DNA from: Christensenellaceae bacterium | GTDB lineage: Bacteria; Bacillota; Clostridia; Christensenellales; Borkfalkiaceae | DNA: 64,000 nucleotides | Reading direction: 5' to 3' | Assembly (NCBI GenBank): GCA_045651955.1 | Contig: JAZRTI010000020.1 | Location: 9,667 to 73,666 of the forward strand | Part shown: positions 1-64,000 of the stretch, one piece after another | Layout of the letters: each line of letters begins with the position of its first letter | Position numbering within the stretch: position 1 is the first letter of the stretch | Position numbers and translations under genes: made by a program | The notes under the pieces: generated by a model | The model's input: the letters and a program-made list of their open reading frames with translations, nothing else | Databases searched by the model: none | Told to the model about the DNA's origin: nothing

Positions 1-1
1 T

Positions 2-628
2 GCCCTTCCGGATGAACTTTCTGTTGTTTTGGCAAAATTAAACGTTTTGCTTGCCTACCGAAAACTTTTGGATGATAAGCAGGATGAAAATAAAGGCGGA
101 ATGAAACGGGCATTGTTCCGCAATGCCTATAAAAAAGCGCAAAAATCTTTGCCCAATGCGGATGTTGCAATTAAGGAAGAATATGCCCGTTTAATACAAA
201 TGGAACGGGCGGGGGAAGTAAGCCCGGATAAAGTTGCTGATGCCTTTGGTGTTATGATGCAACGCGTTATAAAAGCCTTGCCGTTACAACATGTTTCGGA
301 TGCTCTTTACCAATTTGCCTACTTTATGGGTAAATGGATTTATTTAATTGATGCTTTGGACGACTTTGAAAAGGATGGCAGGAAAAATTCTTACAACGTG
401 TTCCGCTTGGCTTACCCCAAAGCACAAACGCTGCAAGATTTAATTATACTGTCAAAAGAAGAATTGCAAACGCTTTTTGGCAGTACGGTTGCCGCAGCAC
501 AAACCGCATACAGTGCCTTAACTTTTTATTTTAATCATGATTTGTTAGATAATATCGTTTTTTTAGGCATCCCGCGGGAAACCGAACGAATACTTAAAAA
601 AGGAGAAGTGAATGAGAAATCCGTATGA
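2..628 (+). CDS. DUF5685-like protein, 5' end outside the window
   Basis: The frame is open from the window edge, with no stop upstream of the ORF-track Met at 29. It has an Asp-rich LIDALDDFEKD motif. The family assignment is from memory of clostridial DUF5685 proteins and is unverified. Confidence 0.45.
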   Translation, partial: ALPDELSVVLAKLNVLLAYRKLLDDKQDENKGGMKRALFRNAYKKAQKSLPNADVAIKEEYARLIQMERAGEVSPDKVADAFGVMMQRVIKALPLQHVSDALYQFAYFMGKWIYLIDALDDFEKDGRKNSYNVFRLAYPKAQTLQDLIILSKEELQTLFGSTVAAAQTAYSALTFYFNHDLLDNIVFLGIPRETERILKKGEVNEKSV

Positions 629-1214
629 AGTGCTTGGCGTTGATAATGGCGCCTCCATGGAAGAAATTACCGCGAAATATCAGCAGTTAAAGGAAACGTA
701 TGGAGAAGCACGTTTTTCTCAGGGAGAGGAAGGGAATCGCGCTGCGCGCATGCTAACCGAACTGGAAAGTGCATACGCAGAAATCAGTGCGGAACGCGCT
801 TATGCCCAAGGAACTCAAAATAACGCAAAAGGTGATTTTGCCGGGGTTGAAGGGGTAATCAAAGCAGGGGATTTAGACAAAGCACAAATGCTTTTGGATA
901 TGGTTGCGGATCGGACTGCGGAATGGCATTACCTGCAATCTTATATTTATTACCGGAAAAACTGGATGAATGAAAGCAAAAAACAGCTGGAAATCGCCGT
1001 TTCTATGGATGGGGAAAATCCCAAATATCAAAAGGCTTTGGTTGAACTTAATAAAAGGATGCAGGCAGATCAGCAACGCGTGTTCACTTCGGGCAATGCC
1101 GCGTACGGTGGACAGCCCTACGGCGCTAACGACGGGCAAATGGGCGGCAATGCTTTGGCGGATTGCTGTACCACTTATCTTTGCTGTCAAGCCCTTAGTT
1201 GTTTCTGTCGCTGA
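612..1214 (+). CDS. J-like domain protein lacking HPD, with a Cys-rich C-terminal tail
   Basis: NPYEVLGV...EEITAKYQQLKETYGE resembles J-domain helices I-II, but the HPD position reads TYGEAR. The tail DCCTTYLCCQALSCFCR has 6 Cys in its last 16 residues. It overlaps the upstream ORF by 17 nt. Confidence 0.6.
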   Translation: MRNPYEVLGVDNGASMEEITAKYQQLKETYGEARFSQGEEGNRAARMLTELESAYAEISAERAYAQGTQNNAKGDFAGVEGVIKAGDLDKAQMLLDMVADRTAEWHYLQSYIYYRKNWMNESKKQLEIAVSMDGENPKYQKALVELNKRMQADQQRVFTSGNAAYGGQPYGANDGQMGGNALADCCTTYLCCQALSCFCR

Positions 1215-1216
1215 TA

Positions 1217-1726
1217 ATGAACACTAAAGTAATTTCCATCTCCGCAATCGCAGCGGCAATTTCGGGGCTTTTGGTGGGTGTTGGTTGCTACCTGGGGAAC
1301 CTTGATTTTTCCTTGTTTTTATTTGCGGGTATTTTTCTTACCATACCGCTGTATCGCAATTCGGTTTGGGGATGTGTGCTTGCGTATCTTGCAGGCGGGT
1401 TTATCGGGCTGATGATTTCGGGGTTTAATATTATTTTGATTTTCCCCTATTTCGTTTGGTTCGGAATTCATCCCGTACTGGGTTGTGTGCTGGCAAGGAA
1501 AGGTGTGAACCGCTGGATTGCCTTTTTGGTTAAACTGTTTTTTTTGGAATTAACTGTTTTTTTGCTGTTACAGTTTACCCAAGTATTAAGCATTAAAATA
1601 GACTTTTTTTCATCTAACGCGTGGATTTTTTATCTTGCGGCAGTGCCTGTACTCCTTTTATATGACCGCATGGTGGAATTTATCGTGTGTTATCTGTTTC
1701 GTATACTGTATAAAATCGCAAAATAA
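1217..1726 (+). CDS. polytopic membrane protein, unknown function
   Basis: The translation is hydrophobic with about 5-6 predicted TM segments. ATG 1217 lies directly after the upstream stop, and terminator 1728-1751 follows. TTG 1199 is an alternative start. Confidence 0.55.
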   Translation: MNTKVISISAIAAAISGLLVGVGCYLGNLDFSLFLFAGIFLTIPLYRNSVWGCVLAYLAGGFIGLMISGFNIILIFPYFVWFGIHPVLGCVLARKGVNRWIAFLVKLFFLELTVFLLLQFTQVLSIKIDFFSSNAWIFYLAAVPVLLLYDRMVEFIVCYLFRILYKIAK

Positions 1727-1727
1727 A

Positions 1728-1751
1728 ACGCACCCGATGGGTGCGTTTTTT
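1728..1751. terminator. bidirectional rho-independent terminator
   Basis: The stem acgcaccc/gggtgcgt has loop gat, with an A-run upstream and a T-run downstream. It lies between convergent ORFs. Confidence 0.8.
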
Positions 1752-1914
1752 ACGTGATAGGAACTTCGCTATTCCTGCGTTGACAATCGCATAATCCACA
1801 AAATGCAGTAGTGGATAAAAATGCTGCAATAATTAACAGTTGTGTAAAGGAAATTACACCATTATTTTTCAAAATAAAAAGCAAAGCAACCAAAACGATG
1901 CACTCGTTACTCAT
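1750..1914 (-). CDS. small (54 aa) membrane protein with a CGLCDC motif
   Basis: This is the internal Met of the 139-aa minus ORF. A GGGGG Shine-Dalgarno lies 6 nt upstream of ATG 1914. It has two hydrophobic segments followed by CGLCDCQ, and it is divergent from the ArsR-family gene. Confidence 0.35.
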   Translation of the reverse strand: MSNECIVLVALLFILKNNGVISFTQLLIIAAFLSTTAFCGLCDCQRRNSEVPIT

Positions 1915-2053
1915 AGATTCCCCCTTTTTGACAGGATTCTTCAATGTTACACGATATGCGGCAAAATTAGGATTTATTCTCCCTTGCGCGATTCTACCTG
2001 TTTTTGTTATACTTGTTTCGGAAAACATATGTGAAAGAATAAGGAGGAAGCAT

Positions 2054-2392
2054 ATGAACGCAACGCTGTTACTGGATGAACGAACGAAAACTTTGGTGGA
2101 GCAGTACGTGCCGTCGGGGGATTTACTGCTTGAACTGGTGGATTTTTTTAATATTTTTTCGGATTCCACAAGGTTGAAACTTTTATCGGCACTTGCAATT
2201 TCCGAAATGTGTGTTACCGATTTATCACGCGTTTTAGAATTAAATCAAACTACCGTTTCGCACCAATTGCGATACTTAAAGGATTTGGGCGCGGTGAAAC
2301 AGGAACGGCAAGGAAAAATTATTTTTTATTCGCTAAAAAACGAAGCGTTAAACGACGTACTGTTGAAAGGTGTGGAATTTTTAGGGTTTTGA
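2054..2392 (+). CDS. ArsR/SmtB-family transcriptional regulator
   Basis: FSDSTRLKLLSAL...CVTDLSRVLELNQTTVSHQLRYLKDLG is a winged-HTH sequence typical of ArsR. AGGAGG lies upstream of ATG 2054. The upstream part of ORF 1811..2392 looks non-coding. Confidence 0.85.
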   Translation: MNATLLLDERTKTLVEQYVPSGDLLLELVDFFNIFSDSTRLKLLSALAISEMCVTDLSRVLELNQTTVSHQLRYLKDLGAVKQERQGKIIFYSLKNEALNDVLLKGVEFLGF

Positions 2393-2403
2393 TAAGTAAA
2401 CGT

Positions 2404-2432
2404 TTTACAAAGGAAAGAAAAAGGGGTATAAT
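2404..2432 (+). promoter_or_regulatory. sigma-A-type promoter of uvrC (TTTACA-17-TATAAT)
   Basis: The -35 is at 2404-2409 and the -10 at 2427-2432. The uvrC ATG is at 2439 with no Shine-Dalgarno between them, which implies a leaderless transcript. Confidence 0.5.
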
Positions 2433-2438
2433 ATTTAT

Positions 2439-4274
2439 ATGGAAACCATTAGAAAAAAACTATCGGGCCTGCCAGATACCCCCGGTTGCTATATTATGAA
2501 AAATGCGGAAGGGCAAATAATTTACGTTGGTAAAGCGATAAACTTAAAACGCCGTGTTTCGCAGTATTTTCATGCAAACGTAAAAGGGGAAAAAGTGCGC
2601 CGTATGGTAGAAAACGTGGCGGATTTTGACTACGTTGTTACCCCCTCGGAAATGGATGCCCTTGCTTTGGAATCCAACTTAATAAAAAAACACAAACCTA
2701 AATACAATATCCTATTAAAGGATGATAAGCGCTATCCCTATATTCGTGTAGACGTAAAAAACCCCTTTCCCACATTTACCGTTTCCAGAAAAGTGAAAAA
2801 GGACGGTGCAAAATATTTTGGTCCGTTTATGGGTGGGGTAAACGTTAACGAGGTATTGGAACTTCTGAACTGCGCATTTTCTATTCGTCCCTGTACCGTT
2901 ACGTTAAACGCCGGAAAAGCAAAAAAACCCTGTCTAAACTACCATTTGGGCAAATGTCTTGCCCCGTGTGCAGGCGCATGCAGCAGGGCGGAATACCTAA
3001 AACACGTGCAAATGGCAACGGACTTTCTTTCGGGCAGTGAAGAAGGGGTACAAGCGCTTTTAACCGAACGCATGATGAAGTTTGCGGAAAACGAGCAGTT
3101 TGAACTTGCTATTCGCATGAAATCCCAACTGGCAATGCTGGAAAAAATCCGATTAAAACGATTAACGGATATTCCGCGTTGTTTATCAGCCGACGTGCTT
3201 GCTTATGAAACTGACGGTATATACGCCACGGTAAGCATGCTGTTTGTGCGTGCGGGTAGAATGCTTGGTGCGGAAAATTTTACTGTGGAGCGCGGCATTG
3301 ATGGTGAAAACGAGGCAATTGAGAGCATTTTATTGCAGTTTTACCGTGAAGGGAAAGAACTGCCCGAAGAAATTATTTTAGCGGGTTTGCCCACAGAATT
3401 TGCCGTACTAAAAGAATACCTAAAAAATTTACATGGAAAAAACGTTCGGTTTACTTTCCCAAAGGTTGGGGTAAAAAAGGAACTTTTGCATATGGCGCAT
3501 GCCAACGCCAAAGAATTTTTGGAAAAAAACGTGGAAAAATTCCAAACCAAAACGGCAATGACGGTGCAGGCTTGTAGCAGATTGCAAACCATTCTTTCCC
3601 TGCCGCGCTATCCAAAACGGATGGAATGTTACGATATTTCTAACGTTAGCGGCGTAGATAAAGTGGGAAGCATGACCGTGTTTTTGGATGGGGAGCCGGC
3701 AAAAACCGAATATCGGCGTTTCAAGATAAAAACGGTGGATGGCGCTAACGATTTTCTTTCTTTACAAGAAGTTCTTGCCCGTAGGCTGGAAAAACTGGGA
3801 ACGGCAGAAGAATCCCGTTTTCCCAAGCCGGATTTGATTGTGATTGACGGCGGAAAAGGGCAACTTTCTTCTGTAAAAGAAGTGTTTGACCGCATGGGGA
3901 TTGCGGATATTCCTTTGATTTCTCTTGCGGAAAGGGAGGAGGAAATTTTTACAGTTTCCAATCGGGAATCTATACGGTTGGACCGCAGGGATGTGGCGCT
4001 GAAATTATTGCAACGCATTCGGGACGAGGCACACCGTTTTGCCCTATCTTATCACCAAACCTTGCGTGATAAACGTATGACGAAAGAGTCCTTGCAAGAT
4101 ATTACGGGGGTGGGCGCGGAAAGGTCAAAAAGCATAATGGCACATTTCCATTCCGTGCAGGCGATAAAAAAGGCAACACATAAGCAGTTGATGGCTGCAC
4201 CGGGTGTGGGAAAACAGTTGGCAAAGGATATTTATAAGCATTTTCACAAGGAGAAAAAGGATAATCATGAATAA
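2439..4274 (+). CDS. uvrC: excinuclease ABC subunit C
   Basis: It has an N-terminal GIY-YIG (PGCYIMKNAEGQIIYVGKAINLKRRV), a UvrBC domain, an Endo V-like domain and a C-terminal HhH. Length is 611 aa. Confidence 0.95.
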   Translation: METIRKKLSGLPDTPGCYIMKNAEGQIIYVGKAINLKRRVSQYFHANVKGEKVRRMVENVADFDYVVTPSEMDALALESNLIKKHKPKYNILLKDDKRYPYIRVDVKNPFPTFTVSRKVKKDGAKYFGPFMGGVNVNEVLELLNCAFSIRPCTVTLNAGKAKKPCLNYHLGKCLAPCAGACSRAEYLKHVQMATDFLSGSEEGVQALLTERMMKFAENEQFELAIRMKSQLAMLEKIRLKRLTDIPRCLSADVLAYETDGIYATVSMLFVRAGRMLGAENFTVERGIDGENEAIESILLQFYREGKELPEEIILAGLPTEFAVLKEYLKNLHGKNVRFTFPKVGVKKELLHMAHANAKEFLEKNVEKFQTKTAMTVQACSRLQTILSLPRYPKRMECYDISNVSGVDKVGSMTVFLDGEPAKTEYRRFKIKTVDGANDFLSLQEVLARRLEKLGTAEESRFPKPDLIVIDGGKGQLSSVKEVFDRMGIADIPLISLAEREEEIFTVSNRESIRLDRRDVALKLLQRIRDEAHRFALSYHQTLRDKRMTKESLQDITGVGAERSKSIMAHFHSVQAIKKATHKQLMAAPGVGKQLAKDIYKHFHKEKKDNHE

Positions 4275-5100
4275 CGAAAGCATGCAGTTCAACGTGGCGG
4301 TTTCGGACTATGACGGAACTTTGGCACATGACGATAATACGGTGGCACAAAGTTCTGTACAGGCAATTTTAGAATTTATTAAGCGCGGCGGAACGTTTAT
4401 GATTTCCACCGGAAGGGGCCCCACGGGGATTTTACCCGCCGTACACCGCATGGGAATTGAAAAGGGCTTGGTAATGTGTTTGCAGGGCAACGTGATTTGT
4501 GATATTCAAACGGGTGAAATGATTGCAAATACGGGTATGCCCAAGGAAATGGCGGTAAAAATTCTTCGCTTGTTAGAGCCGGACGGATTGAATATCGTTG
4601 CATATTTGGATGGAATCGGGCATACGGACGTGATAACCCCTTACATCAAGTTTTATAATGACTTGAACGGTGCAAAAAGTGTAGAGGTGCATAAACCGCT
4701 TTCCCAATACGTTGCGGAAAATGATATGAAAGTTAATAAAATTATCATCATACAGGATCCCGAAATCATTACAAAATACCGCGAGCAATATCTGGATTCT
4801 TTTCCCGGTATTTCTGTAAACAAAAGCGCATCCATTTTGCTGGAATTTTCAGATGCGCATATGAGCAAGGGGATTGCATTAACGAATTTTAGAAATTCGC
4901 ATTTATCAACAGAAGATAAAGTTGTTGCTTTTGGGGATACGCAAATTGACATCAGTTTGTTAAAAGCCGCGGATATGGGTGTTGCCGTAGGCAATGCAAT
5001 GCAGGAAGTAAAGGATGCCGCAGATTTGGTAACGCTTTCTAACGATCAGAACGGTGTGGAATACGTTATCCGTAAATATTGCTTGGGAGAACAAATATAG
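4267..5100 (+). CDS. Cof-type HAD-IIB phosphatase
   Basis: DYDGTL motif I, GDTQIDISLL and GNAM motifs are present. AAGGAG lies upstream of ATG 4267. It overlaps the uvrC stop. Confidence 0.8.
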   Translation: MNNESMQFNVAVSDYDGTLAHDDNTVAQSSVQAILEFIKRGGTFMISTGRGPTGILPAVHRMGIEKGLVMCLQGNVICDIQTGEMIANTGMPKEMAVKILRLLEPDGLNIVAYLDGIGHTDVITPYIKFYNDLNGAKSVEVHKPLSQYVAENDMKVNKIIIIQDPEIITKYREQYLDSFPGISVNKSASILLEFSDAHMSKGIALTNFRNSHLSTEDKVVAFGDTQIDISLLKAADMGVAVGNAMQEVKDAADLVTLSNDQNGVEYVIRKYCLGEQI

Positions 5101-5137
5101 CAGTGCGCAAAGATTGTGTTCATTGCATATATTTTAT

Positions 5138-5167
5138 AAGGGATACGCTTGTATCCCTTAATTTTTT
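5138..5167 (+). terminator. rho-independent terminator
   Basis: The stem aagggatac/gtatccctt has loop gctt and is followed by aatttttt. Confidence 0.8.
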
Positions 5168-5236
5168 GTATAAACCGCTTGAAAAGTATGCGAAATATTT
5201 GAGTTTTTTTTCATTTTGCGGTATAATGAGGTATAT

Positions 5237-6121
5237 ATGACCTTTAAGGTGGGGAATTTTGTTCCACGCTATGAAAAAAACGTTTCTTTGGCACGCTTTT
5301 CTACCATGCGCGTAGGGGGCGTTGCAAACTATGTGTTTTTCCCCAGAACCGAATCGGAGGTGTTTGCGGTTATCCAAGCCCTTCGCGGTGAATCCTATCG
5401 CTTTATCGGGAATGGAAGCAACGTTTTGTTTGCGGAAGGAACCCTTGCCACGCCCTTGATTTATACGGGGAACTTGCGGGAAATTACCCTTACTTCTACG
5501 GGGATTTTTGCAGGCGCAGGTGTTCCGTTACCCCTATTATATGCACGCGCAAAAGCGCTTGGTTTTACGGGTTGCGAGTTTTTTTCGGGAATACCCGGAA
5601 CGGTGGGCGGCGGTGTGGTTATGAACGCCGGTGCCTTTGGCAAAAGCCTTTCGGACGTCCTTGTTTCGGTGCGTACCGTAAATGGTGAAATACCCACTTG
5701 CGAATGTGGATTTTCCTATCGGAACAGTTGCTTTGTATCTCAGGGGATTCCCGTTCTGGGTGCAACGTTTACATTTCCTTCGGGAGATAAAGGGGATAGC
5801 GAAAAACGCGAACGCCGCTACCGTGAAATACGCATCACTTCACAGCCCTTACACTTGCCCAGTCTTGGCTCGGTATTTCAATCGGTGAACGGGTGTTCTG
5901 CTTGGCAATTTGTGGATGGGGCAGGGATGCGCGGCGCTGCCATTGGTGGGGCTATGGTTTCTGAAAAACACGCAAATTTTATTGTGAATACCGGGAATGC
6001 TACTGCCATGGACGTTTATCGCTTAATTCAAACCGTAAAAAAACGCGTGTTTGATGTATACGGCATTTTATTAAAAGAAGAAATCCATTATATCGGAGAA
6101 TTTTATGATACTGACTGCTGA
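5237..6121 (+). CDS. murB: UDP-N-acetylenolpyruvoylglucosamine reductase
   Basis: It has the FAD-binding N-terminus LARFSTMRVGG...IGNGSNVLF and a MurB C-terminal domain. The start could be ATG 5237 or TTG 5216. Confidence 0.9.
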   Translation: MTFKVGNFVPRYEKNVSLARFSTMRVGGVANYVFFPRTESEVFAVIQALRGESYRFIGNGSNVLFAEGTLATPLIYTGNLREITLTSTGIFAGAGVPLPLLYARAKALGFTGCEFFSGIPGTVGGGVVMNAGAFGKSLSDVLVSVRTVNGEIPTCECGFSYRNSCFVSQGIPVLGATFTFPSGDKGDSEKRERRYREIRITSQPLHLPSLGSVFQSVNGCSAWQFVDGAGMRGAAIGGAMVSEKHANFIVNTGNATAMDVYRLIQTVKKRVFDVYGILLKEEIHYIGEFYDTDC

Positions 6122-6890
6122 TTATCATACGCATACGACGTATAGCCACGGAAAAGGAACTGTTGCTGAAAATGCTGCCGTTGCGGAAGAAAAAGGGCTG
6201 AAAGAAATAGCCATCAACGATCACGGTTTTTCTCATCCCGCATTTGGAATCCGCCCACGCATGCTTTCGGCAATGCGCGCGGATATTGACGGTGTAAACG
6301 AGTGTGTGCGTCCCAAAATCCTAATGGGCGTAGAATCCAATTTACTTGGCGAAAGCGGTGCGATTGATGTAAAACCCGAATATTATGAATACTTTGATAC
6401 CATTTCGGTTGGATTTCATAAATTTATTAAGTACGAAAGGTTAAAGGATTGGTTTGTTTTTTTGGGAAAAAACTTTTTCACGCAGGCGTTAAAGAAAAAT
6501 CCTTCGGACAAGTTAATTCAAATGAATACCAAAGCATATATCCGTGCCATTGAAAAACATCCCATTGATATTATTACGCACTTAAATTTCGGTGTGTTTG
6601 CCGATGCTGTAGAAGTTGCAAAAGCAGCACGCGACCACGGTGTGTATATTGAATTAAACGCAAAGAAAACCCATTTATCGGATGAAGAACTATATCGCGT
6701 TGCACAAACGGGCGTGCGCTTTGTTATAGGCAGCGATGCGCATACTTCTGACCGCGTTGGGGAAATTTCCTTGGTGGAATCCATGTTAAACCGCGTGTCT
6801 ATTCCTTTGGAACAAATTGACAATATTGACGGCAGATTGCCCGTTCTGCGTTTTCAGGCATTTAAGCGTGAGCATGGTATCGGCAGGTAA
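6105..6890 (+). CDS. PHP-domain phosphoesterase
   Basis: DYHTHTTYSHG and NDHG metal-binding motifs are present. It overlaps the murB end by 17 nt. Confidence 0.8.
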   Translation: MILTADYHTHTTYSHGKGTVAENAAVAEEKGLKEIAINDHGFSHPAFGIRPRMLSAMRADIDGVNECVRPKILMGVESNLLGESGAIDVKPEYYEYFDTISVGFHKFIKYERLKDWFVFLGKNFFTQALKKNPSDKLIQMNTKAYIRAIEKHPIDIITHLNFGVFADAVEVAKAARDHGVYIELNAKKTHLSDEELYRVAQTGVRFVIGSDAHTSDRVGEISLVESMLNRVSIPLEQIDNIDGRLPVLRFQAFKREHGIGR

Positions 6891-6893
6891 ATT

Positions 6894-7856
6894 ATGAATT
6901 TTACCACGGCACTAAAAAATGAAATTCTTGCGCAAAAGCCCGAAAATTCTTGCTGTGAATATGCGATACTGGCAGGATTTTTACGTTCTTGTGTTTCCGT
7001 AATAAAAAACAGCGCAGGGTACGGGTTTGAATTACGTGTGGAAAGTGAGGAGATATCTAATTTTTCATCCGAACTTCTTTCTAAACTTTACAGTGTAGAA
7101 CCCGATTTGTTTGGTTTGCAGGAAGATAGGCTAAACGCCTGTGATCGGTACATTTTGCGCTATCACGGAGAACGCGCCTTGCTTTTAATGAAGGAATTAG
7201 GCTTGCTTTCCTTTGGCGCCGTTCCCGAACTGTTGTCCACCATTTCTCCCTATTTAACCGAAAATGAATGTTGCCGCAGGGCGTACTTAAAAGGGGTGTT
7301 TTTGGGGGCAGGGTCTGCCACTCTTCCCGAAAAAATTACTGCGGATGCTGTGCAAAAAACAGGTACGGGGTATCACCTGCAATTTGTGTTTGGTTCACAC
7401 GCGTTTGCAAGTGCGTTTTGTGCCTTTTTGGCAGAATTTGACCTGTTACCCAAATTGATAGAGCGTAAAAACGGCTTTGTTGTATATTTTAAAAGCAGCC
7501 AGCAAATCAGTGATCTTCTCGCTTTAATCGGGACCAGTAACGGCGTGCTTACTTTGCAGGATCGGTTGGTGGAAAAGTCTTTTCAAAACGACTTAAACCG
7601 CCGTGTGAATTGTGAAATGGGGAATATGACCAAACAGGTCAACGCGTTTGTTTCACAAAAAATAGCAATTGAGGGGATTGATCAGGTTTTGGGGTTGGAA
7701 AGTTTGCCCGAACAGTTGCAACAGGTTTGTTCTGCCCGTTTGCAGAATCCGGATGTTTCCATGGAAGGTCTTGCCGAAATACTGGGAATTACCAAAAGTT
7801 GCTTAAATCACCGTTTAAGAAAAATAATGTCTATTTATCGCAGCATTACGCAATAA
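6894..7856 (+). CDS. whiA: DNA-binding protein WhiA
   Basis: N-terminus TALKNEIL...CCEYAILAGFLR, a LAGLIDADG-like middle region and a C-terminal HTH. Length is 320 aa. Confidence 0.9.
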   Translation: MNFTTALKNEILAQKPENSCCEYAILAGFLRSCVSVIKNSAGYGFELRVESEEISNFSSELLSKLYSVEPDLFGLQEDRLNACDRYILRYHGERALLLMKELGLLSFGAVPELLSTISPYLTENECCRRAYLKGVFLGAGSATLPEKITADAVQKTGTGYHLQFVFGSHAFASAFCAFLAEFDLLPKLIERKNGFVVYFKSSQQISDLLALIGTSNGVLTLQDRLVEKSFQNDLNRRVNCEMGNMTKQVNAFVSQKIAIEGIDQVLGLESLPEQLQQVCSARLQNPDVSMEGLAEILGITKSCLNHRLRKIMSIYRSITQ

Positions 7857-7981
7857 AATGCTAATTTTTCTTAAGAAAAATAAAAAATATTCGTTTTCAG
7901 GTTGAAAACAGTTGTGTTTTCCCTAAAAAATGATAAAATAATAAAGAGAATAATTTTTTTTGGACATGGAGGGCGTTACAG

Positions 7982-8950
7982 ATGAAAACCATTGGTGTAC
8001 TTACCAGCGGGGGGGATTGCCCCGGTATGAACGCATGCGTTCGCGCCGTTGTTCGCTGTGCAACTACGCATGGCATGAAAGTTTATGGAATCAACCGCGG
8101 TTATCAGGGGATGTTGGAGGGTGATATGCAACTTTTTGACCCCATTGCGGTTTCCGGATTGATGGGCAACGGTGGTACAGTTCTTCATACTGCACGTTGT
8201 ATAGAATTTAAGAATCCCGAAGGCAGAAAAAAGGCTGCGGATAAGTTAAGGGAGTTTGGTATTGAAGGTTTAATCGTTTGCGGTGGGGACGGTTCTTTTG
8301 CAGGCGCAAAAGCGTTGTGTGAAGAACAAAATATTCCTTGTATCGGGATTCCCTGCACCATTGATAACGACTTAAATTATACCGATTTTACTTTGGGTTT
8401 TGATACGGCGGTAAATACTGCAATAGACTGCATTCGTAACGTGGTGGATACCATGACTTCGCACGAACGCGTTTGTATTGTGGAAGTTATGGGCAGAAAT
8501 TGTGGGGATATTGCACTGTATGCCGGTATTGCCAGTGGGGCAGATGGGATTATAATTCCCGAAAAACCCTATGATTTGGATCAACTTGCCCAACGCATTA
8601 AAAATACCCGTAAAATGGGTAAGGAATCCAACCTAATCGTTCTTGCGGAAGGTTGTGGTCATGCACACGCATACGTGGTGCAATTTGAACGCTTACTGCC
8701 CGAATACAGCATTCGCGGAACGAACTTGGGTTATTTACTACGCGGCGGCGATCCTTCTATGTACGACCGTGTATTTGCTTCCCGCGCGGCAATCCGTGCC
8801 GTTGAACTGTTAGAACAGGGAGTTGGTAACCGTGTTGTGGGCGTTAAGAATAGTCAGATTATTGATTTGGATATTTTTGAAGCCTTAAATATGCCGAAAA
8901 AAGATAACCGAGAACTGTACTCGGTATTCCATCAACTCGTTTTAGGCTAA
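7982..8950 (+). CDS. pfkA: ATP-dependent 6-phosphofructokinase
   Basis: IGVLTSGGDCPGMNA, GGDGS, PCTIDNDL and MGR motifs are present. Confidence 0.95.
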   Translation: MKTIGVLTSGGDCPGMNACVRAVVRCATTHGMKVYGINRGYQGMLEGDMQLFDPIAVSGLMGNGGTVLHTARCIEFKNPEGRKKAADKLREFGIEGLIVCGGDGSFAGAKALCEEQNIPCIGIPCTIDNDLNYTDFTLGFDTAVNTAIDCIRNVVDTMTSHERVCIVEVMGRNCGDIALYAGIASGADGIIIPEKPYDLDQLAQRIKNTRKMGKESNLIVLAEGCGHAHAYVVQFERLLPEYSIRGTNLGYLLRGGDPSMYDRVFASRAAIRAVELLEQGVGNRVVGVKNSQIIDLDIFEALNMPKKDNRELYSVFHQLVLG

Positions 8951-8958
8951 ACGTTCGT

Positions 8959-8987
8959 GGACCCAAACCGTGTTTGGGTCCTTTTTT
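8959..8987 (+). terminator. rho-independent terminator
   Basis: The stem ggacccaaac/gtttgggtcc is followed by a T6 run. Confidence 0.85.
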
Positions 8988-8999
8988 ATAGGTGTTATC

Positions 9000-10406
9000 A
9001 TGCAACTGGTTAAAAATGAGGAATATCATGCAACCATATCTGCCTTTGGTGCCAACGGTGAAGGTATTGTGAAAACCGAAGGAATTACGGTGTTCGTTCC
9101 CTATGCCATGCCCCAAGAAAAGGTGCAGTTTAAGGTTTTGAAGGTAAAAAAGAACTATGCTTTTGGTAAAGTTACTAAAATATTTACCCCTGCGGAAGAC
9201 CGTGTACGTGCCAAATGCCCTGTATTTGAAAAATGTGGTGGATGCCAATTGCAACACGTAAAATATGCTTCCCAATTAAAATTCAAAACCAAATTAGTGC
9301 AGGATTGTTTTCGTAAAATTGCAGGGCTGGAAGTTCAGGTATCTCCCTGCCACAAAAGCGATCAGGAATGGGAATACCGCAACAAGTTGCAACTTCCCGT
9401 CAGTCGTGATGAAAAGGGAACGCACGTAGGCTTTTTTGCGGAAAACAGCCATCGGATTGTGGATATTTCTGCCTGCCCCATACATCCTTCCTGGGCAAAA
9501 GACGTAATTTCCGTGATAAAAAATTATCTTTCTACGTGTGATGTTCAGGCGTATAGGGAGGAGGATAACAGTGGTGTTTTGCGCCACGTTGTAGTGCGCG
9601 AAGTCTGTGGAAAATTGATGCTTGTTTTTGTTATCAATGCAGAAGATTTACCCTATAAAGACGTTTTAATTGAACGTTGTAAAGAAAAATTCCACGATTT
9701 CAGTTTGTTTTACAACGTAAATCAAAGGGAAACAAACGTTATTTGCGGTGAAAAATATGTATGTTTTTATGGCAAGCCTAGAATGGGGGCAGAAGAAATG
9801 GGCATCCGGTATGAGGCCGGGCCCGAAACCTTTTTGCAGGTAAACGGTGCAGTACGCAAAAAAATATATGAAAAAGCAATAAAACTTGCCATTTCGCATC
9901 CCGAAACCGTAGTGATTGATGCATACAGCGGTGGGGGTATGATGACTGCACTTTGTGCTAAAAATGCAAAACATGCCTACGGTATTGAAATTGTGCCGGA
10001 GGCGGTGTCTTGCGCAAACACTCTTGCCGAAAAAAACGGACTGCAAGAAAAAATGACCAATATTTGCGGTGATTGCGAACAAGAACTTGTGCCTTTGGTT
10101 AAAAAATTGCGTTTGGCCGGTGAAAAAATTTCTGTTATTTTAGACCCTCCCAGAAAGGGTTGTTCGGAATCCGTATTGCAAACTTTAATGCAAGCAAAGC
10201 CGGATAAAATTGTTTACGTTTCCTGCAATCCGGCAACCTTGGCGCGCGACGTTGCCATTTTAACCGATCGCTTGGTTAGAATGAATGGGGAACTGCTGAA
10301 AAATGACCAACCAAATCCGATATTTGACGTTGTTTCGGTAGAGCCCTACGATATGTTTCCCCAAACCAAGCACGTGGAAAGTGTCGTTTGTCTGACAAGA
10401 AAATGA
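9000..10406 (+). CDS. rlmD: RumA/RlmD-type 23S rRNA (uracil-C5)-methyltransferase
   Basis: It has a TRAM domain N-terminus, the Fe-S Cys cluster CPVFEKCGGCQLQH, a SAM fold DAYSGGG, and DPPRKG...VSCNPATLARD...FPQTKHVE at the C-terminus. Confidence 0.85.
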   Translation: MQLVKNEEYHATISAFGANGEGIVKTEGITVFVPYAMPQEKVQFKVLKVKKNYAFGKVTKIFTPAEDRVRAKCPVFEKCGGCQLQHVKYASQLKFKTKLVQDCFRKIAGLEVQVSPCHKSDQEWEYRNKLQLPVSRDEKGTHVGFFAENSHRIVDISACPIHPSWAKDVISVIKNYLSTCDVQAYREEDNSGVLRHVVVREVCGKLMLVFVINAEDLPYKDVLIERCKEKFHDFSLFYNVNQRETNVICGEKYVCFYGKPRMGAEEMGIRYEAGPETFLQVNGAVRKKIYEKAIKLAISHPETVVIDAYSGGGMMTALCAKNAKHAYGIEIVPEAVSCANTLAEKNGLQEKMTNICGDCEQELVPLVKKLRLAGEKISVILDPPRKGCSESVLQTLMQAKPDKIVYVSCNPATLARDVAILTDRLVRMNGELLKNDQPNPIFDVVSVEPYDMFPQTKHVESVVCLTRK

Positions 10407-10417
10407 CCGCAAAACCT

Positions 10418-10490
10418 GTAGGGGCTGGCGCCCACGACAGCCCGTAATGAGCATTTAAGGGGACGGGACGTCGAAGGCGCCGCCCCCTAC
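10418..10490. repeat. GC-rich imperfect palindrome (REP/MITE-like)
   Basis: The arms are gtaggggctggcgcccacgacagcccgt (10418-10445) and acgggacgtcgaaggcgccgccccctac (10463-10490). They pair at 22 of 28 positions and are strikingly GC-rich against an AT-rich context. Confidence 0.6.
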
Positions 10491-10617
10491 CAAAAACGGT
10501 GTTCAAAAACAAAAAATGCCCCAATTTTGCGTTGGGACAAATGTGAGTTTTGAGCAAGACTCAAAAGTTCAATTTACAGCAGTACGGTATAACATATCGA
10601 AAACATAGGAGAAAAGT

Positions 10618-10974
10618 ATGAGCAATATTATTCAAGCAATTTACAACATTTATCATTGCCCTATGTCACGTAATCGTGTTCGCTCATGGGACGAGCCTTC
10701 CTTTACCATTCAAGCGAGAGGTCGCCATGCCCACATACACCCACAGGCTCCTAAAATGGTATTTATTGAAAAGAATAAACGTGAATTTGTAAAAGGCAAA
10801 GAGGACTTGTATCGCAGATTGAGTGTTAGAGAATGTGCAAGGATTCAAACATTCCCTGATACCTTTGAATTTGTGTATACAGATGTTGCCGATGCATACA
10901 AAATGATTGGTAATGCAGTACCTGTTGAATTAGCATTTAGTGTAGCAAAAGAGATAAAAAAATTAGTAAAGTGA
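10618..10974 (+). pseudogene. C-terminal fragment of a DNA (cytosine-5)-methyltransferase (motifs IX-X only)
   Basis: [20 protein letters not shown] is motif IX-like and [13 protein letters not shown] is motif X. Motifs I-VIII, including the catalytic PC, are absent. An in-frame stop lies at 10606-10608, and AGGAGA lies upstream of ATG 10618. Confidence 0.7.
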
Positions 10975-10991
10975 TTTGCAAAGGAGTAAAA

Positions 10992-11855
10992 ATGAAAGTT
11001 TTTATAAGTTGGTCTGGATTATTAAGTCAAAAAATTGCCGAATTGTTAAAAAACTGGTTAGAACAATGCATCCAATCAATTGAAGCATTCTATTCTTCGG
11101 AAGACATCGAAAAAGGAGATTTGTGGAATGCCAAAGTTACAAGCGAGTTGCGAGATACAAATTTTGGTATTGTATGTTTAACGAAGGATAACATTAATGC
11201 GCCTTGGATTCATTTCGAAGCGGGGGCATTATCTAAAATGTTAGATTCAAGAGTTGCTACACTTGCAATCAATATACCTTTTTCAGATATAAAAGGTCCT
11301 CTAAGCACTTTTCAAGCAACAAAAATTGAAAAGGATGACATGTATAAGCTTTTAAAAGCAATAAACAATGCGCAAGATAAGCCATTGACGGAAGAAAAAT
11401 TAAAAAATACATTTGAAGCTTTTTGGGGTAAATTTGAAAACGATTTCATGGAGATTATTTCCCAAGAAACAGAAAAAGAAGATAAAAAGTCTACACCAAA
11501 AATCAATGTTGCGGAAACGGTAGAGGAAATATTACAATTGGTGCGTAGCCAAAATGCAATGATAAATAGTTCAACGAAAATCATTCCACATGAATATTTC
11601 GAAGATATGATGCAAAGAGCAATACATAGGAATGATACAAATTATATCTTCGACAAGTTATACGATTTCACCAAATATGTTTTGGAAAGATTTAGTGAGC
11701 AAGAACCAGAGGAAAATATAGAAGTGGAATTTTTCAAGCACCAATATTTACAGTTCGTCGAAGACCTCGTATCTGATTATCCAGTATGGAGAAGAAGATT
11801 TAGCAATTTACTTTCGGCTAAAAACAAGTTTAGGCATAAACTGACAGTTGGTTGA
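10992..11855 (+). CDS. TIR-domain protein with an uncharacterised helical C-terminal domain
   Basis: KVFISWSG...IAELLKNWL...SSEDIEKGDLW...FGIVCLTKDNINAPWIHFEAGAL matches the bacterial TIR_2-type pattern and includes a candidate catalytic Glu. AAGGAG lies upstream of ATG 10992. Confidence 0.7.
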   Translation: MKVFISWSGLLSQKIAELLKNWLEQCIQSIEAFYSSEDIEKGDLWNAKVTSELRDTNFGIVCLTKDNINAPWIHFEAGALSKMLDSRVATLAINIPFSDIKGPLSTFQATKIEKDDMYKLLKAINNAQDKPLTEEKLKNTFEAFWGKFENDFMEIISQETEKEDKKSTPKINVAETVEEILQLVRSQNAMINSSTKIIPHEYFEDMMQRAIHRNDTNYIFDKLYDFTKYVLERFSEQEPEENIEVEFFKHQYLQFVEDLVSDYPVWRRRFSNLLSAKNKFRHKLTVG

Positions 11856-11883
11856 TTTCTCAATAAAGGAGTTTAATTCTAAG

Positions 11884-11976
11884 AAATATACCTTTTGGCT
11901 TTACAACCTCCGTTTTTGACACAAAAATATACCTTTTGACCTTATGACCCACGTGGAAACCGTTGCTTGTTTAACG
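11884..11976 (+). repeat. two degenerate direct copies resembling the rlmD 3' end
   Basis: aaatataccttttg occurs at 11884-11897 and 11925-11938, 41 bp apart. The second copy continues in frame as IPFDLMTHVETVACLT, compared with rlmD PYDMFPQTKHVESVVCLT. The 10-mer cacgtggaaa is identical at 10371 and 11950. Confidence 0.55.
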
Positions 11977-12062
11977 TGTAAAAACAACAATGCATAGTGT
12001 AAATTATATTTTTTAATCAAAATATTGCTTTTTACTATTTCTAAATATGTTACCTGTCCACC

Positions 12063-12094
12063 ATTTGTCCACGCTTTTGAAAGGCGTGGACAAA
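12063..12094. terminator. stem-loop, possible terminator
   Basis: A perfect 12-bp stem atttgtccacgc/gcgtggacaaat has an 8-nt loop. The downstream T-run is weak. Confidence 0.4.
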
Positions 12095-12226
12095 TTTTAT
12101 GCTTTTTAAGCGATTTATTATGACGCGCTTTTTAGAATGTTTATTTTCATATGCAAAATGTATTGAAGTGCAAGGGGATAAGGAAAGAGTTGGAATAAAA
12201 AAGCGAAAAGAATTAAAGAAAAATTA

Positions 12227-12255
12227 TTGATTTTTTTGTCGAAAAATGTTATAAT
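12227..12255 (+). promoter_or_regulatory. candidate promoter of the acyl operon (TTGATT-17-TGtTATAAT)
   Basis: The -35 is at 12227-12232 and the extended -10 at 12247-12255. This would give a 5' UTR of about 185 nt. Confidence 0.45.
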
Positions 12256-12446
12256 CAATTGGGATAATTATAATTAACAATTCTTATGCATCTATTATGA
12301 ATAGATGTACGGAAAAAACTTGTGTTTTTTTACGTATTATAACGTGTTTTTCTATTGCTGTTTTTGCAAGAAAATTTACTAAAACATAAAAGAATTTCAA
12401 AAGGAAAAATTATACGGATATCAACCAGTGTTTGGTAGGAGAGGTT

Positions 12447-14372
12447 ATGCGGCTAACTAATATTGCGAATTGCAAAACCATTGATGAATATGTAAATCAA
12501 AAATCTCAAAAGTTGAAGTCGGGGGAACAATCCTTTTGTGCGTTGTTTGAACTGATGTTTTCAGAACAAAATAATACTTTTTGGGAAAGCAACGATGGGT
12601 ACCGAATTATTAAAACCACTTATGGCGAAGTAAAAAATACAATTTGCAAAAGGGCATATTTCTTGCAGGAGACATTATCGGGGATAGAAAAGGGATCGGT
12701 TATTGGTTTACATATGCAAAACAGTTTAAGTTGGATAGAAATATTCTGGGCTGTTTTGAAATGTGGATACCGACCTTTATTGCTAAATACCAGAATGGAT
12801 AAAAACACGTTAGCCGACGTAATAATTAGGGCGGAAGCAAAAGCGGTGATTTCCGACAGGGAACAGTTTTCCGTTCCTACGTATATGGCAGAGGAAATTG
12901 TTTGCGGCAAGCAAGAAAACAACAATACCGCTTTTGGGGAAGAGATATTGCTGATGACGTCCGGCACTTCCAACGCGGTAAAAATTTGCGTTTATGATGC
13001 ACCTAATATTATCAATCAAATTTTGAATGCCGAACAAATTGTAAAAACAAGCCGTTTAATCAAAAAGCATTATGAAGGCGAATTAAAATTACTAACCTTT
13101 TTGCCTTTCTATCATATATTTGGCTTAACTGCTATGTATATGTGGTTTGCGTTTTATGCACGAACCTTTGTGGCGTTAAAGGATATGTCCTCGCAATGTA
13201 TAGTGAATACCATTCGCAGGCATAAAGTAACGCATATTTTTGCAGTTCCGCTGTTTTGGAATACGGTTTACGAGCAAGCCATTAAAAAGGTAAAAGAACG
13301 GGGAGAAAAAACCTATCAAAAACTGAAAAAAGGATTAAAATTATCCGAGATGTTAAGCGGCATCCCTTTCTTGGCAAGGTTTTTCCGCAAAAAGGCTTTT
13401 AAGGAAGTTCGGGATAAACTGTTTGGCGAAAGCATCTGCTTTATGATAACCGGTGGCGGATGTATCGGGGAACACGTATTAAAATTCTTTAACGGGATTG
13501 GCTACCATTTATCCAACGGATACGGAATGTCCGAAATCGGCATTACTTCGGTTGAACTTTCGGAAGATAGCCGTATTTTGAATTCCGGAACGATAGGAAA
13601 ACCGATGGCATCCGTACAGTATAAAGTCAATGATGGCGGAGAGTTGTTTGTTAAGGGAAATTCCCTGTGCAAATATTATATGGAAAATGACCAAAAGTTT
13701 TTTGTGGAAGACGGTTGGTTTAGAACAAAAGATTTAGCAAGGGAAGTCAAGGGGCGCTATTATTTGATGGGAAGAGAGGACGATTTAATTGTTTCATCTT
13801 CGGGCGAAAATATCAACCCCAACTTATACGAGAACGCATTTGATTTTAAGCACGTAAAGCAAGTATGTTTGCTGGACGCACGTAAAAACGGACAACCCTA
13901 TCCCGTAATGCTGGTTTCGGTGGTAAAATATATCTCCCACGAAACGCGCGAAAAGTTGCTGCAAGAAATTAAAGAAAAACTGAAAACACTGAATTTGTTA
14001 TCCGAAATTAAGGAAATTGTTTTTGTCGGTGAAGATTTTATCAAAGGAAACGAATTCAAACTGAACAGAAAACGCCTGTCAGAAGAATTTAACCAGGGCA
14101 GGTTAAATATTTTATCTAACGTGGGGGACTGTGAAAAAGAATACGTCTTTGATAAGATTGAAAAGCAAGTAGCCCTTTGTTTTGAAAAAGTGTTAGGAAA
14201 AACGGTGGATAAAAACGCAGATTTTTTTGTTGACCTTGGCGGAAGCAGTTTGGAATATTTTACGTTAGTAACATATATCCAGGAAGAATTTGACTTGATA
14301 ATTCCGCTGGGTAATGATAAAAAATTATGTTCCATCAGTGATTTCAGTACGTTTATCAAAGGCAATATGTAA
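12447..14372 (+). CDS. adenylate-forming (acyl-AMP/CoA ligase-like) enzyme fused to a C-terminal carrier-protein domain
   Basis: The AMP-binding core motifs are LMTSGTSNAVKI (a degenerate P-loop), NGYGMSE, WFRTKDL and GREDDLIVSSSGENINP. The C-terminal ADFFVDLGGSSLEYF is a phosphopantetheine attachment motif. AGGAGAGG lies upstream of ATG 12447. Confidence 0.8.
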   Translation: MRLTNIANCKTIDEYVNQKSQKLKSGEQSFCALFELMFSEQNNTFWESNDGYRIIKTTYGEVKNTICKRAYFLQETLSGIEKGSVIGLHMQNSLSWIEIFWAVLKCGYRPLLLNTRMDKNTLADVIIRAEAKAVISDREQFSVPTYMAEEIVCGKQENNNTAFGEEILLMTSGTSNAVKICVYDAPNIINQILNAEQIVKTSRLIKKHYEGELKLLTFLPFYHIFGLTAMYMWFAFYARTFVALKDMSSQCIVNTIRRHKVTHIFAVPLFWNTVYEQAIKKVKERGEKTYQKLKKGLKLSEMLSGIPFLARFFRKKAFKEVRDKLFGESICFMITGGGCIGEHVLKFFNGIGYHLSNGYGMSEIGITSVELSEDSRILNSGTIGKPMASVQYKVNDGGELFVKGNSLCKYYMENDQKFFVEDGWFRTKDLAREVKGRYYLMGREDDLIVSSSGENINPNLYENAFDFKHVKQVCLLDARKNGQPYPVMLVSVVKYISHETREKLLQEIKEKLKTLNLLSEIKEIVFVGEDFIKGNEFKLNRKRLSEEFNQGRLNILSNVGDCEKEYVFDKIEKQVALCFEKVLGKTVDKNADFFVDLGGSSLEYFTLVTYIQEEFDLIIPLGNDKKLCSISDFSTFIKGNM

Positions 14373-15028
14373 TGATTTACTTTTTTAACTGGTTTACAAA
14401 AATAACTGCGTGGTTCGTTCAAAAATTATGTTTTAGAACGAAAGTATATTACGAGAAGAAGGAAGAGCAAGGGCGGCATATCAAAGGTCCGGCAATCATT
14501 ATTTCCAATCATACGTCCGTTTATGATTACGCAGTGTTCTTATTTGTGTTTTTCACCCGTACGTTAAGATACCAAATGGCAGAAATTCTGTTTAAGAAAG
14601 CCTTGTTACGTAACTTTTTGAAATGCATGGGCGGAATTTTTGTGGATAGAGATTCCAATGATTTCGGTTTTATGGATAAATCTCAAAAGGTGTTGGAAAA
14701 GGGTGGAGTTGTAGGAATATTCCCCGAAGGTAGGATTCCGGAACAATCAGAAGATAAACCGTTGGCGTTTAAGCCGGGCGCAATTCAACTGGCATTAACG
14801 GCAAACGTGCCCATAATTCCTGCGTATACAAACGGTTGTTACTTTCAAAAAAAACGTGCCCGTGTAATTATTGGAAAACCCATTTACCTATCCGAACTGT
14901 ATAACAGTCAGGAAGATTATAAAACCAACATGGAAAGGATTTCGCAGGAGCTACGAGAAAGAGTGGTCAATCTTGGCAATATCCTAAAAGAGAAGATAGA
15001 TTATGAAAGAGAAAAGAAAAATAAATAA
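14372..15028 (+). CDS. PlsC/LPLAT-family acyltransferase
   Basis: It has the HX4D motif NHTSVYD and an FPEGR motif. The start overlaps the upstream stop (TAATG). Confidence 0.85.
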   Translation: MIYFFNWFTKITAWFVQKLCFRTKVYYEKKEEQGRHIKGPAIIISNHTSVYDYAVFLFVFFTRTLRYQMAEILFKKALLRNFLKCMGGIFVDRDSNDFGFMDKSQKVLEKGGVVGIFPEGRIPEQSEDKPLAFKPGAIQLALTANVPIIPAYTNGCYFQKKRARVIIGKPIYLSELYNSQEDYKTNMERISQELRERVVNLGNILKEKIDYEREKKNK

Positions 15029-15638
15029 TTATCTTTTTTATGATTTTGTAAAAATAACCGCAGCCATTCCGGGGTTGTTGTGGTTCCGTACAAAAAAGAT
15101 TTACGTATCAGAAAAAGCAAAACAAAAAATTCGGGGCGGTGCGTTATTAATATCAAACCATTCGGGGGATTTTGACCCCATACTTTTGATGTTTAGTATT
15201 TGGTACCGCAGGCACCATTTTATTGCTACATCCGATTTGTTTAATACAAAGGTAAAACGCTTTTTCTTTGAGCATTTTCATTGTATTGAAATTGATAAGC
15301 AAAACGTCAGCATGAATACCTTTCGTGAAATTGTAGACCACCTGCAAAAGGATAAAATCGTTTCCATGTTCCCCGAAGGGCACGTAACCAGAAATGAGGA
15401 AGTGCAAAAATTCAAATCGGGCGTTGTTTTAATGGCGGTAACTGCAAAAAAGCCCATTATTCCCATATACCTAAAAAAACGGAAGAATATTTGGCAAAGG
15501 CAGCGTGTGGTTATTGGCGAACCAATCAATCCTTCGGAAATTTTCAGCAAAATGCCCACCCTTTCCGAAATGGAAAAAATCGCTGAAATTTTAAGAGAAA
15601 AAGAAAAAGAATTAAAAGAAATTGCGGATGCGCTATAA
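15003..15638 (+). CDS. PlsC/LPLAT-family acyltransferase (second copy)
   Basis: It has the HX4D motif NHSGDFD and an FPEGH motif. It overlaps the upstream gene by 26 nt. Confidence 0.85.
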   Translation: MKEKRKINNYLFYDFVKITAAIPGLLWFRTKKIYVSEKAKQKIRGGALLISNHSGDFDPILLMFSIWYRRHHFIATSDLFNTKVKRFFFEHFHCIEIDKQNVSMNTFREIVDHLQKDKIVSMFPEGHVTRNEEVQKFKSGVVLMAVTAKKPIIPIYLKKRKNIWQRQRVVIGEPINPSEIFSKMPTLSEMEKIAEILREKEKELKEIADAL

Positions 15639-15648
15639 GGAGAAACAT

Positions 15649-17172
15649 ATGATATTTGAAACAAGAGATTTATTCAAAAAGTACACGGATGAAGCAACTT
15701 TTGCAAAAATCAAAGAAATGGACACTTTGGTTGAAATGCTGGAAGAATGCAATCACAGCTTTGCCGATCAGTTTGCCATTACGGATGCAAGTGGGTCCTA
15801 TACCTATGCACAACTGTATAATGACGTTGCGCAATTCCGCGCCGTATTAAAGGAAAACAACGTTCCGGTTGGTTCTAACGTCGGTGTGTTCGGGGCTAAC
15901 TCCTATGCACTTGTAAAAGCGTTTTTAGCAATCACAACCTATGGTTGTACGGCGCTTGTTCTTCCCATGCAGTTGGACGATAAAACTATTTTCGGATGCT
16001 CTATGAAGTTCCGTTTAAGCGCCTTGGTATATCATAATGCGTTTGAAGAAAAAGTTGTTTTGGCAAAAAATATGAATAAAAATTTGATATTCATTGATTG
16101 GTCTGCAACTTCTTCGCAACAAGAACCGGCTGCTAAGGTAACTGCGGAAACCCCTTGTGCAATTATGTTTACGGGCGGTACGACCGGTAAAAGCAAAGGG
16201 GCGCTGCTCAATCACCGCGCAATGATGCAAGGAACCGTAAACGGTTGCTACGGATATAAGGACGTATTCAACCAAAAATATATGCTTGCATTACCCCTTT
16301 CGCATATCTTTGGGCTTGTTCGCAATATGCTAACCCCCCTTTATACGGGTAGCCACGTGTTCATTTGCAAAACTCCCAAGGATTTGTTTGCGGATATTGC
16401 TGCATTTAAGCCCACGGTGTTGGTGCTGGTACCGGCACTGCTTGAAATGGCATTGAATCTTTCCAAGAAATTTAACAGAAATATGCTTGGTCAGGATATG
16501 AAATATATTATTTGCGGTGCAGCAGCGGTAGCACCGTATCTGATTCAGGAATATGAAAAAATCGGAATTACGGTATTCCCCGGTTATGGGCTTACCGAAT
16601 CTGCTAACTTGGTTTCGGGAAATCCCGAACAAAAGGCTAAGCCCGAATCGGTTGGTATTCCTTATCCGCACCAGGAATTCAAAATTGTGAATGACGAATT
16701 GTGGCTGAAAGGCTTAAACATGATGAATGGATACGTGGGCGAGGAGGAAGAAAATCAAAACGCCTATGAAGATGGCTGGTTCAAAACGGGGGACTTGGTT
16801 CGCTTAGATGATGAAGGGTTCTTATATATCGTAGGCAGATGCAAGGATGTTATCATTTTAGATAACGGCGAAAACGTATCTCCTGCGGAAGTAGAAAACT
16901 ATTTCAACGCGATTGCCGTGGTGCAGGATTCCCAAGTGTTTGAGGACGTTTTAGAAAACGGCACGCATATTCTAGCGGTGGAAGTTGTGCCCAGGGCTAC
17001 GGAATTGGCAAAATTAGGCGTTACAAACGCTGCGGAATACGTGCTGGAACAATTAAAGGCAGTGAATGCAAACTTGCCCTCACACATGAAAGTAAGTAAG
17101 TTTGTTGTAAGGGACAGCGATTTTGAAAGAACGCCCAGTATGAAAATAGTGAGATATAAAAAATGCAATTAA
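15649..17172 (+). CDS. fatty-acid-AMP/CoA (or acyl-ACP) ligase
   Basis: The motifs are canonical: FTGGTTGKSKGALLNH, PGYGLTES, WFKTGDL, GRCKDVIILDNGENVSP and a C-terminal Lys in SMKIVRYK. AAGGAG lies upstream of ATG 15649. Confidence 0.85.
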   Translation: MIFETRDLFKKYTDEATFAKIKEMDTLVEMLEECNHSFADQFAITDASGSYTYAQLYNDVAQFRAVLKENNVPVGSNVGVFGANSYALVKAFLAITTYGCTALVLPMQLDDKTIFGCSMKFRLSALVYHNAFEEKVVLAKNMNKNLIFIDWSATSSQQEPAAKVTAETPCAIMFTGGTTGKSKGALLNHRAMMQGTVNGCYGYKDVFNQKYMLALPLSHIFGLVRNMLTPLYTGSHVFICKTPKDLFADIAAFKPTVLVLVPALLEMALNLSKKFNRNMLGQDMKYIICGAAAVAPYLIQEYEKIGITVFPGYGLTESANLVSGNPEQKAKPESVGIPYPHQEFKIVNDELWLKGLNMMNGYVGEEEENQNAYEDGWFKTGDLVRLDDEGFLYIVGRCKDVIILDNGENVSPAEVENYFNAIAVVQDSQVFEDVLENGTHILAVEVVPRATELAKLGVTNAAEYVLEQLKAVNANLPSHMKVSKFVVRDSDFERTPSMKIVRYKKCN

Positions 17173-17420
17173 GCAGAACTGAAATTTTAGAAAAATTACA
17201 AGACATCATGATTTCTATCAACGATAGTGATAGAGAAAAGTTGGAAAACACTACCGAAGAATCCAGACTTGTAGAAGACGTAGGCTTAAATTCGGTAGGA
17301 ATGTTATACCTTGTTATCGTGATTGAAGAAAGTTTCCAAATTAAATTTGAAAACGTGGGAACGGCAACGTTTGATACGATTGGCAAAGTGATTGATTATA
17401 TTGAGGCAAAGATGCAATGA
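17163..17420 (+). CDS. acyl carrier protein (stand-alone)
   Basis: It is 85 aa and acidic, with LVEDVGLNSVGMLYLV containing the Ser attachment site. It overlaps the ligase stop by 10 nt. Confidence 0.8.
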   Translation: MQLSRTEILEKLQDIMISINDSDREKLENTTEESRLVEDVGLNSVGMLYLVIVIEESFQIKFENVGTATFDTIGKVIDYIEAKMQ

Positions 17421-18457
17421 TTTGGTGGCAATCGGAATGCAAATTTGGTGATATGATTCGCATTTCTTTCGGCAATTTCTATCATTATGGGATATTTGTT
17501 TCCGAAGAAGAGGTAATTCAGTTTGGTTTACCACCTTTTGAGGGGCTTTTGAACAGAAAGTTTGAAGATATTTCGGTTTGTGTTTCGGATATAGACACTT
17601 TTTCGGGTGGGAGAGTTGTAGAGGTTGCTTCTACGGAAAAGTCAGATAAGCAAAAACGCCTTTCCCCCAAAAAAACCGTTCGGCGTGCGCGCGAAAGTAT
17701 AGGAAAAAAGGGCTACGACATCTTGCATAATAATTGCGAGCATTTTGCAAGATATTGCTATTTGGGCGAAAAAAGAAGTGAAACAACCGAAAGTGTTGTA
17801 TCTGAATGGAAAACCAAACCGGTGTGCGACGTGTATTTTTCCGTTATCCCAAATGAAATTGCATACGAAAGTTTACTGCCAAAGGAAAGAGATGCGGAAA
17901 TTGCCGCTGTTTCCAACGAAAAGGTGAAAAGATCCAAGTATTGGGTCTGGAAAACGCTGGAATACGCACTGTATCGCAGTTTTGGTTATAAATTGCAGGA
18001 TTTGCGCATCCAAAAAAACAAAACGGGCAAATGGACCAGTGATAAGTGCTTTTTCAGCCTTTCGCATACCCAAAACACCGTTGCCGTTATTGTTTCCAAC
18101 CAAGAAACGGGGATAGATATTGAAGATTGTTTATCCTTCGGTCAAAGGATGGAAAATCCAAATACGTTTCATTCTTTTGCTAAAAAAGTGCTTTCAAAAA
18201 AGGAGCCCTTTCCCCAAAACGAAAGGGAGTTACTTACTGTTTGGACGAAAAAAGAATGTTTATTCAAGGCTGGTAACAAAAAAGCGTTTATTCCCCATAA
18301 GATTTGCACAACAGATGGCAACGTTTCCACTTTGTACGTAAAATTCCAAGAAAAGGATTATGCGGTCAGCGTGATAGGAAAGGATCCTTTGCTGTTCAAA
18401 TTCTATTATTATGACGGGCAAAGCGCCACGAAATATAAGGATATGCAATGGAATTAA
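17417..18457 (+). CDS. LRAT/NlpC-P60-like domain fused to an Sfp-type 4'-phosphopantetheinyl transferase
   Basis: The N-terminal part has YHYGIFVS and NNCEHFARYC, which are the LRAT H-box and NCEHF catalytic Cys motif. The C-terminal part has FSLSHT, GIDIED and WTKKECLFKA, which are PPTase motifs. An ATGA overlap joins it to the ACP gene. Confidence 0.75.
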   Translation: MIWWQSECKFGDMIRISFGNFYHYGIFVSEEEVIQFGLPPFEGLLNRKFEDISVCVSDIDTFSGGRVVEVASTEKSDKQKRLSPKKTVRRARESIGKKGYDILHNNCEHFARYCYLGEKRSETTESVVSEWKTKPVCDVYFSVIPNEIAYESLLPKERDAEIAAVSNEKVKRSKYWVWKTLEYALYRSFGYKLQDLRIQKNKTGKWTSDKCFFSLSHTQNTVAVIVSNQETGIDIEDCLSFGQRMENPNTFHSFAKKVLSKKEPFPQNERELLTVWTKKECLFKAGNKKAFIPHKICTTDGNVSTLYVKFQEKDYAVSVIGKDPLLFKFYYYDGQSATKYKDMQWN

Positions 18458-19410
18458 AAGTCTTTATCTATATATTTGTTGGTATCGGTATCTTTTTTGC
18501 CTTGCCTTCTACCGTTTATACTGCAATGTTTTTTGGCATTTTTTATCGGCGAAAGAGTATTTTGCTTGAAAAAGATGATTTAACCAAAACGCAGTATTTT
18601 CCTGTTGCAGAACGCTTAAAAACGGATATTTTGTATGCAAAATCCCTTCCTTTTGAAAGGGTAACGTTGCAAGCGGCAGACGGGGTAACCCTGCTGGGAA
18701 GATATTATAATTGCAACACAAACAAGGCAATTATCTTTGTGCACGGCTATCAGTCTAATGCGTTTAATAACTTTGCCGCGGCAATGGTTGATTTTCTAAA
18801 TTGCGGATACAGCGTTCTTTTGGTTGACCAAAGGGCGCATGGGGAAAGCGGCGGTAAGTTTACCACCCTTGGCGATAGAGAGAAAGGGGATTTATTACTT
18901 TGGATTGATTATCTTTCCGCAAAGGCAGAATTAAATAATATCGTTGTCTATGGGATTTCCATGGGGGCTACAACGGTAGGTTTGACTGCGGAAAATATAA
19001 AGACGGATAAAGTAAAATGCTTAATTATGGAAGCGGGATTTACCTGTTTTTATGATGAACTGGTCAGCAGTTTGGGTGCCGTGTTTATGAAACAGGCGGC
19101 CTTAAACTATATTTATTTGATGTCTAAAAGCGTATTGAAAGCGGATATTAAGAAAAGCGTGGAACCATCCTTGAAAAACAATAAAATTCCCGTACTGTTT
19201 TTGCATGGGGATATAGATAAGGAAGTTTCCATGGATTTTACGGATAGAATGTATAACGCTTGCGCTGCCGATAAGCAAAAAATAACGGTTACAGGGGCAG
19301 GACATACCCTTTGTTATGTGATTGGTGGGGCAGTTTTACATCAACAAATTCATAAATTTTTAGATAAATTTATTTGCAAAAGCGAAAATAAAGAGGTGCA
19401 GAATGACTAA
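18448..19410 (+). CDS. membrane-anchored alpha/beta hydrolase (Ser nucleophile)
   Basis: It has an N-terminal TM segment, a GISMG nucleophile elbow, and HGDID and GAGHT triad candidates. Confidence 0.8.
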   Translation: MELKVFIYIFVGIGIFFALPSTVYTAMFFGIFYRRKSILLEKDDLTKTQYFPVAERLKTDILYAKSLPFERVTLQAADGVTLLGRYYNCNTNKAIIFVHGYQSNAFNNFAAAMVDFLNCGYSVLLVDQRAHGESGGKFTTLGDREKGDLLLWIDYLSAKAELNNIVVYGISMGATTVGLTAENIKTDKVKCLIMEAGFTCFYDELVSSLGAVFMKQAALNYIYLMSKSVLKADIKKSVEPSLKNNKIPVLFLHGDIDKEVSMDFTDRMYNACAADKQKITVTGAGHTLCYVIGGAVLHQQIHKFLDKFICKSENKEVQND

Positions 19411-20356
19411 ACAATTTGTTATATTGCCCGACGTAACGTGTGATTTGAATGCGGAAATTCGCAAAAAATACGATATTGACGTTATTTATGGGCACGTGCG
19501 CTATCCGAACGGACAAGAAGAAAAGTCTATGTTGGATTGGAAGGATTGCTCCATATTAAAAGAGCCTAGGGGGGAGGATTTTTACGAGGCGTTAAGTAAA
19601 AATCCCAACGGTTTTACAACGGCACCGCCGAATATACAGGAATTTTACAATGCTTTTGAAAAATATGTAAAGGAAGGATACGGAGTTCTTTCAATGACTA
19701 TTTCTTCGGGGATGAGCGGTACTTATAATTTCGCGCTGAAAGCAAAAGAAATGGTGCTGGAAAAATATCCGGATGCAAAAATAGAGTGTTTTGATTCCTT
19801 GCGCTTTGGTCCCGGTTACGGTTTAATGGCAATTCATGCCGCGCTGTTAAGGGAGGAAGGGAAATCTCTTGCCGAGGTAAAAGCATGTTTGGAAGAAAAG
19901 AAAAACTGCTTTCATCAAATGGGTTGGTTGGACGATTTATCCTTCGTTGCAAAAAAGGGTAGAATTTCACACGCCAAAGCGTTTATGGGAAAGTTGATAG
20001 GAATAAAGCCCTTGGGCGAATTTGATTATAACGGATTGACCACCATTGTTGGCAAAGCAAAAGGCGAAAAAACAGCTTATCAGGCAATACTTTCGTATAT
20101 GGAACAAACGATGGAAAATCCCGAAGAACAAGTGATTATTGTTGCGCATACCGCCAGAAGAGCTCAAGCAGAATGTTTCAAACAACTGATTGTGGATAAG
20201 TTCCACCCCAAGGAAATCTATTTGAATGACGTGTATCCTGCATGCGGCATCAATATAGGTCCTGGGCTGATGGCAGCATATTATGTAGGCAAGCCGCTTT
20301 CCGTCGGTTTAGAGGAAGAAAAGAAATTGATTTCTTCTATATTAGCAAAAAAGTAG
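19403..20356 (+). CDS. DegV-family fatty-acid-binding protein (FakB-like)
   Basis: It has a DegV-type N-terminus FVILPDVTCDL and is 317 aa. It overlaps the upstream gene by 8 nt. Confidence 0.8.
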   Translation: MTKQFVILPDVTCDLNAEIRKKYDIDVIYGHVRYPNGQEEKSMLDWKDCSILKEPRGEDFYEALSKNPNGFTTAPPNIQEFYNAFEKYVKEGYGVLSMTISSGMSGTYNFALKAKEMVLEKYPDAKIECFDSLRFGPGYGLMAIHAALLREEGKSLAEVKACLEEKKNCFHQMGWLDDLSFVAKKGRISHAKAFMGKLIGIKPLGEFDYNGLTTIVGKAKGEKTAYQAILSYMEQTMENPEEQVIIVAHTARRAQAECFKQLIVDKFHPKEIYLNDVYPACGINIGPGLMAAYYVGKPLSVGLEEEKKLISSILAKK

Positions 20357-20370
20357 AGAGGTAAAAGTCA

Positions 20371-21762
20371 ATGCAAAAGATTACGGGGAAAAAGAAATTG
20401 TTTCTTTACGGAATGGCCGGATTAGGTATCAATATGCTTAATCTGATTATCGGGTCGTACCTTTGCGACGCATTAATGGTTGAAGGTTTCCAAGAAAACA
20501 TTGAAAATTGGACGTACTTAAATAAAACCCTTGTCGTTGCGGGAATTTGGTCCGTTATGATTGCGATTGCTAAAATTTTGGACGGGGTAATTGATATTCC
20601 CTTTGCTGGATGGACGGATAAATTAAAATCCAGGTGGGGAAAAAGAAGACCTGCAATTTTACTGGGAATGATTCCTATGTTAATTGCATACGTTTTGTTC
20701 TTAACGCCCTTAAAAAATGCAGAACACAGCATTTTGAACACAATCTGGTTTGGGGGTATGCTTTGTGCATTCTACGCGTTCTACACGTTGACAATGGTTA
20801 CGTATTATGCAACCTTTTCGGAAATTGTAGATAACGAACATGACCGGGTTACCTTATCTAATTATAAAACCGTGTTTGACGTAGTGTATTTTGTGCTTGG
20901 TTATGCTTTAATTCCTGCGTTTATAGGTAGCGCAAATATTCGCATCATTGCATTGGCGTTCATCCCTTTATCTATGACGATGTTAATTCCTTTATTTATG
21001 ATTAAGGAAAAGTCAACGCTGGATAAGGATGTAGAAGAATACAAGAAAAACGGCGAACTGCAAGAGGATGAAGAAAAGGAAGAACACGTCGGAATTTTGG
21101 AATCTTTTAAGTATGCGGTAAAAAACAAAAGCTTTATGATTTGGATGGTTGTTTACTTTGCTTTGGAATTTTCTACGCAAATGTTTTTAACCGGACAAAA
21201 CGTTTTGTATTCGGGTTATATGGGCTTTGAAGGCTTTAATATTACAATAATTATGGCGTGTGCGTTTGCGCCTGTTCCCTTTACCTTGTTACTGTATAAC
21301 AAAATCGTCAAAAAACACGGGATCAGAATGGGATATATTTTCTCCCTAACGGCATACTTGCTGGCTATGGTGGTTACTGCAATTTGCTCGCAAAATATTA
21401 TCCCGAATGAAACCGCGCGACTGATTGTAGCGGCATGCGGCGGTATTTTATCTGCGTTCGGAACGGGATGTTTCTTTTCTATCAATTACACCATTCCTTC
21501 CACCCTTGCAGATAACGAAAGAAGAGCAACGGGAATTTCACACCCTGCAATGTACTTTGCAATCCAAGGGCTGTTTGGGGGCGTGGCAACCGCAATTTCA
21601 ACGGGTTTGGTATGGGTAAATCTGAAAAACCTTGGTGGCGGCAGCTATATTTGGTTGATGCCTATTGTTGTTATTGTGGGTGGACTTGTTTCTATGATTT
21701 TAACGAAATTTATGAGCAAGGACGTAAGCAGTATTGGTAAAATTGACAAACAAAAGGAATAA
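20371..21762 (+). CDS. MFS transporter of the GPH (MelB/MFS_2-like) type
   Basis: It has about 12 hydrophobic segments and a DGVIDIPFAGWTDKLKSRWGKRRP loop typical of glycoside-pentoside-hexuronide-type MFS transporters. Confidence 0.75.
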   Translation: MQKITGKKKLFLYGMAGLGINMLNLIIGSYLCDALMVEGFQENIENWTYLNKTLVVAGIWSVMIAIAKILDGVIDIPFAGWTDKLKSRWGKRRPAILLGMIPMLIAYVLFLTPLKNAEHSILNTIWFGGMLCAFYAFYTLTMVTYYATFSEIVDNEHDRVTLSNYKTVFDVVYFVLGYALIPAFIGSANIRIIALAFIPLSMTMLIPLFMIKEKSTLDKDVEEYKKNGELQEDEEKEEHVGILESFKYAVKNKSFMIWMVVYFALEFSTQMFLTGQNVLYSGYMGFEGFNITIIMACAFAPVPFTLLLYNKIVKKHGIRMGYIFSLTAYLLAMVVTAICSQNIIPNETARLIVAACGGILSAFGTGCFFSINYTIPSTLADNERRATGISHPAMYFAIQGLFGGVATAISTGLVWVNLKNLGGGSYIWLMPIVVIVGGLVSMILTKFMSKDVSSIGKIDKQKE

Positions 21763-21765
21763 TTC

Positions 21766-23403
21766 ATGAAGTTAAAAAGGATAAACGGTCATACTTTTGA
21801 ATGTATGATAAAAAACGGCCTGGCAAATCTGAAACAGTACGAGGAAAAAGTGAACGCAATGAACGTTTTTCCTGTTACTGACGGTGATACGGGTACGAAT
21901 ATGTGCTTAACGCTGGAAAACGGGATTAGGCACGCGCAATCAAATGATGATTTGGGGCAATACCTAAAAGGGTTAAGTGAAGGTATGCTGTTGGGCGCAC
22001 GGGGAAACTCGGGTGTTATTCTTTCGCAAATTTTCAGGGGGTTTTTCTTGGAACTTGCAAGGGACAGTATTGCAGACGTTTCCGAATTGAAAGATGCCTT
22101 TATCCGCGGATATCAAACCGCATACCAAACGGTTGCCCGCCCGGTAGAAGGGACAATGCTTACTGTTGCGCGTTTGGGCATAGAGAATATTAAAGCCCAG
22201 GTTGGCAGGGGGATATACATTCCCAATCTGTTTTCTATGTACTTGGCGGAAATGAAAAAAACCTTAGCGCAGACCCCCGAAATGTTATCCGTTTTGAAAG
22301 ATGCCGGTGTGGTTGATAGCGGCGGTATGGGGTACGTACTTTTGGTAGAAGGGATGGAAAAGTACTTGTATGGGGAAGAAATTACGGCGCACAGCCTAGA
22401 TATTTCTCCGCAAAACACTGTGTATACCAACAGCGGCACCTTTAACGCTTCTTCGCATTTTGACCTGGGCTATTGCATGGAGTTTTTGCTGCAATTATTA
22501 AATTACAGGCAAGCAATTTGCTTGGATGACTATATCAAAGTTTTGCAAACGTTTGGGGATTCCCTTGTTTGCGTGCAAAATGATGAAATCATTAAAGTAC
22601 ATATTCACACAAAAGTTCCAAGTAAAATTATAGAAGAAAGCCAAAAGTATGGTGAATTTGTTTCTTTCAAGTTGGAAAACATGCAACTGCAGCATGACGA
22701 GTTGATGGAAACGGTTGCCGTAACAAAGGATATTCCCCATAAGCCGATTGCCATGATTGCAATTTCCAATGGGGAGGGAATTAAAGATTTATTTGATTCC
22801 TTTGGTTGCGACGTGATAATTGACGGCGGAAAAACCATGAATACTTCGGCAGAAGAAATTTTGCATGCTTTGCAAAGTGTATCTGCGGATAAAATTGTGT
22901 TTTTCCCCAATCATGAAAATATTGTGAAAGCGGCTGAACAAGCGGTAAAAATATCCAATCTGAACAACGTGGTTATTATGCCAAGCAAAAACGTAATGGA
23001 ATGTTATTACGCGCTGGCAATGGATATTCCTGATTGCGAGGATGTGGATGCAAGGGTTCAAGCCATGCAAGAAGGTTGCAGCGCAGTTAGAACCTTCCAA
23101 ATTACGCAATGTGTAAAAAGTTGCGTTTGCAATGGTATTGTGTGCACAAAAGGGGAGTTTGTTATCATAGAAAAAGGAACTCCCGTTGCCTGCGTAAAAG
23201 ACTATCGCCACGTGATTGATATTTTTGAGTATAAGAAAGTTTTTGATGAAGCCGAAAATTGCATTATTTTCACGGGTTTAGGGCTCAACAATTTTGATTC
23301 ACAACAATACGAACAGTTGTTAAAGGATAAGTTTGGCGAAATTGACGTTTCCTTTTTGGATGGAAAACAAAGAATTTATGATTTAATAATTGGGGTGATA
23401 TAA
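21766..23403 (+). CDS. fakA: Dak2-domain protein of the YloV/FakA (fatty acid kinase) type
   Basis: It has the DhaL-like N-terminus FPVTDGDTGTNM...RGNSGVILSQ and is 545 aa, the same architecture as Firmicute FakA. Confidence 0.7.
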   Translation: MKLKRINGHTFECMIKNGLANLKQYEEKVNAMNVFPVTDGDTGTNMCLTLENGIRHAQSNDDLGQYLKGLSEGMLLGARGNSGVILSQIFRGFFLELARDSIADVSELKDAFIRGYQTAYQTVARPVEGTMLTVARLGIENIKAQVGRGIYIPNLFSMYLAEMKKTLAQTPEMLSVLKDAGVVDSGGMGYVLLVEGMEKYLYGEEITAHSLDISPQNTVYTNSGTFNASSHFDLGYCMEFLLQLLNYRQAICLDDYIKVLQTFGDSLVCVQNDEIIKVHIHTKVPSKIIEESQKYGEFVSFKLENMQLQHDELMETVAVTKDIPHKPIAMIAISNGEGIKDLFDSFGCDVIIDGGKTMNTSAEEILHALQSVSADKIVFFPNHENIVKAAEQAVKISNLNNVVIMPSKNVMECYYALAMDIPDCEDVDARVQAMQEGCSAVRTFQITQCVKSCVCNGIVCTKGEFVIIEKGTPVACVKDYRHVIDIFEYKKVFDEAENCIIFTGLGLNNFDSQQYEQLLKDKFGEIDVSFLDGKQRIYDLIIGVI

Positions 23404-23404
23404 A

Positions 23405-24355
23405 ATGGAAATTTGGCAAATAATATTATTAGCTGTTGCCGCATCCGGGATTTTATTCTGGATTTCTTCCTATTTTATCATTGCGTTTATTGTTTACAGA
23501 ATCACCTTGGTAAGAACCTCTCCCGAAAAGTGGTCAAGACAATGCAGTATTACGGATGACGAAGAGCAGGTTGCAATGTATAAGCAGTCTGAAATTTGGT
23601 TATCTGCGTTTATTGATAAAAAAACGGACGTAGATATTGTAAGCGATGGATTCCATCTGTTTGGGGAATATCTGGATTTCGGATGCGATAAAGCGGTAAT
23701 TATCATTGCGGGCAGAACGGAAGGTTGCAAATATTCGTATTATTTTGCCGAACCGTACCGCAAGGCAGGATATAACGTTTTGGTAATTGATAACCGTGCA
23801 CACGGGTTGTCCGAGGGAAAATATAATTCTTTGGGGCTTAAAGAATATTCGGATATTGTTGCCTGGGGAAAATTTTTACACGAAGAAAAACACAATCAAA
23901 AAATTGTTCTTCACGGCATTTGCATTGGCTCTGCCACGGCTTTATATGCACTGATTTCAGACCGTTGCCCCGATTATATGGTGGGTATGGTTGCAGACGG
24001 CATGTACGTTGATTTTAAGGAAACAACCAAAAACCATATGATAGAGCAAAACCGTCCGGTTTACCCTTGCTTAAACCTTCTTATGTGGTATTTTAAGTTG
24101 TTTACAAAAGAAGATGCGGTGAAAAACGGTCCGATTCAAGTGATTGGTAAATTAAAAAAACCCATACTTTTTATTTACAGTAAAAAAGATATTTACTCAC
24201 TGCCCGAAAAGGGGCAACTTTTATACGATACCTGCCAAAGTAAAAAGAAATTGGTTTGGTTTGAAAAGGGTGCTCATTCTAAGGTGAGAATTAACAATCA
24301 GGAAAAATACGATAACACAGTAATAGAATATCTAAATGAAACCTTTAATACATAG
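23405..24355 (+). CDS. membrane-anchored alpha/beta hydrolase paralog with a Cys in the nucleophile elbow
   Basis: It is a paralog of 18448..19410 (VLVIDNRAHGLSEGK versus VLLVDQRAHGESGGK). Its elbow reads GICIG, with Cys codon TGC at 23921-23923, instead of GXSXG. Confidence 0.75.
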   Translation: MEIWQIILLAVAASGILFWISSYFIIAFIVYRITLVRTSPEKWSRQCSITDDEEQVAMYKQSEIWLSAFIDKKTDVDIVSDGFHLFGEYLDFGCDKAVIIIAGRTEGCKYSYYFAEPYRKAGYNVLVIDNRAHGLSEGKYNSLGLKEYSDIVAWGKFLHEEKHNQKIVLHGICIGSATALYALISDRCPDYMVGMVADGMYVDFKETTKNHMIEQNRPVYPCLNLLMWYFKLFTKEDAVKNGPIQVIGKLKKPILFIYSKKDIYSLPEKGQLLYDTCQSKKKLVWFEKGAHSKVRINNQEKYDNTVIEYLNETFNT

Positions 24356-25446
24356 TGGGGTATATTTTGGAAAAAGAAAAAAAGACGGGCAGTTCAAAAA
24401 AGACCAAACGGATCATTGCTTTGATTGCCGTTTTAAGTGGGCTTAGCAGCGGTACAATCTTTGCCGCGAAAGAAGTTTACGATTCCTGTTTTGATAGGTA
24501 TGATAAGAAAAAATTGAGTACCGTTTACGGTGAATTTGATTACAGCAGGGTTTCTGATAAACTGAATCGCCACCTGTTTCATTTTTACTCGGGAAAAATT
24601 AAATTGCAAGGGTATTTTTATCCTGCGGAAAATTCCAAGGGAGTGGTGGTTGTCAGCCATGGCATGCATGCGGGCGCAGATGACTATTTGCCCATAATCA
24701 GTTATTTGGTAAACTGCAATTTTTCGGTTTTTGCATACGACTGCAAAGGAACTTATAATTCAGAAGGCGACTCTACGGTGGGAATGATTACACCGTTGGT
24801 TGACTTAGATTATGCGCTGCGCTTTATTGAAAAGGATTCGTATTTATCAAAGCAACCCATATTTTTGTTGGGACATTCCTGGGGCGGATATGCAGCAACT
24901 TCCGTGCTTTCCCTGCATGATAATATTAAAGCTTGTGCGGCAATTGCACCTTTTAACAGCGGTTATACGCTGATTGCTGAAAAAGGGGAGCAGTATGCAG
25001 GACCTTTGGCGGGTGGTTTGCCCAAACTGTTCTTGGATACTTATCAAAAAATACTGTTCAAGAATTACACCAAATATGATGCGGTAAAGGGAATTAACAG
25101 TACGGATGTTCCCGTATTGATTGCGCACGGAAATAAGGATAGCGTTATTACTTTTGACGGGCAGTCGGTTATATCGCACAGAAAGGAAATTCGGGCTGAA
25201 AACGTGTATTATTATATTGGAAAAGCCGAAAATTCGGGGCACAATACGATTATGCACTCTAAAGCTGCTGTAAAATATCAAAAAGAAGTGGAAGAAGAGT
25301 TGGCAAAATTAAAAGCGGAAAAAGGGAAAACCTTAACCGAAAGCGACTTGGAAGCCTTTTGCAACAACGTAAATCATTCTCTTTACAGCGAAGTAAATGA
25401 AGAATTGATGAATAAAATTGTGGATATGTTTAATAAAACATTATAA
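24355..25446 (+). CDS. membrane-anchored alpha/beta hydrolase
   Basis: It has an N-terminal TM segment, a GHSWG elbow, and AHGNKD and SGHN triad candidates. The start is uncertain (GTG 24355 or TTG 24367). Confidence 0.75.
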   Translation: MGYILEKEKKTGSSKKTKRIIALIAVLSGLSSGTIFAAKEVYDSCFDRYDKKKLSTVYGEFDYSRVSDKLNRHLFHFYSGKIKLQGYFYPAENSKGVVVVSHGMHAGADDYLPIISYLVNCNFSVFAYDCKGTYNSEGDSTVGMITPLVDLDYALRFIEKDSYLSKQPIFLLGHSWGGYAATSVLSLHDNIKACAAIAPFNSGYTLIAEKGEQYAGPLAGGLPKLFLDTYQKILFKNYTKYDAVKGINSTDVPVLIAHGNKDSVITFDGQSVISHRKEIRAENVYYYIGKAENSGHNTIMHSKAAVKYQKEVEEELAKLKAEKGKTLTESDLEAFCNNVNHSLYSEVNEELMNKIVDMFNKTL

Positions 25447-25459
25447 AGGAGAAAAAAAT

Positions 25460-25930
25460 ATGTATTGTCAAAACTGCGGTAAATTTATTGGGAACGATGC
25501 AACGTTATGTGATGAGTGCAGGGAGAAATCTGGGGCGGCTGAAACCGTTACCCAAAATGCTACGCAAGCGCCAAACCCTGCAAATCAATTTACATATACC
25601 CCCGAAAGCGCGGTTAGCTTAGGTAAGGCCATTGCGGCAATGGTTTTATCCAACGTGGGTTTTTTGCTTATTTACATAGGTATTTTCGTGCTGGTTGGCT
25701 TACTGGCGTCAGAATCTGATTTGGGTGGAATGCCTGTCCTTTTCTTTTTTGGGTTTATTGTAACTTTGCTTGGGTTGATTTTCGGTATTCAATCCATCAA
25801 CCACTTTAAGGCAACATCTATGGTAAAAACCGGAAAAAGAATACCCCTTTTAATTTTGGGCATTATTTCTGTTGTGCTGGCATCCCTTGGGTTGTTTATT
25901 GGGGCTATTCTATTGATTGCGTTGCTGTAA
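25460..25930 (+). CDS. zinc-ribbon membrane protein
   Basis: MYCQNCGKFIGNDATLCDEC forms a zinc ribbon, followed by about 4 TM segments. AAGGAG lies upstream of ATG 25460. Confidence 0.7.
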   Translation: MYCQNCGKFIGNDATLCDECREKSGAAETVTQNATQAPNPANQFTYTPESAVSLGKAIAAMVLSNVGFLLIYIGIFVLVGLLASESDLGGMPVLFFFGFIVTLLGLIFGIQSINHFKATSMVKTGKRIPLLILGIISVVLASLGLFIGAILLIALL

Positions 25931-25946
25931 ATAACTGAATAGTGTA

Positions 25947-25989
25947 GCGGTTAAACGGTTCCGTGTTGGGGTGTTTAGCCGCTTTTTTT
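25947..25989 (+). terminator. rho-independent terminator
   Basis: The stem gcggttaaac/gtttagccgc is followed by a T7 run. This is the first terminator after the 12.4-25.9 kb gene string. Confidence 0.75.
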
Positions 25990-26008
25990 ATTATATGAAT
26001 GAAACATA

Positions 26009-26036
26009 TTGAATTTTTTAATTTTTCTGATATAAT
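26009..26036 (+). promoter_or_regulatory. candidate promoter (TTGAAT-16-TGaTATAAT)
   Basis: The -35 is at 26009-26014 and the extended -10 TATAAT at 26031-36. Confidence 0.45.
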
Positions 26037-26106
26037 AAATATATGTTTTTTTGCAGCATGTAAAATGATTTCAAATGATACAATAATTTTAATATAGGTG
26101 CAGCGT

Positions 26107-26373
26107 ATGGAAAAGAAAATAGATAATATCTTGTTTTTTACGGGTAAAGATGGTTCACAGCTGGTTTTTCGCGTATTATTTACCTATCATAGCCAAACAA
26201 CAAACAGGGATTACGCGGTGTTTTACAACGAAAAAGATGAAAATCACATAATTGCTTACGCTTACGACGAAAATTTAACGTTAAGTGAAATTGCATCACA
26301 GGAAGAATACGCAGAATTGGAACAAGCCCTGCGCGCTTATGACCAAGAAGTTGCTGCTAATCAAAATTCCTAA
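26107..26373 (+). CDS. DUF1292-family protein
   Basis: It is small and acidic, with a pattern typical of DUF1292 (FRVLFTY...RDYAVFYNE...IIAYAYDE...EEYAELEQAL). Confidence 0.6.
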   Translation: MEKKIDNILFFTGKDGSQLVFRVLFTYHSQTTNRDYAVFYNEKDENHIIAYAYDENLTLSEIASQEEYAELEQALRAYDQEVAANQNS

Positions 26374-26412
26374 CCGTAAAATTAAGGCGGATTTCATTGT
26401 TTGGAGATAGGT

Positions 26413-26748
26413 ATGCAAGAAACATCAGTAAACGATTTTTTTAAGTTGGATATCCGTGTTGGGGTGGTGGTCAGCGCCCGCCCTTTTGCAAAGGCAAAAA
26501 GACCGGCTTATCAACTTGCCATTGATTTTGGGGAAGAACTTGGTATAAAACGATCTTCTGCACAAATTACAGAACAATACACCTGTGAAGATTTGTTGGG
26601 AAAACAAGTGCTTGCCGTGGTTAATTTTCCAGCAAAGCAAATTGCCAACTTTCTTTCGGAAGTGTTGGTTCTTGGCACGTACAGCGAAGGCGGTGTGGTG
26701 CTTGCTGTTCCCGATAAGCCCGTTAAAAATGGGGATAAATTAGGGTAA
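26413..26748 (+). CDS. tRNA-binding domain protein (CsaA/YgjH-like)
   Basis: FFKLDIRVGVV...KRPAYQLAIDFGEE...RSSAQIT...LLGKQVLAVVNFP is an OB-fold tRNA-binding domain. Confidence 0.8.
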   Translation: MQETSVNDFFKLDIRVGVVVSARPFAKAKRPAYQLAIDFGEELGIKRSSAQITEQYTCEDLLGKQVLAVVNFPAKQIANFLSEVLVLGTYSEGGVVLAVPDKPVKNGDKLG

Positions 26749-26751
26749 CGC

Positions 26752-26781
26752 ATCCCTGTTCAATAGAACAGGGATTTTTTA
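26752..26781 (+). terminator. rho-independent terminator
   Basis: The stem atccctgttc/gaacagggat has loop aata and is followed by a T-run. Confidence 0.85.
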
Positions 26782-26849
26782 TATGGGCGGTAAGTTATCT
26801 TTGCTTGCGGTGGATTTTCCGTTCCTTGTAAACTGCCCAAGGTAAAAGT

Positions 26850-26945
26850 TGCATAAAATAATAATTATACATAATATATGCATAAATTGTGAATATATAA
26901 ACAAATTTATAAAATATATTCTTAAAAAATGCATATTGTTGCATA
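26850..26945. promoter_or_regulatory. candidate ArgR/AhrC operator region (phased TGCAT/TGAAT half-sites)
   Basis: TGCATA occurs at 26850, 26879, 26930 and 26940, and TGAAT at 26890, with 10-11 bp phasing. The region lies immediately upstream of the argC promoter. Confidence 0.35.
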
Positions 26946-26952
26946 AAATTAC

Positions 26953-26981
26953 TTGCCAAATATGAAAAAAAGGGGTATAAT
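26953..26981 (+). promoter_or_regulatory. arg operon promoter (TTGCCA-17-TATAAT)
   Basis: The -35 is at 26953-26958 and the -10 at 26976-26981. Confidence 0.5.
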
Positions 26982-27030
26982 ATCAAAAGTAGAAAAAAAT
27001 GGGCTAATATTTACCCGAAAAGGAAAGCAT

Positions 27031-27957
27031 ATGAAAACTGTTTTTATTGATGGGAAAGCAGGAACCACGGGGCTTCGCATTGAAGAACGTCTTGCAGGAA
27101 GAACGGACGTAACGTTACTTTCTTTACCCGAATCAGAAAGGAAAAATCCTGTAAAGCGGAAAGAAATAATAAATAATTCGGATATCGTTTTTTTATGCTT
27201 GCCCGATGCAGCCGCAAGGGAAGCAGTTTCTATGGTGGAAAATCCTGCGGTAACGGTGATTGACGCATCTACGGCACACCGCACGCTGGATAGTTGGGCA
27301 TACGGATTCCCCGAACTTTCGCCCGACTTTTGTAAAAAAGTGCAGACTTCCAAAAGAATTGCGGTGCCCGGATGCCACGCAAGCGGCTTTATTGCTTTGG
27401 TTTATCCGTTGGTTGAAGCAGGCATCATTGATAAAGGCGAACTGCTAACGGCGCACTCTGTTACGGGTTACAGCGGCGGCGGTAAGGGGATGATTGCCGA
27501 ATACGGAGATGCAAACCGCAGTAATTTGTTGGATGCCCCCAGGCAGTACGGAATTATGCAAGCACATAAGCACCTTCCCGAAATGGTAAAAACTACGGGG
27601 CTTTTGCATGCGCCCGTGTTTATGCCTATCGTTGCGGATTTTTATTCGGGTATGGAAGTTACCGTGCCCCTGTTTGCTAAGCAAGTAAAGGGCGGCGTGC
27701 AGGCGATTCGTTCGCTTTATGCGGAAAAGTATCGCGGTCCCATTGTTACGTATACGGAAGGCGCTGACGAGGGGGGATTCCTTTCGGCGGCTGCACTTTC
27801 GGGCAAAGACGGAATGCAAATTCAAGTATTGGGTAACGAGGAACGCATCCTTTTGGTTGCCAGATACGATAATCTGGGCAAAGGTGCCTCAGGTGCAGCC
27901 GTAGAATGCTTAAATTACAAATTGGGCTGTGATCCTACGCAAACTTTGGTTTTATAA
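27031..27957 (+). CDS. argC: N-acetyl-gamma-glutamyl-phosphate reductase
   Basis: It has FIDGKAGTTGLRI, the catalytic Cys context AVPGCHASG, and arg operon context. Confidence 0.9.
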   Translation: MKTVFIDGKAGTTGLRIEERLAGRTDVTLLSLPESERKNPVKRKEIINNSDIVFLCLPDAAAREAVSMVENPAVTVIDASTAHRTLDSWAYGFPELSPDFCKKVQTSKRIAVPGCHASGFIALVYPLVEAGIIDKGELLTAHSVTGYSGGGKGMIAEYGDANRSNLLDAPRQYGIMQAHKHLPEMVKTTGLLHAPVFMPIVADFYSGMEVTVPLFAKQVKGGVQAIRSLYAEKYRGPIVTYTEGADEGGFLSAAALSGKDGMQIQVLGNEERILLVARYDNLGKGASGAAVECLNYKLGCDPTQTLVL

Positions 27958-27970
27958 ACGGGAGAAGGTT

Positions 27971-29182
27971 ATGAAGATGATTGAAGGCGGCGTTTGTGCC
28001 GCAAAAGGGTTCACCGCAAACGGAGTACATGCGGGGATAAGAAAAAACAAAACGAAAAAGGATTTATCTTTAATATATTGTGAAGTGCCGGCAAGTGCCG
28101 CTTCTGTTTATACCACGAATTTGGTAAAGGGTGCGCCGTTGCTTGTAACCAAAGAAAACTTAAAAGGCGGCATTGCTCGCGCAATTATATGTAACAGCGG
28201 TATTGCAAACACTTGTAACGCAAACGGTGTGGAAGTTGCGCGTGAAACTTGCGTGCTTTTGGGTCAGGCATTAAACGTTTCGGATAAGGAAATTATTGTT
28301 GCTTCTACGGGGGTTATCGGTCAACCCTTGGATATCAACCCCATTAAAAATGCAATTCCCGCATTAATTCAGGGGCTGGGAAATTACAGCAACGAAGCGG
28401 CGGAAGGTATAATGACCACGGATACCGTGAAAAAGGAAATCGCTATTTCCTTTACTGTGGGCGGTAAAGAATGTAAAATTGGTGGTATTGCAAAGGGGTC
28501 GGGGATGATTCATCCCAACATGGCAACTATGCTTGTATTTATTACCACGGACTGTAATATTTCTACCGAAATGCTGCAAAAAGCACTTTCTTCGGATATA
28601 GAAAATACTTTCAATATGGTCAGCGTGGACGGAGATACTTCTACTAACGACATGGTAACCGTGCTTGCCAGCGGACTTGCCGGGAATGAAAAAATTACGG
28701 CAGAGGGGGAAGATTTTACCGCCTTTATGCAAGCGCTGAACACGGTAACCGTATATCTCTGCAAAAAAATTGCAGGGGATGGGGAAGGCGCTACCAAAAT
28801 GCTGGAATGCGAAGTTTTTGGCGCTAAAGACCTGAAAACGGCGCGTACGGCAGCAAAAAGCGTAATTTGCTCCTCTTTGGTAAAGGCTGCAATGTTTGGT
28901 TCGGATGCAAACTGGGGAAGAATCCTGTGTGCAATCGGTTATAGCGGCGCTGACGTAGACGTAAATAAAATTGACGTTTCTTTCCGCTCCGAAAAGGGAG
29001 AAATTGCAGTTTGCAAAATGGGCGCAGGAATTGATTTTTCTGAAGAGGTAGCAAAGGAAATTTTATTACAGAATGAAATTGTAATTTCGGTAAATCTGAA
29101 CCAGGGAAATGCACAAAGTGTTGCTTGGGGTTGTGATTTGACCTACGATTACGTGAAAATTAACGGGGATTACCGTACCTGA
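27971..29182 (+). CDS. argJ: bifunctional ornithine acetyltransferase / N-acetylglutamate synthase
   Basis: It has AAKGFTANGVHAGI and the autoprocessing site PNMATMLVFITTD. Confidence 0.9.
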   Translation: MKMIEGGVCAAKGFTANGVHAGIRKNKTKKDLSLIYCEVPASAASVYTTNLVKGAPLLVTKENLKGGIARAIICNSGIANTCNANGVEVARETCVLLGQALNVSDKEIIVASTGVIGQPLDINPIKNAIPALIQGLGNYSNEAAEGIMTTDTVKKEIAISFTVGGKECKIGGIAKGSGMIHPNMATMLVFITTDCNISTEMLQKALSSDIENTFNMVSVDGDTSTNDMVTVLASGLAGNEKITAEGEDFTAFMQALNTVTVYLCKKIAGDGEGATKMLECEVFGAKDLKTARTAAKSVICSSLVKAAMFGSDANWGRILCAIGYSGADVDVNKIDVSFRSEKGEIAVCKMGAGIDFSEEVAKEILLQNEIVISVNLNQGNAQSVAWGCDLTYDYVKINGDYRT

Positions 29183-29196
29183 TAAAGGAGAAACTT

Positions 29197-30081
29197 ATGT
29201 CTATTGAATTAACCAATGCCGGACGTGCCGAAGTTTTAACACAAGCACTTCCTTATATTCAAAAATACTATGGAAAGGTAATCGTAATTAAATACGGCGG
29301 CAACGCAATGATTAACGAAACCTTGAAACAGCAGGTGATGGAAGATATCGTTCTTTTGCACCTTGTTGGAATAAAAATTGTTTTGGTGCACGGCGGCGGG
29401 CCCGAAATTACCGAAACTTTGCAAAAAGTAGGTAAGAAAACGGAGTTTGTGGACGGACTGCGCGTAACGGACAAAGAAACGGTAGACGTGGTTCAAATGG
29501 TTCTTGCCGGCAAAATCAATAAAAGCCTTGTCAATCTTTTGGGCTTAAATGGCGGAAAGGCGGTTGGGCTTTCGGGCTTGGACGGTCGCATGATTCGCGC
29601 CGCAAAAAAAGACGAGCGGCTTGGTTATGTTGGTGAAGTGGTGGATGTAGATGTTTCCCCCATTTTAGATTTGCTGGAAAAAGACTACATTCCCGTAATT
29701 TCCACCCTTGGCTGTGATGAAGAAGGGAACGTATACAATATCAATGCGGATACTGCGGCTGCGTTTATCGCAGGAAAAATGAATGCTTCCCGTTTGATTA
29801 TGATGACGGATATAGAGGGGATTTTAAGGGATAAAAACGATCCCAAGTCCTTAATTCCCTTGATAGACTTAAAAGAAGCGGACGAATTATTTAACGAAGG
29901 CGTAATTTCGGGCGGTATGATTCCCAAAGTGGATTGTTGCGTTACCGCAATTCATAAAGGGGTAAAAAAGGTAATTATTTTGGATGGCCGTGTACCCCAC
30001 GCCCTTTTAATTGAAACCATGACGGATGAAGGTGCCGGCACCATGGTTGTTAAGGAGAAGAAAGATGGAAATGAGTTCTAG
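29197..30081 (+). CDS. argB: acetylglutamate kinase
   Basis: It has VIKYGGNAM and VLVHGGGP motifs. Confidence 0.9.
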   Translation: MSIELTNAGRAEVLTQALPYIQKYYGKVIVIKYGGNAMINETLKQQVMEDIVLLHLVGIKIVLVHGGGPEITETLQKVGKKTEFVDGLRVTDKETVDVVQMVLAGKINKSLVNLLGLNGGKAVGLSGLDGRMIRAAKKDERLGYVGEVVDVDVSPILDLLEKDYIPVISTLGCDEEGNVYNINADTAAAFIAGKMNASRLIMMTDIEGILRDKNDPKSLIPLIDLKEADELFNEGVISGGMIPKVDCCVTAIHKGVKKVIILDGRVPHALLIETMTDEGAGTMVVKEKKDGNEF

Positions 30082-31243
30082 ATTTCGTCATGATGCTTTT
30101 CTTGCCGATACATATAAGCGTTTCCCTGTGCAAATAGTGAAAGGCAAGGGTTCTTTGGTTTATGATGAAACGGGAAAAGAGTACATTGACTTTAACTCGG
30201 GTATTGCGGTAAATACGTTTGGTATGTGTGATGAGGAGTGGATCAATGCGGTTACTGCGCAAATGCACAAATTTCAGCATACGTCCAACTTGTTTTATAA
30301 CAACCCGGCTGCCGAACTTGCAGAACAACTGTGCATGCGTACGGGTGCAAAAAAGGTGTTTTTCTCCAATTCCGGGGCAGAGGCTAACGAATGTGCGCTG
30401 AAAATTGCAAAAAAATACGCACTGTATAAAAAGGGAGAAGGAAATCATACCATTATTTCCATGCGCAGCAGTTTTCATGGCAGAACCATGGCAACGCTTG
30501 CCGCAACCGGTCAGGAAGTTTTGCACGACGATTTTTTACCCCTTCCCGAACGATATATCTATATTCGCCCCAACGATACGATTGGATTAAACAAAGCTAT
30601 GCAGGAAAACGGTGTGGCGGCGGTTATTGTTGAAATTGTGCAAGGGGAAGGTGGTGTAAAACCCTTAGAACAAGCATTTTTGAAAAGTATAGAGGCATTT
30701 TGTAGACAGCACGGTGCGGTATTTATTGTGGACGAAGTGCAAACGGGTAACGGCAGAACGGGTACGCTGTTTGCATACGAGCAATACGACTTAAAGCCCG
30801 ACGTTGTAACCACGGCAAAGGGGCTGGGCGGCGGATTGCCTATCGGGGCAACCTTAATATTTAATAAGGTAGAAGACGTGCTTACCCCGGGTTCTCACGG
30901 CTCAACTTTTGGTGGAAATCCCTTGGCGTGTGCAGGTGCGCTTTCCATTCTGAATCGGATTGATGACGACCTTTTGGCAGACGTGCGCCGCAAGTCGGAG
31001 TATTTAAGGGAAAAATTTAAGGATGCTGAAGGGGTAAACTTTGTTACGGGTTTGGGATTGATGCTTGGCGTTGATACGAAACTTCCCGTAGAAGAAGTGT
31101 TGGATAATTGTATTGCTTTGGGGGTTTTGCCCATCCGTGCAAAAGAAAAAATCCGTATTTTGCCCCCGCTAAATATTCCCTTTGAGTTGTTGGTAAAGGG
31201 AACCGAATTATTACTAAAAGCGCTGCGAGGAGAAAGGGAATGA
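30065..31243 (+). CDS. argD: acetylornithine aminotransferase
   Basis: It is a class III aminotransferase with SGAEANE, DEVQTG and a PLP Lys in TTAKGLGGG. Confidence 0.9.
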
Positions 31244-32235
31244 AAAATTTAGGTTTTTTGAAGGGGAAAGACTTTTTGAAACTTTTAGATTTTACCCCCG
31301 AACAAATTGAAAAACTGGTGTTTTTGGCTGCAGATTTTAAGAAGTTGAAAAAAGCAGGCAAACGCCACGAATATCTGAAAGGGAAAAATATTGCCCTGAT
31401 TTTTGAAAAAACCAGCACGCGTACGCGTTGCAGTTTTGAAGTGGCTGCAAGAGATTTGGGTATGGGCGTTACTTACCTGGATCCGCAAGGCTCCCAAATT
31501 GGTAAAAAGGAAAGTATAGCTGATACCGCACGCGTTTTGTCGGGGATTTACGATGGAATTGAATATCGCGGTTTTGGTCAAGAAATTGTAGAAGAGTTGG
31601 CTGCTTATGCCTCTGTTCCCGTATGGAACGGCTTAACTAACGAATTTCATCCCACCCAAATTTTGGCAGATTTTTTAACCATTTACGAACGTTTTGGAAA
31701 ATTAAAAGGCGTTAAGTTGGTTTATATGGGAGATGCCCGTTACAACATGGGAAATTCCCTTATGGTTGGTGCGGCAAAAATGGGCATGCACTTTGTTGCC
31801 TGCGCGCCAAAAGCATATCAACCTTCGCAAGAACTGGTGAATACCTGCCAAGAAATTGCCAAACAAACGGGCGGTTCCGTTACTTTGGAAACAGACCCCA
31901 TTGCTGCCGTAAAAAATGCAAACGTAATTTATACGGACGTTTGGGTGTCTATGGGCGAGCCCGCACAGGTTTGGGAAGAACGAATTTCTGCACTTTCTCC
32001 CTACCAAGTGAATACTAATTTAATGAACGCTGCATCGCCTGATGCCGTATTTATGCACTGCTTACCTGCTTTCCACGATTGGAAAACAACCGTAGGAAAG
32101 GAAATGGGGGAAAAGTTTGGCAGGGCGGAAATGGAAGTAACGGATGAAGTGTTTGAAAGTCCGCGCTCTATTGTCTTTCAGGAGGCAGAAAACCGTATGC
32201 ATACCATTAAAGCCGTTATGGCAGCAACGTTATAA
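31240..32235 (+). CDS. argF: ornithine carbamoyltransferase
   Basis: It has STRTRCSFE and HCLPAFH motifs. Confidence 0.9.
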
Positions 32236-32249
32236 TTGCTTTACTTACG

Positions 32250-32287
32250 GCGGGGAATTGTTTTTATTGCAAATCCCCGCTGTTTTC
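32250..32287 (+). terminator. rho-independent terminator
   Basis: The stem gcgggga/tccccgc is followed by tgtttt. Confidence 0.7.
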
Positions 32288-32326
32288 TATAAAAATTTTA
32301 CCGAAAATTAAAAAGGGGGTAAACTA

Positions 32327-34582
32327 ATGTTGGATTTTTTTAAGAAGACGGGCATTTTATCGGTGATGCTATTATTTTTTCTTTTGCTTACGGGTTGTTC
32401 CTTGCCGCAGATTGATGTTCCCGGAAAGGATGGAACGTACAACGTTAAGGTTTATTCCTATATTCAAGACCCCGAATCGGGGGAGTACACGGAAACATTA
32501 AAGGAAACGAAAGCGGTTCAAAAGGGGGAAGATTATTCAGTAAGCCCCGAAACAGTACAATATCATGTTCTTAATACCGAAAAATGTATTCTTTCGGTAA
32601 CTTCCATTCAAAAAAATACAACTTTGAAATTGTATTATGACTGCGAAACCTGTGTTGTTACCTTTTTGGGGGGTGGCGGCAGTTTGGTTTCGGGGGTGGA
32701 AACGCAAACCTTGCGTAAAGGGCAAACTCCGCAAATGCCCACGTATACGCGTTCAGGGTATGTTTTTGTTGGATTTAATGCTCCGATTTCTTCTGTGTTT
32801 GAAAACGCGCAGTATACGGCAATTTGGCAAGTGCAAACGTTTACCCTTACATTGCAATTGCCCCAGGGCGCCTTGATTGCTGATACGGCCTATACAAAAG
32901 TACCCACAACCGGAAGTACGGTATATTGCAGGGAAATTACTGCGGAAAGTGAATTTACTCTTCCTACGCCGTACTGCGACCTAGGTTCTTTCCGCGGTTG
33001 GAAATATGTATTGTCCGATACGGAAACGGTTAGCGGTGTTTCCCGTGGAACAACCTCCTCCATTACCTTGTATGCGGATTTTGGGCAAGATTTGTGTTCT
33101 ATGACCTTTGTTGGGGTGGGTATCCCAAATATTGCGGCTTATTATTTGCCGGCAGGAACTGCCGTTTGGGCGCCTGTAATCCCGCCTGAACAGCAACGGG
33201 TGGGCTATGGCTTAAATTGGTATGCGGATTCCGCCTGTACAACGCTGTATCAGTTTACAACAATGCCAAACGGTGGTGCTACTGTATACGGTAAGTGGGA
33301 GGTGGATACGGGCGCAAGTTTTGTTGGTTGGGACGTAGATTCGGAAGAAATTGATAACTTTGCAGAATTAAAAACATTTATTGAATACGTTGTTTTTCAT
33401 AATATTACAACGCCCCTAACCGTTCCTTGTAATTTTGCAACCTATTCTACCATTGAAAAGTATATAACGGATGCTTACGAGCAACTGGATTTTCGTGCAA
33501 GCGGTTCCATTACTTACGGGGTAACGGGTAATGCTGCAAAATATTCCGTACGCGTTGCCTCTGCGGAAACAACACGCAGTACGGATGCGTCAAAAACAAC
33601 ACAGAAAAACGATATGGAAGTATATTCTTATGTTGGCTATACCACACAGGGAAGGGATGCCGCATTTGATAATTTTTATATTGATTTAATTCCGGTTGCT
33701 GTGCCGGTGGAAACAAGCAATCAGCTTGCATACGTTGTAGAACGGGGTGCAAAACCCCTTTGTAAAGCCGGTTCTGCGGCTGAAACCGTATACGCTGCCG
33801 CACGCGCTGTATTGCGAAAGATTATTATAGATTCCTACACGGATGCGGAAAAGGCGGAGGCAATTTTTAATTATTTGGTATTAAATGTTCAATATGATTA
33901 CGCGCAGGTGGAAAGTCAACTGCCGTACGATTGGACTTATTATGACGCGTATTATTTGGAAGGTGTGTTTTTAAGGAATAAAGCGGTTTGTGATGGGATT
34001 TCTAAGGCGTTTGCATTGCTTTGCGGAATAGAGGGGATTCCTTGCGTTCAAGTTACCGGGGCACAATACAGCGGCAAATATCAAATAGCAGGAACGGGTC
34101 ATGCTTGGTGTAAAGTGAAAATAAACAACAACTGGTATCTGGCAGATCCCACGTTTGCTAATTTAAGGATTTCCGGAACCAAAACTTCGGTTTTGGATCA
34201 TGGAATGTTTTTAACGGATGAAACAAAAAAATCTGCAGACGGATACGTTGCAGATAACTATCACAATATTGTTTGTAATAAAGATTATGGCTACTTTGAT
34301 AAAAAGGATGTTCGGGTGGCTGGGGTTGATATTGATTTTGTGATTGATTCCGTTCAGGAATTTTCCTACATGCTGGAATATTGCATGCTGCAGGAAGAAA
34401 ATCTTGTTGGTTTCTCTGTGGATTTTGTGTATAATATTAGCAGTTTGCAGTATAAAAACAATATCGGTGCGGCTTACAATGCGGCGGTTACAGCACTGCG
34501 TGGTCGCGGAAAGGTGTATCAGTATACGGTTTCCCGGTTGGATAACGGTTTTGGAAGTGTTGTGAAATTAATTTTCAAATAA
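32327..34582 (+). CDS. lipoprotein with InlB-B/Listeria-Bacteroides-type repeats and a C-terminal transglutaminase-like core
   Basis: The signal peptide has lipobox LLTGC. Repeats of the type GYVFVGFN / FRGWKY / GYGLNWY are present. The core has CDGISKAFALLC...GHAWCKV...ADPT (Cys-His-Asp). Confidence 0.75.
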   Translation: MLDFFKKTGILSVMLLFFLLLTGCSLPQIDVPGKDGTYNVKVYSYIQDPESGEYTETLKETKAVQKGEDYSVSPETVQYHVLNTEKCILSVTSIQKNTTLKLYYDCETCVVTFLGGGGSLVSGVETQTLRKGQTPQMPTYTRSGYVFVGFNAPISSVFENAQYTAIWQVQTFTLTLQLPQGALIADTAYTKVPTTGSTVYCREITAESEFTLPTPYCDLGSFRGWKYVLSDTETVSGVSRGTTSSITLYADFGQDLCSMTFVGVGIPNIAAYYLPAGTAVWAPVIPPEQQRVGYGLNWYADSACTTLYQFTTMPNGGATVYGKWEVDTGASFVGWDVDSEEIDNFAELKTFIEYVVFHNITTPLTVPCNFATYSTIEKYITDAYEQLDFRASGSITYGVTGNAAKYSVRVASAETTRSTDASKTTQKNDMEVYSYVGYTTQGRDAAFDNFYIDLIPVAVPVETSNQLAYVVERGAKPLCKAGSAAETVYAAARAVLRKIIIDSYTDAEKAEAIFNYLVLNVQYDYAQVESQLPYDWTYYDAYYLEGVFLRNKAVCDGISKAFALLCGIEGIPCVQVTGAQYSGKYQIAGTGHAWCKVKINNNWYLADPTFANLRISGTKTSVLDHGMFLTDETKKSADGYVADNYHNIVCNKDYGYFDKKDVRVAGVDIDFVIDSVQEFSYMLEYCMLQEENLVGFSVDFVYNISSLQYKNNIGAAYNAAVTALRGRGKVYQYTVSRLDNGFGSVVKLIFK

Positions 34583-34620
34583 ATTATAAAGATTTTTTCA
34601 ATGTTATAATTCCTATAAAT

Positions 34621-34658
34621 AAATGCGTAGCCCATGATATACATTGGGCTACGCATTT
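34621..34658. terminator. bidirectional terminator hairpin
   Basis: A perfect 14-bp stem aaatgcgtagccca/tgggctacgcattt lies between convergent ORFs. Confidence 0.8.
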
Positions 34659-34675
34659 GTTAATGCAAATAAAAA

Positions 34676-36395
34676 TTATTTAACGGGTGCCATAACTTTT
34701 TGTATTCCTTTTGCAAGGGTGGTTGCATCCCCACTTGTGTGCATTTCGCTGGTATCAACAATATCCCCACCGATTGCTCGTTGTGCTTTGGAAGATGCAC
34801 ATCTTGCCGTTTGCGTAACTGCTTCTGCTTCTTCCAAAGACCTCCCCATATCCTTAAGGGCATCCTCAATCGCAGCCTGTTGGTTAACAAACGCCACGCG
34901 AAGGCTTTGGAAACGGTGGGTGTATTTCTTCGCAGCCTTCTGCGCTCTCCGTCTTTCCGCACGTGATAGCGTGTTGTCCATCACGATGTTGGTCTTACCC
35001 GTGGGGGCGTAGGTGAGGGAAGAGCGTTCTTCCGTTGTGCCGTCAGAATACGTAACAATCATTCCGCCTTCATCTGGGAAGTCATATCTAATAGGTTTTT
35101 TGTTTAGATTTTTTTGATTGCTTCTAACATTTCCGCTTCCGGAAGTTTTTGGTCTATTAGTGCTGATAGTTTGTCTGCTCGTTTTTCGTCCATTTGTGCT
35201 GCGCAAAAAATCTTCACGTGTGTAGAATGCGCATACGGAGTTGATAAAACTTTTTCTAATAATTCCTTGCCGTTCATAAATAGCCTCCCTAATAATATCA
35301 ACGCGTGTTTCATCGTTGTAGTTTATTTTAATTATTTGGCTTACTTTGGGGTTTTGATAAGTGCCTTTTGCAAAAACAAGGATATTTTCCACGCCTTTGT
35401 TTTCGCTACTATCATCACTTACCGAAATTATCCATTCTCCATTTTCTGTTTTGGGTGGGAAAAATCTCTTTTTAGAAACTTTGCTATCAAAGTTCTTCCA
35501 AGCAGCAGAAGAAATAACGTTATTTGCTCTTACCCAACCAAAATCATTATACTGTTTTTGGGTATAATTGTCAACAAGCGAAAACCTAATATCCTTGCTT
35601 TCGGTGGGGGGATTTGCTTCTTTTTTGCTTGCTAAAGCAGCCCGTTCCTTAACTTTTTTAATTTTTTCCGAAGAATTTTCGCTTAAGGGGTTGACAGAAT
35701 CTTTTCCCTTTGCTATACTGTTATTGATGGAGATAGTGTCCGACTTTACGGACCGCTCCATCTTTTTTATTGGGGAAATATCATATAGTATTTTTTCGCC
35801 ATTTGCGGTGGTTGCAACATTAAGTGTTGCCTCCCAAATGGTGTTTTCTTTGTCCTGAATATATGTTTTCCAATATTCCCAATCATTTTTTCCGTAATTG
35901 TCAAGCCAATCGTGAGAATGAGTTGAAGCTGATTGTTCTTTTAATGAGGACGTAAGAATTAGTTCATCAACAAGAGCAATAGAATCCTGTTTGGTTTTAT
36001 TTCCAATATATTTGGTAGTTAAATCCTTATTAACAGGAACAAGCTTGCCACTCTTATTATTAAATTTTTGAGTTGCGTTTGCAAATTTTCGGTGGATTCT
36101 ACCGTGGGGTGGTTTGATTAAAGTTCTTAATTTGGGTAATAACATCATTTAACTGTTCTTCGCTAATATGTTTAGCAGACTTTCCTAAACCTTGCCCATC
36201 GGCACTATCAAAGGCTACAAGGTACCCTTCTGCATCCTTCTTAATGCCTACCACAAGCCCGTTTTCGGCACGGTAAACCGCCCCTTCTCCGTCCTTTAAG
36301 GAAATGCTTGGGGCAGGGGGGGTAACTGTTGTTTCTTCTGCTCAACAATTTCGGTTTGTTCTTGGCTTTGAGCGGCAAGTTGTGTTTGGAAAATT
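34676..36395 (-). pseudogene. 5'-truncated, frameshifted fragment of a phage/ICE polyvalent-protein-like gene
   Basis: The 490-aa ORF (34676..36148) contains ...WEATLNVATTANGEKILYDISPIKK..., which is reminiscent of polyvalent-protein LPD/PBECR regions. Coding-like sequence continues upstream in two other frames (...PSISLKDGEGAVYRAENGLVVGIKKDAEGYLVAFDSADGQGLGKSAKHISEEQLNDV..., then ...QTQLAAQSQEQTEIVEQKKQQ...). The frame changes occur near 36150 and at the G7 run 36316-36322. Confidence 0.5.
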
Positions 36396-36430
36396 TTTAC
36401 ATTTTTTTATAAACGCTGCGTACTTTTTTG

Positions 36431-36491
36431 ATAGAAACATTTTCTATTTTGTTCAAAAATAATTTGAACAAAAATATTTCATTTTGAACAA
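36431..36491. repeat. operator/iteron-like inverted and direct repeats
   Basis: There is an inverted repeat atagaaa-cat-tttctat (36431-36447) and a 9-bp inverted repeat ttgttcaaa/tttgaacaa (36449-36471). A third tttgaacaa lies at 36483-36491, 20 bp downstream. Confidence 0.6.
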
Positions 36492-36582
36492 AACGAAATT
36501 TAACCAGTAGTGATTGTGTGTTGGGTGGATAAAGGCTGAGTGTTAAAACATATACATTTCCAATCAATGCGCTTGGGGAAAA

Positions 36583-36612
36583 TTGTAAATGTTTGTAAAT
36601 GTTTGTAAATGT
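36583..36612. repeat. 3 x 10-bp perfect tandem repeat (ttgtaaatgt)
   Basis: Read directly at 36583-36592, 36593-36602 and 36603-36612. Confidence 0.9.
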
Positions 36613-37270
36613 TTTGGTTGGCTAAGGTTTTTGCGGAGTGGGTTTGTGGGTTTTTGTTTTTTATGCTACGTTATCCAAATCCGAATAGGAATAGATGTTT
36701 TCAAACACTCTTTATGTTTAGCCCCTGTTGGGGTGGTGCTTGTTTATGGTGTTTAATCTTATGTTTTGCCGTTTATTTTACCTATTTTTAACCTTTATTA
36801 TAGGGCTGATGTAGAATTGTTTATTTTTGTAAACCGATTTGGTATTTGGAAAGATGTGCATATTATAAAGTATCTAAAATGGCGCAATTTTTCATGCGTA
36901 AGGCGAAAATTGTGTTCGGCGTGTGATACATGGGCTTTTTGTGGTTTTTTAGTTAAGGGTAGGGGAATCTTTGATGTGGCAAAATCAAATAAAAATGCCT
37001 ATTATGCGTGGCATAGTACTGTACAAATGTTAAAAATTTTGATTTTGGGGCGACTTATTTTGCAAAAATGGCACTTTTGCCTATATTTATGTCTGACATA
37101 ACATATGTGTTGCCGGTGCATTTATTTTGCCGGTTATCGTTTTTTTACCGGTTTTTTCTGTGGTTTCTGTGTTATCTTCGCCTTTTTTGGTCGTTTGATA
37201 TATGTTTGCATGAAAATTCATATGAAAAGCAAAAAATTTTATATATTTGCTTTTCAAAAAGTAATTTTTA

Positions 37271-37279
37271 TGATATAAT
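37271..37279 (+). promoter_or_regulatory. extended -10 element TGaTATAAT upstream of comEA
   Basis: tgatataat occurs at 37271-37279. Confidence 0.4.
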
Positions 37280-37306
37280 TATATCATAACTGTAAATTGT
37301 TGTTTT

Positions 37307-37957
37307 TTGATCGTTGGGGTGTGTAAAAAATTGCTAAGCAAATATGATAACAATACCCATAATGCCCGATTTTTTTCTTGGGGAATTGCATCTGCTTTTG
37401 TTGGTGCGTTTCTAATTTTGGCATTTTCCGTCTTTCTGTATTTTTACCGCACCACGGGGCGTGCATCACAGGGTGGGGAATTGGGGCCATCCTATTGCAA
37501 GGTGTATGTTTACGGCGCCGTTCCTAAGGAAGGGTTTTACGTTGCTAAATACGATTCTACCCGAATTTCCGAATTGGCAGATTTGGCAGACGCGGATTTT
37601 TTTCAGCAGTATTATGCTTATTCGGGCATAAATCCTTCAAAAACCATTCAAAAATCGGAAACACATGTAATTCAAAACCAAGCCTACGGCTTTTTGTTTT
37701 TCCCTCCCGCAAACGGTATTTCTGCATTTGCGTTAGATTCTGTTACGCATGCGCAGCTTATGTCTATGGGGCTGGATGCTGCGGCAGCACAAAGGGTAAT
37801 TGATTATCGCAATGCAGCCGGCTCTGATTTCTCCAAGGCCGATCTTTTAGATTGTTCCGTATTGTCCGAATCGCAATATGAACTTGTATACCGTAATTTA
37901 TATTGTATTCCTAATGGCTTTGAGCAGTTTTTTAGAAAAGAGCAGGGAGGGGTGTGA
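37307..37957 (+). CDS. comEA: ComEA-family DNA-binding protein (TM + SLBB + HhH)
   Basis: It has a TM segment, the SLBB-like VYVYGAVPKEGFYV, and a C-terminal HhH (LDSVTHAQLMSMGLDAAAAQRVIDYR). There is no ATG, so the start is TTG 37307 or TTG 37331. Confidence 0.7.
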   Translation: MIVGVCKKLLSKYDNNTHNARFFSWGIASAFVGAFLILAFSVFLYFYRTTGRASQGGELGPSYCKVYVYGAVPKEGFYVAKYDSTRISELADLADADFFQQYYAYSGINPSKTIQKSETHVIQNQAYGFLFFPPANGISAFALDSVTHAQLMSMGLDAAAAQRVIDYRNAAGSDFSKADLLDCSVLSESQYELVYRNLYCIPNGFEQFFRKEQGGV

Positions 37958-38925
37958 TGCGTTACGTGGATTTTACAAAAAGCGAAGATGCTAAAAGGCA
38001 AACCGCATTGTTCTTTTTTGGGGAAGAAAATTTCTTTCGTGAGCAAGCAATTCAACTGCTTAAAAGCACAAATTTAACTATGGATGGGATTGATTTTGAT
38101 GTTTTTGACGCAAAAACCGTTCCCATTGAAAGTGTTGCCGCCGTATTGCAAACGCCACCGTTTTTGAATCGCCGCAGGGTGGTTGTTCTAAAAGAGTTTT
38201 ATCCCGGCGTAAAAGAATATACCAAAAGTCCAATTGCGCTGTTTGCAAAAACGGAACAAAATTTTTCGGTTTTGGCAGTTGTGAACGAAAAACCTTGCGA
38301 GGCTATCGCGAACGATTCTTATTTTCTGCCTGTTGACTGCGGTAGGGAGGGGGATTCCTATCTTGCCTTTTATGCCCGAGAAACGCTTGGTAAGCGAAAC
38401 GTGGAAATTTCTTCTATCGCGGCGGCTGCCTTGGCTGAATCTTGCGCGGGTAGCATGACGCGCTTATCTGTGGAAATTGATAAACTTACCGCATTTGCTC
38501 AGGGTGTGGGGAAAGTTGAAAAAGAGGATGTTTTTTCCTTAGTTCACCGCGAAGTGGAAACACAAGTGTTTGATTTAACAGATGCGCTTGCATTAAAAAA
38601 CACCGCAAAAACCTTGTATATTTTGGACGCCCTAATTAAAAACAATGAAAAGCCACAAATGATTTTTGTTGCCGTGTATAACGCTTTTCGCCGCATGTTG
38701 CATGTTTCTCTATCCGAAAAATCAGATAAGGAACTTGCGCAGGATTTGGGTGTAAAAAGTGAATATGCAATTAGAAAAAGCCGTCAGGCGGCCAGGGCTT
38801 TTTCTAAAAGAAACCTAAAAAAGATTTGTGATAAATTTTGCGAAAGTGATGCAAAAATGAAGTCGGGCGGGTTGGTTGCTGACGGAGTTTTGTATGATTG
38901 TATTTATTACGTTTTATCTTTATAA
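37954..38925 (+). CDS. holA: DNA polymerase III subunit delta
   Basis: It is 323 aa with a HolA-like N-terminus (FFFGEENFFREQAI). The synteny after comEA matches Firmicutes. An ATGA overlap joins it to comEA. Confidence 0.75.
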   Translation: MMRYVDFTKSEDAKRQTALFFFGEENFFREQAIQLLKSTNLTMDGIDFDVFDAKTVPIESVAAVLQTPPFLNRRRVVVLKEFYPGVKEYTKSPIALFAKTEQNFSVLAVVNEKPCEAIANDSYFLPVDCGREGDSYLAFYARETLGKRNVEISSIAAAALAESCAGSMTRLSVEIDKLTAFAQGVGKVEKEDVFSLVHREVETQVFDLTDALALKNTAKTLYILDALIKNNEKPQMIFVAVYNAFRRMLHVSLSEKSDKELAQDLGVKSEYAIRKSRQAARAFSKRNLKKICDKFCESDAKMKSGGLVADGVLYDCIYYVLSL

Positions 38926-38956
38926 TGATAATCAAGCAATAAATTAAGGAGAGGGT

Positions 38957-39757
38957 ATGGAAAAAGTAAAGGAGACATTCGCAAATATCCAAGCATTTGA
39001 CGTAATCATGCTTTTGCTTGCGTTTTTATTGACGTACGCGGTTTTTTCGTTTTTGAAAGCAAATAAAGCGCGGTTGGTTGTTTGGGTTTATGCGGGTATG
39101 GTTGTGCTTGCTGCCTGCGTAATTTTTGTTCGTGGGTATCACGGGATGTGGATGTTGTCCGTTCCCGTACTGTTTTTACTGTTGCTTGTTCCTATGTTTT
39201 CTTTGGAAATAAAGCGCATGCTGTGGAGTGGTAAAATTGTATCCAAAAATCACGAAGAAAAAATTAACGATAAGCAAATAGAGCGGAGTATCAACGAAAT
39301 TATCCGCGCTGTTCAAAATATGTCCAAGCAGGACGTGGGTGCATTGCTTATTCTGGCGACCTCTCCCGTTCCCAGTTCCATTACGGAAAGTGGTACGGTG
39401 ATAAACAGCGACGTTACCTCCCAACTGATTGAAAGCATCTTTTTTCCCAATACGCCCTTGCATGACGGGGCAATGATTATACGGGGTATTACGATTGAAT
39501 CTGCAGGATGCTTTTTGCCCCTTTCCCAGGAATTGAACTTGCCGCAAGAACTTGGCACTCGCCACCGCGCCGGGATAGGCATTACCGAAACGGTGGACGT
39601 AATTTCCATTATTGTTTCGGAAGAATCGGGTATTATTTCCATGGCGAGAAAGGGAGAGTTAAAGCGCTATTTGAACACCGAAAGTTTGCGCACGATTTTA
39701 TTTGAATATTACCGCAATATGTACGGAAAGGCAAAGGAGGGAAAAAATGACGAGTAA
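38957..39757 (+). CDS. cdaA: diadenylate cyclase CdaA
   Basis: It has three N-terminal TM segments and a DAC domain with GALLILA, PLHDGAMII, LGTRHRAGIGITE and IIVSEESG. Confidence 0.9.
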   Translation: MEKVKETFANIQAFDVIMLLLAFLLTYAVFSFLKANKARLVVWVYAGMVVLAACVIFVRGYHGMWMLSVPVLFLLLLVPMFSLEIKRMLWSGKIVSKNHEEKINDKQIERSINEIIRAVQNMSKQDVGALLILATSPVPSSITESGTVINSDVTSQLIESIFFPNTPLHDGAMIIRGITIESAGCFLPLSQELNLPQELGTRHRAGIGITETVDVISIIVSEESGIISMARKGELKRYLNTESLRTILFEYYRNMYGKAKEGKNDE

Positions 39758-39860
39758 GAAAATTAAAAGCATATTAAAAGTTGTTTTTGTAAAAAATTTT
39801 GAATTAAAAATTACGGCATTCCTTTTAACACTTTTCACTTTTATTGCAATGCACTTTTAA
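39747..39860 (+). CDS. 37-aa ORF resembling only the N-terminal TM anchor of CdaR (YbbR); possibly a truncated cdaR
   Basis: MTSKKIKSILKVVFVKNFELKITAFLLTLFTFIAMHF sits in the position and overlap normally occupied by cdaR. AAGGAGGG lies at 39734-39741. No YbbR repeats follow. Confidence 0.4.
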   Translation: MTSKKIKSILKVVFVKNFELKITAFLLTLFTFIAMHF

Positions 39861-39869
39861 GGAGAGAAT

Positions 39870-41105
39870 ATGAAAAACATTGTAAAAGTTCCCGAATTTA
39901 TGCTTCCACAAGGGGTGGATTTATCCAAATGGGCAGTAATTGCTTGCGATCAGTTTACCTCTCAACGTGATTATTGGAAGAATGTAGAAGATGTGGTGGG
40001 GGATTCTCCCAGCACGTTGCGTTTGATTTTTCCTGAAGTGTATTTGGGGGAAGATGATGCGGAAAGAATTAAAAAAATCGGCGAAATGGCGAATGTGTAT
40101 TTTTCTAAAGGTGTTTTGGGGAAATCTACAACCGGTTTTGTTTTGATTGAGCGGACAACCCCCTATGCAGAAAAGCGTTTAGGGCTTTTGATTTGTGTGG
40201 ATTTAGAGGCATATTCGTATAAAAAAGAGGATTTAGCCCCCATTCGCGCAACCGAGGCAACCATTGCCGAGCGTATTCCACCGCGTGTGATTATTCGTAA
40301 AGGATCCCCTGTGGAATTGCCCCATATTCTGCTTTTAATGGATGATGAAAAGCGCAGCGTAATTGAGCCACTTTATGAAAAACGGGCACAATTTGAAAAA
40401 TTGTACGATTTTGATTTGATGGCAAACGGCGGACATCTTCGCGGTTATTTAATCCCCGAAAGTGAACCGGTTTTGGAAAATCTGTATGCGTTGGTTACGC
40501 CGCAAAGAATGAAAAATAAGTACGGGGACGAAACCCCCTTCCTATTTGCGGTGGGGGATGGCAACCATTCCTTGGCTACGGCAAAAACCTGCTGGGAGGA
40601 TATGAAAACAACCCTTTCTGAAGAAGAAAAAGAAACACACCCTGCACGCTTTGCCCTTTGCGAGCTGGAAAACATCTACGATGAAGGTTTGTGTTTTGAG
40701 CCTATTCACCGCCTGGTTTTAGGGGTGGATGTGGCAGATTTTTGTAAAGAGTTTGATGCGATAGAATCTCCCTATCGCATGGTAACGAAGGATGGGGTAA
40801 AAACGGTTGCTCTTTCTTCGGACTTGGCAGGTTCTATCCGCGTTTTGGATGAAAAGATTGCAAAATACTTACAATCGCATGGCGGAAAAGTGGACTATGT
40901 GCATGGAGATGACGACGTTATATCGCTTGCGCAGCAAAACGGAGGCGTTGCCTTTTTACTACCTAAAATGGACAAAGGTGATTTGTTTGTAGGGGTGGCA
41001 AAACACGGCAATTTACCAAAGAAAACCTTTTCTATGGGAGAGGCAATTGAAAAACGGTATTACCTTGAAGCGAAAAAAATCGTTTTAAGTAAAAATAACA
41101 AATGA
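39870..41105 (+). CDS. DUF1015-family protein
   Basis: It is 411 aa with FAVGDGNHSLATAK and IHRLV motifs resembling DUF1015. The assignment is from memory. Confidence 0.55.
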   Translation: MKNIVKVPEFMLPQGVDLSKWAVIACDQFTSQRDYWKNVEDVVGDSPSTLRLIFPEVYLGEDDAERIKKIGEMANVYFSKGVLGKSTTGFVLIERTTPYAEKRLGLLICVDLEAYSYKKEDLAPIRATEATIAERIPPRVIIRKGSPVELPHILLLMDDEKRSVIEPLYEKRAQFEKLYDFDLMANGGHLRGYLIPESEPVLENLYALVTPQRMKNKYGDETPFLFAVGDGNHSLATAKTCWEDMKTTLSEEEKETHPARFALCELENIYDEGLCFEPIHRLVLGVDVADFCKEFDAIESPYRMVTKDGVKTVALSSDLAGSIRVLDEKIAKYLQSHGGKVDYVHGDDDVISLAQQNGGVAFLLPKMDKGDLFVGVAKHGNLPKKTFSMGEAIEKRYYLEAKKIVLSKNNK

Positions 41106-41126
41106 CGGATAAAAGGTGGCGTGATT

Positions 41127-42449
41127 ATGAAAAAATTAATTGTATGTAAATTTGGCGGAACTTCCATGGCGGATTCCAAAACGGTTGCGCAATGCGCATC
41201 CATTATCAAGTCGGACAGTCGCAGAAAATTTATCGTTGTTTCTGCACCGGGGAAAAGTAATTTTGAACCCATGAAGGTTACGGATGCTTTAATTGCTTGC
41301 TATAAGGAGGCAAAGGAAACGGGCTCCTGCGCTAACGCATTCCATCACGTTCGCGAACGCTTTGAAAGAATGGTGAAAGAATTAAATGTGGATTTGGATA
41401 TTACTTCTGAATTGGATGCGGTAGAAAAGGGGATTAACGAGCATACCGAAACTTTAGACTATGCAGCTTCGCGTGGGGAATATCTTTCCGCAAAACTGTT
41501 TGCAAAAGTGTTGGATTTGCCCTTTGTGGATGCTGCAGAGTTTGTATATTTTGATAAACACGGTAATTTTGATGCGGAATATACCAACGATAAGTGCCGT
41601 GAAGTGCTTGGGAAGTATGACGGGGCAGTAATCCCCGGTTTTTATGGCGTAAAGCGTAACGGTGAAATTACTACGTTCTCCCGTGGGGGAAGTGATATTT
41701 CCGGTTCTATTGTTGCTCGCGGTGTTTCTGCGGATTTGTATGAAAACTGGACGGATGTAAACGGATTTTTGGTTGCAGACCCCAGAATTGTAGATGCGCC
41801 CCAAAAAATTGAAGAGCTTTCCTATAAAGAACTGCGCGAACTTTCGTATATGGGTGCTTCCGTATTACATGCGGATGCAATTTTCCCCGTAAAAAAGGCA
41901 GGGATTCCCATCAATATTCGCAACACTTTTGAACCCGAAAATCCGGGAACCATGATTGTTCCCAACAACGAATACCACAACGGCAAAGTGGTTACCGGTA
42001 TTGCCGGCAAAAAGAATTTCAGCGTTATTTTGATTGCAAAATCTATGATGAATACGCAGCTTGGTTTTGCGCGCCGTATTCTTTCGGTTTTGGAATATCA
42101 TGAAATGCCGTATGAGCACATGCCTTCGGGTATTGATACCTTGTCTGTAATTTTAGATACAACGGGCAGAACCAATGAGGAGTTGGAAGATATTGTTCGT
42201 GAAATTTCTTCTGCTGTACAACCCGATAGCATTTCTGTTATTGACAAAATTGCACTGGTTGCAACGGTAGGGCATGGAATGTTCAAAAAGGTGGGAACTG
42301 CAGCAAGGTTGTTTACGGCACTGGCAAGAAATAACGTAAATATCCGTATGATTGATCAGGGGTCTTCCGAACTGAATATTATTATCGGCGTTTCTAACGA
42401 CGATTATGAAACCTGTATTCGCGCCATTTACGAAGAATTTTTCTTGTAA
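41127..42449 (+). CDS. aspartate kinase
   Basis: It has VCKFGGTSMAD and C-terminal ACT domains. Confidence 0.85.
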   Translation: MKKLIVCKFGGTSMADSKTVAQCASIIKSDSRRKFIVVSAPGKSNFEPMKVTDALIACYKEAKETGSCANAFHHVRERFERMVKELNVDLDITSELDAVEKGINEHTETLDYAASRGEYLSAKLFAKVLDLPFVDAAEFVYFDKHGNFDAEYTNDKCREVLGKYDGAVIPGFYGVKRNGEITTFSRGGSDISGSIVARGVSADLYENWTDVNGFLVADPRIVDAPQKIEELSYKELRELSYMGASVLHADAIFPVKKAGIPINIRNTFEPENPGTMIVPNNEYHNGKVVTGIAGKKNFSVILIAKSMMNTQLGFARRILSVLEYHEMPYEHMPSGIDTLSVILDTTGRTNEELEDIVREISSAVQPDSISVIDKIALVATVGHGMFKKVGTAARLFTALARNNVNIRMIDQGSSELNIIIGVSNDDYETCIRAIYEEFFL

Positions 42450-42461
42450 AACCTTATAAAT

Positions 42462-42490
42462 TAAAAAATCGCCCCTTTGGGGCGATTTTT
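42462..42490. terminator. bidirectional rho-independent terminator
   Basis: The stem aatcgcccc/ggggcgatt is flanked by an A-run and a T-run. It lies between the convergent aspartokinase and mgtE genes. Confidence 0.85.
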
Positions 42491-42496
42491 TATGCT

Positions 42497-43891
42497 TTAA
42501 GCAATTCCTGCAAGAAGTTGCATTGCGATAAAGCAATAGATCAGTAGGGATAGAACGTCAACAATGGTTGTAATAAAGGGGTTTGCAACAACTGCCGGGT
42601 CCAAACGGCAAACTTTTGCAAGTAGGGGAAGGATGCATCCAACCAATTTTGCCAGAATGATTGTTGCCAACATGGTTAAACAGATAACAAAAGCAATCAG
42701 CATGCCGTTGGGTACGGCGTGTAATTTATCAATTAAAAGCAGTTTTCCAAAGCAGGCAATACTGATAGTTACGCCAAGTAGAAGGGAAACGCGTAATTCC
42801 TTCCATATAACCTTAAAAATATCCCGAAACTCTACTTCTCCAAGCGCAATGCTGCGGATAATGGTTACCGAGGCCTGGCTGCCGGCGTTTCCGCCCGTAC
42901 CCATAATCATTGGTATACAGGCTGTAAGGGTGATGGAAACAGCAAGCGTGGCTTCGTAACTGGAGATAATCATTCCGGTAAACGTTGCGGAAATCATTAA
43001 AATTAGTAGCCATGGAACGCGATTTCTAAACAGGCTCCATACGGACGTTTTTAGGTAAGTTGCATCTGTGGGGGAGGTACCTGCTAGTTTCAGGAAGTCT
43101 TCTTCGTTTTCGTCTTGAATAACCTCAATTGCGTCATCGTAGGTGATGATGCCAACAAGGCGTTCTTCTTGGTCTAATACCGGCAATGCCATAAAGCCGT
43201 ATTTTCCAAGCGTTTGTGCTGCCTCTTCTTTATCCGTTAAGGTAGTTACCGAAACGACATTTGTTTCCATCAAATCCGAAATTAAGGTGTTTTGGTCTGC
43301 TAAAAGCAGATTTTTTACCGTGCAAAGTCCCAAAAGTTTGCTGCCGCTATCTACTACGTAGCAGTTGTATACCGTTTCTTTATCCACGCCAACCTTTCGG
43401 ATGCGGGCAAATGCTTCGGCAACGGTCATTGTTTCCCGAAGGCTGACGTATTCAATGGTCATCACGCTGCCGGCGCTGTCTTCGGGATATTTTAGAATTT
43501 TGTTAATCATAATCCTCATTTCGGGGGAGGATTGGCGCATAATTCTGCGAACGACGTTTGCGGGCATTTCTTCAATAATGTCTACCGTATCGTCAAGAAA
43601 GATGTTTTGCAACACTTCTTCCAGTTCTTTATCGCTAAATGCCTGGATTAAAAGTTCCTGCGCATCGCTATCCATTTCAACGAATACGTCTGCTGCCGTT
43701 TCTTTGGAAAGTAAGCGGAATGCGATTAAAAAATCTTCCTTATTTACGTCGTGTTGAATTTCAAGTAGTAATTCTGCGATGTCGGGCGGTAGCATTTCGC
43801 CCAACATTTGTTTTAGTGTTTGATATTTTTTTTCAACGATAAGTTTGGTAACTTCTTCTACCAAATTTACGTTTTCTTCCATATTTTCCAT
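42497..43891 (-). CDS. mgtE: magnesium transporter MgtE
   Basis: It has the MgtE N-domain, a CBS pair and a TM domain with GTGGNAGSQ. Confidence 0.95.
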   Translation of the reverse strand: MENMEENVNLVEEVTKLIVEKKYQTLKQMLGEMLPPDIAELLLEIQHDVNKEDFLIAFRLLSKETAADVFVEMDSDAQELLIQAFSDKELEEVLQNIFLDDTVDIIEEMPANVVRRIMRQSSPEMRIMINKILKYPEDSAGSVMTIEYVSLRETMTVAEAFARIRKVGVDKETVYNCYVVDSGSKLLGLCTVKNLLLADQNTLISDLMETNVVSVTTLTDKEEAAQTLGKYGFMALPVLDQEERLVGIITYDDAIEVIQDENEEDFLKLAGTSPTDATYLKTSVWSLFRNRVPWLLILMISATFTGMIISSYEATLAVSITLTACIPMIMGTGGNAGSQASVTIIRSIALGEVEFRDIFKVIWKELRVSLLLGVTISIACFGKLLLIDKLHAVPNGMLIAFVICLTMLATIILAKLVGCILPLLAKVCRLDPAVVANPFITTIVDVLSLLIYCFIAMQLLAGIA

Positions 43892-44060
43892 GTTTTACGC
43901 CTCCTTTTCTTATTTTAGAAGGCTCAGGGACCAAAAAATTACCGAGAAACGCATAAAACGACAAGGCTTAAACGTTTCCCGATGCTTCGGTGTGGTGAGC
44001 CGGTATTATGACAATTAGGACTGCCGTCTTCCATAAGAAACGTTCTCCTTTCGTTTATTT

Positions 44061-44092
44061 ATAAAGAAAACCCTGCCAAATGCTTGGTAGGG
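44061..44092 (-). terminator. M-box expression-platform terminator
   Basis: The minus strand reads ccctaccaagcatttggcaggg followed by ttttcttt. Confidence 0.65.
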
Positions 44093-44094
44093 TA

Positions 44095-44258
44095 AAATAC
44101 ACACGTATAACACCATCCAAGCTTTAGCTTCGCCGGGCGGTGCAGTTGCGTTAAACCGGGCCTTGAATCGACCGAGTCTGTTAACCGCAATAACCGTGTC
44201 TCCACAATTATTCGGCAGCAACCCATATCCCTGCGGTAGCCTTACCTACTGGAATTAT
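44095..44258 (-). promoter_or_regulatory. M-box (ykoK leader) Mg2+ riboswitch
   Basis: The minus strand contains AGGTAAGGCTACC, TTGCTGCCG, GTTAACAG and AGCTAAAGCTT in the order of the conserved M-box segments (Rfam RF00380), as remembered from the B. subtilis mgtE leader. It lies upstream of mgtE. Confidence 0.8.
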
Positions 44259-44274
44259 TTTCTCTATGTTACAT

Positions 44275-44303
44275 ATTATAGTATCTTTTTTGCGGTTTGT
44301 CAA
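44275..44303 (-). promoter_or_regulatory. consensus promoter TTGACA-17-TATAAT driving M-box/mgtE
   Basis: On the minus strand, TTGACA corresponds to plus-strand 44298-44303 and TATAAT to plus-strand 44275-44280. Confidence 0.7.
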
Positions 44304-44347
44304 CGATATTAAAAAACTTTTATAAGAATATGCGGATTTCCTTATTT

Positions 44348-46570
44348 CTAAAACTGATAAGGTATGGTGATGGGTTGGGAATAGAGAATGTTGGCGTCTG
44401 GTTCGTGTATGCGGCTTAGTTCGCTTTCTCTAATTAGTAGGTAGCGATACGTTTTTCCCGGAAGAAATCCGTGATCTGTGATTGTTTGGTTGGTGCCTTG
44501 TGTTAAATTGCACAGATGTTCGGGTGGAAGTGGGGTATTGTTGTCTATTTCTTGTCGCATCAAGTAAAAATTCCCATATTCTTTTACGCATAGTACTATG
44601 CAAACACTATCAAAACTGTGGTTTAAGGATAAAAATTCACTATTTAAGGGGGTGTTTACACATTTTTTCACGGTGGGAATGCGTTTTTTCTTAAAATAGG
44701 AATATAGTTTTTCCGTTTCCTTATCTGCTTCATGGGAAAGGATTTCCCTTTGTTCGTTTTCGTAAGTGGATTTGTGCAACGCAACGCGTTCAATGCCCGA
44801 AGGCTTTTCCTGCATGGAGCCAACGGCTGTGTGCTTGGCTAATTCTTGCCAAATTTCCATGGAAAGGGTGGCGGGTAGGGCACCTCCCGTTACCGTGTTG
44901 GACATTTCTTTATTTTTCGCCCCAAACCAAACACCTAAAACGTATTTTTGTGTATAAGAAAGGGTATATGCATCCGTATTTCCCGTTGTAGACCCCACTG
45001 TGCCCGTTTTTGCCGCAACAGGAAAGGAAAGATGGGATAATTTTTTTGCCGTACCCGTTTTTACGCAATCAGACAACATATCCGTTAACAAAAACGCAGT
45101 TTCTTCGCTGAAAACGCGTTTTTTGCTTTTTTCTTTTTTATAAATTGGTTTTCCATCTGCCAAAATTTGTGAAATAAAGGCAGTTTTTTCAAATTCTCCC
45201 GCTGACGCGATTGCACCGTACGCATTTGCAATCGTTTTCAGCGTAACCCCTTTTTGTGTTGCCCCAAGGGCAAGCGGTAGCGAATTATCTTGATCGGTGA
45301 TTGAAAAATTTAGTTTTCTTAGGGTGTTTTCAGCCTTTTCTACACCAATGCCATCCAAAATTTTAACCGCAGGTACATTTAAGCTGTGCGAAAGTGCATA
45401 TTTTGCGCTGACGTAACCGTGGTAAGTGTTTCCATAATTTTTGGGCTGATATCCCGAATAGGAAACCGGCTCGTCTAAAATTAGCGTAGATTCATCCATA
45501 AAATCACATTCTATTGCAGGTCCATAAACGGCAAATGGCTTTATTGTGGAACCGCACTGCCTTTTTGCCTGCCCCGTATTTGAGCGGAACGCGGAAACAA
45601 GTCCGCTTTCATTGTTCAGGTTTATGGCAGAAAAGACTGTGTTTTCGGGATGTGCAAAGTCTAATTCTTCTAATATTTTTTGATTTTCCAACTCTAAACC
45701 CGTATAAATACGTATTTCTTTTCCGTAGGAAAAAACCGGAAAGGGAAGAATCTCTGACACTTCATTGATTACTTCTTTTAGATAATCTTTTGCAAAATCG
45801 TCCTCCTCGGCACAAACACTGATGGGCTTTTGGATAGCGTTTTGAAAGGTTTTTTCATCAATATACCCCTGCAAGTACATTTCTTTCAGCACAATGTCTC
45901 TTCTATTTTTACATTTTTCCGCATTGGTGATAGGGGAATAATGGGCAGGGGCTTTAATAATTGCCGCAAGTGTAGCACACTGTTCTACGGTTAAATCGTT
46001 TACGTCCTTATTAAAATACCGTAAACTTGCAGCCCCCACTCCGTAGCAATTTTCCCCAAAATAAATTTGGTTTAGATACATGGTAATAATTTCCTCTTTT
46101 GTATACTTTTTTTCAAGTGCAAGGGAAAGTTTCATTTCCGAAAGCTTGCGTTTTATGGTTTTCTGACTGTTCAAGTGTGTGTTTTTTATTAGTTGTTGCG
46201 TAATTGTAGACGCGCCTTCTCGGTAACTGCCGCTTTTTATATTATTGATTGCTGCGCCAACAATCCGCTTCCCGTCCAATCCGTTATGCTTGTAAAACCG
46301 TTTATCCTCAATTGCTATAAAAGCATTTTTCAAATTTTTAGGTATCTCTTCTTTTTTTAGGGGAAGGGAGCCGTTTAAGTAGCCACTGTTTACTTCTGCG
46401 CCCGAGGCATCACAAAAAATTATTTTTTGTGTGGACGTTTGCAGTTTTTCAACGCTTAAATGCGCATCTTTTGTTAAAACAAGGCAATAAACGCCAAATC
46501 CCAAACAAAAAATTAAGCAAATAAGCAAGGAAAATATAGCCACTTTTGTTACAATTTTTACAAATTTCAT
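44348..46570 (-). CDS. class A penicillin-binding protein (glycosyltransferase + transpeptidase)
   Basis: It has GT51 motifs (AFIAIEDKRFYKHNGLD, RKLSEMKL) and transpeptidase motifs (STIKPF, KTGT). Confidence 0.9.
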   Translation of the reverse strand: MKFVKIVTKVAIFSLLICLIFCLGFGVYCLVLTKDAHLSVEKLQTSTQKIIFCDASGAEVNSGYLNGSLPLKKEEIPKNLKNAFIAIEDKRFYKHNGLDGKRIVGAAINNIKSGSYREGASTITQQLIKNTHLNSQKTIKRKLSEMKLSLALEKKYTKEEIITMYLNQIYFGENCYGVGAASLRYFNKDVNDLTVEQCATLAAIIKAPAHYSPITNAEKCKNRRDIVLKEMYLQGYIDEKTFQNAIQKPISVCAEEDDFAKDYLKEVINEVSEILPFPVFSYGKEIRIYTGLELENQKILEELDFAHPENTVFSAINLNNESGLVSAFRSNTGQAKRQCGSTIKPFAVYGPAIECDFMDESTLILDEPVSYSGYQPKNYGNTYHGYVSAKYALSHSLNVPAVKILDGIGVEKAENTLRKLNFSITDQDNSLPLALGATQKGVTLKTIANAYGAIASAGEFEKTAFISQILADGKPIYKKEKSKKRVFSEETAFLLTDMLSDCVKTGTAKKLSHLSFPVAAKTGTVGSTTGNTDAYTLSYTQKYVLGVWFGAKNKEMSNTVTGGALPATLSMEIWQELAKHTAVGSMQEKPSGIERVALHKSTYENEQREILSHEADKETEKLYSYFKKKRIPTVKKCVNTPLNSEFLSLNHSFDSVCIVLCVKEYGNFYLMRQEIDNNTPLPPEHLCNLTQGTNQTITDHGFLPGKTYRYLLIRESELSRIHEPDANILYSQPITIPYQF

Positions 46571-46677
46571 ATTTTTTACCGTTTAGCATTAGTATTTATA
46601 AAAAATTCGGCATTATACTTGCAAAAAATGCTGAAAAAAGGTATAATATAGTTGTATTTTTAATGGGGAAGTATACA

Positions 46678-48033
46678 ATGTTTACACAAAAAACCTATCA
46701 CGTAATTACATACGGCTGCCAAATGAATATACACGAATCCGAAAAGCTTGCAGGCGTTGCGGAAAAACTTGGCTTTATCCACACCGAAAACCCTGAAAAG
46801 GCGGATTTGGTTATTTTTAACACCTGCTGTATTCGTGAAAATGCAGAACACCGCGCAGCGGGGAATATCGGTGCCCTAAAACAAATAAAACGTCAAAACA
46901 AAAATATGATTATTGCCGTGTGCGGATGCTTAACGCAGCAATCCGGCATGGCGGAAAATTTTGCAAAAAAATTCCCCTTTGTGGATATCTTCTTCGGCAC
47001 GCATAACGTAGAAGAGTTTGAAACGTTACTCCGTAACCGTTTACAAAGAAAAAAACGGCAAATTTCACTGTGGGAAAAAGAAGGCCCGGTAAATGAAACT
47101 TTGCCTAAAAAACGAACAAGTTATCCCAACGCCTGGGTCAACGTTATGTATGGCTGTAATAATTTTTGCACGTACTGCATAGTTCCTTACGTTAGGGGAA
47201 GGGAGCGTAGCCGCAAAATAGAAGACGTGGTTAGTGAAGTAAAATCCCTGGTTTTAGATGGGTATAGAGAAATTACTTTACTTGGGCAAAACGTAAATTC
47301 CTACGGAAAAGACCTAAACGATGGCAGCAATTTTGCAAAATTGATACGGGAATTAGGGAAAATTGAAGGGAATTACTGGTTGCGATTTATGACCAGTCAT
47401 CCCAAAGATTTATCCGAAGATTTGGTACTTGCCATGAAGGAAAATCCACATGTTTGCCATTCTTTACATCTTCCCGTGCAGGCCGGGTCGGACAAGGTTT
47501 TGAAAGAAATGAACCGCAAATACACCGCAAATGCGTATCTTGATAAGGTTCAAATGCTTAAAAAGTATATTCCTGATTGCACCCTTACCTCCGATTTAAT
47601 GGTGGGATTTCCCGGGGAAACGGAAGATGATTTTATATCTACCATGGATTTGGTTAAAACCGTGCGCTACTTAAACGCGTTTACCTTTGTTTACAGCAGA
47701 AGGAAGGGAACGGTTGCCGATAAGATGGAAAATCAAATTCCCGAGGATGTGAAAAAGGACCGAATTATGCGGTTAATTGCTTTACAAAATGAAATCACAC
47801 GGGAAATCAGTGCCGGTTATGAAAATCAGGAAACCGTAATTCTGTGTGAAGATTTTGATGATAAAAAAGGACTTTTTTTGGGCAGAAATCAGTACGGGCT
47901 TATGGTTTATTTCCCTTGGGAAAGTAAGGATTCGCCCGTTGGAAAGTTTTTGAAAGTTACTATTACGAAAGTAGGGGGGATTTCCCTTTACGGAGAGGTT
48001 TTGGAGGAAACAGTATGGGCCTTTCGCCAATGA
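46678..48033 (+). CDS. miaB: tRNA-2-methylthio-N6-dimethylallyladenosine synthase
   Basis: It has TYGCQMN..ESE, the radical SAM motif CNNFCTYC and a TRAM C-terminus. The start is ATG 46678 or ATG 46663. Confidence 0.85.
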   Translation: MFTQKTYHVITYGCQMNIHESEKLAGVAEKLGFIHTENPEKADLVIFNTCCIRENAEHRAAGNIGALKQIKRQNKNMIIAVCGCLTQQSGMAENFAKKFPFVDIFFGTHNVEEFETLLRNRLQRKKRQISLWEKEGPVNETLPKKRTSYPNAWVNVMYGCNNFCTYCIVPYVRGRERSRKIEDVVSEVKSLVLDGYREITLLGQNVNSYGKDLNDGSNFAKLIRELGKIEGNYWLRFMTSHPKDLSEDLVLAMKENPHVCHSLHLPVQAGSDKVLKEMNRKYTANAYLDKVQMLKKYIPDCTLTSDLMVGFPGETEDDFISTMDLVKTVRYLNAFTFVYSRRKGTVADKMENQIPEDVKKDRIMRLIALQNEITREISAGYENQETVILCEDFDDKKGLFLGRNQYGLMVYFPWESKDSPVGKFLKVTITKVGGISLYGEVLEETVWAFRQ

Positions 48034-50612
48034 TGCTGCACTATAAATCGGTAAAGGAAGAATACCCCGATTGTATTATTTTTTACCGTTTAGGTGATTT
48101 TTACGAAATGTTTTTTGAAGATGCTATAACTGCATCAGCAATTTTGGATTTAACCCTGACCGGGCGTGATTGCGGTTTGGAGGAGCGCGCCCCTATGTGC
48201 GGCGTTCCTTATCACGCTGCAGAAGGGTATATCGCAAAACTGGTACAGGCCGGCCAAAAAGTTGCCATTTGTGAACAGCTTAGCGACCCTGCGGCAAAAA
48301 AAGGTATGGTGGAACGTGGCGTAATCCGCGTAGTTTCCGCAGGTACTATGACGGATGACACCCAATTAAACGAAAAAGAAAACAATTTTATTTGTATGGT
48401 GTTTGGGGATGAAAAGGGTGTAGGGATTTCCTGGGCGGATATTACTACGGGAGAATTTTACGCTGCCGAATATCGTGGGGAAGATCGTATATTTGATTTT
48501 ATTGATCGCCTAACAAGATTAAATCCTGCTGAAATTTTTGCCAACAGCACCGTTTGTACGGTTACAAAAGACCTTCCTGCCGTAAAACACCACTTATTGC
48601 CCACTTTTCAAACCTACCGCGACGCCCAGTTTGTATACACAAAAGCAGAATCACGCCTAAAAAAGCAGTTCGATGTTCTTTCCTTATTCGGTATGATTCC
48701 CGAAGGAAAAACTTACGCTGTTTCTGCGGCAGGTGCATTGCTTGCTTTACTGGAAGAAACGCAAAAACGTGAACTGAAAAATATTCGTGAAATTTACTTT
48801 GAGGATAAAGGGGATGGCTTAATTTTAGATTATAACGCCATTCGTAATTTGGAACTTTTGCAAACCATGCGGGACGGCAAGCGCTACGGTTCTGTTTTAT
48901 GGTTGTTGGATAGAACAAAAACAGGTATGGGCGCAAGAAAACTTGCCGCATGGATTTCCAAGCCGTTAAACGAAATTGCTGAAATTGAACTTCGTCAAAG
49001 CGGGGTGGAGGAATTAACCCGTTCAACCTTAATGCGCCAGGGAATGGCAGAACTTTTATCTTCGGTAAAAGATCTTTCCCGTTTGGCAGGAAGGGTGTCA
49101 AACAATAACATTTCACCCAGGGATGCGCTTGCACTTGGAAATTCTTTATCTGTTTTGCCCAGTCTAAAATTTCAACTGGCAACCATGCAAAGCCCGGCAA
49201 TGGCGCAGATTTCGGCAAATTTATGCGATTTGGGGGAAATTGAACAACTTTTACGTGCAGCAATCACACCCTTAAATACTCCCATTTTGGTTTCGGGCGG
49301 CGGATTTATTGCCAAAGGCTTTTCTTCGGAACTGGATGAATTGCGGAATGTTTCGGAAAACGGAAAAACTCTTTTAGATGATTTGGAACGTAGTGAACGC
49401 GAAAAAACCGGAATTAAGAACCTAAAAGTGGCATACAACCGTGTGTTTGGGTACTACGTAGAAGTAACAAATTCCTATAAGGATTTAGTTCCTTATTATT
49501 ATCAGCGCAAACAAACCACGGTAAACGCGGGACGTTATATTACCGAAGAATTGAAAATTTTAGAAGAGAAAATTTTAACGGCACAAGAGAAATCAATTGC
49601 GTTAGAAATTTCGATTTTTGAAGAAATTAAGAAAAAATTATTAGAAAAACTGCCCGAAATCAATCGTGTTTCGGATGCAATTGCCACACTGGACTGCTTG
49701 CTTTCTTTGGCAACCGTTGCAAAGGAAAACCGATACGTAAAACCCAAGATTTTACCGCAAGGCGGAGAACTTTCGGTAATTGCCGGGCGGCATCCCGTTG
49801 TAGAAGCCGTATCTAAAGAGCCGTTTGTGGCAAACGACACGTATTTGAATGCGGATACCGATCGTACGATGATTATTACCGGTCCGAACATGGCGGGGAA
49901 AAGTACATATATGCGCCAAGTTGCGCTGATTGCAATTCTTGCACATATGGGCAGTTTTGTACCTGCAAAGGAAGCGCAAATTCCCATCATGGATAAAATA
50001 TACACACGTGTAGGTGCCAGTGATAATTTAATTTTAGACCAAAGTACTTTCATGGTGGAAATGAGTGAGGTCGCCGCAATTTTACGTGGAAGCACGGAAA
50101 ACAGTTTACTGATTTTAGATGAGGTTGGTAGGGGAACAAGTACTTATGACGGCCTTAGTATTGCATGGGCGGTTGTTGAACATATCACTAAATTTATACG
50201 TGCAAAAACCCTGTTTGCAACGCATTATCACGAATTAACCGAAATTGAAGGTGCGCTTGATGGGGTTAAAAATTACAAAATCACCGTTAAGGAAATGAAT
50301 CAAACCGTGGTATTTTTGCGAAAAATTGCCCGTGGCGGTGCCAATAAAAGCTTTGGTGTGGAAGTTGCCGCACTTGCGGGTGTTCCCGAAGAGGTTACAA
50401 AGCGCGCCAAGGGAATATTAAAAAGTTTAGAAAAAAAGAAGTTGGGCGGGGTAGAATCTACTGCCGAAACGACTTTAACCGAGGAAGACGCCATTTGCGG
50501 GGTGCAGGCGGAAGTTTTGGATTCCTTAATGGATACGGATCCATCCCTATTAACCCCCTTACAGGCACTAACCTTGTTGGATTCTTTGATTCATAAATTG
50601 AAATCGGAGTGA
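48015..50612 (+). CDS. mutS: DNA mismatch repair protein MutS
   Basis: It has SPMMLHY...FYRLGDFYEMFFEDA, Walker A GPNMAGKST and DEVGRGTSTYDG. GGAGG lies upstream of the start. Confidence 0.95.
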   Translation: MGLSPMMLHYKSVKEEYPDCIIFYRLGDFYEMFFEDAITASAILDLTLTGRDCGLEERAPMCGVPYHAAEGYIAKLVQAGQKVAICEQLSDPAAKKGMVERGVIRVVSAGTMTDDTQLNEKENNFICMVFGDEKGVGISWADITTGEFYAAEYRGEDRIFDFIDRLTRLNPAEIFANSTVCTVTKDLPAVKHHLLPTFQTYRDAQFVYTKAESRLKKQFDVLSLFGMIPEGKTYAVSAAGALLALLEETQKRELKNIREIYFEDKGDGLILDYNAIRNLELLQTMRDGKRYGSVLWLLDRTKTGMGARKLAAWISKPLNEIAEIELRQSGVEELTRSTLMRQGMAELLSSVKDLSRLAGRVSNNNISPRDALALGNSLSVLPSLKFQLATMQSPAMAQISANLCDLGEIEQLLRAAITPLNTPILVSGGGFIAKGFSSELDELRNVSENGKTLLDDLERSEREKTGIKNLKVAYNRVFGYYVEVTNSYKDLVPYYYQRKQTTVNAGRYITEELKILEEKILTAQEKSIALEISIFEEIKKKLLEKLPEINRVSDAIATLDCLLSLATVAKENRYVKPKILPQGGELSVIAGRHPVVEAVSKEPFVANDTYLNADTDRTMIITGPNMAGKSTYMRQVALIAILAHMGSFVPAKEAQIPIMDKIYTRVGASDNLILDQSTFMVEMSEVAAILRGSTENSLLILDEVGRGTSTYDGLSIAWAVVEHITKFIRAKTLFATHYHELTEIEGALDGVKNYKITVKEMNQTVVFLRKIARGGANKSFGVEVAALAGVPEEVTKRAKGILKSLEKKKLGGVESTAETTLTEEDAICGVQAEVLDSLMDTDPSLLTPLQALTLLDSLIHKLKSE

Positions 50613-50616
50613 TAGA

Positions 50617-52680
50617 ATGGGAAAAATCAATTTACTGACTTCTGAAGTTTATAATAGAATTTCTGCCGGAGAAGTGGTGGAGCGCCCCTATTCGGTTGTA
50701 AAAGAACTTTTGGAAAATGCCATTGATGCCCGAGCAACCACCGTTACGGTAGAAGTGGAAAACGGTGGAACTTCCATGATTCGCGTTACGGATGATGGGG
50801 AGGGGATGGATGCTGTTGATCTTTCACGCGCGTTTTTGCCGCACGCAACCAGTAAAATAAAAAAAGCCGAAGATTTGAACGTGATTCAAACTTTGGGTTT
50901 CCGTGGTGAAGCGTTGCCCAGTATTGGCTCTGTTGCAAAAGTAACTATTCTTTCTGCCAAATTGAATGCCGAAAGTGGGAATAAAGTTACTTGTTTTGGT
51001 GGAGAGATTTCAGAGGTAATTCCGGCATCTTCCCCCATGGGAACAACGGTAACGTTGGAGGATTTGTTTTATAATACGCCTGCCCGTGCAAAATTCTTAA
51101 AAAGTCCCAAAGGGGAGGAATCGGACATTTCCAACATGGTTTCACGCCTAATTTTGGCGCATCCTTCCGTTGCGTTTACGTATATTGCGGATGGAAAAAC
51201 CGTATATCGTTCGTTTGGTGGAAATCCCGAGGAGGCTTTAATTTCCGTTTACGGAACAGATGCTGTGGAAAATTCCTACTATATAGACACCGTAAAAAAC
51301 GGTATGCATATTTACGGATATTTGGGAAAGCATTTTTATACAAAATCAAACCGTACGTATCAAACCGTTGTGTTGAACGGAAGATATGTGGTTAATCAAA
51401 CGGTTGCTTCTGCGGTACATAATGCCTATCAAAATTACTTAATGAAACGCAATTATCCGTTTTATTGCTTATATATTGATTTGCCCGGCGAGTTTGTGGA
51501 CGTAAACGTGCACCCAAACAAGGCGGACGTTCGTTTTGCAAGTAATCAGGTGGTTTACGGAACACTGTTTTCGGTTGTTTCCGCTGTTTTGGATGGAACA
51601 ACTGCGGCGATTGATATTGTTAAAAATTATCCGAAAGCGGAAGGGGAAAATTCTTCCGTTTCCATGGATTTAACCGAAGATTTAACAAAAAAACACCCCC
51701 AAAACGTCCTTACCTTTGTTTCTGAAAAAACAGAAATTGCAGCGCAGGAAGAAATAAGGGTGCAAAAACCGCAGGTTGCTGCAGATTTTCAAAGGGAAGA
51801 GCAAGCGGAGGATTCTTATTCTTTTGCAAAAGTTTCAGATAGTGCTTCGTCTTCTCATGCTACGCTTTTAGATGCGGCAACCGGCTTGTTAATCCCGCCG
51901 AAGGGTTTATCCGAAGCGGAACAAAATGCTATTTTTGAAGAGAATCAGCGCTGGTTGCGTCAATTTGATGCAAAATCGCAAGAAAAAACGGAAATACGGG
52001 ATGATTTGAAATCAAAAGAACAGGGGATTCCCGAAAAAGATATTGTTTCCGAACCTTTGGCAAGCAGTGCAGATGGGCAGGCATTGCCCACTGCGGCGTC
52101 GCTCTTTTCTCATGCAAATTATATCGGTCAGGCGTTCAAAACATATTTAATTTTTGAAATAGAAAATGTTTTATATTTTGTTGATCAGCACGCGGCGCAC
52201 GAACGTATGATTTATGACAAACTTTTAATACAAATGCAGGAAAGTGCAGTAATTTCGCAGCCCATGCTAATCCCGTACCATTTATCCGTAAATCCGCAAG
52301 AAGATTTATTTATTAAAAATAATTTAGAAGTGTTTTTAGGTATGGGTATTGAAATTCAAGAATTTGGAATGCGAACCTATCGCGTTTCTTCGGTTCCTGC
52401 GGAACTGGTTTCTATGGATTTGGAGAAATTCTTTGCACAAGCATTAAAGCATGCCGATTCCATAGGTTCGCTTTCTTCCATAGAGTTAAAAAAGGAAAAA
52501 CTGATGCAAACCGCTTGTAAATCGGCAATCAAGGCAGGTTTTTCTGTTTCTGAAAAGGAAATTGACTATATTGGGGAAAAGCTAAGCCAAAATCCGGGTT
52601 TAACCTGCCCACATGGGCGCCCCGTTGCCGTTAAGGTTTCTAAAACCGAACTGGAAAAATGGTTCAAACGCATTGTTTAA
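50617..52680 (+). CDS. mutL: DNA mismatch repair protein MutL
   Basis: It has the GHKL ATPase N-terminus AGEVVERPYSVVKELLENAIDA and the C-terminal endonuclease motif DQHAAHER. Confidence 0.95.
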   Translation: MGKINLLTSEVYNRISAGEVVERPYSVVKELLENAIDARATTVTVEVENGGTSMIRVTDDGEGMDAVDLSRAFLPHATSKIKKAEDLNVIQTLGFRGEALPSIGSVAKVTILSAKLNAESGNKVTCFGGEISEVIPASSPMGTTVTLEDLFYNTPARAKFLKSPKGEESDISNMVSRLILAHPSVAFTYIADGKTVYRSFGGNPEEALISVYGTDAVENSYYIDTVKNGMHIYGYLGKHFYTKSNRTYQTVVLNGRYVVNQTVASAVHNAYQNYLMKRNYPFYCLYIDLPGEFVDVNVHPNKADVRFASNQVVYGTLFSVVSAVLDGTTAAIDIVKNYPKAEGENSSVSMDLTEDLTKKHPQNVLTFVSEKTEIAAQEEIRVQKPQVAADFQREEQAEDSYSFAKVSDSASSSHATLLDAATGLLIPPKGLSEAEQNAIFEENQRWLRQFDAKSQEKTEIRDDLKSKEQGIPEKDIVSEPLASSADGQALPTAASLFSHANYIGQAFKTYLIFEIENVLYFVDQHAAHERMIYDKLLIQMQESAVISQPMLIPYHLSVNPQEDLFIKNNLEVFLGMGIEIQEFGMRTYRVSSVPAELVSMDLEKFFAQALKHADSIGSLSSIELKKEKLMQTACKSAIKAGFSVSEKEIDYIGEKLSQNPGLTCPHGRPVAVKVSKTELEKWFKRIV

Positions 52681-52710
52681 GATAAACTTTTTGATTTTTT
52701 AGGGGATTTT

Positions 52711-53664
52711 ATGTGTAATAAACCGCAAATTATCATTGTTTGCGGCCCGACGGCGTCCGGAAAAAGTGCGCTGGCGGTTGCCGTTGCAAAGAGGGTAAAC
52801 GGGGAAGTTGTTTCTGCGGATTCCATGCAAATTTACCGTGAACTTTCGGTGGGAACGGCAAAACCTACCGAAAAAGAGATGGATGGGATTCCGCACCATA
52901 TGATAGATTGCGTTTCTCCAAGCACTCCCTTTTCAGTTTCGGATTACGAAAAAATGGCAATCCCTATTATAAACGACATCATTGCTCGCGGCAAAACTCC
53001 GGTTATTTGCGGCGGAACAGGTTTTTACATTAATGCAATTCTGTATTCGTTCAGTTACGGAAATCATGGCGGGGATGAAAAAACGCTTGCTGTTAGAAAA
53101 AAGTATATGGATTTACTACCGAAGATTGGGGAATCCGGCATTTTTGAAAAATTAAAGGAAGTAGATCCTGTTTCGGCGGAAAAGTTGCATCAAAACGACG
53201 TTAAGCGCGTAGTTCGTGCCTTGGAAATATATGAAACAACGGGAAAAAGAAAATCCGACATTGTTGACGATATGCAGCCGCGCTTTTCGTATATAGCGGT
53301 TATGCCCACGTGGGAGCGTTCGCTTTTATATCAACGCATCAACGAGCGGGTGATTGCAATGCTAAATAACGGTTGGGTAGAAGAAGTGGTGCAGTTGCAG
53401 CAATTAGGCTTGACAAATGAAATGCAGTCTATGCAGGCCATTGGTTATCGCGAAATTGTCAGCGATTTGATAAATTTTGGCAAATTGAACACTACTACGC
53501 CAGACATAATAGCGCAAAATACGCGCAATTATGCAAAGCGACAAATCACTTTCTTCAAAAGATTGCCCAATTTACACTATTTGGACGCAAATCTTTCCGT
53601 TCAGGAAATGACGGATGCTGTGATTCAATTGCAACAAGAAAAGAACCGGTATCGTAAAGTATAA
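52711..53664 (+). CDS. miaA: tRNA dimethylallyltransferase
   Basis: It has GPTASGKS and SADSMQIYRELSVGTAKP. Confidence 0.9.
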   Translation: MCNKPQIIIVCGPTASGKSALAVAVAKRVNGEVVSADSMQIYRELSVGTAKPTEKEMDGIPHHMIDCVSPSTPFSVSDYEKMAIPIINDIIARGKTPVICGGTGFYINAILYSFSYGNHGGDEKTLAVRKKYMDLLPKIGESGIFEKLKEVDPVSAEKLHQNDVKRVVRALEIYETTGKRKSDIVDDMQPRFSYIAVMPTWERSLLYQRINERVIAMLNNGWVEEVVQLQQLGLTNEMQSMQAIGYREIVSDLINFGKLNTTTPDIIAQNTRNYAKRQITFFKRLPNLHYLDANLSVQEMTDAVIQLQQEKNRYRKV

Positions 53665-53715
53665 TTTCTTTTTTATAGGGAAAAATCCTCCACAAGTTAC
53701 AGTGGAGGTTTTTTT

Positions 53716-53943
53716 GTGAAAAACAACTTTGTTTTACAGGATATCGTACTAAATCAAATACGCAGAGACCGCCTTACGGCAAAATTTTTTACAACAGATG
53801 GGTCAGTGTTCTCGGGAAAACTACACGGTTTTGACCATGAAACGGTAATTGTGGATCTGTTAGATGGGAATCAGGTAATGCTTTATAAGAAAAATCTACT
53901 TTCTGTTTTGCCGCCAAAACCTGTTTTAACAGATTTTTCCTAA
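53716..53943 (+). CDS. hfq: RNA chaperone Hfq
   Basis: It has an Sm-like core (LQD..LNQIRRDRL...F.T.G..FSG.L.GFD...V.L). The start is GTG, preceded by GGAGG. The position after miaA is conserved. Confidence 0.8.
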   Translation: MKNNFVLQDIVLNQIRRDRLTAKFFTTDGSVFSGKLHGFDHETVIVDLLDGNQVMLYKKNLLSVLPPKPVLTDFS

Positions 53944-53949
53944 AAAACA

Positions 53950-53974
53950 AGCCGTGGCAACATTTGCCACGGCT
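53950..53974. terminator. bidirectional terminator
   Basis: The stem agccgtggcaa/ttgccacggct lies between the convergent hfq and lexA genes. Confidence 0.75.
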
Positions 53975-53989
53975 GAAAATTTTAATTTT

Positions 53990-54607
53990 TTAGGATAAAT
54001 TACGATATAAGCCAACTACTTTACCCAAAATTTGAACGTTTCGTACCATTATATCGCTGTAATCTTTGTTTTCCGGGTGCAAAATCACATAATCGCTTTT
54101 CTTGTAAAAGCGCTTTACGGTTGCACTGTCATCCAGCAAAGCTACTACAATATCGCCGTCATTTGCGGTTTCCTGTTTCTTGCAAATCAGTTTATCACCG
54201 CTGAAAATTCCGGCATCTACCATACTTTCGCCGCGCGCACGCAACAAAAATACGTTTTCCCCACTTTTGAATTGGGGGGGCAGGGGATAATATTCTTCAA
54301 TATTTTCTTGCGCAAACATGGGGGAACCACAGGCAACCTCCCCCAAAAGCGGAGCGGTGGGAACCCGCGCTTCTGCCGTTTGGTTGGGTGTGCGGCATAA
54401 TCCGATTGCGCGGTTTTTAGAGTCTGACTTATTGATAAGCCCACGTTTTTTGAGTTTTTCCAAGTAATTAAACGCTGTTGCTGTGGAATGCAAGTTCAAA
54501 TCCCTGCAAATTTCCCGAACAGAGGGGGGATAACCGTTTTCTGAAACGAACGAATCCAAATATTGCATTAATTCTTGCAGTTTTAATTCAATTTCCGCTC
54601 TTTTCAT
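53990..54607 (-). CDS. lexA: LexA repressor
   Basis: It has an N-terminal wHTH, the S24 peptidase motif ARGESMVDAGI and a catalytic Lys context (VKRF). Confidence 0.95.
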   Translation of the reverse strand: MKRAEIELKLQELMQYLDSFVSENGYPPSVREICRDLNLHSTATAFNYLEKLKKRGLINKSDSKNRAIGLCRTPNQTAEARVPTAPLLGEVACGSPMFAQENIEEYYPLPPQFKSGENVFLLRARGESMVDAGIFSGDKLICKKQETANDGDIVVALLDDSATVKRFYKKSDYVILHPENKDYSDIMVRNVQILGKVVGLYRNLS

Positions 54608-54655
54608 TTGTGATCCTCCTTTTTTTCATAATATATCACATTTTTTTCAATAAAT

Positions 54656-54669
54656 CAAACATTTGTTTG
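54656..54669. promoter_or_regulatory. candidate LexA operator (CAAAC-N4-GTTTG)
   Basis: The palindrome caaacatttgtttg resembles the Firmicute SOS box GAAC-N4-GTTC with one change per arm. It overlaps the predicted -35 of lexA and lies 10 bp upstream of the -35 of the divergent gene. Confidence 0.5.
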
Positions 54670-54678
54670 AAGGATTTG

Positions 54679-54707
54679 TTGAATTTTTTTATTTTTCGTG
54701 TTATAAT
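54679..54707 (+). promoter_or_regulatory. promoter of the divergent Cys-rich gene (TTGAAT-17-TATAAT)
   Basis: The -35 is at 54679-54684 and the -10 at 54702-54707. Confidence 0.5.
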
Positions 54708-54727
54708 TTTATTAGGAGGAGAAAATA

Positions 54728-54943
54728 ATGATTGGCGAACCTTGTGAATTGTATGATAGAGAGTGCTGCGAATGTGGGGAATGCGATCTTTGTGATTTAG
54801 ACCCAAGTAAAACTTGCGATAGTTGCGGAAAATGCTTAAACCTGAATGAATATTCGGAAATTTTGATTGACGGTATCTTTGAAAGTGAAGAAGCATGGCA
54901 GGCATTTGTATCCTCTAAAACAAATTCTGAAAAAAATAAATAA
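54728..54943 (+). CDS. 71-aa acidic Cys-rich protein (9 Cys in residues 6-36)
   Basis: The sequence reads CELYDRECCECGECDLCDLDPSKTCDSCGKC. AGGAGGAG lies upstream of the start and terminator 54950-54985 follows. Confidence 0.65.
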   Translation: MIGEPCELYDRECCECGECDLCDLDPSKTCDSCGKCLNLNEYSEILIDGIFESEEAWQAFVSSKTNSEKNK

Positions 54944-54949
54944 AATAAA

Positions 54950-54985
54950 ACACCGCCCTTTGGATTGCCTGCCAAAGGGCGGTGT
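54950..54985. terminator. bidirectional terminator
   Basis: It has a perfect 14-bp stem acaccgccctttgg/ccaaagggcggtgt. Confidence 0.85.
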
Positions 54986-54990
54986 ATCTT

Positions 54991-56103
54991 TTATATTAAA
55001 CCATCCGGGTTTTCGTTTGTAAGGGGAGTAAGGTTGGGGATATCCGCGTTTTTCGGCTTTTGCGTTCCCAAGGAAACGGCATTTGCCGCAGCCCTGCGAA
55101 TATCGTCCGAAATTGCCGCGTAATGGCGTTTTGTAGTGTTTACGTCGCTATGACCTAATACGTCTGCCACCACGTAAATATCGCCAGTTTGACGATATAA
55201 GTTCGTACCAAAAGTGCTTCGCAGCTTGTGTGGAGTTATTTTTTTTAAGGGAGTAACGATTTTGCTGTATTTTTTAACCAAATTTTCCACTGCGCGCACA
55301 GTAATACGGCGATCTTGCTCGGAAACAAACAGTGCGCGCTCGCTTTTAGGCAGGTTCGGGCGTTTTTCTCTATGGGCCATCCATTCTAATAAAGGCTGTT
55401 TAATTTCATCCGAAAAATATAAAATCACGCGATTTCCACCTTTTCTTGTAACGCGAAAACCGTTTACTGCAAAGTCTATATCTTCCACGTTTAGCCCTAC
55501 AAGTTCGCTGATACGGATTCCCGTACCCAAAAACAGGGTGATTATCGCCACATCTCTTACTTTGGTACGCGCGTGCGCTGCTTTTTGCCGTGCAGTTAAC
55601 CCTTCTCCGTTTTCTACAACGGATAATAGGGCGGAAAGTTCCGCATCTTCCAATCGGATAATTTCTTTTTCGTGCAATTTTGGCATAGAAACTTTGGCGG
55701 CAACGTTCGCATTGATGCGATCCCTGCGAAATAAGTATTTATAAAAGGAACGAATGCTTGCAATCTTTCTTGCCTTTGCATATTCTTTGCAATACACCCG
55801 TTTGCCGTTGATTTCATACGAAGATAAATAGCCGGAGAAACGTTCTAAATCATCCGCACACAAATTTTCCAAATCATTTAACGAAATTTCGTTCGGTTTT
55901 TTATTGCGAAACAGTTTTTCGGTTAAAAAACGGAAAAAAATACGTAAATCGTATGCATAATTTTTTCTGGTCAGTGGGGAAGTTACATTTTCAATTCCGA
56001 TAAAATAATCCGCAGCAAAACTGGGCAGTTCTTTTAAGATTTCTTCTACCGTTTTTCTGCAATTTTCATCTCTCTTTTCATAGTAATCGTTTTGCATACT
56101 CAT
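54991..56103 (-). CDS. tyrosine recombinase (XerC/XerD-like)
   Basis: It has an N-terminal SAM-like domain, plus HKLRSTFGT and GHSDVNTTKRHY, which give the catalytic His-x-x-Arg and Tyr. Confidence 0.85.
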   Translation of the reverse strand: MSMQNDYYEKRDENCRKTVEEILKELPSFAADYFIGIENVTSPLTRKNYAYDLRIFFRFLTEKLFRNKKPNEISLNDLENLCADDLERFSGYLSSYEINGKRVYCKEYAKARKIASIRSFYKYLFRRDRINANVAAKVSMPKLHEKEIIRLEDAELSALLSVVENGEGLTARQKAAHARTKVRDVAIITLFLGTGIRISELVGLNVEDIDFAVNGFRVTRKGGNRVILYFSDEIKQPLLEWMAHREKRPNLPKSERALFVSEQDRRITVRAVENLVKKYSKIVTPLKKITPHKLRSTFGTNLYRQTGDIYVVADVLGHSDVNTTKRHYAAISDDIRRAAANAVSLGTQKPKNADIPNLTPLTNENPDGLI

Positions 56104-56151
56104 TCTCCTTTATTCAGTATAACACAAATTTTGAAATAATGCAATTTCTCT

Positions 56152-56180
56152 TTGCAAAATATACAAATTTGCGGTATAAT
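56152..56180 (+). promoter_or_regulatory. candidate comEC promoter (TTGCAA-17-TATAAT)
   Basis: The -35 is at 56152-56157 and the -10 at 56175-56180, inside the ORF-track N-terminal extension. Confidence 0.45.
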
Positions 56181-56226
56181 AATAAAAATACTTACTCTAA
56201 AATATTTACCGTTAGAAAAGTACGCT

Positions 56227-57771
56227 ATGAAATTGCCAAAGATAAAACAAAATTCCAATTTCCCGTTGATTCATTTGCGCCCCATGTTATTTGCGGCGCT
56301 TGGTTTCGTTTTGGGAATTATCTGCTTATTTCAATACGTAATTTACAGGAAAACCTATGTGTTTTTCATTTTTTGCGTCTTCCTTTTTATTTTATTAGGC
56401 TTTGCAATTTATCAAACGATTCGCAAATCAGAGAAAATCCTGTTATTTTGCACGGTTATTGCAAGTATTTTTGCTATTTGCGGCGGTTTTTCTGCTTATG
56501 CGCAAATTTCTGCATACGAGCATAAAGAAATCAATCCCGGTTATTATACCGTGTATGGAACGGTATCTGATATTTCGGAATTAGAAGACGGACATAGCCT
56601 ACTGCTAACCGACTTGGTATTCAAAACAGAAAATACCACCATAACTTCAGACCATAAAATGAACCTTATTGTGTTTAATAAGGGGAGTGATGTATATCCG
56701 GGAAAACGGATTCGCACTTATGTTCTAGTAAATTTGCAAGAAAAAGGTGAATATTACACCTATCAAATGGCAAACGGCATCAAATTTGTTGCTTTTACGG
56801 GCGGAAGTTCGGTTGTTTCGGTGGGAAATACAAAAAATTTCTTTGAAAAGGTGCGGTTGAAAGGGGAAAGCATATTAAGTAAGTATTTAACCGGGGATGC
56901 CTTATATGTGGCAACGGGAATGCTGTTTGGAAATACGGAAGGCATGCAAGAAAACACCTTAACACAGTTCCGCGAATTGGGAATTGCACATATTTTCGCC
57001 GTATCCGGCTTACATATCGGCTTCCTTTGCGTAATTATAACAAAACTTTTACGCCGTACGGAGGCAAGAAATCCGTTAAGGTTCCTTTTGCCCTCCATTG
57101 CGGTTTTCTTTTATGCAGGAGTATGCGGATTTACCCCTTCCGCCTTGCGTGCCGCCATTGTGTGTGCAACGGTGTTGTTTTTTGGATTTATCGGTGCGCC
57201 GCATGATGCGCTGAGCGGTGTTTTGTTTAGTGCAATTGTTGTACTTGCATTGAATCCCGCGGATGTAACTTCTTACGGATTTATCCTTTCATACGCGTGC
57301 GTGCTTTCCATTATTATAATTTCGCCGTTATTTCGTAAACATTTACGCTTTTTACCAAACAAACTGGGGGAGGGGCTTTCCATTTCCTTGGGAATACAAG
57401 TGGGTGTTTTTCCCGTACAGATGGCACTGTTCGGGTATGCTGCGCCTATTTCTGTATTGCTGAATTTACTGTTTATTCCGATAATTACACCCATTTATAT
57501 CATAGTTTTAGCAATTTTGCTTTGCGCAGCAATTATACCTGCTTTCGGCTTGCTTTTTACAATTATTGAAAAAGTTTTTGTTTTCCTACTGTACATTTTA
57601 GATAAATTGCCACGGGGGATTACAGTTAAAAATTTAGAAGTGAATGGGGGAATGCCTATATATTATCTGGGTGTTTTGCTTGCATCCTATCACGTAAACT
57701 TGCGAAAGGGTGTAAAAATTGCAGCATCTGCACTTTGTTTTGCAGCCTTTTTACTTACGGTTTTCTTATAA
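56227..57771 (+). CDS. comEC: ComEC/Rec2-family competence channel protein (no metallo-beta-lactamase domain)
   Basis: It is polytopic with the competence-domain motif GIAHIFAVSGLHIGF. ATG 56227 lies downstream of the predicted promoter. Confidence 0.8.
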   Translation: MKLPKIKQNSNFPLIHLRPMLFAALGFVLGIICLFQYVIYRKTYVFFIFCVFLFILLGFAIYQTIRKSEKILLFCTVIASIFAICGGFSAYAQISAYEHKEINPGYYTVYGTVSDISELEDGHSLLLTDLVFKTENTTITSDHKMNLIVFNKGSDVYPGKRIRTYVLVNLQEKGEYYTYQMANGIKFVAFTGGSSVVSVGNTKNFFEKVRLKGESILSKYLTGDALYVATGMLFGNTEGMQENTLTQFRELGIAHIFAVSGLHIGFLCVIITKLLRRTEARNPLRFLLPSIAVFFYAGVCGFTPSALRAAIVCATVLFFGFIGAPHDALSGVLFSAIVVLALNPADVTSYGFILSYACVLSIIIISPLFRKHLRFLPNKLGEGLSISLGIQVGVFPVQMALFGYAAPISVLLNLLFIPIITPIYIIVLAILLCAAIIPAFGLLFTIIEKVFVFLLYILDKLPRGITVKNLEVNGGMPIYYLGVLLASYHVNLRKGVKIAASALCFAAFLLTVFL

Positions 57772-58210
57772 CCAAACAGGGAAAACAAAAAAATATTCCC
57801 AAAATTATGGCAATAGCAATAGGTGATAAGGCGTGTTTTTAATATGCCAAACAAAAAATAACCGAACAGGGAATAGGAAAAACTTAATTTTGCGTGGCGT
57901 ATATCTATTCGCAAAAGTCTTGTTTTGCGAATAGAAAGGGGTAAAAAAGAGAATAATAGGCAATATACGGCTTTTATGCTTGAATTATACCATCTGCCAC
58001 TGAATAACCGGCATTCCTTTATATAATTACCGGTATGATTCATTGTACGTTGCAGGCTGTTTCTACGTAAGGATTTTTTCCGATTGAATTACGCGCTAGC
58101 TATTGTTTCATTTCAGCACGTTGCTTTGTATGATACAGCCGTTTTTATTGCAGAAATTTTTAGTTTAACGTGGTTTTTCTTATTTTGGCAATACCGTAAC
58201 TTGTTCCTAT

Positions 58211-58401
58211 TGTGGATAATTTGTTATTTTGTCTTTTTTTCTATAAAAAACGTTGATTTTTCGGTAATTTATGGCTTTTTAAGGAAATTTTTGCCTTATT
58301 TTTATATAGAAATACGGTATTTTTTGTTGATTTTGTGGATAAATACCGCATTTTGTGGATAATTTTATGTGTTTTTGTGGATAAGTACGTAATTATCCAC
58401 A
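58211..58401. promoter_or_regulatory. cluster of five perfect DnaA boxes
   Basis: TGTGGATAA occurs at 58211-58219, 58334-58342, 58354-58362 and 58376-58384. TTATCCACA occurs at 58393-58401. A very AT-rich stretch of about 115 bp lies between the first and second box. Confidence 0.85.
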
Positions 58402-58451
58402 TTTTGCGGCAAAATTGCTATTTTTGCCCGTTTTTATTCCTGAAAAACAGA

Positions 58452-58479
58452 AAAACAGCCAATTTTTCGGCTGTTTTTT
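58452..58479. terminator. bidirectional terminator
   Basis: The stem aaaacagcc/ggctgtttt is flanked by A-runs and T-runs. Confidence 0.7.
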
Positions 58480-58590
58480 CATGTTATGTCTGTCATAGTT
58501 GTTGATAAATTGTTGAAAACTCAGTTATAGCAGGTGTGCACGTGTTCTAAATAAGATCTCGCAAGAAAACTTCCCTTTTTTATGCGTTGA

Positions 58591-59247
58591 TTAACGATAT
58601 AAGGTATCCTTAATTCTATACAAATCTAATGCTTTTCTACGTTTTTTGTAGTCAGGAATAAAGGTTTCTACTTCCTTCCAAAATTCTTTGCTATGATCAA
58701 AATGCTTTAAGTGTGCAAGTTCATGCACAACAACGTATTCCACCAATGGATAATCAACCATAATGATACGCCAGGAAAAAGACAAATCCCCTTCGTTGGT
58801 ACATGCACCGTTGCGGCTTTTATAATCCTTAATTTCCACGGATTTAGGCGTAACGCCCATTTTTTCCGCGTATTCAGCAACAATTTCGGGAATTAATTTT
58901 ACCGCTTCGCTTTTTAAGACGCGTTTTGCATTTTTTGCCACGTCCTGACCAAATTTCACGGCAAACCAACGTTCGGTCAACTTTGTTGCATCATCCACAC
59001 GCACAACGGACATTTTTTTGCCTAAAAATAAAATCTTTTTGCATTTAATAACGTCATCAAAATAATGCTTTTCCTGCTCGTTACGAGAAATCTGCTTGTT
59101 AATCCAATCTTCGTGTTTGGCAAGAAAAATTAAAATTCTTTCTTCCGAAAGGCCGTTGGGCGCTTTTACCATAACCCCTTTTTTAGGATGATAAGAAACA
59201 CTCAACGTTTTTCTATCCGAGCGTTCTAATGTATATTCGTAATCCAT
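58591..59247 (-). CDS. YgjP-like (DUF45/M48-type) zinc metallopeptidase
   Basis: It has HELAHLKHFDHSKEFW. GGGAG lies upstream of ATG 59247, and ATG 59262 is an alternative start. Confidence 0.8.
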   Translation of the reverse strand: MDYEYTLERSDRKTLSVSYHPKKGVMVKAPNGLSEERILIFLAKHEDWINKQISRNEQEKHYFDDVIKCKKILFLGKKMSVVRVDDATKLTERWFAVKFGQDVAKNAKRVLKSEAVKLIPEIVAEYAEKMGVTPKSVEIKDYKSRNGACTNEGDLSFSWRIIMVDYPLVEYVVVHELAHLKHFDHSKEFWKEVETFIPDYKKRRKALDLYRIKDTLYR

Positions 59248-59396
59248 TCTGCGCACTCCCATTTTTTTCTTATCAATATTGTACTATAATTTTTATAAAT
59301 TGTCTATCTTATTGCTGTTTTTTTCCTTAGAATTTATATTTTTTAATAAAAAATATACTTTTTTATGTTTTGTTTGTCTGACATACTAATTTGCAT

Positions 59397-59425
59397 TTGA
59401 CAGGTTTGTTTGTTTGCGGTATAAT
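59397..59425 (+). promoter_or_regulatory. consensus promoter TTGACA-17-TATAAT
   Basis: The -35 is at 59397-59402 and the -10 at 59420-59425, upstream of ATG 59461. Confidence 0.6.
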
Positions 59426-59460
59426 AATCTTAGAAAAACCTTTCAGGAAGGTGCAACCTT

Positions 59461-61992
59461 ATGGATTCTAAAGATACAAACTTTGGGGATTTTCCTTACG
59501 GGGACGAAGAAGCAACCCAATACGAAGAACCCACAAACTCCGTAGAAGAAACGGAAGATGACGACGATTTCTTTCCCACTTGGCAAAGAAAAAGTTTTTT
59601 GGAACAAACCCTGAAAACCGAAGTTGAGGAGGAGGATATTTTTACCTCCCCCACTTTTTCGTACCTTTCGGACGAGTCGGACGAGGATGATTCGGATAAA
59701 ACCGAGGATGTGGAATCTGTCCCTGCGATTGACGAATTTGATCAAGAAGAAGATTCTACAATCTTTGCTACAAATGAAGAAATTGATAATGAAATTGCTG
59801 ACGAGGATGTATCCGATTTCACCAAATCCGGCGAAAATTCGTATGAAAATGAAGAAACTGAACCCGTTTCCGCATTTTTAGAGGAGGAAAAGGAGGATTC
59901 TGAACAGTTGCACCCCTCAATTTTGGATAACGATTTTGATGCTCCGGCAATGGATGATTGGTCGGAAAACGTTACAATACAAGCGGATGAAGAAAAAACA
60001 CCCGAATATGACGCCGAGGAAAACATACAAACCCATGAAAATAACGCGGTGTACGATCAAACAATGCAATCCGACACGCAGGAAAGCAACACCCTTTCCA
60101 TGGATAATAATTTAGAAGCAGATACGAAATATACGCCTATTGCAGCAACTGAAACAGAAGAACAGGAAAACAATTTGGATGCTGAAAATGTGGAAAATTT
60201 GGTTGGAAATGCTGAGGAATTGACAGAAAACACTTCTTTTTATGACTCGCAACATTCTGAGGATGAACCAACCGGCGCTGAAACGCCTTTTGAAACATTC
60301 TCCCAGATCAATGACGTTGACGGAGAATCTGCACAACAAGCAGTCGCACAGCCCTCTGTAACCATAAGCAGTGATTTAATTCGTGGGCACATTAACACCA
60401 TTATTTTGCGCACGCTGAGCGAAGGCGACCGTTACGGTTTGGAAATCATCCAAGAAATTGAACGGAAAACGCGTGGACAATACACCATAAAACAACCCAC
60501 ATTATACAGTTCTTTGAAGCGACTGGAAAACAGTGGCTTTATCACTTCTTACTGGGGATCGGGCGAAACAAACGGCGGCAGAAGGCGTTATTATGCCTTG
60601 ACCGAAAACGGTAGAACGGTAACCGATCAAAACCGTGCAGAATGGGAATATTCCAGAACCATTATTGACAATCTGATTTCTGAACGCGAATACGACCTAT
60701 CTTCTACCCCGCCAACCGCTGTTGATTTTTCTTTGCTGAAAAACGCAACTACTCGCGTTTTTGCTTCGGATAAAAATAACACCGAAAAAGATTTGCAAGA
60801 TTTAGAAGAAAAGCGTGAGGAACTTTTAAGAAAAATGGAAGAAGAGCAAGATGCTCTTGATCGCTTAAAGTTAGAACGCGACGATTTGACCGCAGAAATT
60901 ACACGTGCACGCGAAGAAACGTTTGTTGTGCAGCAAGAACAAGCAATGCAAATGGAAGAATTTGCACAAAAGCAAGCGGAAATTGAGGAGTTAAAGCGCG
61001 AACAGGAAGAATTATCCGTTGATATCTGTAAAAAACAGGAGTATGCAAACACTCTTTCCTCCACCACAGAAGCAGAACGCGCTGAACGGGATTACAAAAA
61101 TATTTTGGGCAAAATTTTCCCGCAGGAAGAACCTTATCAAACGGAAACATCTACACCCAATAGCGGTTACACACGTGAAGAAATAGCCAAAACGGAGCAA
61201 CCACAAACGGAAAACACGCAGCCGTACGAAAAATATCCTGATTTTTGGAATTTTGAAGAGGAACCGGCAAAAAACATTCCCGCTCAAACAGACACGGAAA
61301 AATACGAATTACCTACGTTTTCTCATACCCCGGAAACCGAAAGTTACGAGCGCAACGATAATTTCTCTGAATTTATCCGCAGACATTCGCAAACAACCGA
61401 AGAAAGAAATCGTCAAGATGCAATTTCTGATTATGCAGCAACGCCGAAACGCCGCCAGGGAAAAATTGATTTTTCGGATATCTTTGCTTATGCCGACCGC
61501 AACCAAATGCGCGTTCGTTCGTATGTAGGAAATAAATCTGCAACGAACCAGACGCAGAAAAACAGTTTGCTGTTCGTAAATAAAATGCGCGCTCTTAGTT
61601 TGTGTTTAATTTATTTAATTATGATGGCGGAACTGGTGCTTTGCTACGTTTTAACTGCGGATCTGTTAGGGTTAAAGAAAGAATTTTTCTATATCGCTTT
61701 GCTTTTAACGCTGATTCCCGTTGCTGCAATCATGTTACTTTTCTTTGCATCTCAAAAACTGATTGTTCCAAGAAATAATTTGAAAGACGCCCTATTAACT
61801 TCGGTTATCATAATTTTTAACTTCTTCTTAATGCTGATTGTTTTAGCGCTTATTTTAGAAGTTCAACTTTCCAACACAAGGAATTTGCTTTTGTATTTTG
61901 CTTATCCCTTGCTTGCTATTTTGAATTTACCCATCTATATCCTAATTAAAAACGCTTTAATTAAAACCGGAAAATTTAATACGGCATCTTAA
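59461..61992 (+). CDS. 843-aa protein with an acidic low-complexity N-terminus, a PadR-type wHTH, a coiled coil and about 4 C-terminal TM segments
   Basis: The PadR core is LIRGHINTIILRTLSEGDRYGLEIIQEIE...QPTLYSSLKRLENSGFITSYW...RRRYYALTENG. The N-terminal 300 aa or so are D/E-rich. The C-terminus has hydrophobic helices. Confidence 0.75.
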   Translation: MDSKDTNFGDFPYGDEEATQYEEPTNSVEETEDDDDFFPTWQRKSFLEQTLKTEVEEEDIFTSPTFSYLSDESDEDDSDKTEDVESVPAIDEFDQEEDSTIFATNEEIDNEIADEDVSDFTKSGENSYENEETEPVSAFLEEEKEDSEQLHPSILDNDFDAPAMDDWSENVTIQADEEKTPEYDAEENIQTHENNAVYDQTMQSDTQESNTLSMDNNLEADTKYTPIAATETEEQENNLDAENVENLVGNAEELTENTSFYDSQHSEDEPTGAETPFETFSQINDVDGESAQQAVAQPSVTISSDLIRGHINTIILRTLSEGDRYGLEIIQEIERKTRGQYTIKQPTLYSSLKRLENSGFITSYWGSGETNGGRRRYYALTENGRTVTDQNRAEWEYSRTIIDNLISEREYDLSSTPPTAVDFSLLKNATTRVFASDKNNTEKDLQDLEEKREELLRKMEEEQDALDRLKLERDDLTAEITRAREETFVVQQEQAMQMEEFAQKQAEIEELKREQEELSVDICKKQEYANTLSSTTEAERAERDYKNILGKIFPQEEPYQTETSTPNSGYTREEIAKTEQPQTENTQPYEKYPDFWNFEEEPAKNIPAQTDTEKYELPTFSHTPETESYERNDNFSEFIRRHSQTTEERNRQDAISDYAATPKRRQGKIDFSDIFAYADRNQMRVRSYVGNKSATNQTQKNSLLFVNKMRALSLCLIYLIMMAELVLCYVLTADLLGLKKEFFYIALLLTLIPVAAIMLLFFASQKLIVPRNNLKDALLTSVIIIFNFFLMLIVLALILEVQLSNTRNLLLYFAYPLLAILNLPIYILIKNALIKTGKFNTAS

Positions 61993-61993
61993 C

Positions 61994-62030
61994 AAAAAAA
62001 ACACACCGAGCAAATGCTCGGTGTGTTTTA
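61994..62030. terminator. bidirectional terminator
   Basis: The stem acacaccgag/ctcggtgtgt has an A-run upstream and a T-rich tract downstream. Confidence 0.8.
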
Positions 62031-62732
62031 TTAAATATTTTGTAGATAATGAATTTCCTCGTTAGAAAGTTTACGAACCTTTCCGCGGTCCAGCCCACGC
62101 AACGTTAAGTCCCCTATTTTAATGCGTTTTAAGAAAACTACTTCTTTTCCAACCGCTTCAAACATTTTGCGCACTTGCCTATTTCTTCCTTCGGTAATAG
62201 TTACGTGCAATTTTGTGTAATCGTTTGTAGTTTCTACCACGTGAACGTTGCTTTTTTGTGTTTTTACGCCATCAATCACAACGCCGCCCCGTAAAACACC
62301 AAGTGCCTTATCCGAAATTTCGCCTTCAATACGAATTAAATAAGTTTTGGGAACTTCATTTTTCGGATGTGTTAAGCGAAAAGTCATTTCTCCGTCATTT
62401 GTTAATAATAAAAGCCCTTCCGTATCATAATCTAAGCGACCAACGGGAAAAACTCTTCCAACCCCTTCGGGCAGCAAATCCATAACCGTAGGACGTCCCT
62501 TATCATCACTGACTGTACAAACGTAGCCCTTGGGCTTATTCATAATATAATATTCTTTTTTAACGTTGGCAATCACCCTGCTTCCGTTAACGTATACCAC
62601 GTCTCCGTCATTGACTTCTGCGCCAAGAACACACGGTTTTCCGTTAATGCTAACAGCGCCGCTTTCAATCAGTTTATCCGCACTTCTGCGGCTGGCTATT
62701 CCATTTTCTGCTAAAAACTTGTTGATTCTCAT
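62031..62732 (-). CDS. rluB: RsuA/RluB-family rRNA pseudouridine synthase
   Basis: It has an S4 domain N-terminus (MRINKFLAENGIASRR) and the catalytic motif GRLDYDTEGLLLLTNDG. Confidence 0.85.
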   Translation of the reverse strand: MRINKFLAENGIASRRSADKLIESGAVSINGKPCVLGAEVNDGDVVYVNGSRVIANVKKEYYIMNKPKGYVCTVSDDKGRPTVMDLLPEGVGRVFPVGRLDYDTEGLLLLTNDGEMTFRLTHPKNEVPKTYLIRIEGEISDKALGVLRGGVVIDGVKTQKSNVHVVETTNDYTKLHVTITEGRNRQVRKMFEAVGKEVVFLKRIKIGDLTLRGLDRGKVRKLSNEEIHYLQNI

Positions 62733-63864
62733 ATAAACGCTCCTTATTGTTTCCCAACGATATTCCGTCTATATGCAATATAGTATAGATTTTTTCTGAA
62801 AAAAGCAACTGATTTTGCACAAAAACCGAAACTTCACCTACTTCTTTTTTCAAATCTAAGCGATTTTCGGTAAATTCTTTCCAATGCACCTGATAAGTTA
62901 ATGAATTATACTCTTCTTTTTTCAAAGGATATACAATACGCTTTGGCGTTCCGGCTATCAGTGTTCGGTTTTGAAAGGTAAAAGGAAAAGGTTTTTCGGG
63001 TCCAAGAATTTTGTAAAGTGAGTATTCATCAAATGCCCGGGTAAGCATTGCTTTTGTGCTTTCCCACATATTCTGATTGTTTAACACCACCCCAATCAAG
63101 GTCATACCCTTTCGTTTGGCTGCACTAACCAAGCATTTGCCCGCATCCTTGGTATACCCTGTTTTTACGCCACAAGCACCTTCAAACGAGGCAAGAAGTT
63201 TATTTTTGTTGGCAAAGGAAACCGAAATTCCGTCCGTGCGAACGAAGGAAATTTTTTCGGTTGATGCAATTTTTGCAAAAACGGGGTTTTTCATTGCTTG
63301 CATGGTTATTTGCGCAAGTTCGCGTGCCGTTGTATAATGGTTTTCGGCATGCAAACCGTGCGGATTTGCAAATTTTGTATGGTTTAAGTGATGTTTATTT
63401 GCAAATTCGTTCATTTGTGCAACAAAATTATCCACGCTTCCCCCAACAGCAATCGCAACCGCTGTTGCTGCGTCGTTTCCTGAGCGTAGCATCAATCCGT
63501 ACAACAACTGTTCTAACGTCCAAATTTCACCCTCTTTTAGATAAATAGAACTGCCTTCTACACCACACATTTCTTTGGTTATGGTTATGGAAGTATCTAA
63601 ATTTTGCTTACAAATTGCCAGATATGCCGTTAAAATTTTTGTTGTGCTTGCCATTTCCAGCACGGCATCTGCGTTGTTTTCACTTAAAACACGCCCGCTA
63701 GAAAGTTCACAAACTATCATACCCGAAGTAGCGTTTTTATAGTTTGCTGCATTTGCCACAATGTTTGTTTCCATGGGAATTGCAAATTTTTCAAGTACAG
63801 TAAAAAGGGAAATTAAACAAATTATGGCTATAATTGCAAAAATAAACCTTTCATGCTTTCTCAT
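62674..63864 (-). CDS. D-alanyl-D-alanine carboxypeptidase (S11 family)
   Basis: It has a signal/TM segment plus SxxK (ASTTK), SxN (RSGND) and KTG (VKTGYT) motifs. The 3' end overlaps the rluB start by 59 nt. Confidence 0.85.
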   Translation of the reverse strand: MRKHERFIFAIIAIICLISLFTVLEKFAIPMETNIVANAANYKNATSGMIVCELSSGRVLSENNADAVLEMASTTKILTAYLAICKQNLDTSITITKEMCGVEGSSIYLKEGEIWTLEQLLYGLMLRSGNDAATAVAIAVGGSVDNFVAQMNEFANKHHLNHTKFANPHGLHAENHYTTARELAQITMQAMKNPVFAKIASTEKISFVRTDGISVSFANKNKLLASFEGACGVKTGYTKDAGKCLVSAAKRKGMTLIGVVLNNQNMWESTKAMLTRAFDEYSLYKILGPEKPFPFTFQNRTLIAGTPKRIVYPLKKEEYNSLTYQVHWKEFTENRLDLKKEVGEVSVFVQNQLLFSEKIYTILHIDGISLGNNKERLYENQQVFSRKWNSQPQKCG

Positions 63865-64000
63865 TTATCCATCTCCGACTTTTCTTTGGATAAATGGAGC
63901 AAAAATTCGGATGCGGAATCAAACAGTTTATCCATTGGTTGATTGGCAACGTTGACAAACTTCAATCCTTGCCCGTGATCAACCAAAAAGCCGCTGGGTT
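63861..64000 (-). CDS. 3' end of an unidentified gene (5' end outside the window)
   Basis: The minus-strand frame is open from the window edge and ends ...LHLSKEKSEMDK. Its TGA overlaps the carboxypeptidase ATG (ATGA). Confidence 0.4.
   Translation of the reverse strand, partial: PSGFLVDHGQGLKFVNVANQPMDKLFDSASEFLLHLSKEKSEMDK

Follow-up and report, generated by a model that had tools for sequence, protein, structure and literature searches.

The window (the whole 64,000-nt stretch of DNA analysed here) contains a small islet at the 3′ end of rlmD, the 23S rRNA m5U methyltransferase gene (8970–10406; all features described below are on the forward strand), which is the integration target of the islet. 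A 33-nt repeat at the end of rlmD (10371–10403; repeat family D2) recurs with 73% identity as a degenerate copy of the rlmD 3′ end at 11950–11982, which reads HVETVACLT..., and the two copies share an exact 10-nt core, CACGTGGAAA, located at 10371–10380 in the left copy. Between these repeats lie a stretch at 10492–10617 that is the original upstream region of a restriction endonuclease (REase) gene (92% identity to positions 2246–2372 of the related locus L026), an ORF at 10618–10974, the TIR-family gene at 10992–11855 and, just 5′ of the right repeat, two tandem 30-nt copies that are 80% identical to each other (11884–11954; repeat family D3) and may be relics of successive insertions. The GC content is 0.32–0.34 across the islet versus 0.40–0.47 in the flanking genes, and no integrase was found inside the islet. 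The drop in GC content and the 73%-identical repeats bear out the description of the region, in a first-pass annotation made from the DNA alone, as a small, AT-rich islet bounded by rlmD-end repeats; the islet was acquired horizontally.

The ORF that precedes the TIR gene (10618–10974) is a deletion chimera, in which codons 1–15 of an REase gene are joined at 10662/10663 to the last 103 codons of a C5 methyltransferase (MTase) gene. Comparison of the proteins shows that the chimera is in frame and starts at the REase start codon; it covers only positions 227–324 of the 324 positions of PF00145, and its stop codon is separated from the start of the TIR gene by 17 nt. The first-pass annotation had recorded a methyltransferase fragment at this point; the spacing is as it described, but the ORF begins as an REase. 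The intact arrangement is preserved in relatives. The contigs of the closest homologues of the TIR protein (P0003, 98% identity; P0004, 84%) read rlmD, NgoPII-type REase, C5 MTase and TIR, with an REase of 280 residues (PF09521) and a C5 MTase of 325 residues that PADLOC assigns as a type II REase and MTase. An intact REase and MTase pair is located directly upstream of the TIR gene in the loci L026, L027, L028 and L037, rlmD precedes the islet in L026, L028 and L037 (the L026 homologue is assigned to PF05958, tRNA_U5-meth_tr), and the MTase–TIR spacing is 17–21 nt in the three closest lineages (84–98% identity). In L037, which is a Ruminococcus MAG, the restriction–modification (R-M) genes are intact and the TIR frame carries two frameshifts, which are either real or errors in the assembly of a low-coverage MAG.

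Alignment with L026 by blastn gives two blocks, in which L026 2246–2417 corresponds to window 10492–10662 (92% identity) and L026 3888–5186 to window 10662–11960 (97.7%). The two blocks are contiguous in the window and apart in L026, and therefore 1,470 bp are missing from the window. The homology to the islets of other hosts stops at 11960, right after the 10-nt core. Whereas the islet is 97.7% identical, the rlmD genes of L026 and the window share only ∼72% identity over a short stretch, and L026 has its own degenerate rlmD-end copy 3′ of the TIR gene; the islet has therefore entered the same site recently in different species. These comparisons show that the TIR gene came in at the third position of a small REase–MTase–TIR islet without an integrase that is found in several Clostridia species, and that the REase and two thirds of the MTase were then lost by deletion while the TIR gene stayed intact. 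The left end of the islet presumably holds the promoter and ribosome-binding site of the operon, and the TIR gene is probably still transcribed from this upstream region. A promoter scan of the islet returned no more sites than shuffled sequence and no convincing sigma-70 consensus.

The TIR gene (10992–11855) encodes a protein of 287 residues and starts with an ATG located 7 nt 3′ of AAGGAG. Residues 3–113 match Pfam TIR_2 (PF13676; E = 3.3e-8) with a score of 34.5 bits, above the gathering cut-off of 28, and a genome-wide scan of the 1.53-Mb assembly found no TIR_2 match other than this gene. A profile built from 93 homologues finds AbTIR among the solved structures (E = 8.7e-5). In the profile alignment, Glu76 of the family sequence WIHFE (11205–11219, with the Glu codon at 11217–11219) pairs with the Glu of the AbTIR sequence WTNYE, which we take to be the catalytic residue E208. 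Glu76, Trp72, Gly78 and Ala79 are invariant across the 93 homologues, and from the conserved WxxxE glutamate we infer that the protein is an enzymatic (NADase-type) TIR. The TIR domain (residues 1–126; 10992–11369) is followed by a conserved connector helix (residues 134–164; 11391–11483), in which Leu137 is invariant and Phe141 and Trp145 are present in at least 90% of the sequences. Next comes a signature motif, E179-x-L181-Q182-x-x-R185-x-Q187 (EEILQLVRSQN; 11526–11552), which is recognizable in the alignments and in the pairwise comparison with phage P2_AC1 and is shared by family members from Proteobacteria and phages. The remaining C-terminal region (residues 204–287; 11601–11855) is helical and hypervariable and is the candidate specificity or sensor part. 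Neither a signal peptide nor a transmembrane (TM) segment was found in the protein. A database search returned 1,069 homologues, far above the number expected by chance.

The AlphaFold2 model of the full-length protein (mean pLDDT of 78) consists of an alternating β–α TIR fold at residues 1–126, a long helix at 134–164, a disordered K/E-rich linker at 165–172 and a helical bundle at 173–274. A Foldseek search of the PDB returned only TIR domains, with the top matches at probability 1.00 including SPARTA TIR-APAZ, BtpA/TcpB, PdTIR, plant TIRs and the SARM1 TIR. Residues 170–287, modelled separately with a pLDDT of 79, gave no significant fold match in the PDB (best E = 4.1) or in BFVD (best E = 2.2). 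A phmmer search of 1.84 billion representatives with residues 129–287 gave 41 matches, all of them to proteins of the same TIR architecture or to fragments, and none in which this region is fused to another effector. Profile matches of the region to designed coiled coils were discarded as compositional. Across the 93 homologues the frequency of the majority residue is 0.76 in the TIR domain (residues 1–128), 0.63 in the motif region (176–203) and 0.30 in the variable region (204–262), a pattern of the kind that would be expected if a fast-evolving specificity region were attached to a conserved enzyme and connector. The first-pass annotation is thus upheld on two points: an N-terminal TIR domain with a Glu in the catalytic position (supported by the TIR_2 match above the cut-off, the AbTIR alignment and the AlphaFold2 and Foldseek results), and a C-terminal part that is helical (residues 134–274 in the model) and, as the separate model of residues 170–287, has no significant match in the PDB or BFVD.

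The profile checks with PF13676 and with PADLOC, proposed by that annotation, gave significant matches. The PADLOC match is to PDLC03016, named ‘TIR-TM’ (E = 1.4e-74), with residues 1–230 aligned on profile positions 1–238 of 293; a second match is to PHROG 13899, a family of unknown function (E = 7.7e-68), with residues 1–249 aligned on positions 1–250 of 275. Owing to the variability of the tail, neither profile reaches the last ∼55 residues. The TIR protein had been regarded as an uncatalogued orphan, which no longer stands: through residue 230 it belongs to these two families and, judged by its profile matches, it is a member of an already catalogued family and not a new system. Searches of phage records by tblastn identified two phage homologues, one in the lambdoid phage mEp390 and one of 315 residues in Escherichia phage P2_AC1 (P0121), the latter with 41% identity over residues 1–209.

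The P2_AC1 homologue and a PADLOC scan of its neighbours settled the meaning of the name ‘TIR-TM’. The P2_AC1 protein matches the whole of the PDLC03016 model (E = 2.7e-118), and the two genes upstream of it match the PADLOC models ‘2TM-TIR’ (PDLC02978) and ‘1TM-TIR’ (PDLC02977). The name thus points to partner genes, because the upstream genes of AC1 match TM models and the TIR protein itself has no TM segment. A C-terminal TM segment, which the name might suggest, was considered and rejected: only one of the 120 listed homologues passed the hydropathy threshold, and on inspection the hydrophobic stretches of the homologues are amphipathic helices with no convincing TM segment. A search of the literature for ‘TIR-TM’ as a name turned up only a plant paper. 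We take Rst_2TM_1TM_TIR to be the DefenseFinder name of the AC1-type system. The AC1 locus of a P2-like phage, consisting of 2TM, 1TM and TIR genes, protects E. coli C from infection by lambda, LF82_P8 and P2 (PMC9122126). The three genes were cloned together in those experiments, and a test of the TIR gene alone is not reported (Rousset et al., 2022; PMC9122126).

The genes of this family are horizontally mobile and normally solo, with a tendency to be inserted in defence islands and mobile elements. At least 545 relatives are present in species-representative genomes; more than ten phyla of bacteria are represented, as is a single archaeon, and the lineages include Clostridia, Proteobacteria, Bacteroidota, Acidobacteriota, Verrucomicrobiota, Actinomycetota, Planctomycetota, Mollicutes-like lineages and one methanogen. 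Among 41 related genomes, only that of the window itself carries the TIR gene. ORFs were called in 76 GTDB loci of the family, spread over more than ten phyla, and two neighbours on each side were clustered; no conserved neighbour was found in these 76 loci, in which the largest neighbour cluster covers three, and the family is therefore normally solo. Adjacent same-strand neighbours are not enriched in TM proteins (14 of 82, compared with 21% of all neighbours). The 103 nearest neighbours, annotated with Pfam and PADLOC, include HTH regulators, serine and tyrosine recombinases, TnpV, type I and type II R-M components and JetD, in addition to one ThsA_Macro, SmpB and ordinary metabolic genes. 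No conserved partner emerged from twelve metagenomic or genomic neighbourhoods either. The metagenomic ones contain SRA and Mrr genes with a serine recombinase, SIR2 and DUF87 genes, a cluster resembling Thoeris, AbiEii together with an IS element, and an element that bears an integrase; in some, the flanks are plain housekeeping genes. Phage mEp390 carries the gene as a lone moron located between Q and the holins, and on a 4.7-kb mobilizable Serratia plasmid it forms, with a small nadS gene, the sole cargo not devoted to replication or mobilization. Genes of 155–156 residues beside three family members were considered as a partner and rejected, being mutually unrelated; one of them has two TM segments and matches no PADLOC model.

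The first-pass annotation had made its defence reading depend on the surroundings of the homologues. The outcome is mixed: homologues lie in defence islands, at moron or hotspot sites of prophages, on small plasmids and at hotspots of integration, and sometimes between plain housekeeping genes. No ThsA-like, STING, Ago or cyclase gene is present among the neighbouring ORFs of the window gene, in agreement with its statement. Its two proposals for the origin of the gene, a self-contained sensor–effector or a remnant of a larger eroded system, each hold in part: the islet is the remnant of an REase–MTase–TIR islet, and across the family the TIR gene stands alone.

Taken together, it is on balance probable that the TIR gene encodes a stand-alone antiphage TIR protein carried by the remains of an eroded three-gene islet. 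The variable C-terminal helical part would recognize a phage component; recognition would relieve autoinhibition or drive TIR–TIR assembly; the TIR domain, with Glu76 in the catalytic position, would then cleave NAD+, acting either by depletion or through an ADPR-derived product; and phage replication would be stopped through abortive infection. NADase activity and phage protection are predicted here by homology, and the mechanism would follow, by analogy, the logic of SpbK and of the E. coli proteins TIR-V and TIR-IX.

The most substantial alternative, although an unlikely one, is that the protein is a ThsB-like signal-producing TIR whose ADPR-derived product would be the messenger to a separate effector, either TM proteins or a ThsA-type protein, in which case the window gene would be an orphan sensor without an effector and without function. 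A signal-producing TIR acting on the TM proteins was proposed for AC1 by Rousset et al. (PMC9122126), and the AC1 TIR has been validated only together with its two TM genes. Further points in its favour are the weak PADLOC match to ThsB (E = 0.0013) and the single locus in which a family member lies directly 3′ (by 96 nt) of a ThsB_TIR and ThsA_Macro pair; in the GTDB loci, one ThsA_Macro protein is encoded among the 103 nearest neighbours. The partner searches argue against it. The 1TM (PDLC02977) and 2TM (PDLC02978) models, which detect their AC1 controls with E = 1.6e-76 and 1.2e-58, respectively, have no match in the window's own genome, in C. bornimense, in mEp390 or on the 4.7-kb Serratia plasmid. 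None of 50 other carrier genomes has a credible match to the 1TM model; the lone scoring genome has two weak matches (E ∼ 0.004) in ORFs of 647 and 677 residues. A tblastn search with the AC1 TM proteins found nothing in the 76 loci of relatives, and ThsA_Macro and SIR2_2 were not found in the window's own genome. No partner is kept in the 76 loci, TM neighbours are not enriched, and both the 4.7-kb plasmid and the phage that carries the gene as a moron have it without a defence gene as partner, all of which speaks against this alternative; the strong purifying selection on solo copies described below is hard to square with an effectorless sensor.

Comparison with the 84%-identical homologue in L028 gives a dN/dS of 0.037 overall, with 0.012 for the TIR domain and 0.059 for the remainder. 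The window and L026 alleles are separated by nine differences, seven nonsynonymous and two synonymous, and four substitutions are private to the window copy with respect to all close relatives (A176T, P194S, P200H and P276A). At position 194, 81 of the 93 homologues have Pro, where the window copy has Ser. These substitutions suggest that the window copy may be starting to decay, as would be the case under relaxed constraint after the loss of the R-M genes. In its full form this interpretation holds that the R-M pair or the three-gene operon was the selective unit and that the TIR gene is now useless or unexpressed and drifting to a pseudogene, which we regard as improbable. It accommodates the deletion of the R-M genes, P194S at an 87%-Pro position and the 7:2 ratio of nonsynonymous to synonymous changes against the ∼98–99%-identical L026 copy, although nine substitutions are too few for a test of relaxed constraint. 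The frameshifted TIR frame beside intact R-M genes in L037 would make the TIR gene dispensable in some lineages, unless the frameshifts are assembly errors. Against it, the ORF, the ribosome-binding site and every invariant TIR residue of the window copy are intact, and the in-frame deletion keeps the upstream region, so that read-through transcription and translation are possible.

A coupling of the TIR protein to the co-transcribed R-M system, for example as a back-up triggered by the failure or inhibition of restriction and not as an independent module, is very unlikely. The order REase, MTase and TIR is constant in the three closest lineages (84–98% identity), and other family members lie beside SRA/Mrr or methyltransferase genes. 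The linkage is nevertheless gone beyond this subclade, an R-M neighbour is missing from most of the 76 loci, and the window TIR gene persists without the R-M genes; the clustering of unrelated defence genes in islands is a simpler explanation. Finally, a TIR with no role in defence, engaged in NAD metabolism or host interaction like the Tcp/Btp virulence factors or gut-microbial TIR NADases, would fit the resemblance of the fold to BtpA, TcpB and PdTIR and the existence of TIR NADases in gut and rumen bacteria (PMC9092222), but is exceedingly improbable given a protein without a signal peptide or TM segment, a family that is found on temperate phages and plasmids and in defence islands and is patchily distributed (one of 41 relatives), and a match to a PADLOC defence model whose E. 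coli member is in a validated antiphage locus.

The stand-alone antiphage reading can be extended to the family as a whole. In this broader form, which is plausible but short of probable, PDLC03016/PHROG 13899 would be a self-sufficient one-protein immune sensor–effector, its C-terminal bundle a previously unclassified phage-sensing fold and the TM genes of AC1 a lineage-specific add-on, with the TIR protein of the rlmD islet possibly serving as an R-M back-up. Calls of ‘2TM-1TM-TIR’ by system-level tools need all three genes and therefore miss the solo TIR gene, which is seemingly the common natural state of the family. Should the solo gene prove active, the system would have to be redefined, and a widespread type of TIR defence that consists of one gene and has an unclassified sensor domain would be recognized. 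Taken by itself, the TIR gene adds a routine entry to the known bacterial TIR defence proteins. The locus is in addition a clean natural case of the erosion of a defence islet, in which the R-M genes have been lost in one host and the TIR frame apparently in another.

In contrast to a type II R-M system of the NgoPII type, which has a complete REase and MTase, the islet has neither, and no R-M activity can remain. With regard to CBASS and Pycsar, no CD-NTase or pyrimidine cyclase ORF was found within ∼4 kb on either side of the gene; the match to PF10137 (CAP12-PCTIR_TIR) scores 19.2 bits, below the cut-off of 24.7, and no SAVED or STING match was obtained. SPARTA TIR-APAZ is the best structural match, covering the TIR domain and the first following helix (∼155 columns; E = 3.7e-5) with an identity of 14–20%, but the window protein has no APAZ domain and no adjacent short pAgo or Ago-sized ORF. 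Thoeris ThsB resembles the window family in being a small TIR protein found beside varied partners. The ThsB models are nevertheless only marginal on the window protein (0.0013 is the E value for PADLOC ThsB1), and the conserved connector and motif of the window family are not features of ThsB. As regards ThsA, PF20016 and PF13289 have no match in the window's own genome, and the neighbours of the gene are rlmD and an acyl-activation operon.

SpbK of the B. subtilis element ICEBs1 (PMC11984713) and E. coli TIR-V and TIR-IX (PMC11350192) share with the window protein the proposed single-protein logic of a small, non-catalytic recognition domain joined to a TIR NADase and carried on a mobile element. 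These proteins are activated by binding of the phage portal, and NAD+ depletion then leads to abortive infection (PMC11984713, PMC11350192). Their sensor is N-terminal and their TIR domain C-terminal, the reverse of the order in the window protein, and no sequence relationship was detected beyond the TIR fold. Membership of TIR-V and TIR-IX in the same family was considered and is ruled out by their C-terminal TIR domain, as described in PMC11350192.

The AC1 TIR gene differs from the window gene in being preceded by two small TM-protein genes, which the window gene lacks, and in its host, which is E. coli, compared with a gut or rumen Clostridia MAG for the window; the C-terminal 80 residues of the two proteins cannot be aligned. 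The two are alike in family and architecture: both match PDLC03016 and PHROG 13899, both have an N-terminal TIR domain with the pattern FISWSG...WIxFE, a connector helix, the motif LxxxxRxN...P..LLP..Y and a variable helical tail, and both are carried on mobile DNA.

The left junction of the islet in the window contains an imperfect GC-rich palindrome (10418-10490) between the rlmD stop codon and the left islet end at 10492. The palindrome is absent from the corresponding junction of L026, a contig with the intact islet, where 43 nt separate the rlmD stop codon from the homologous region; it is therefore particular to the present host or lineage. The right end contains two tandem 30-nt copies (11884-11954; 80% identical, AAATATACCTTTTGrCyTTAyrAC...) immediately before the relic of the rlmD 3' end, which may be leftovers of repeated integration. 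Downstream of the relic and before the acyl-activation operon lies a terminator-like element (12063-12095) consisting of a perfect 15-bp hairpin and a T-run.

Both islet ends are also present in a same-genus genome (L023, G002:C47:1-2200), in which the right end and the rlmD relic are located ∼280 nt 3' of rlmD. This right-end copy is 89% identical to window positions 11881-11973 and is followed by a left islet end (89% identity to 10492-10602), after which the contig ends. No TIR homolog was found in the entire assembly, and the arrangement suggests either that this site holds a different cargo or that islets were inserted there in tandem. The same islet in a Ruminococcus sp. MAG (L037, CAYZZJ010000006.1) retains intact REase and MTase genes and is 90.8% identical to that of L026; its TIR gene carries two frameshifts near codons 15-27 (5850-6100), one of which falls within an A-run. 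Either the TIR gene has decayed here in a reciprocal manner, or the frameshifts are assembly errors resulting from low coverage.

Other members of the TIR family are carried by a plasmid and a phage. On a small mobilisable plasmid of Serratia marcescens (L034, NZ_CP091124.1; 4,747 bp), the family gene overlaps the rep stop codon; apart from it, the plasmid carries only nadS as cargo. In the lambdoid phage mEp390 (L033, 33400-34218) it is a moron, inserted between Q and the holins in the opposite orientation and equipped with its own bidirectional terminator.

Two further members lie beside other TIR genes or a putative membrane-protein gene. In L007/L008 (3367-7852), P0056 lies 96 nt 3' of a Thoeris-type cluster encoding a TIR-NDT-like protein, an unknown 321-aa protein, ThsB_TIR and ThsA_Macro; together these genes form a Thoeris II-like island, in which as many as three of the products are TIR proteins. 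In the P0078 lineage (L004-L006; more than 100 contig blocks), the TIR gene is always followed after 48 nt by a gene (7949-8419) whose 156-aa product contains two hydrophobic segments and matched no PADLOC model; the upstream SRA and Mrr genes are variable. By analogy with the two TM proteins encoded before the family TIR gene in the P2-like phage AC1, the 156-aa protein may be a TM partner limited to this lineage.

Follow-up and report, generated by a model that had tools for sequence, protein, structure and literature searches.

Locus Organization

The window, a stretch of 64,000 nucleotides from a Christensenellaceae contig (JAZRTI010000020.1), contains 13 open reading frames at positions 12447-25930, all on the + strand and abutting or overlapping one another. 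The first two genes, LigCP and AT1, are joined by TAATG at 14370-14374, AT1 and AT2 overlap by 26 nt at 15003, and a 10-nt gap precedes the ATG of Lig2 at 15649. Lig2 overlaps the ACP gene by 10 nt at 17163, the latter meets the LRAT-PPTase gene in ATGA at 17417, and the next overlaps, with Hyd1 at 18448 and between Hyd1 and DegV at 19403, comprise 10 and 8 nt. Gaps of 14, 3 and 1 nt separate DegV, MFS_2, FakA and Hyd2 in succession, Hyd2 and Hyd3 have one nucleotide in common at 24355, and a 13-nt gap before 25460 leads to the last gene, encoding a zinc-ribbon protein. Overlaps or gaps of at most 3 nt account for 9 of the 12 junctions; the remaining gaps are 10, 13 and 14 nt. The junctions listed in the original prediction agree with this layout throughout.

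The intergenic region upstream of LigCP measures 591 nt and not 575 nt, as had been stated. It contains the terminator hairpin of an upstream TIR gene (12063..12095, + strand, inverted repeat I1), with a 15-pair stem followed by a T-run, which forms the upstream boundary of the unit. The promoter-like element expected 5' of the operon was found as the block TATTGATTTTTTTGTCGAAAAATGTTATAAT at 12225..12255 (+ strand), consisting of the -35 box TTGATT, a 17-nt spacer and TATAAT with the extended -10 TGTTATAAT; the promoter itself spans 12227-12255. It was the top-scoring + strand match of the promoter scan 5' of the operon, and the block recurs without a change over its 31 nt in the closest relative (locus L003), whose remaining spacer has diverged. 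A palindrome/inverted-repeat search revealed the perfect palindrome CATCTATT-ATG-AATAGATG in the leader (12289..12307, + strand), a candidate operator or RNA hairpin, which is retained in L003 at 2388-2404 and absent from all the other fetched loci. The leader gave no match in Rfam.

The operon is closed by an intrinsic terminator at 25946..25989 (+ strand; -20.7 kcal/mol, z = -3.45, 12-bp stem followed by U7), previously placed at 25947; it was overlooked by the pattern scan because its loop is long. Promoter and terminator counts inside the operon equal the shuffle expectation. Weak consensus promoter-like sites occur within it, for example at 24730-24759. The AT-richness once taken as a hint of accessory status is modest (GC 39.4% in the operon vs. 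41.2%), GC3 is the same as in the neighbours, and AT-richness is no evidence for a foreign origin.

Ligases, Carriers and Acyltransferases

Every domain call of the original prediction was reproduced in Pfam and NCBIfam profile searches. LigCP (12447..14372) combines an adenylate-forming ligase with a carrier domain at its C-terminus (AMP-binding 138 bits, PP-binding 22.8 bits), and its core motifs and carrier serine, Ser601 in GGSSL, are conserved among 65 aligned sequences. In NCBIfam it aligns to long-chain fatty acid ligases and to carboxylic acid reductase, in the latter to the A-T part, where residues 148-622 correspond to 211-695 of 1160 and cover both the adenylation and the carrier regions, although with a score far under the cut-off (61 vs. 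1300 bits). Unlike this reductase, LigCP has no reductase domain, and its downstream partners differ from those of both carboxylic acid reductase and fatty acyl-AMP ligase-carrier systems in being PlsC-type acyltransferases.

These partners, AT1 (14372..15028; PF01553, 82 bits; NHTSVYD, FVDR, FPEG) and AT2 (15003..15638; PF01553, 86 bits; NHSGDFD, FPEG), are 33% identical to each other, and both have the HX4D and FPEG motifs. The top NCBIfam match of AT2 is the LplT-Aas fusion model PRK08633, with 77 bits, far under the model cut-off, and its sole PDB match is PlsC of T. maritima (5KYM). Lig2 (15649..17172) is a canonical acyl-CoA/ACP-synthetase-like ligase (AMP-binding 203 bits, P-loop TGGTTGKSKG), closest to long-chain fatty-acid-CoA ligases in NCBIfam and matching fatty-acyl, feruloyl and MenE-type ligases in the PDB. 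The free ACP of 85 aa (17163..17420) is atypical and was called by NCBIfam only, with all scores (≤39.7 bits) below the cut-offs of the ACP models; its Ser45 in GLNSV is conserved in 75 sequences.

LRAT-PPTase Fusion

The gene at 17417..18457 encodes an LRAT/PLAAT-like domain (PF04970, 73.5 bits; aa 1-130) fused to an Sfp-type PPTase (aa ~135-340; GxDxE and WxxKExxxK), the latter scoring just over the Pfam threshold for ACPS PF01648 (26.3 vs. 25 bits). The catalytic residues, including H23, Q35 and C107 (in NCEHF) of the LRAT half, are invariant in 14 diverse sequences. Foldseek searches with the AlphaFold model (pLDDT 85) showed that the N-terminal domain resembles PLAAT3/HRASLS2 (TM 0.74-0.81) and that the two-lobed C-terminal domain matches Sfp, AASDHPPT and PptT, with which it has both motifs in common.

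In comparison with mammalian PLAAT/HRASLS and LRAT proteins, the Cys of NCEHF and His23 are aligned, whereas the third triad residue is Gln35 instead of His and the genome context is prokaryotic. The C-terminal membrane anchor of PLAAT/HRASLS is replaced by the PPTase. In contrast to other Sfp-type PPTases, an LRAT domain is fused at the N-terminus. The gene adjoins those of the carriers presumably primed by its product. LRAT/PLAAT enzymes are transferases acting on alcohols or amines. Since LRAT is dispensable in one variant cluster (L083), where the PPTase gene is unfused, and is encoded as an unfused protein in another (L084), its role may be peripheral.

Fak Unit, Transporter and Membrane Proteins

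DegV (19403..20356) belongs to the DegV/FakB family of fatty-acid-binding proteins (TIGR00762, 202 bits; cut-off 99.7), and S. aureus FakB2 and FakB1 are among its PDB matches. FakA (21766..23403) has all three Pfam domains (Dak2, middle and C-terminal) of the catalytic subunit of fatty acid kinase and also passes its family cut-off (TIGR03599 YloV, 477.6 vs. 396 bits). Between them lies the gene of a GPH-family transporter, MFS_2 (20371..21762; PF13347, 125 bits), which keeps the cation-site DxxxD pattern in TM2 with invariant Asp residues (D71xxxD75). The nearest solved folds to its model (pLDDT 78) are MelB (TM 0.77-0.79) and MFSD2A (0.68-0.71), both Na+-coupled symporters, the latter importing lysophosphatidylcholine.

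The operon had been credited with three membrane-anchored alpha/beta hydrolases. Three proteins of the alpha/beta fold, each with a hydrophobic segment at the N-terminus, are indeed present, but one of them, Hyd2 (23405..24355), has GxCxG (GICIG) and not GxSxG. Its Cys was found in 32 of 32 sequences (the window and 31 homologues), His291 and Asp262 are conserved, GxCxG recurs in the distant Fak modules L083, L085 and L086, and the top PDB match is the esterase 5G59. A Cys nucleophile is a pattern known from transferases such as BAAT and PhaC. Because this residue is invariant, Hyd2 is possibly not a hydrolase but a transferase, and it is a candidate acyltransferase. The two others are serine enzymes assigned by Pfam matches. 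Hyd1 (18448..19410; Hydrolase_4 and related families; GISMG) has a hydrophobic N-terminus at aa 1-32 and its nucleophile in 37/37 sequences, and Hyd3 (24355..25446; GHSWG) retains Ser in 41/41 sequences. The signal anchor of Hyd3, in which a TM segment (aa 19-39) comes after a Lys-rich N-terminus, suggests that the enzyme probably faces outwards. The last, accessory gene (25460..25930) encodes a protein with a zinc ribbon (CxxC...CxxC) and 3-4 TM segments that gave no significant match in family searches; in many loci, L001 and L086 among them, its homologues lie 3' of the cluster, and elsewhere there are up to three tandem copies.

Distribution and Variants

Species-level genomes with relatives of the LRAT-PPTase fusion number at least several hundred; almost all belong to uncultured Clostridia of the gut or rumen, and all the loci examined come from gut or rumen MAGs. 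The cluster keeps its gene order and content in 80 GTDB loci drawn from several families of Clostridia, the order persisting at 35-88% protein identity. With the fusion as a query, the co-conservation on which the original prediction had staked itself was observed in 60 untruncated loci, the neighbours being AT2 (98%), ACP (95%), AT1 (93%), ligase-CP (90%), ligase 2 (87%) and MFS_2 (78%). The flanking genes are not shared between the loci, so the cluster is a discrete module. The operon is a real, tightly packed unit of 13 genes that uncultured Clostridia of the gut and rumen have conserved.

Hyd1-DegV-FakA-Hyd2 is present in about 42% of the 60 loci, and Fak is absent from about 57%. The Fak unit stands alone in L086 (AT-DegV-FakA-Hyd2(Cys)-MFS_2) and in L085 adjoins a core having its own second MFS_2 paralogue. 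Judging by these arrangements, the operon is a composite of a ligase/AT/PPTase core and an optional, separable Hyd1-DegV-MFS_2-FakA-Hyd2 unit. The idea of two parallel sets of ligase, carrier and acyltransferase does not hold in a strict 1:1 form, as some clusters lack Lig2, or both Lig2 and ACP, and still keep both acyltransferases, and AT1 and AT2 are naturally fused in L051, L071, L083 and L084. An AT2-Lig2 fusion of 722 aa in L073 has the domain order of Aas and agrees with the Aas-like logic proposed earlier; it is a single case from a MAG, where an assembly or sequencing error is possible. The Bacilli variant L083 (MFS_2-DegV-FakA-PlsX-PPTase-LigCP-ATAT-ACP) carries plsX, the gene of the canonical acyl-ACP:phosphate transacylase, between fakA and the PPTase gene, which makes the supposed independence of the pathway from PlsX/PlsY doubtful.

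Possible Function

With moderate confidence, we regard the operon as most likely a self-contained module by which exogenous fatty acids, and probably also lysolipids or other partial glycerides, are assimilated into glycerolipids of the cell itself. The natural fusions and PlsX in the Bacilli variant point to such assimilation. LigCP, as a long-chain-type adenylating enzyme, would charge its own carrier domain with a fatty acid and Lig2 would likewise charge the free ACP, both carriers having been converted into the holo form by the PPTase half of the fusion. AT1 and AT2 would then use the carrier-bound chains to acylate a glycerol-based acceptor at two positions, giving a diacyl lipid; G3P, a glycerophosphodiester and a lysolipid are conjectural candidates for this acceptor. 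The LRAT/PLAAT half, a putative Cys-His acyl-thioester enzyme, may strip or transfer acyl chains of phospholipids or edit acyl-carriers. Outward-facing Hyd3 could act on lipid of dietary or host origin, releasing fatty acids or lysolipids, and MFS_2, conjecturally, might import an amphiphilic acyl-lipid as a cation-coupled symporter. Hyd1 (Ser) and Hyd2 (Cys), both anchored in the membrane, would deacylate or transacylate the imported lipid; the freed fatty acid would be bound by DegV/FakB and converted by FakA into acyl-phosphate for PlsY/PlsX. Several findings count against this assignment: the scores of the ligases and acyltransferases are all far under the NCBIfam equivalog cut-offs for Aas, PlsC and FadD, and the transporter belongs to GPH and not to LplT, is equally near to sugar transporters, is placed by Foldseek closer to MelB than to MFSD2A, and has SUC1 as its sole match among PDB profiles (E = 0.008).

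It is rather unlikely, although worth serious consideration, that the cluster makes a specialised acylated lipid instead of bulk membrane lipid, with the carriers holding the acyl donor and LRAT and/or the Cys-type Hyd2 performing the committed transfer. Such a product could be N-acyl-phosphatidylethanolamine, a glycolipid acylated on its head group, or an ester of a fatty acid with a sterol, bile acid, retinoid or similar alcohol of host or dietary origin. The combination of an A-T didomain with a free carrier and a dedicated Sfp-type PPTase is a hallmark of secondary-metabolite ("NRPS-like") clusters, the transferase nature of LRAT/PLAAT enzymes and the BAAT/PhaC-like nucleophile of Hyd2 are in line with this, and the distribution is patchy, in variable contexts. 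However, none of the genes conserved with the cluster encodes a condensation enzyme, reductase, thioesterase, glycosyltransferase or exporter, the nearest solved relatives of its sole transporter are cation-coupled importers, the linkage with PlsX and FakAB favours primary phospholipid metabolism, and LRAT is missing from L083. Microbial 3-O-acylation of bile acids has been reported for Christensenella in a review that names no enzymes (PMC13602198); the acyl groups reported are short-chain, whereas LigCP is long-chain-like.

Esterification of toxic free (unsaturated) fatty acids of the gut or rumen into inert lipids, serving membrane protection rather than a saving of biosynthetic cost, is improbable as the main function. 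It would use the same enzymology as assimilation and is indistinguishable from it by sequence evidence. The habitat rich in free fatty acids, the two activation routes (kinase and ligases) and the three alpha/beta-fold enzymes would suit it, but an importer would be counterproductive, and neither an efflux pump nor a hydratase is linked to the cluster. A mere juxtaposition of unrelated genes or of separately transcribed units, in favour of which the weak internal promoter-like sites and the optional Fak unit might be cited, is effectively refuted by the shuffle-level counts of internal signals, the close junctions, the gene order kept across families and the natural fusions of adjacent genes.

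Relation to Known Systems

Literature searches aimed at the cluster yielded no description of it, in accordance with the earlier remark that the arrangement is not recognised as a characterised pathway. The components are familiar and the arrangement is undescribed; its logic appears to combine those of Aas/LplT and FakAB/PlsX. As in E. coli Aas/LplT, a PlsC-family acyltransferase is paired with an adenylate-forming enzyme loading a fatty acid on a carrier, and an MFS transporter gene lies alongside. The split arrangement has a published precedent in AasC/LpaT of Chlamydia trachomatis (PMC6167442, PMC8154325). Unlike Aas, which uses the housekeeping ACP, the cluster has dedicated carriers (one ligase-fused, one free and atypical) with their own PPTase, as well as paired acyltransferases and two ligases; LRAT, FakAB and alpha/beta-fold enzymes are added, and the hosts are Gram-positive-type Clostridia. 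The kinase differs from known FakA/FakB systems acting with PlsX/PlsY/PlsC in its setting among ligases, carriers, acyltransferases, a transporter and membrane alpha/beta-fold enzymes, with no linked FabT-type regulator. Published precedents are FakAB/PlsX and an auxiliary ACP of E. faecalis reported to be dedicated to exogenous fatty acids (PMC6509188, PMC12594616); this protein, AcpB, is a precedent for a second ACP devoted to these acids (PMC6509188). In the related cluster L083, PlsX is encoded next to FakA, PPTase and ACP.

Organization and Conservation of the Operon

The operon type represented in the window at 12447–25930 is real and widespread, and it newly combines known families of lipid-acyl enzymes. 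No account of the cluster or of its LRAT-PPTase fusion was found in the literature searched, outside which lie many subscription papers, and within these bounds the arrangement is undescribed, as the original prediction had supposed. Thirteen ORFs, all on the + strand, are joined by TAATG at 14370–14374, overlaps of 26, 10, 4, 10 and 8 nt, one base shared at 24355 and gaps of 10, 14, 3, 1 and 13 nt; every junction listed earlier was reproduced from the ORF layout.

Scanning one genome per GTDB species gave at least 525 stretches encoding a relative of the fusion, of which the best 80 were inspected, the remainder not necessarily being fusions. These 80 loci belong to uncultured gut or rumen Clostridia; among their labels are Ca. 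Scatosoma, Oscillospiraceae, Christensenellaceae, Acutalibacteraceae, Ruminococcus, Saccharofermentans, Mageeibacillus and a Butyrivibrio crossotus bin. When the 13 window proteins were placed on the loci by tblastn, two recurrent layouts emerged. The long form, to which the window belongs, is LigCP-AT1-AT2-Lig2-ACP-LRAT/PPT-Hyd1-DegV-MFS2-FakA-Hyd2-(Hyd3)-(Zn-ribbon), where LigCP is a ligase with a fused carrier, Lig2 a second ligase, AT1 and AT2 PlsC-family acyltransferases and Hyd1–3 alpha/beta-fold proteins. The short form is LigCP-MFS2(~630 aa)-AT1-AT2-Lig2-ACP-LRAT/PPT-(Hyd3)-(Zn-ribbon, 1–3 copies).

In the 60 loci that no contig end interrupts, the gene found most often next to the fusion was AT2 (98%), followed by ACP (95%), AT1 (93%), LigCP (90%), Lig2 (87%), MFS2 (78%), Hyd3 (53%), DegV and FakA (43% each), Hyd2 (42%) and Hyd1 (40%). 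The original prediction had been made to depend on co-conservation of these genes, which is clearly seen for the core neighbours (87–98%). Clustering of ORFs in the flanks of the best 80 loci revealed no regulator, fab/pls gene or other conserved neighbour, only shadow ORFs, and therefore the cluster is a discrete unit in variable surroundings; the closest relative of the window, L003, shares with it none of the 8 flanking genes tested.

One complete long-form cluster (L066) lies on a contig that carries the label "uncultured Bacteroides sp.", the rest of the best 80 (L003–L082) being Clostridia. An error of binning or labelling is the probable cause, not a transfer to Bacteroidota.

Gene Fusions and Variant Loci

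AT1 and AT2 form a single ORF in two loci (L051, L071) and a two-domain protein of ~420 aa in two others (L083, L084). In L073, AT2 and Lig2 share one 722-aa ORF with the N-acyltransferase/C-ligase order of Aas, which is weak evidence, since it is one instance in a MAG.

Contexts of more distant MFS_2 homologues (L083–L086) indicate that the window operon is a composite of two separable units. L083, from a Bacilli MAG, has the order MFS_2-DegV-FakA-PlsX-PPTase(unfused)-LigCP-ATAT-ACP and a Cys-type Hyd2 in its vicinity, and L084 reads MFS-FakA-LigCP-ATAT-LRAT(unfused). In L085, a Fak unit (Hyd1-DegV-MFS_2-FakA-Hyd2 in the window) with its own 468-aa MFS_2 stands directly before a short-form core with a second, 641-aa MFS_2, and L086 contains only Zn-ribbon-AT-DegV-FakA-Hyd2(Cys)-MFS_2. 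PlsX interconverts acyl-phosphate and acyl-ACP (PMC12594616; PMC10146087). At the level of gene linkage, its presence inside L083 connects the system with primary acylation of phospholipids from exogenous fatty acid, and transfer of acyl-phosphate from FakA to PlsY/PlsX is predicted from the plsX linkage in this one locus.

Promoter Region and Origin

The 591-nt spacer upstream of the operon contains a strong hairpin terminator (12063–12095) ending the preceding TIR-domain gene and a sigma-70-type promoter, TTGATT-17-TATAAT with a TG extension (12227–12255, +), which is the top + strand match upstream of the operon. Inside the operon, promoter- and terminator-like sites do not exceed their frequency in shuffled sequence; behind it there is a terminator hairpin (25946–25982, +, then U7; -20.7 kcal/mol, z = -3.45). 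An Rfam scan of the operon with its ~190-nt leader gave no family match except a sub-threshold BsrG, and thus no riboswitch was found.

A 31-nt block with the -35 and extended -10 elements is identical in L003, while the remaining spacer has diverged; a perfect palindrome at 12289–12307 is also retained there. This footprint, a comparison of two sequences only, supports a real promoter and perhaps also an operator. Within the compared stretches (window 12225–12307 and L003 2324–2404), the promoter block is identical though the proteins are merely 49–88% identical, and the leader palindrome (CATCTATT..AATAGATG) is conserved in both; together they may constitute a regulatory site for some factor. 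The palindrome was rejected as a shared operator of the clusters, being present in the closest relative only.

A foreign origin judged by base composition was also rejected, and the AT-richness once taken as a hint of accessory status is no evidence for it, because GC3 equals that of the neighbouring genes. Comparison of the operon with plasmids by megablast gave no match. At 10618–11855 there is a truncated C-5 cytosine DNA methylase, covering only profile positions 227–324 of 324 and overlapping the start of the TIR-domain protein (294 aa, GC 33%, GC3 0.295). This pair looks like a defence-island remnant inserted just upstream of the operon.

Ligases, Acyltransferases and Carriers

All domains named in the original prediction were reproduced by Pfam and NCBIfam scans, and carrier serines and catalytic residues are kept in alignments of 32–75 cluster-linked homologues. 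LigCP combines AMP-binding and PP-binding carrier domains (Pfam), and its alignment spans the A and T regions of a carboxylic acid reductase model. It shows 23% identity to Lig2, a degenerate P-loop and, after the LPxxHxxG motif, an insertion of ~45 residues, which resembles the one seen in ACSL-type long-chain ligases. Lig2, a canonical ligase, matches long-chain fatty-acid-CoA ligase models best. The 85-aa ACP was recognized by NCBIfam models below cut-offs only.

AT1 and AT2 belong to PF01553 (82 and 86 bits) and are paralogues with 33% identity. Their motifs NHTSVYD/FPEG and NHSGDFD/FPEG (HX4D and block III FPEG) are conserved in ~70 sequences each.

The LRAT-PPTase Fusion

The fusion (17417..18457, +) is genuine: one protein carries both LRAT (PF04970, 73.5 vs cut-off 24.3) and ACPS (PF01648, 26.3 vs 25) domains. 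In 14 sequences with 38–70% identity to the window protein, H23, Q35, C107 (NNCEHF), G232, D234, W276, K279, E280 and K284 are invariant, and E236 is nearly so. An exhaustive profile search gave 619 clusters at 50% identity (E <= 1e-30), some covering the LRAT or the PPTase part only and maybe representing standalone proteins or fragments.

The N-terminal domain has the features of the LRAT/PLAAT family, namely the Pfam domain, the catalytic Cys in NCEHF, the H-box His and a PLAAT-like fold; H23 and C107 fall on the PLAAT catalytic residues His23 and Cys113. It differs in the second triad His, since PLAATs have His35 where an invariant Gln occupies position 35, and in the C-terminal membrane anchor, as the protein ends with the PPTase domain and is predicted to lack TM segments. 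The GxDxE and WxxKExxxK motifs, the ACPS-superfamily domain and a two-lobed fold place the C-terminal part among Sfp-type PPTases. Mean pLDDT of the AlphaFold model is 85 and its pTM 0.66, so that the inter-domain orientation is uncertain. Foldseek matched the N-terminal domain with PLAAT3/AdPLA (target-normalised TM 0.79–0.81) and HRASLS2 (0.74) and the C-terminal one with AASDHPPT, Sfp and PptT (E = 2e-8 to 4e-7).

Fak Unit, Alpha/Beta-Fold Proteins and Transporter

FakA matches PF02734, PF21645 and PF13684 above cut-offs, contains the DGDTGTN motif and scores 477.6 against TIGR03599 (cut-off 396.1). DegV scores 202 against TIGR00762 (cut-off 99.7), and its PDB matches include FakB2 and FakB1, although the FakB1 equivalog model was missed (105 vs 350).

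Three membrane hydrolases had been proposed. Three alpha/beta-fold proteins are indeed present, but the account of the second of them, Hyd2 (23405–24355), needs correction: its GICIG motif carries a Cys invariant in 32 of 32 sequences, and the motif also occurs in distant relatives. This invariance indicates a Cys-nucleophile alpha/beta-fold enzyme. A Cys nucleophile in this fold is typical of transferases such as BAAT and PhaC, and Hyd2-type proteins may be an uncharacterised acyl-transferase family. Relatives with GxCxG were observed in L083 (19823–20770, -), L085 (13050–14006) and L086 (9040–10017). The Cys-type Hyd2, with its N-terminal membrane anchor, is steadily linked to FakA/DegV/MFS_2, including clusters without the ligase core, and the cluster thereby draws attention to a conserved Cys-nucleophile enzyme linked to fatty acid kinase. 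As for topology, read from sequence features and not from a dedicated predictor, in Hyd1 and Hyd2 ~30 hydrophobic residues precede Arg/Lys; in Hyd3 one TM segment comes after a Lys-rich N-terminus, which suggests that this enzyme faces outward.

The transporter belongs to MFS_2/GPH (125 bits) and has an invariant DxxxD in TM2, where MelB and MFSD2A have their coupling-cation site. The folds closest to its model (pLDDT 78) are MelB (TM 0.77–0.79) and MFSD2A (0.68–0.71); sequence and profile searches of the PDB gave marginal matches only (MFSD2A, E = 0.12; SUC1, E = 0.008). This fits a cation-coupled importer, with sugar and lysolipid both compatible with the model. The short-form MFS_2 paralogue of ~630 aa (L001, 6825–8714, and equivalent short-form genes; L085, 17191–19116) bears a ~200-aa C-terminal extension with additional hydrophobic segments and no Pfam match.

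The last operon gene encodes a zinc-ribbon and TM protein without a family match. Members of this family of small proteins (window 25460–25930; L001, 11024–11686; L086, 5322–5744; tandem in L011, L013, L024 and L059) have an N-terminal CxxC...CxxC, a low-complexity linker and 3–4 TM helices. They occur with both types of cluster, in as many as three tandem copies, and match no known family.

Comparison with Known Systems and Proposed Function

By analogy, the cluster follows the logic of Aas/LplT and of the split form AasC/LpaT (PMC6167442; PMC8154325), joined to FakAB/PlsX with an auxiliary ACP such as E. faecalis AcpB (PMC6509188). The PlsC-family acyltransferase with HX4D and FPEG is common to Aas and the cluster. 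However, Aas equivalog models scored far below cut-offs (PRK08043, 23 bits vs 886; PRK08633, 58–77 vs 1221; PRK06814, 117 vs 1349) and were outscored by generic fatty-acid-CoA ligase models. LplT is an MFS_1 protein (TC 2.A.1.42), whereas the cluster has an MFS_2/GPH transporter without a hit to the LplT model, and Aas uses the housekeeping ACP, whereas here there are a fused carrier, an atypical free ACP and an own PPTase. These scores, the GPH transporter and the dedicated carriers place the cluster outside the Aas/LplT family, while FakA, DegV, the LRAT domain and the Sfp-type PPTase are each assigned to their families. The cluster also differs from Dlt-type carrier-dependent cell-wall acylation: the MBOAT protein (DltB) is absent, and the best 25 of the 102 NCBIfam matches of Lig2 come mainly from fatty-acid and o-succinylbenzoate (MenE-type) CoA ligases, with no DltA model among them.

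In our opinion, the module somewhat more probably than otherwise assimilates exogenous fatty acids and lysolipids. The analysis establishes family-level identities, motifs, folds, linkage and gene fusions; the substrates are all inferred. The ligases would load fatty acids onto dedicated carriers primed by the PPTase lobe, and the paired acyltransferases would attach two acyl chains to a glycerol-based acceptor. In loci with the Fak unit, the MFS_2 symporter and membrane alpha/beta-fold enzymes would supply fatty acid to FakB/FakA for conversion into acyl-phosphate. Hyd3 would act outside the cell, and the LRAT lobe could serve phospholipid remodelling or acyl-carrier editing.

Synthesis of a specialised acyl-lipid product is a tentative possibility: LigCP shares the adenylation and carrier didomain with NRPS and NRPS-like clusters, but Pfam revealed none of their release domains (condensation, reductase, thioesterase) in the 13 proteins and conserved neighbours. 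Fatty-acid detoxification is considered unlikely, and chance adjacency of unrelated genes is scarcely credible.

An improbable reading, taken as a whole, is that the fusion represents a new type of bifunctional enzyme coupling carrier priming to CoA-independent transacylation. An acyl chain of imported or resident phospholipid would be accepted by its PLAAT-like Cys and loaded on the phosphopantetheine arm of a carrier that is docked to the PPTase lobe; in reverse, transfer from carrier to amine or alcohol would give N-acyl-PE or host-alcohol esters. Together with the Cys-type enzyme, this would enable uncultured gut Clostridia to rebuild or decorate lipids straight from those of host and diet, with no need for FASII or acyl-CoA. 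If true, it could account for fatty-acid auxotrophy and resistance to cultivation and could provide a native microbial source of bioactive lipids, e.g., NAPE. Older lipid work on Butyrivibrio reportedly concerned a fatty-acid-requiring strain and N-acyl-PE transacylation; it is not counted as evidence here.

Returning to the assimilation of exogenous lipids, nothing in the mechanism is so far surprising in principle, and the biochemistry of the cluster is of value to specialists in bacterial lipids. The module is common in the least-studied gut and rumen microbiota, including uncultured Oscillospiraceae, Christensenellales-like lineages, Ruminococcus and the window's own Ca. Scatosoma-related lineage, and offers a link, open to testing, with dependence on fatty acids among uncultured gut Clostridia. 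If it is a membrane-building route from dietary or host lipid, the nutritional dependency could be used for culturing these bacteria; it would add to FakAB/PlsX and AasS/Aas a third route for using exogenous fatty acids, one with dedicated carriers, and would bear on the efficacy of FASII-targeted drugs against them. The cluster is also the first to place bacterial PLAAT/LRAT homologues in a genomic context.

Other Observations in the Window

The rest of the 64-kb window contains housekeeping genes without FASII or phospholipid genes, which is uninformative at this length. A low-GC region (34676–38000, 36–38%) with strongly negative AT skew includes ORFs of 490 aa (34676–36148, -) and 216 aa (37307–37957), neither with a Pfam match. 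Directly after argCJBDF, a 751-aa protein (32327–34582) has a transglutaminase-like core and a Listeria-Bacteroides repeat; a transglutaminase-core protein also occurs near the Fak unit in L086 (12609–15815), which is probably a coincidence. An 843-aa protein (59461–61992) has a central PadR domain as its sole Pfam match, and a tyrosine integrase gene (54991–56103, -) adjoins a ComEC-like competence gene.

What the first reader, a model, noticed from the sequence alone, without database searches (positions are those of the whole stretch)
57772..58590. Five perfect DnaA boxes in an 820-bp convergent, gene-free, AT-rich region far from any dnaA
Seen: The exact 9-mer TTATCCACA or its complement occurs at 58211, 58334, 58354, 58376 and 58393. 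Four copies share one orientation and the last is inverted, with 20-22 bp spacing among the last four. A very AT-rich stretch of about 115 bp separates box 1 from boxes 2-5. For a uniform-composition 64-kb window I estimate about 0.5 occurrences of a given 9-mer on both strands, so five in 191 bp is non-random. The flanking genes, comEC (+) and a YgjP-like peptidase (-), converge on the region, so the boxes are not in an obvious promoter. A perfect 12-bp hairpin lies at 57905-57934. Established: DnaA-box clusters outside oriC exist, such as the B. subtilis DBCs and E. coli datA. They titrate or regulate DnaA. Origins combine box clusters with an AT-rich unwinding element. Inference: The candidates are a DnaA-titration locus, regulation of an unannotated small RNA or gene, or an origin-like element.
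Basis: partly seen in the sequence, partly recalled or inferred. Interest (0 to 1): 0.65.

Follow-up and report, generated by a model that had tools for sequence, protein, structure and literature searches.

The report
DnaA-box cluster at the replication terminus
Five perfect binding sites for the replication initiator DnaA are real and strongly conserved, but they sit where chromosome replication ends, next to a probable chromosome-dimer resolution (dif-like) site, so they most likely act as a DnaA sink or regulatory site and not as a replication origin.

Summary
TTATCCACA occurs at 58211, 58334, 58354, 58376 (all minus strand) and 58393 (plus strand). The whole window has 7 copies against 0.71 expected.

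The array is under strong purifying selection. Two other species-level genomes (L001, L087) keep the boxes, their orientation and their spacing (17-18, 22, 20 and 123-135 bp). The rest of the spacer is as diverged as shuffled sequence, and 4-fold codon sites are saturated at 38-43% identity.

The locus is not origin-like. GC skew and gene orientation converge on this gap, and the cumulative G-C maximum of the window lies at 58538. No conserved DnaA-trio module and no dnaA are present.

It matches the consensus TATKCGYAAAA-N6-TTTTRCGMATA, which occurs once beside an XerS-like recombinase gene in 60 of 80 related Clostridia loci. In 42 of 51 loci with enough flank it sits at a terminus-type skew switch, and in none at the opposite type. 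It is therefore most likely a dif-like site.

Best reading: a non-origin DnaA-box cluster, like the B. subtilis DBCs and loosely like E. coli datA, gained in one genus and placed at the terminus. Described natural clusters lie elsewhere. DnaA binding and any function are untested.

The parts
58211..58219 (-). DnaA box 1 (TTATCCACA), 123 bp upstream of box 2
   Evidence: Exact match. Present in L001 and L087 at 123 and 135 bp from box 2.
58220..58333 (.). 114-bp A+T-rich spacer (79% A+T) between box 1 and box 2. Its length is conserved but its sequence is not.
   Evidence: Lengths are 114, 114 and 126 bp in the three genomes. Pairwise identity is 0.47-0.61 against 0.50-0.53 for shuffles.
58334..58342 (-). 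DnaA box 2
   Evidence: Exact match. Invariant in L001 and L087. The 11-bp spacer to box 3 is 83-100% conserved.
58354..58362 (-). DnaA box 3, 20 bp from box 2
58376..58384 (-). DnaA box 4, 22 bp from box 3
58393..58401 (+). DnaA box 5, inverted, 17 bp from box 4 (8-bp gap). The TTAT ends of boxes 4 and 5 face each other.
   Evidence: L001 has it perfect at 18 bp. L087 has TTATCCATA at 18 bp. The following TTTTGC is conserved.
58450..58479 (.). Bidirectional intrinsic terminator (AAAAACAGCC...GGCTGTTTTT) that ends the YgjP-like gene transcript and bounds the box array
   Evidence: Terminator scan on both strands. Stem sequence conserved in L001 and L087.
57904..57935 (.). dif-like site: perfect palindrome TCTATTCGCAAAA-GTCTTG-TTTTGCGAATAGA, 275 bp from box 1
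   Evidence: 100% identical in L001 and L087. Unique in the window, scoring 39 bits against -1.9 for the next best. The consensus site occurs once in 60 of the 80 distant loci, next to the recombinase gene, and at a terminus-type skew switch in 42 of 51 loci with none opposite.
57936..57946 (.). Conserved flank AAGGGGTAAAA beside the dif-like site
   Evidence: Invariant in the three-way alignment. Role unknown.
54991..56103 (-). XerS-like tyrosine recombinase (370 aa), the presumed partner of the dif-like site
   Evidence: Pfam Phage_integrase + SAM_1. Best NCBIfam model is XerS at 209 bits, below the 267 cut-off. Best PDB sequence matches are XerD, XerA and an XerC-like recombinase, with XerH lower. 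About 60% identity across thousands of Clostridia proteins.
56152..57771 (+). comEC, the left flank, converging on the gap
   Evidence: Pfam Competence, 1.7e-50.
58591..59262 (-). YgjP-like M48 metallopeptidase, the right flank, converging on the gap
   Evidence: Pfam YgjP-like, 6.7e-48.

Best explanation
The five boxes form a selected, high-affinity binding array for the initiator DnaA. The array is not an origin. It is a non-origin DnaA-box cluster of the kind known from B. subtilis (DBCs) and, more loosely, E. coli datA.

It lies in the intergenic gap where the two replication forks converge. It is 275-480 bp from the probable dif-like site of an XerS-like single-recombinase system.

Proposed mechanism (inferred, not shown). 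DnaA domain IV occupies the five consensus 9-mers. Boxes 2-4 repeat every 20-22 bp, about two helical turns, which puts the protomers on one face of the DNA and favours cooperative occupancy. The inverted box 5 and the distant box 1 complete the complex. The array then holds a fixed amount of DnaA per chromosome.

Because it is among the last DNA to be replicated, this sink would double only at termination. That would lower free DnaA at the end of each round and help delay the next initiation.

Shown: the boxes, their conservation, the terminus position and the absence of origin features. Inferred: DnaA occupancy and the effect on initiation.
For: The boxes are far above chance.

Three genomes whose 4-fold degenerate sites are saturated (38-43% identity) have gap sequence that aligns no better than shuffles. 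Even so, they retain 45/45 box positions (window vs L001) and 44/45 (window vs L087), the same orientations, and spacing within +/-1 bp for boxes 2-5. Under neutrality q^45 is about 1e-18 per comparison.

The conservation footprint over 15 box instances is exactly the 9-mer. Eight positions are 100% conserved and one is 93%, while the flanks are 33-80%.

The Ishikawa score A = 16/19.7 = 0.81 exceeds the 0.3 that separated in-vivo DnaA-bound regions in B. subtilis.

B. subtilis DBC[gcp-ydiF] likewise lies between convergent genes. A DBC moved to terC still partly suppresses over-initiation (PMC3245932).

Terminus position: skew is positive at 1-54 kb and negative beyond 61 kb. The cumulative G-C maximum is at 58538. 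Gene orientation converges in the window and in L001 and L087. The homologous site lies at the same polarity switch in 42 of 51 related loci and at the opposite one in none.
Against: No binding or functional data exist for this organism.

In B. subtilis the suppressive effect of a DBC scales with gene dosage and is weakest at terC. One five-box array at the lowest-dosage position is therefore a weak sink unless cellular DnaA is low.

The cluster is confined to one genus-level clade. The nearest outgroups, L006 and L002, and 80 more distant loci lack it. It is therefore not a general requirement.

Natural DBCs described so far lie mostly near oriC, so the analogy is incomplete.
Confidence: 0.55

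Rival explanations
1. Terminus-specific role. The DnaA-bound array works with the terminus machinery and not as a general sink. It could act as a polar protein roadblock that fixes where forks meet. Alternatively, it could be a factor that influences Xer/FtsK action or expression at the adjacent dif-like site.
For: The array coincides with the cumulative skew maximum (58538) and lies 275-480 bp from the dif-like site. Four of five boxes share one orientation.

In several distant lineages, one to three DnaA boxes lie within about 150 bp of the dif-like site or in the recombinase promoter region: L045, L057, L040, L069 and L038. Under uniform placement P is about 1e-4.
Against: After controlling for intergenic sequence, the enrichment in distant lineages is only suggestive: 2 observed against 0.31 expected, P about 0.04.

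The distance from box 1 to the dif-like site varies (275, 252 and 220 bp) and the intervening sequence is scrambled. This argues against a fixed joint complex.

Most relatives manage without boxes. No DnaA-based fork barrier is known.
Confidence: 0.13
2. Transcriptional operator. DnaA bound at the boxes represses or activates a promoter for an unannotated small RNA or peptide in the gap, or blocks read-through between the convergent genes.
For: DnaA is a transcription factor at sda, ywlC and yydA in B. subtilis.

Direct boxes 20-22 bp apart give sigma-70-like TGGATA-N16-GATAAT pairs. A weak minus-strand promoter-like site (TTGCCA-18-TAAACT, 58191-58162) lies just downstream of box 1.
Against: Outside the boxes, the dif-like island and the terminator, nothing in the gap is conserved.

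The translated matches between the three gaps fall mainly on the conserved DNA islands, in several frames and on both strands, and none forms a long match shared by all three genomes.

No Rfam family reaches its threshold. The promoter-like hits are no more numerous than in shuffles, 9 against 7.7. A terminator already separates the convergent genes.
Confidence: 0.12
3. Origin or secondary origin: box cluster plus AT-rich unwinding element.
For: Five perfect boxes with a 114-bp stretch of 79% A+T between box 1 and box 2. Phased arrays of perfect boxes about 21 bp apart are common in metagenomes, but their contexts were not determined.
Against: Skew and gene-strand polarity are those of a terminus here and at the homologous locus in 42 of 51 relatives, with none opposite. 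Most of those relatives have no boxes there.

No conserved DnaA-trio array is next to any box. NTN x3 runs occur in 54% of shuffles and are not shared between genomes.

The AT-rich stretch is not conserved in sequence and is only slightly richer than the gap. No dnaA, dnaN or rep gene is present.
Confidence: 0.02
4. DARS-like DnaA-reactivating site: the inverted box 4/5 pair promotes nucleotide exchange.
For: There is an inverted pair of perfect boxes with conserved spacing, plus tandem boxes. The DARS core is also three boxes with one inverted (PMC6868365).
Against: E. coli DARS1 reads TTATCCACt-5 bp-TGTGGATAA-3 bp-TGTGTATTA, with the CACA ends facing. Here it is TGTGGATAA-8/9 bp-TTATCCACA, with the TTAT ends facing. 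That is the opposite inversion type with different spacings.

I know of no DARS described outside Proteobacteria (own knowledge).
Confidence: 0.04
5. Relic or alternative reader. Either the boxes are a leftover of a small element that integrated at dif (IMEX) carrying a DnaA-dependent plasmid origin, or they are accessory half-sites for the Xer-like recombinase and not DnaA sites.
For: The cluster is a gain of about 400 bp immediately beside the dif-like site, relative to the outgroup L006. Box plus flank, ATTTATCCACAAAA, matches the dif arm ATCTATTCGCAAAA at 11 of 14 positions.
Against: No second full or conserved half dif-like site bounds the segment. There is no rep or mobilisation gene.

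Purifying selection over saturated divergence argues against an inert relic. Conservation stops exactly at the 9-mer, and the AAAA flank needed in a dif arm is absent at boxes 1 and 5 and at box 4 in L001 and L087. The boxes score only about 5 bits on the arm matrix against 18-21 bits for true arms.
Confidence: 0.05

Closest known systems
Bacillus subtilis non-origin DnaA-box clusters (DBCs), especially DBC[gcp-ydiF]
   Same: Both are intergenic clusters of several consensus boxes outside oriC in a Firmicute. The affinity-density score is above the in-vivo binding threshold (A = 0.81 here; gcp-ydiF = 0.94). Both lie at the 3' ends of convergent genes and are conserved among relatives without an obvious regulated gene.
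   Different: Natural Bacillus DBCs lie mostly near oriC, whereas this one is at the terminus beside a dif-like site. All five boxes here are the top-affinity TTATCCACA. The cluster is restricted to one genus-level clade. Binding and any effect on initiation are untested.
Escherichia coli datA
   Same: Both are non-coding clusters of about five high-affinity boxes that do not fire as origins and that lower initiation potential (summarised).
   Different: As I recall it, datA works through IHF-dependent stimulation of DnaA-ATP hydrolysis and lies near oriC. No IHF site or homologous sequence was identified here, and the position is the opposite pole of the chromosome.
Escherichia coli DARS1/DARS2
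   Same: A small cluster that includes an inverted pair of boxes.
   Different: The inversion type is opposite and the spacings differ: 8-9 bp against 5 bp, and 11-13 bp against 3 bp. No regulatory IHF or Fis region is present.
oriC basal unwinding system (DnaA boxes + DnaA-trios + AT-rich DUE)
   Same: Perfect DnaA boxes and a nearby A+T-rich stretch.
   Different: There is no conserved trio array within 16 bp of any box. Skew and gene orientation have terminus polarity. No dnaA or dnaN is present.
XerS/difSL and XerH/difH single-recombinase dimer-resolution modules (for the neighbouring palindrome)
   Same: The recombinase is about 350-370 aa and its best model is XerS. The site lies next to the recombinase gene in most relatives, has ...GAAAA/CAAAA inner arms, occurs once per locus and sits at the skew switch.
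   Different: The arms are perfectly palindromic 11-13 bp around a 6-bp centre, whereas difSL has an 11-bp centre and unequal arms. The protein scores below the XerS equivalog cut-off (209 against 267 bits). In this clade comEC separates the gene from the site. Whether a second Xer exists in the genome is unknown.

Membership tests
Non-origin DnaA-box cluster (B. subtilis DBC type) | Several closely spaced boxes matching TTATNCACA with affinity-density A > 0.3 (Ishikawa 2007) | tested here: met
   Boxes 2-5 are all TTATCCACA. A = 16/19.7 = 0.81, or 1.5 if gaps are used.
Non-origin DnaA-box cluster (B. subtilis DBC type) | Located outside oriC, not next to dnaA/dnaN | tested here: met
   No DnaA motifs in the window. 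The flanks are comEC and a YgjP-like gene. Polarity is that of a terminus.
Non-origin DnaA-box cluster (B. subtilis DBC type) | Conserved among related genomes | tested here: met
   Present in the three genomes whose YgjP-like proteins are 92-97% identical, despite saturated neutral sites. Absent from the outgroups.
Non-origin DnaA-box cluster (B. subtilis DBC type) | oriC-proximal chromosomal position (typical of natural DBCs) | tested here: not met
   The locus is at the skew maximum, where genes converge.
Non-origin DnaA-box cluster (B. subtilis DBC type) | Stable DnaA occupancy in vivo and a negative effect on initiation | not testable with these tools
   Needs ChIP or EMSA and genetics.
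Chromosomal origin (oriC with basal unwinding system) | DnaA box followed within 16 bp by at least 3 DnaA-trios (top strand CTA-like), conserved | tested here: not met
   Only T-run matches at the chance level (54% of shuffles), not shared between the three genomes at any box.
Chromosomal origin (oriC with basal unwinding system) | GC-skew minimum, with genes diverging from the site | tested here: not met
   The polarity is the opposite, a skew maximum, in the window and in 42 of 51 homologous loci with none reversed.
Chromosomal origin (oriC with basal unwinding system) | Adjacent dnaA/dnaN (typical of Firmicutes) | tested here: not met
DARS (DnaA-reactivating sequence) | Core of three boxes with I/II inverted (CACA ends facing), 5 bp apart, and box III 3 bp from II | tested here: not met
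   E. coli DARS1 was read directly. The window has the opposite inversion type and spacings of 8 and 13 bp.
datA (DDAH site) | IHF-binding site between essential boxes, and stimulation of DnaA-ATP hydrolysis | not tested
   No IHF consensus scan was run. The biochemistry is not testable here.
Single-recombinase Xer/dif module (XerS/XerH type), for the palindrome 57904-57935 | Inverted-repeat arms around a short central region, unique in the sequence | tested here: met
   Arranged 13-6-13 and perfect. There is a single strong matrix hit in the window and one per locus in 60 of the 80 distant loci.
Single-recombinase Xer/dif module (XerS/XerH type), for the palindrome 57904-57935 | Genetically linked to a Xer-family recombinase of about 355 aa | tested here: met
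   The site lies typically 50-900 bp upstream of the gene in most relatives, and 1.8 kb away here with comEC in between. The protein's best model is XerS.
Single-recombinase Xer/dif module (XerS/XerH type), for the palindrome 57904-57935 | Located at the replication terminus (skew shift point) | tested here: met
   42 of 51 loci have positive skew on the left and negative on the right, with none reversed. In the window the skew maximum is 600 bp away.
Single-recombinase Xer/dif module (XerS/XerH type), for the palindrome 57904-57935 | Protein passes the XerS equivalog threshold | tested here: not met
   209 bits against a cut-off of 267. It is a relative, not a strict XerS.
Single-recombinase Xer/dif module (XerS/XerH type), for the palindrome 57904-57935 | Recombination at the site, FtsK dependence, and absence of a second Xer | not testable with these tools
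   Needs a complete genome and experiments.

The most novel reading that the evidence does not exclude
The array is a terminus-coupled DnaA device. A high-affinity DnaA platform placed exactly where the forks meet would either signal completion of replication to the initiation machinery, because the sink doubles only at termination, or act physically with the termination and dimer-resolution apparatus as a fork barrier or a partner of the adjacent XerS-like/dif system. Either would be a link between DnaA and the terminus that I have not seen described in any bacterium.
Probability: 0.15. Interest if true: 0.75.

Novelty: new variant of a known kind. Interest (0 to 1): 0.45.

Why it matters
Non-origin DnaA-box clusters are known regulators of initiation, and their chromosomal position matters. 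The natural examples I found (Bacillus DBCs; E. coli datA and DARS) lie near the origin or elsewhere on the replichores, and I found no report of one at a terminus.

A strongly selected array of five top-affinity boxes at the point of fork convergence, next to a dif-like site, suggests that some slow-growing gut Clostridia may tie DnaA availability to the end of replication and not to its start. That idea can be tested by moving or deleting the array.

The work also corrects a tempting misreading. A box cluster with an AT-rich stretch is not enough to call an origin.

As a by-product, it reveals a widespread recombinase-plus-palindrome module that probably marks the terminus in Christensenellales-like Clostridia. 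I found no description of it in the searchable literature. It could serve as a terminus marker for fragmented metagenome-assembled genomes.

Tried and rejected
- Origin hypothesis: rejected on skew and gene polarity, the absence of conserved trios and the absence of dnaA.
- Hidden gene or sRNA: six-frame ORFs from the three gaps were compared all against all. The matches fall mainly on the conserved DNA islands, in several frames, and none is a long match shared by all three genomes. Rfam gave nothing in the gap at gathering threshold and only sub-threshold hits at E<=1. Pfam found nothing for the 117-aa ORF that crosses the palindrome.
- DARS-like core: rejected after reading E. coli DARS1 directly.
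- IMEX or plasmid relic: a position matrix built from 68 sites found no second dif-like site or conserved half-site.
- Boxes as recombinase accessory arms: rejected because conservation stops at the 9-mer.
- General DnaA-box/dif association in the order: the raw signal (P about 1e-4) shrank to P about 0.04 after an intergenic control. I treat it as suggestive only.
- Metagenome scan for the phased three-box motif: it returned many unrelated arrays and none with the dif-like site, so the phasing is generic and the scan added no family members.
- Exact-protein look-ups for the window's own proteins failed. The source contig could not be extended, and its oriC could not be examined.
- The L088 contig ends before the gap, so it is uninformative.

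Full report
OBSERVATION. The window contains 7 exact copies against 0.71 +/- 0.76 in dinucleotide-preserving shuffles, and none of 100 shuffles reached 7. Five of them lie within 191 bp. Start-to-start spacing is 123, 20, 22 and 17 bp. A sixth, one-mismatch box (TTATCAACA) lies at 58500. The flanks are comEC (56152-57771, +) and a YgjP-like M48 peptidase (58591-59262, -), so the gap is convergent. The stretch between box 1 and box 2 is 114 bp and 79% A+T, against 68% for the whole gap. The "12-bp hairpin" is a perfect 13-bp inverted repeat with a 6-bp centre, at 57904-57935.

IS IT FUNCTIONAL? No exact copy of the window's proteins is on record. Homologues of the YgjP-like protein and of the neighbouring recombinase led to syntenic contigs. 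Two of them, L001 (GCA_015069615.1) and L087 (GCA_045639045.1), carry the same array. L001 has five perfect boxes spaced 18, 22, 20 and 123 bp. L087 has four perfect boxes plus TTATCCATA, spaced 18, 22, 20 and 135 bp.

These genomes are deeply diverged. Four-fold degenerate sites of the three flanking genes are 38-43% identical, which is saturation. Every segment of the gap outside the boxes aligns no better than shuffled sequence: 0.44-0.62 against 0.43-0.53 for the segments of about 50 bp or longer. Against that background, 45/45 and 44/45 box positions are retained (q^45 is about 1e-18 per comparison). The conservation footprint over 15 box instances is exactly the 9-mer. The three-way alignment shows only four conserved islands: the palindrome with an AAGGGGTAAAA flank, box 1, boxes 2-5, and a bidirectional terminator at 58450-58479.

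The nearest outgroups keep the terminator and the palindrome but have no boxes. These are L006 (YgjP-like protein 67% identical) and L002-L005 (63%). None of 80 more distant loci has a cluster. The array is therefore a gain in one genus-level clade that has since been held by strong purifying selection.

WHERE IS IT ON THE CHROMOSOME? GC skew is +0.09 to +0.20 across most of 1-54 kb, about 0 at 54-61 kb and -0.14 beyond 61 kb. Most long ORFs left of the gap are on the plus strand. The genes to the right are almost all on the minus strand of the window, both here and, for a further 10 kb, in L001 and L087. The cumulative G-C maximum of the whole window falls at 58538, inside this gap. This polarity does not change under reverse-complementing. 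With the usual G-rich leading strand and co-oriented genes of Firmicutes, it marks the replication terminus and not the origin.

THE PALINDROME. The gene at 54991-56103 (-) encodes a 370-aa tyrosine recombinase. Its family is very large and well conserved, with about 60% identity over thousands of Clostridia proteins. Its best NCBIfam model is XerS over the full length, at 209 bits against a cut-off of 267. Its best matches to solved structures are XerD, XerA and an XerC-like recombinase, with XerH lower.

I fetched 80 loci from Christensenellales-like MAGs with an alignment of this family. A site with consensus TATKCGYAAAA-N6-TTTTRCGMATA occurs exactly once in 60 of those 80 loci, and in 66 of all 87 loci scanned when the window and its close relatives are included. 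It usually lies 50-900 bp upstream of the recombinase gene. The arms covary to keep the palindrome (TATTCG/CGAATA, TATGCG/CGCATA, ACTTCG/CGAAGT), and the central 6 bp vary.

Of 51 loci with more than 4 kb on both sides, 42 have positive skew on the left and negative on the right, and none shows the reverse. In 37 loci with more than 6 kb on both sides, the local skew maximum is a median of 2.5 kb from the site. Gene linkage, size and arm sequence match the hallmarks of the single-recombinase XerS/difSL and XerH/difH systems (PMC5357621). The site is unique in the window, at 39 bits against -1.9 for the next best. I conclude that it is most likely the dif-like site of this lineage. This independently places the DnaA-box array at the terminus. 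I found no description of such a system for these Clostridia in the searchable literature.

WHAT THE ARRAY IS NOT.
- Not an origin. The polarity is wrong (see above). No dnaA motifs occur in the window. Using the published definition of the basal unwinding system (a box, a spacer of at most 16 bp, then at least 3 trios; PMC8287927), I found only T-run matches. These occur in 54% of shuffles and are not shared between the three genomes.
- Not a DARS core. E. coli DARS1 reads TTATCCACt-5-TGTGGATAA-3-TGTGTATTA (PMC6868365). The window has the opposite inversion type, TGTGGATAA-8-TTATCCACA, and different spacings.
- Not a hidden gene or known RNA.
- Not an obvious IMEX relic, because no second dif-like site or conserved half-site is present.
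- Not recombinase accessory arms, although box plus flank matches the arm at 11 of 14 positions, because conservation stops at the 9-mer.

WHAT IT MOST LIKELY IS. By the criterion that separated in-vivo DnaA-bound regions in B. subtilis (A > 0.3; PMC2533591), boxes 2-5 score A = 0.81. One of the B. subtilis clusters, DBC[gcp-ydiF], likewise lies between convergent genes, is conserved and has no known regulated gene. Deleting the six B. subtilis DBCs causes early initiation. A single DBC re-inserted at terC still suppresses this partly, and the effect scales with dosage (PMC3245932).

I therefore read the locus as a DBC-like DnaA-binding array. The direct boxes about 21 bp apart put DnaA on one face of the helix, a geometry that is common in DnaA-box arrays generally. 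Its unusual feature is its position. Bacillus DBCs were reported as generally near oriC, and I found no report of a terminus-proximal one. At the terminus the sink would double only when replication ends, which is a plausible way to lower free DnaA at the end of a round in organisms without overlapping rounds. DnaA occupancy and this effect are inferred, not shown.

A terminus-specific role, as a fork barrier or in interplay with the dif-like/Xer system, remains possible. One to three boxes lie within about 150 bp of the dif-like site in five distant lineages. After controlling for intergenic sequence this is only suggestive, with P about 0.04.

VERDICT. It is a new variant (terminus-located, beside a dif-like site) of a known kind (non-origin DnaA-box cluster). 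So far it is seen in three metagenome-derived genomes of one clade. Interest is moderate. A replication specialist would find the position surprising and testable, but function is unproven and the organisms are uncultured.

Noticed in passing
window 54991-56103 (-) and 57904-57935; loci L007-L086: An XerS-like recombinase (about 351-370 aa) and a unique palindromic site (TATKCGYAAAA-N6-TTTTRCGMATA) form a module. The site occurs in 60 of 80 Christensenellales-like loci, with covarying arms, and sits at a terminus-type GC-skew switch (42 of 51 loci, none opposite). It looks like a single-recombinase dif system, and I found no description of it for Clostridia in the searchable literature.
   Followed up: yes
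L045 ~9835-9898, L057 ~630, L040 ~1458, L069 ~5942-6010, L038 ~7597: In distant lineages, one to three DnaA boxes lie within about 150 bp of the dif-like site, mostly in the recombinase promoter region (for example the tandem TTATCCACA-ATATCCACA in L045). Raw P is about 1e-4, but only about 0.04 after an intergenic control.
   Followed up: partly
window 58331-58364 vs 57903-57916: DnaA box plus flank (ATTTATCCACAAAA) matches the dif-like arm (ATCTATTCGCAAAA) at 11 of 14 positions. It is one mismatch from an arm variant seen in L060 (TATTCACAAAA). This could be coincidence or a hint about how the boxes arose.
   Followed up: partly
window 57936-57946; 58343-58353; 58402-58407: Three short conserved stretches have no explanation: AAGGGGTAAAA beside the dif-like site, the 11-bp spacer between boxes 2 and 3 (ATACCGCATTT, or CATACCCATTT in the relatives), and TTTTGC after box 5.
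   Followed up: no
window 58220-58333: The distance from box 1 to box 2 is 123, 123 and 135 bp in the three genomes although the sequence is scrambled. The 12-bp difference is about one helical turn, which hints at a phase constraint such as DNA looping.
   Followed up: no
window 59461-61992 (+): An 843-aa protein has a single PadR-type winged-helix domain in its middle (residues about 308-407) and no other recognised domain. It is conserved in the same position beside the terminus gap in L001, L087 and the L002 lineage, at 679-816 aa.
   Followed up: no
window 54728-54943 (+): A 71-aa ORF is divergent from lexA, and a small ORF of 69-71 aa was called at the same position between lexA and the recombinase gene in L001, L087 and L088. 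Pfam finds nothing. Its position recalls SOS-induced division inhibitors such as B. subtilis YneA, which is my own recollection and untested.
   Followed up: partly
window 44105-44260 (-): An M-box (Mg2+) riboswitch, at 94.7 bits, lies upstream of an MgtE transporter gene (42497-43891, -).
   Followed up: partly
window 34676-36148 (-): A 490-aa minus-strand ORF has no Pfam match. It lies in a lower-GC, strongly negative AT-skew stretch (about 34-38 kb) among otherwise plus-strand genes.
   Followed up: no
window 10000-15000: A low-GC segment (33-38% against about 42% elsewhere) could be horizontally acquired. It was not examined.
   Followed up: no
L002 3406-5450: In the 63% outgroup, the gap between the YgjP-like gene and the next gene is 2 kb with no called gene and no DnaA boxes. 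It holds the dif-like site at about 4668. An HTH gene and a small gene are inserted before comEC.
   Followed up: no
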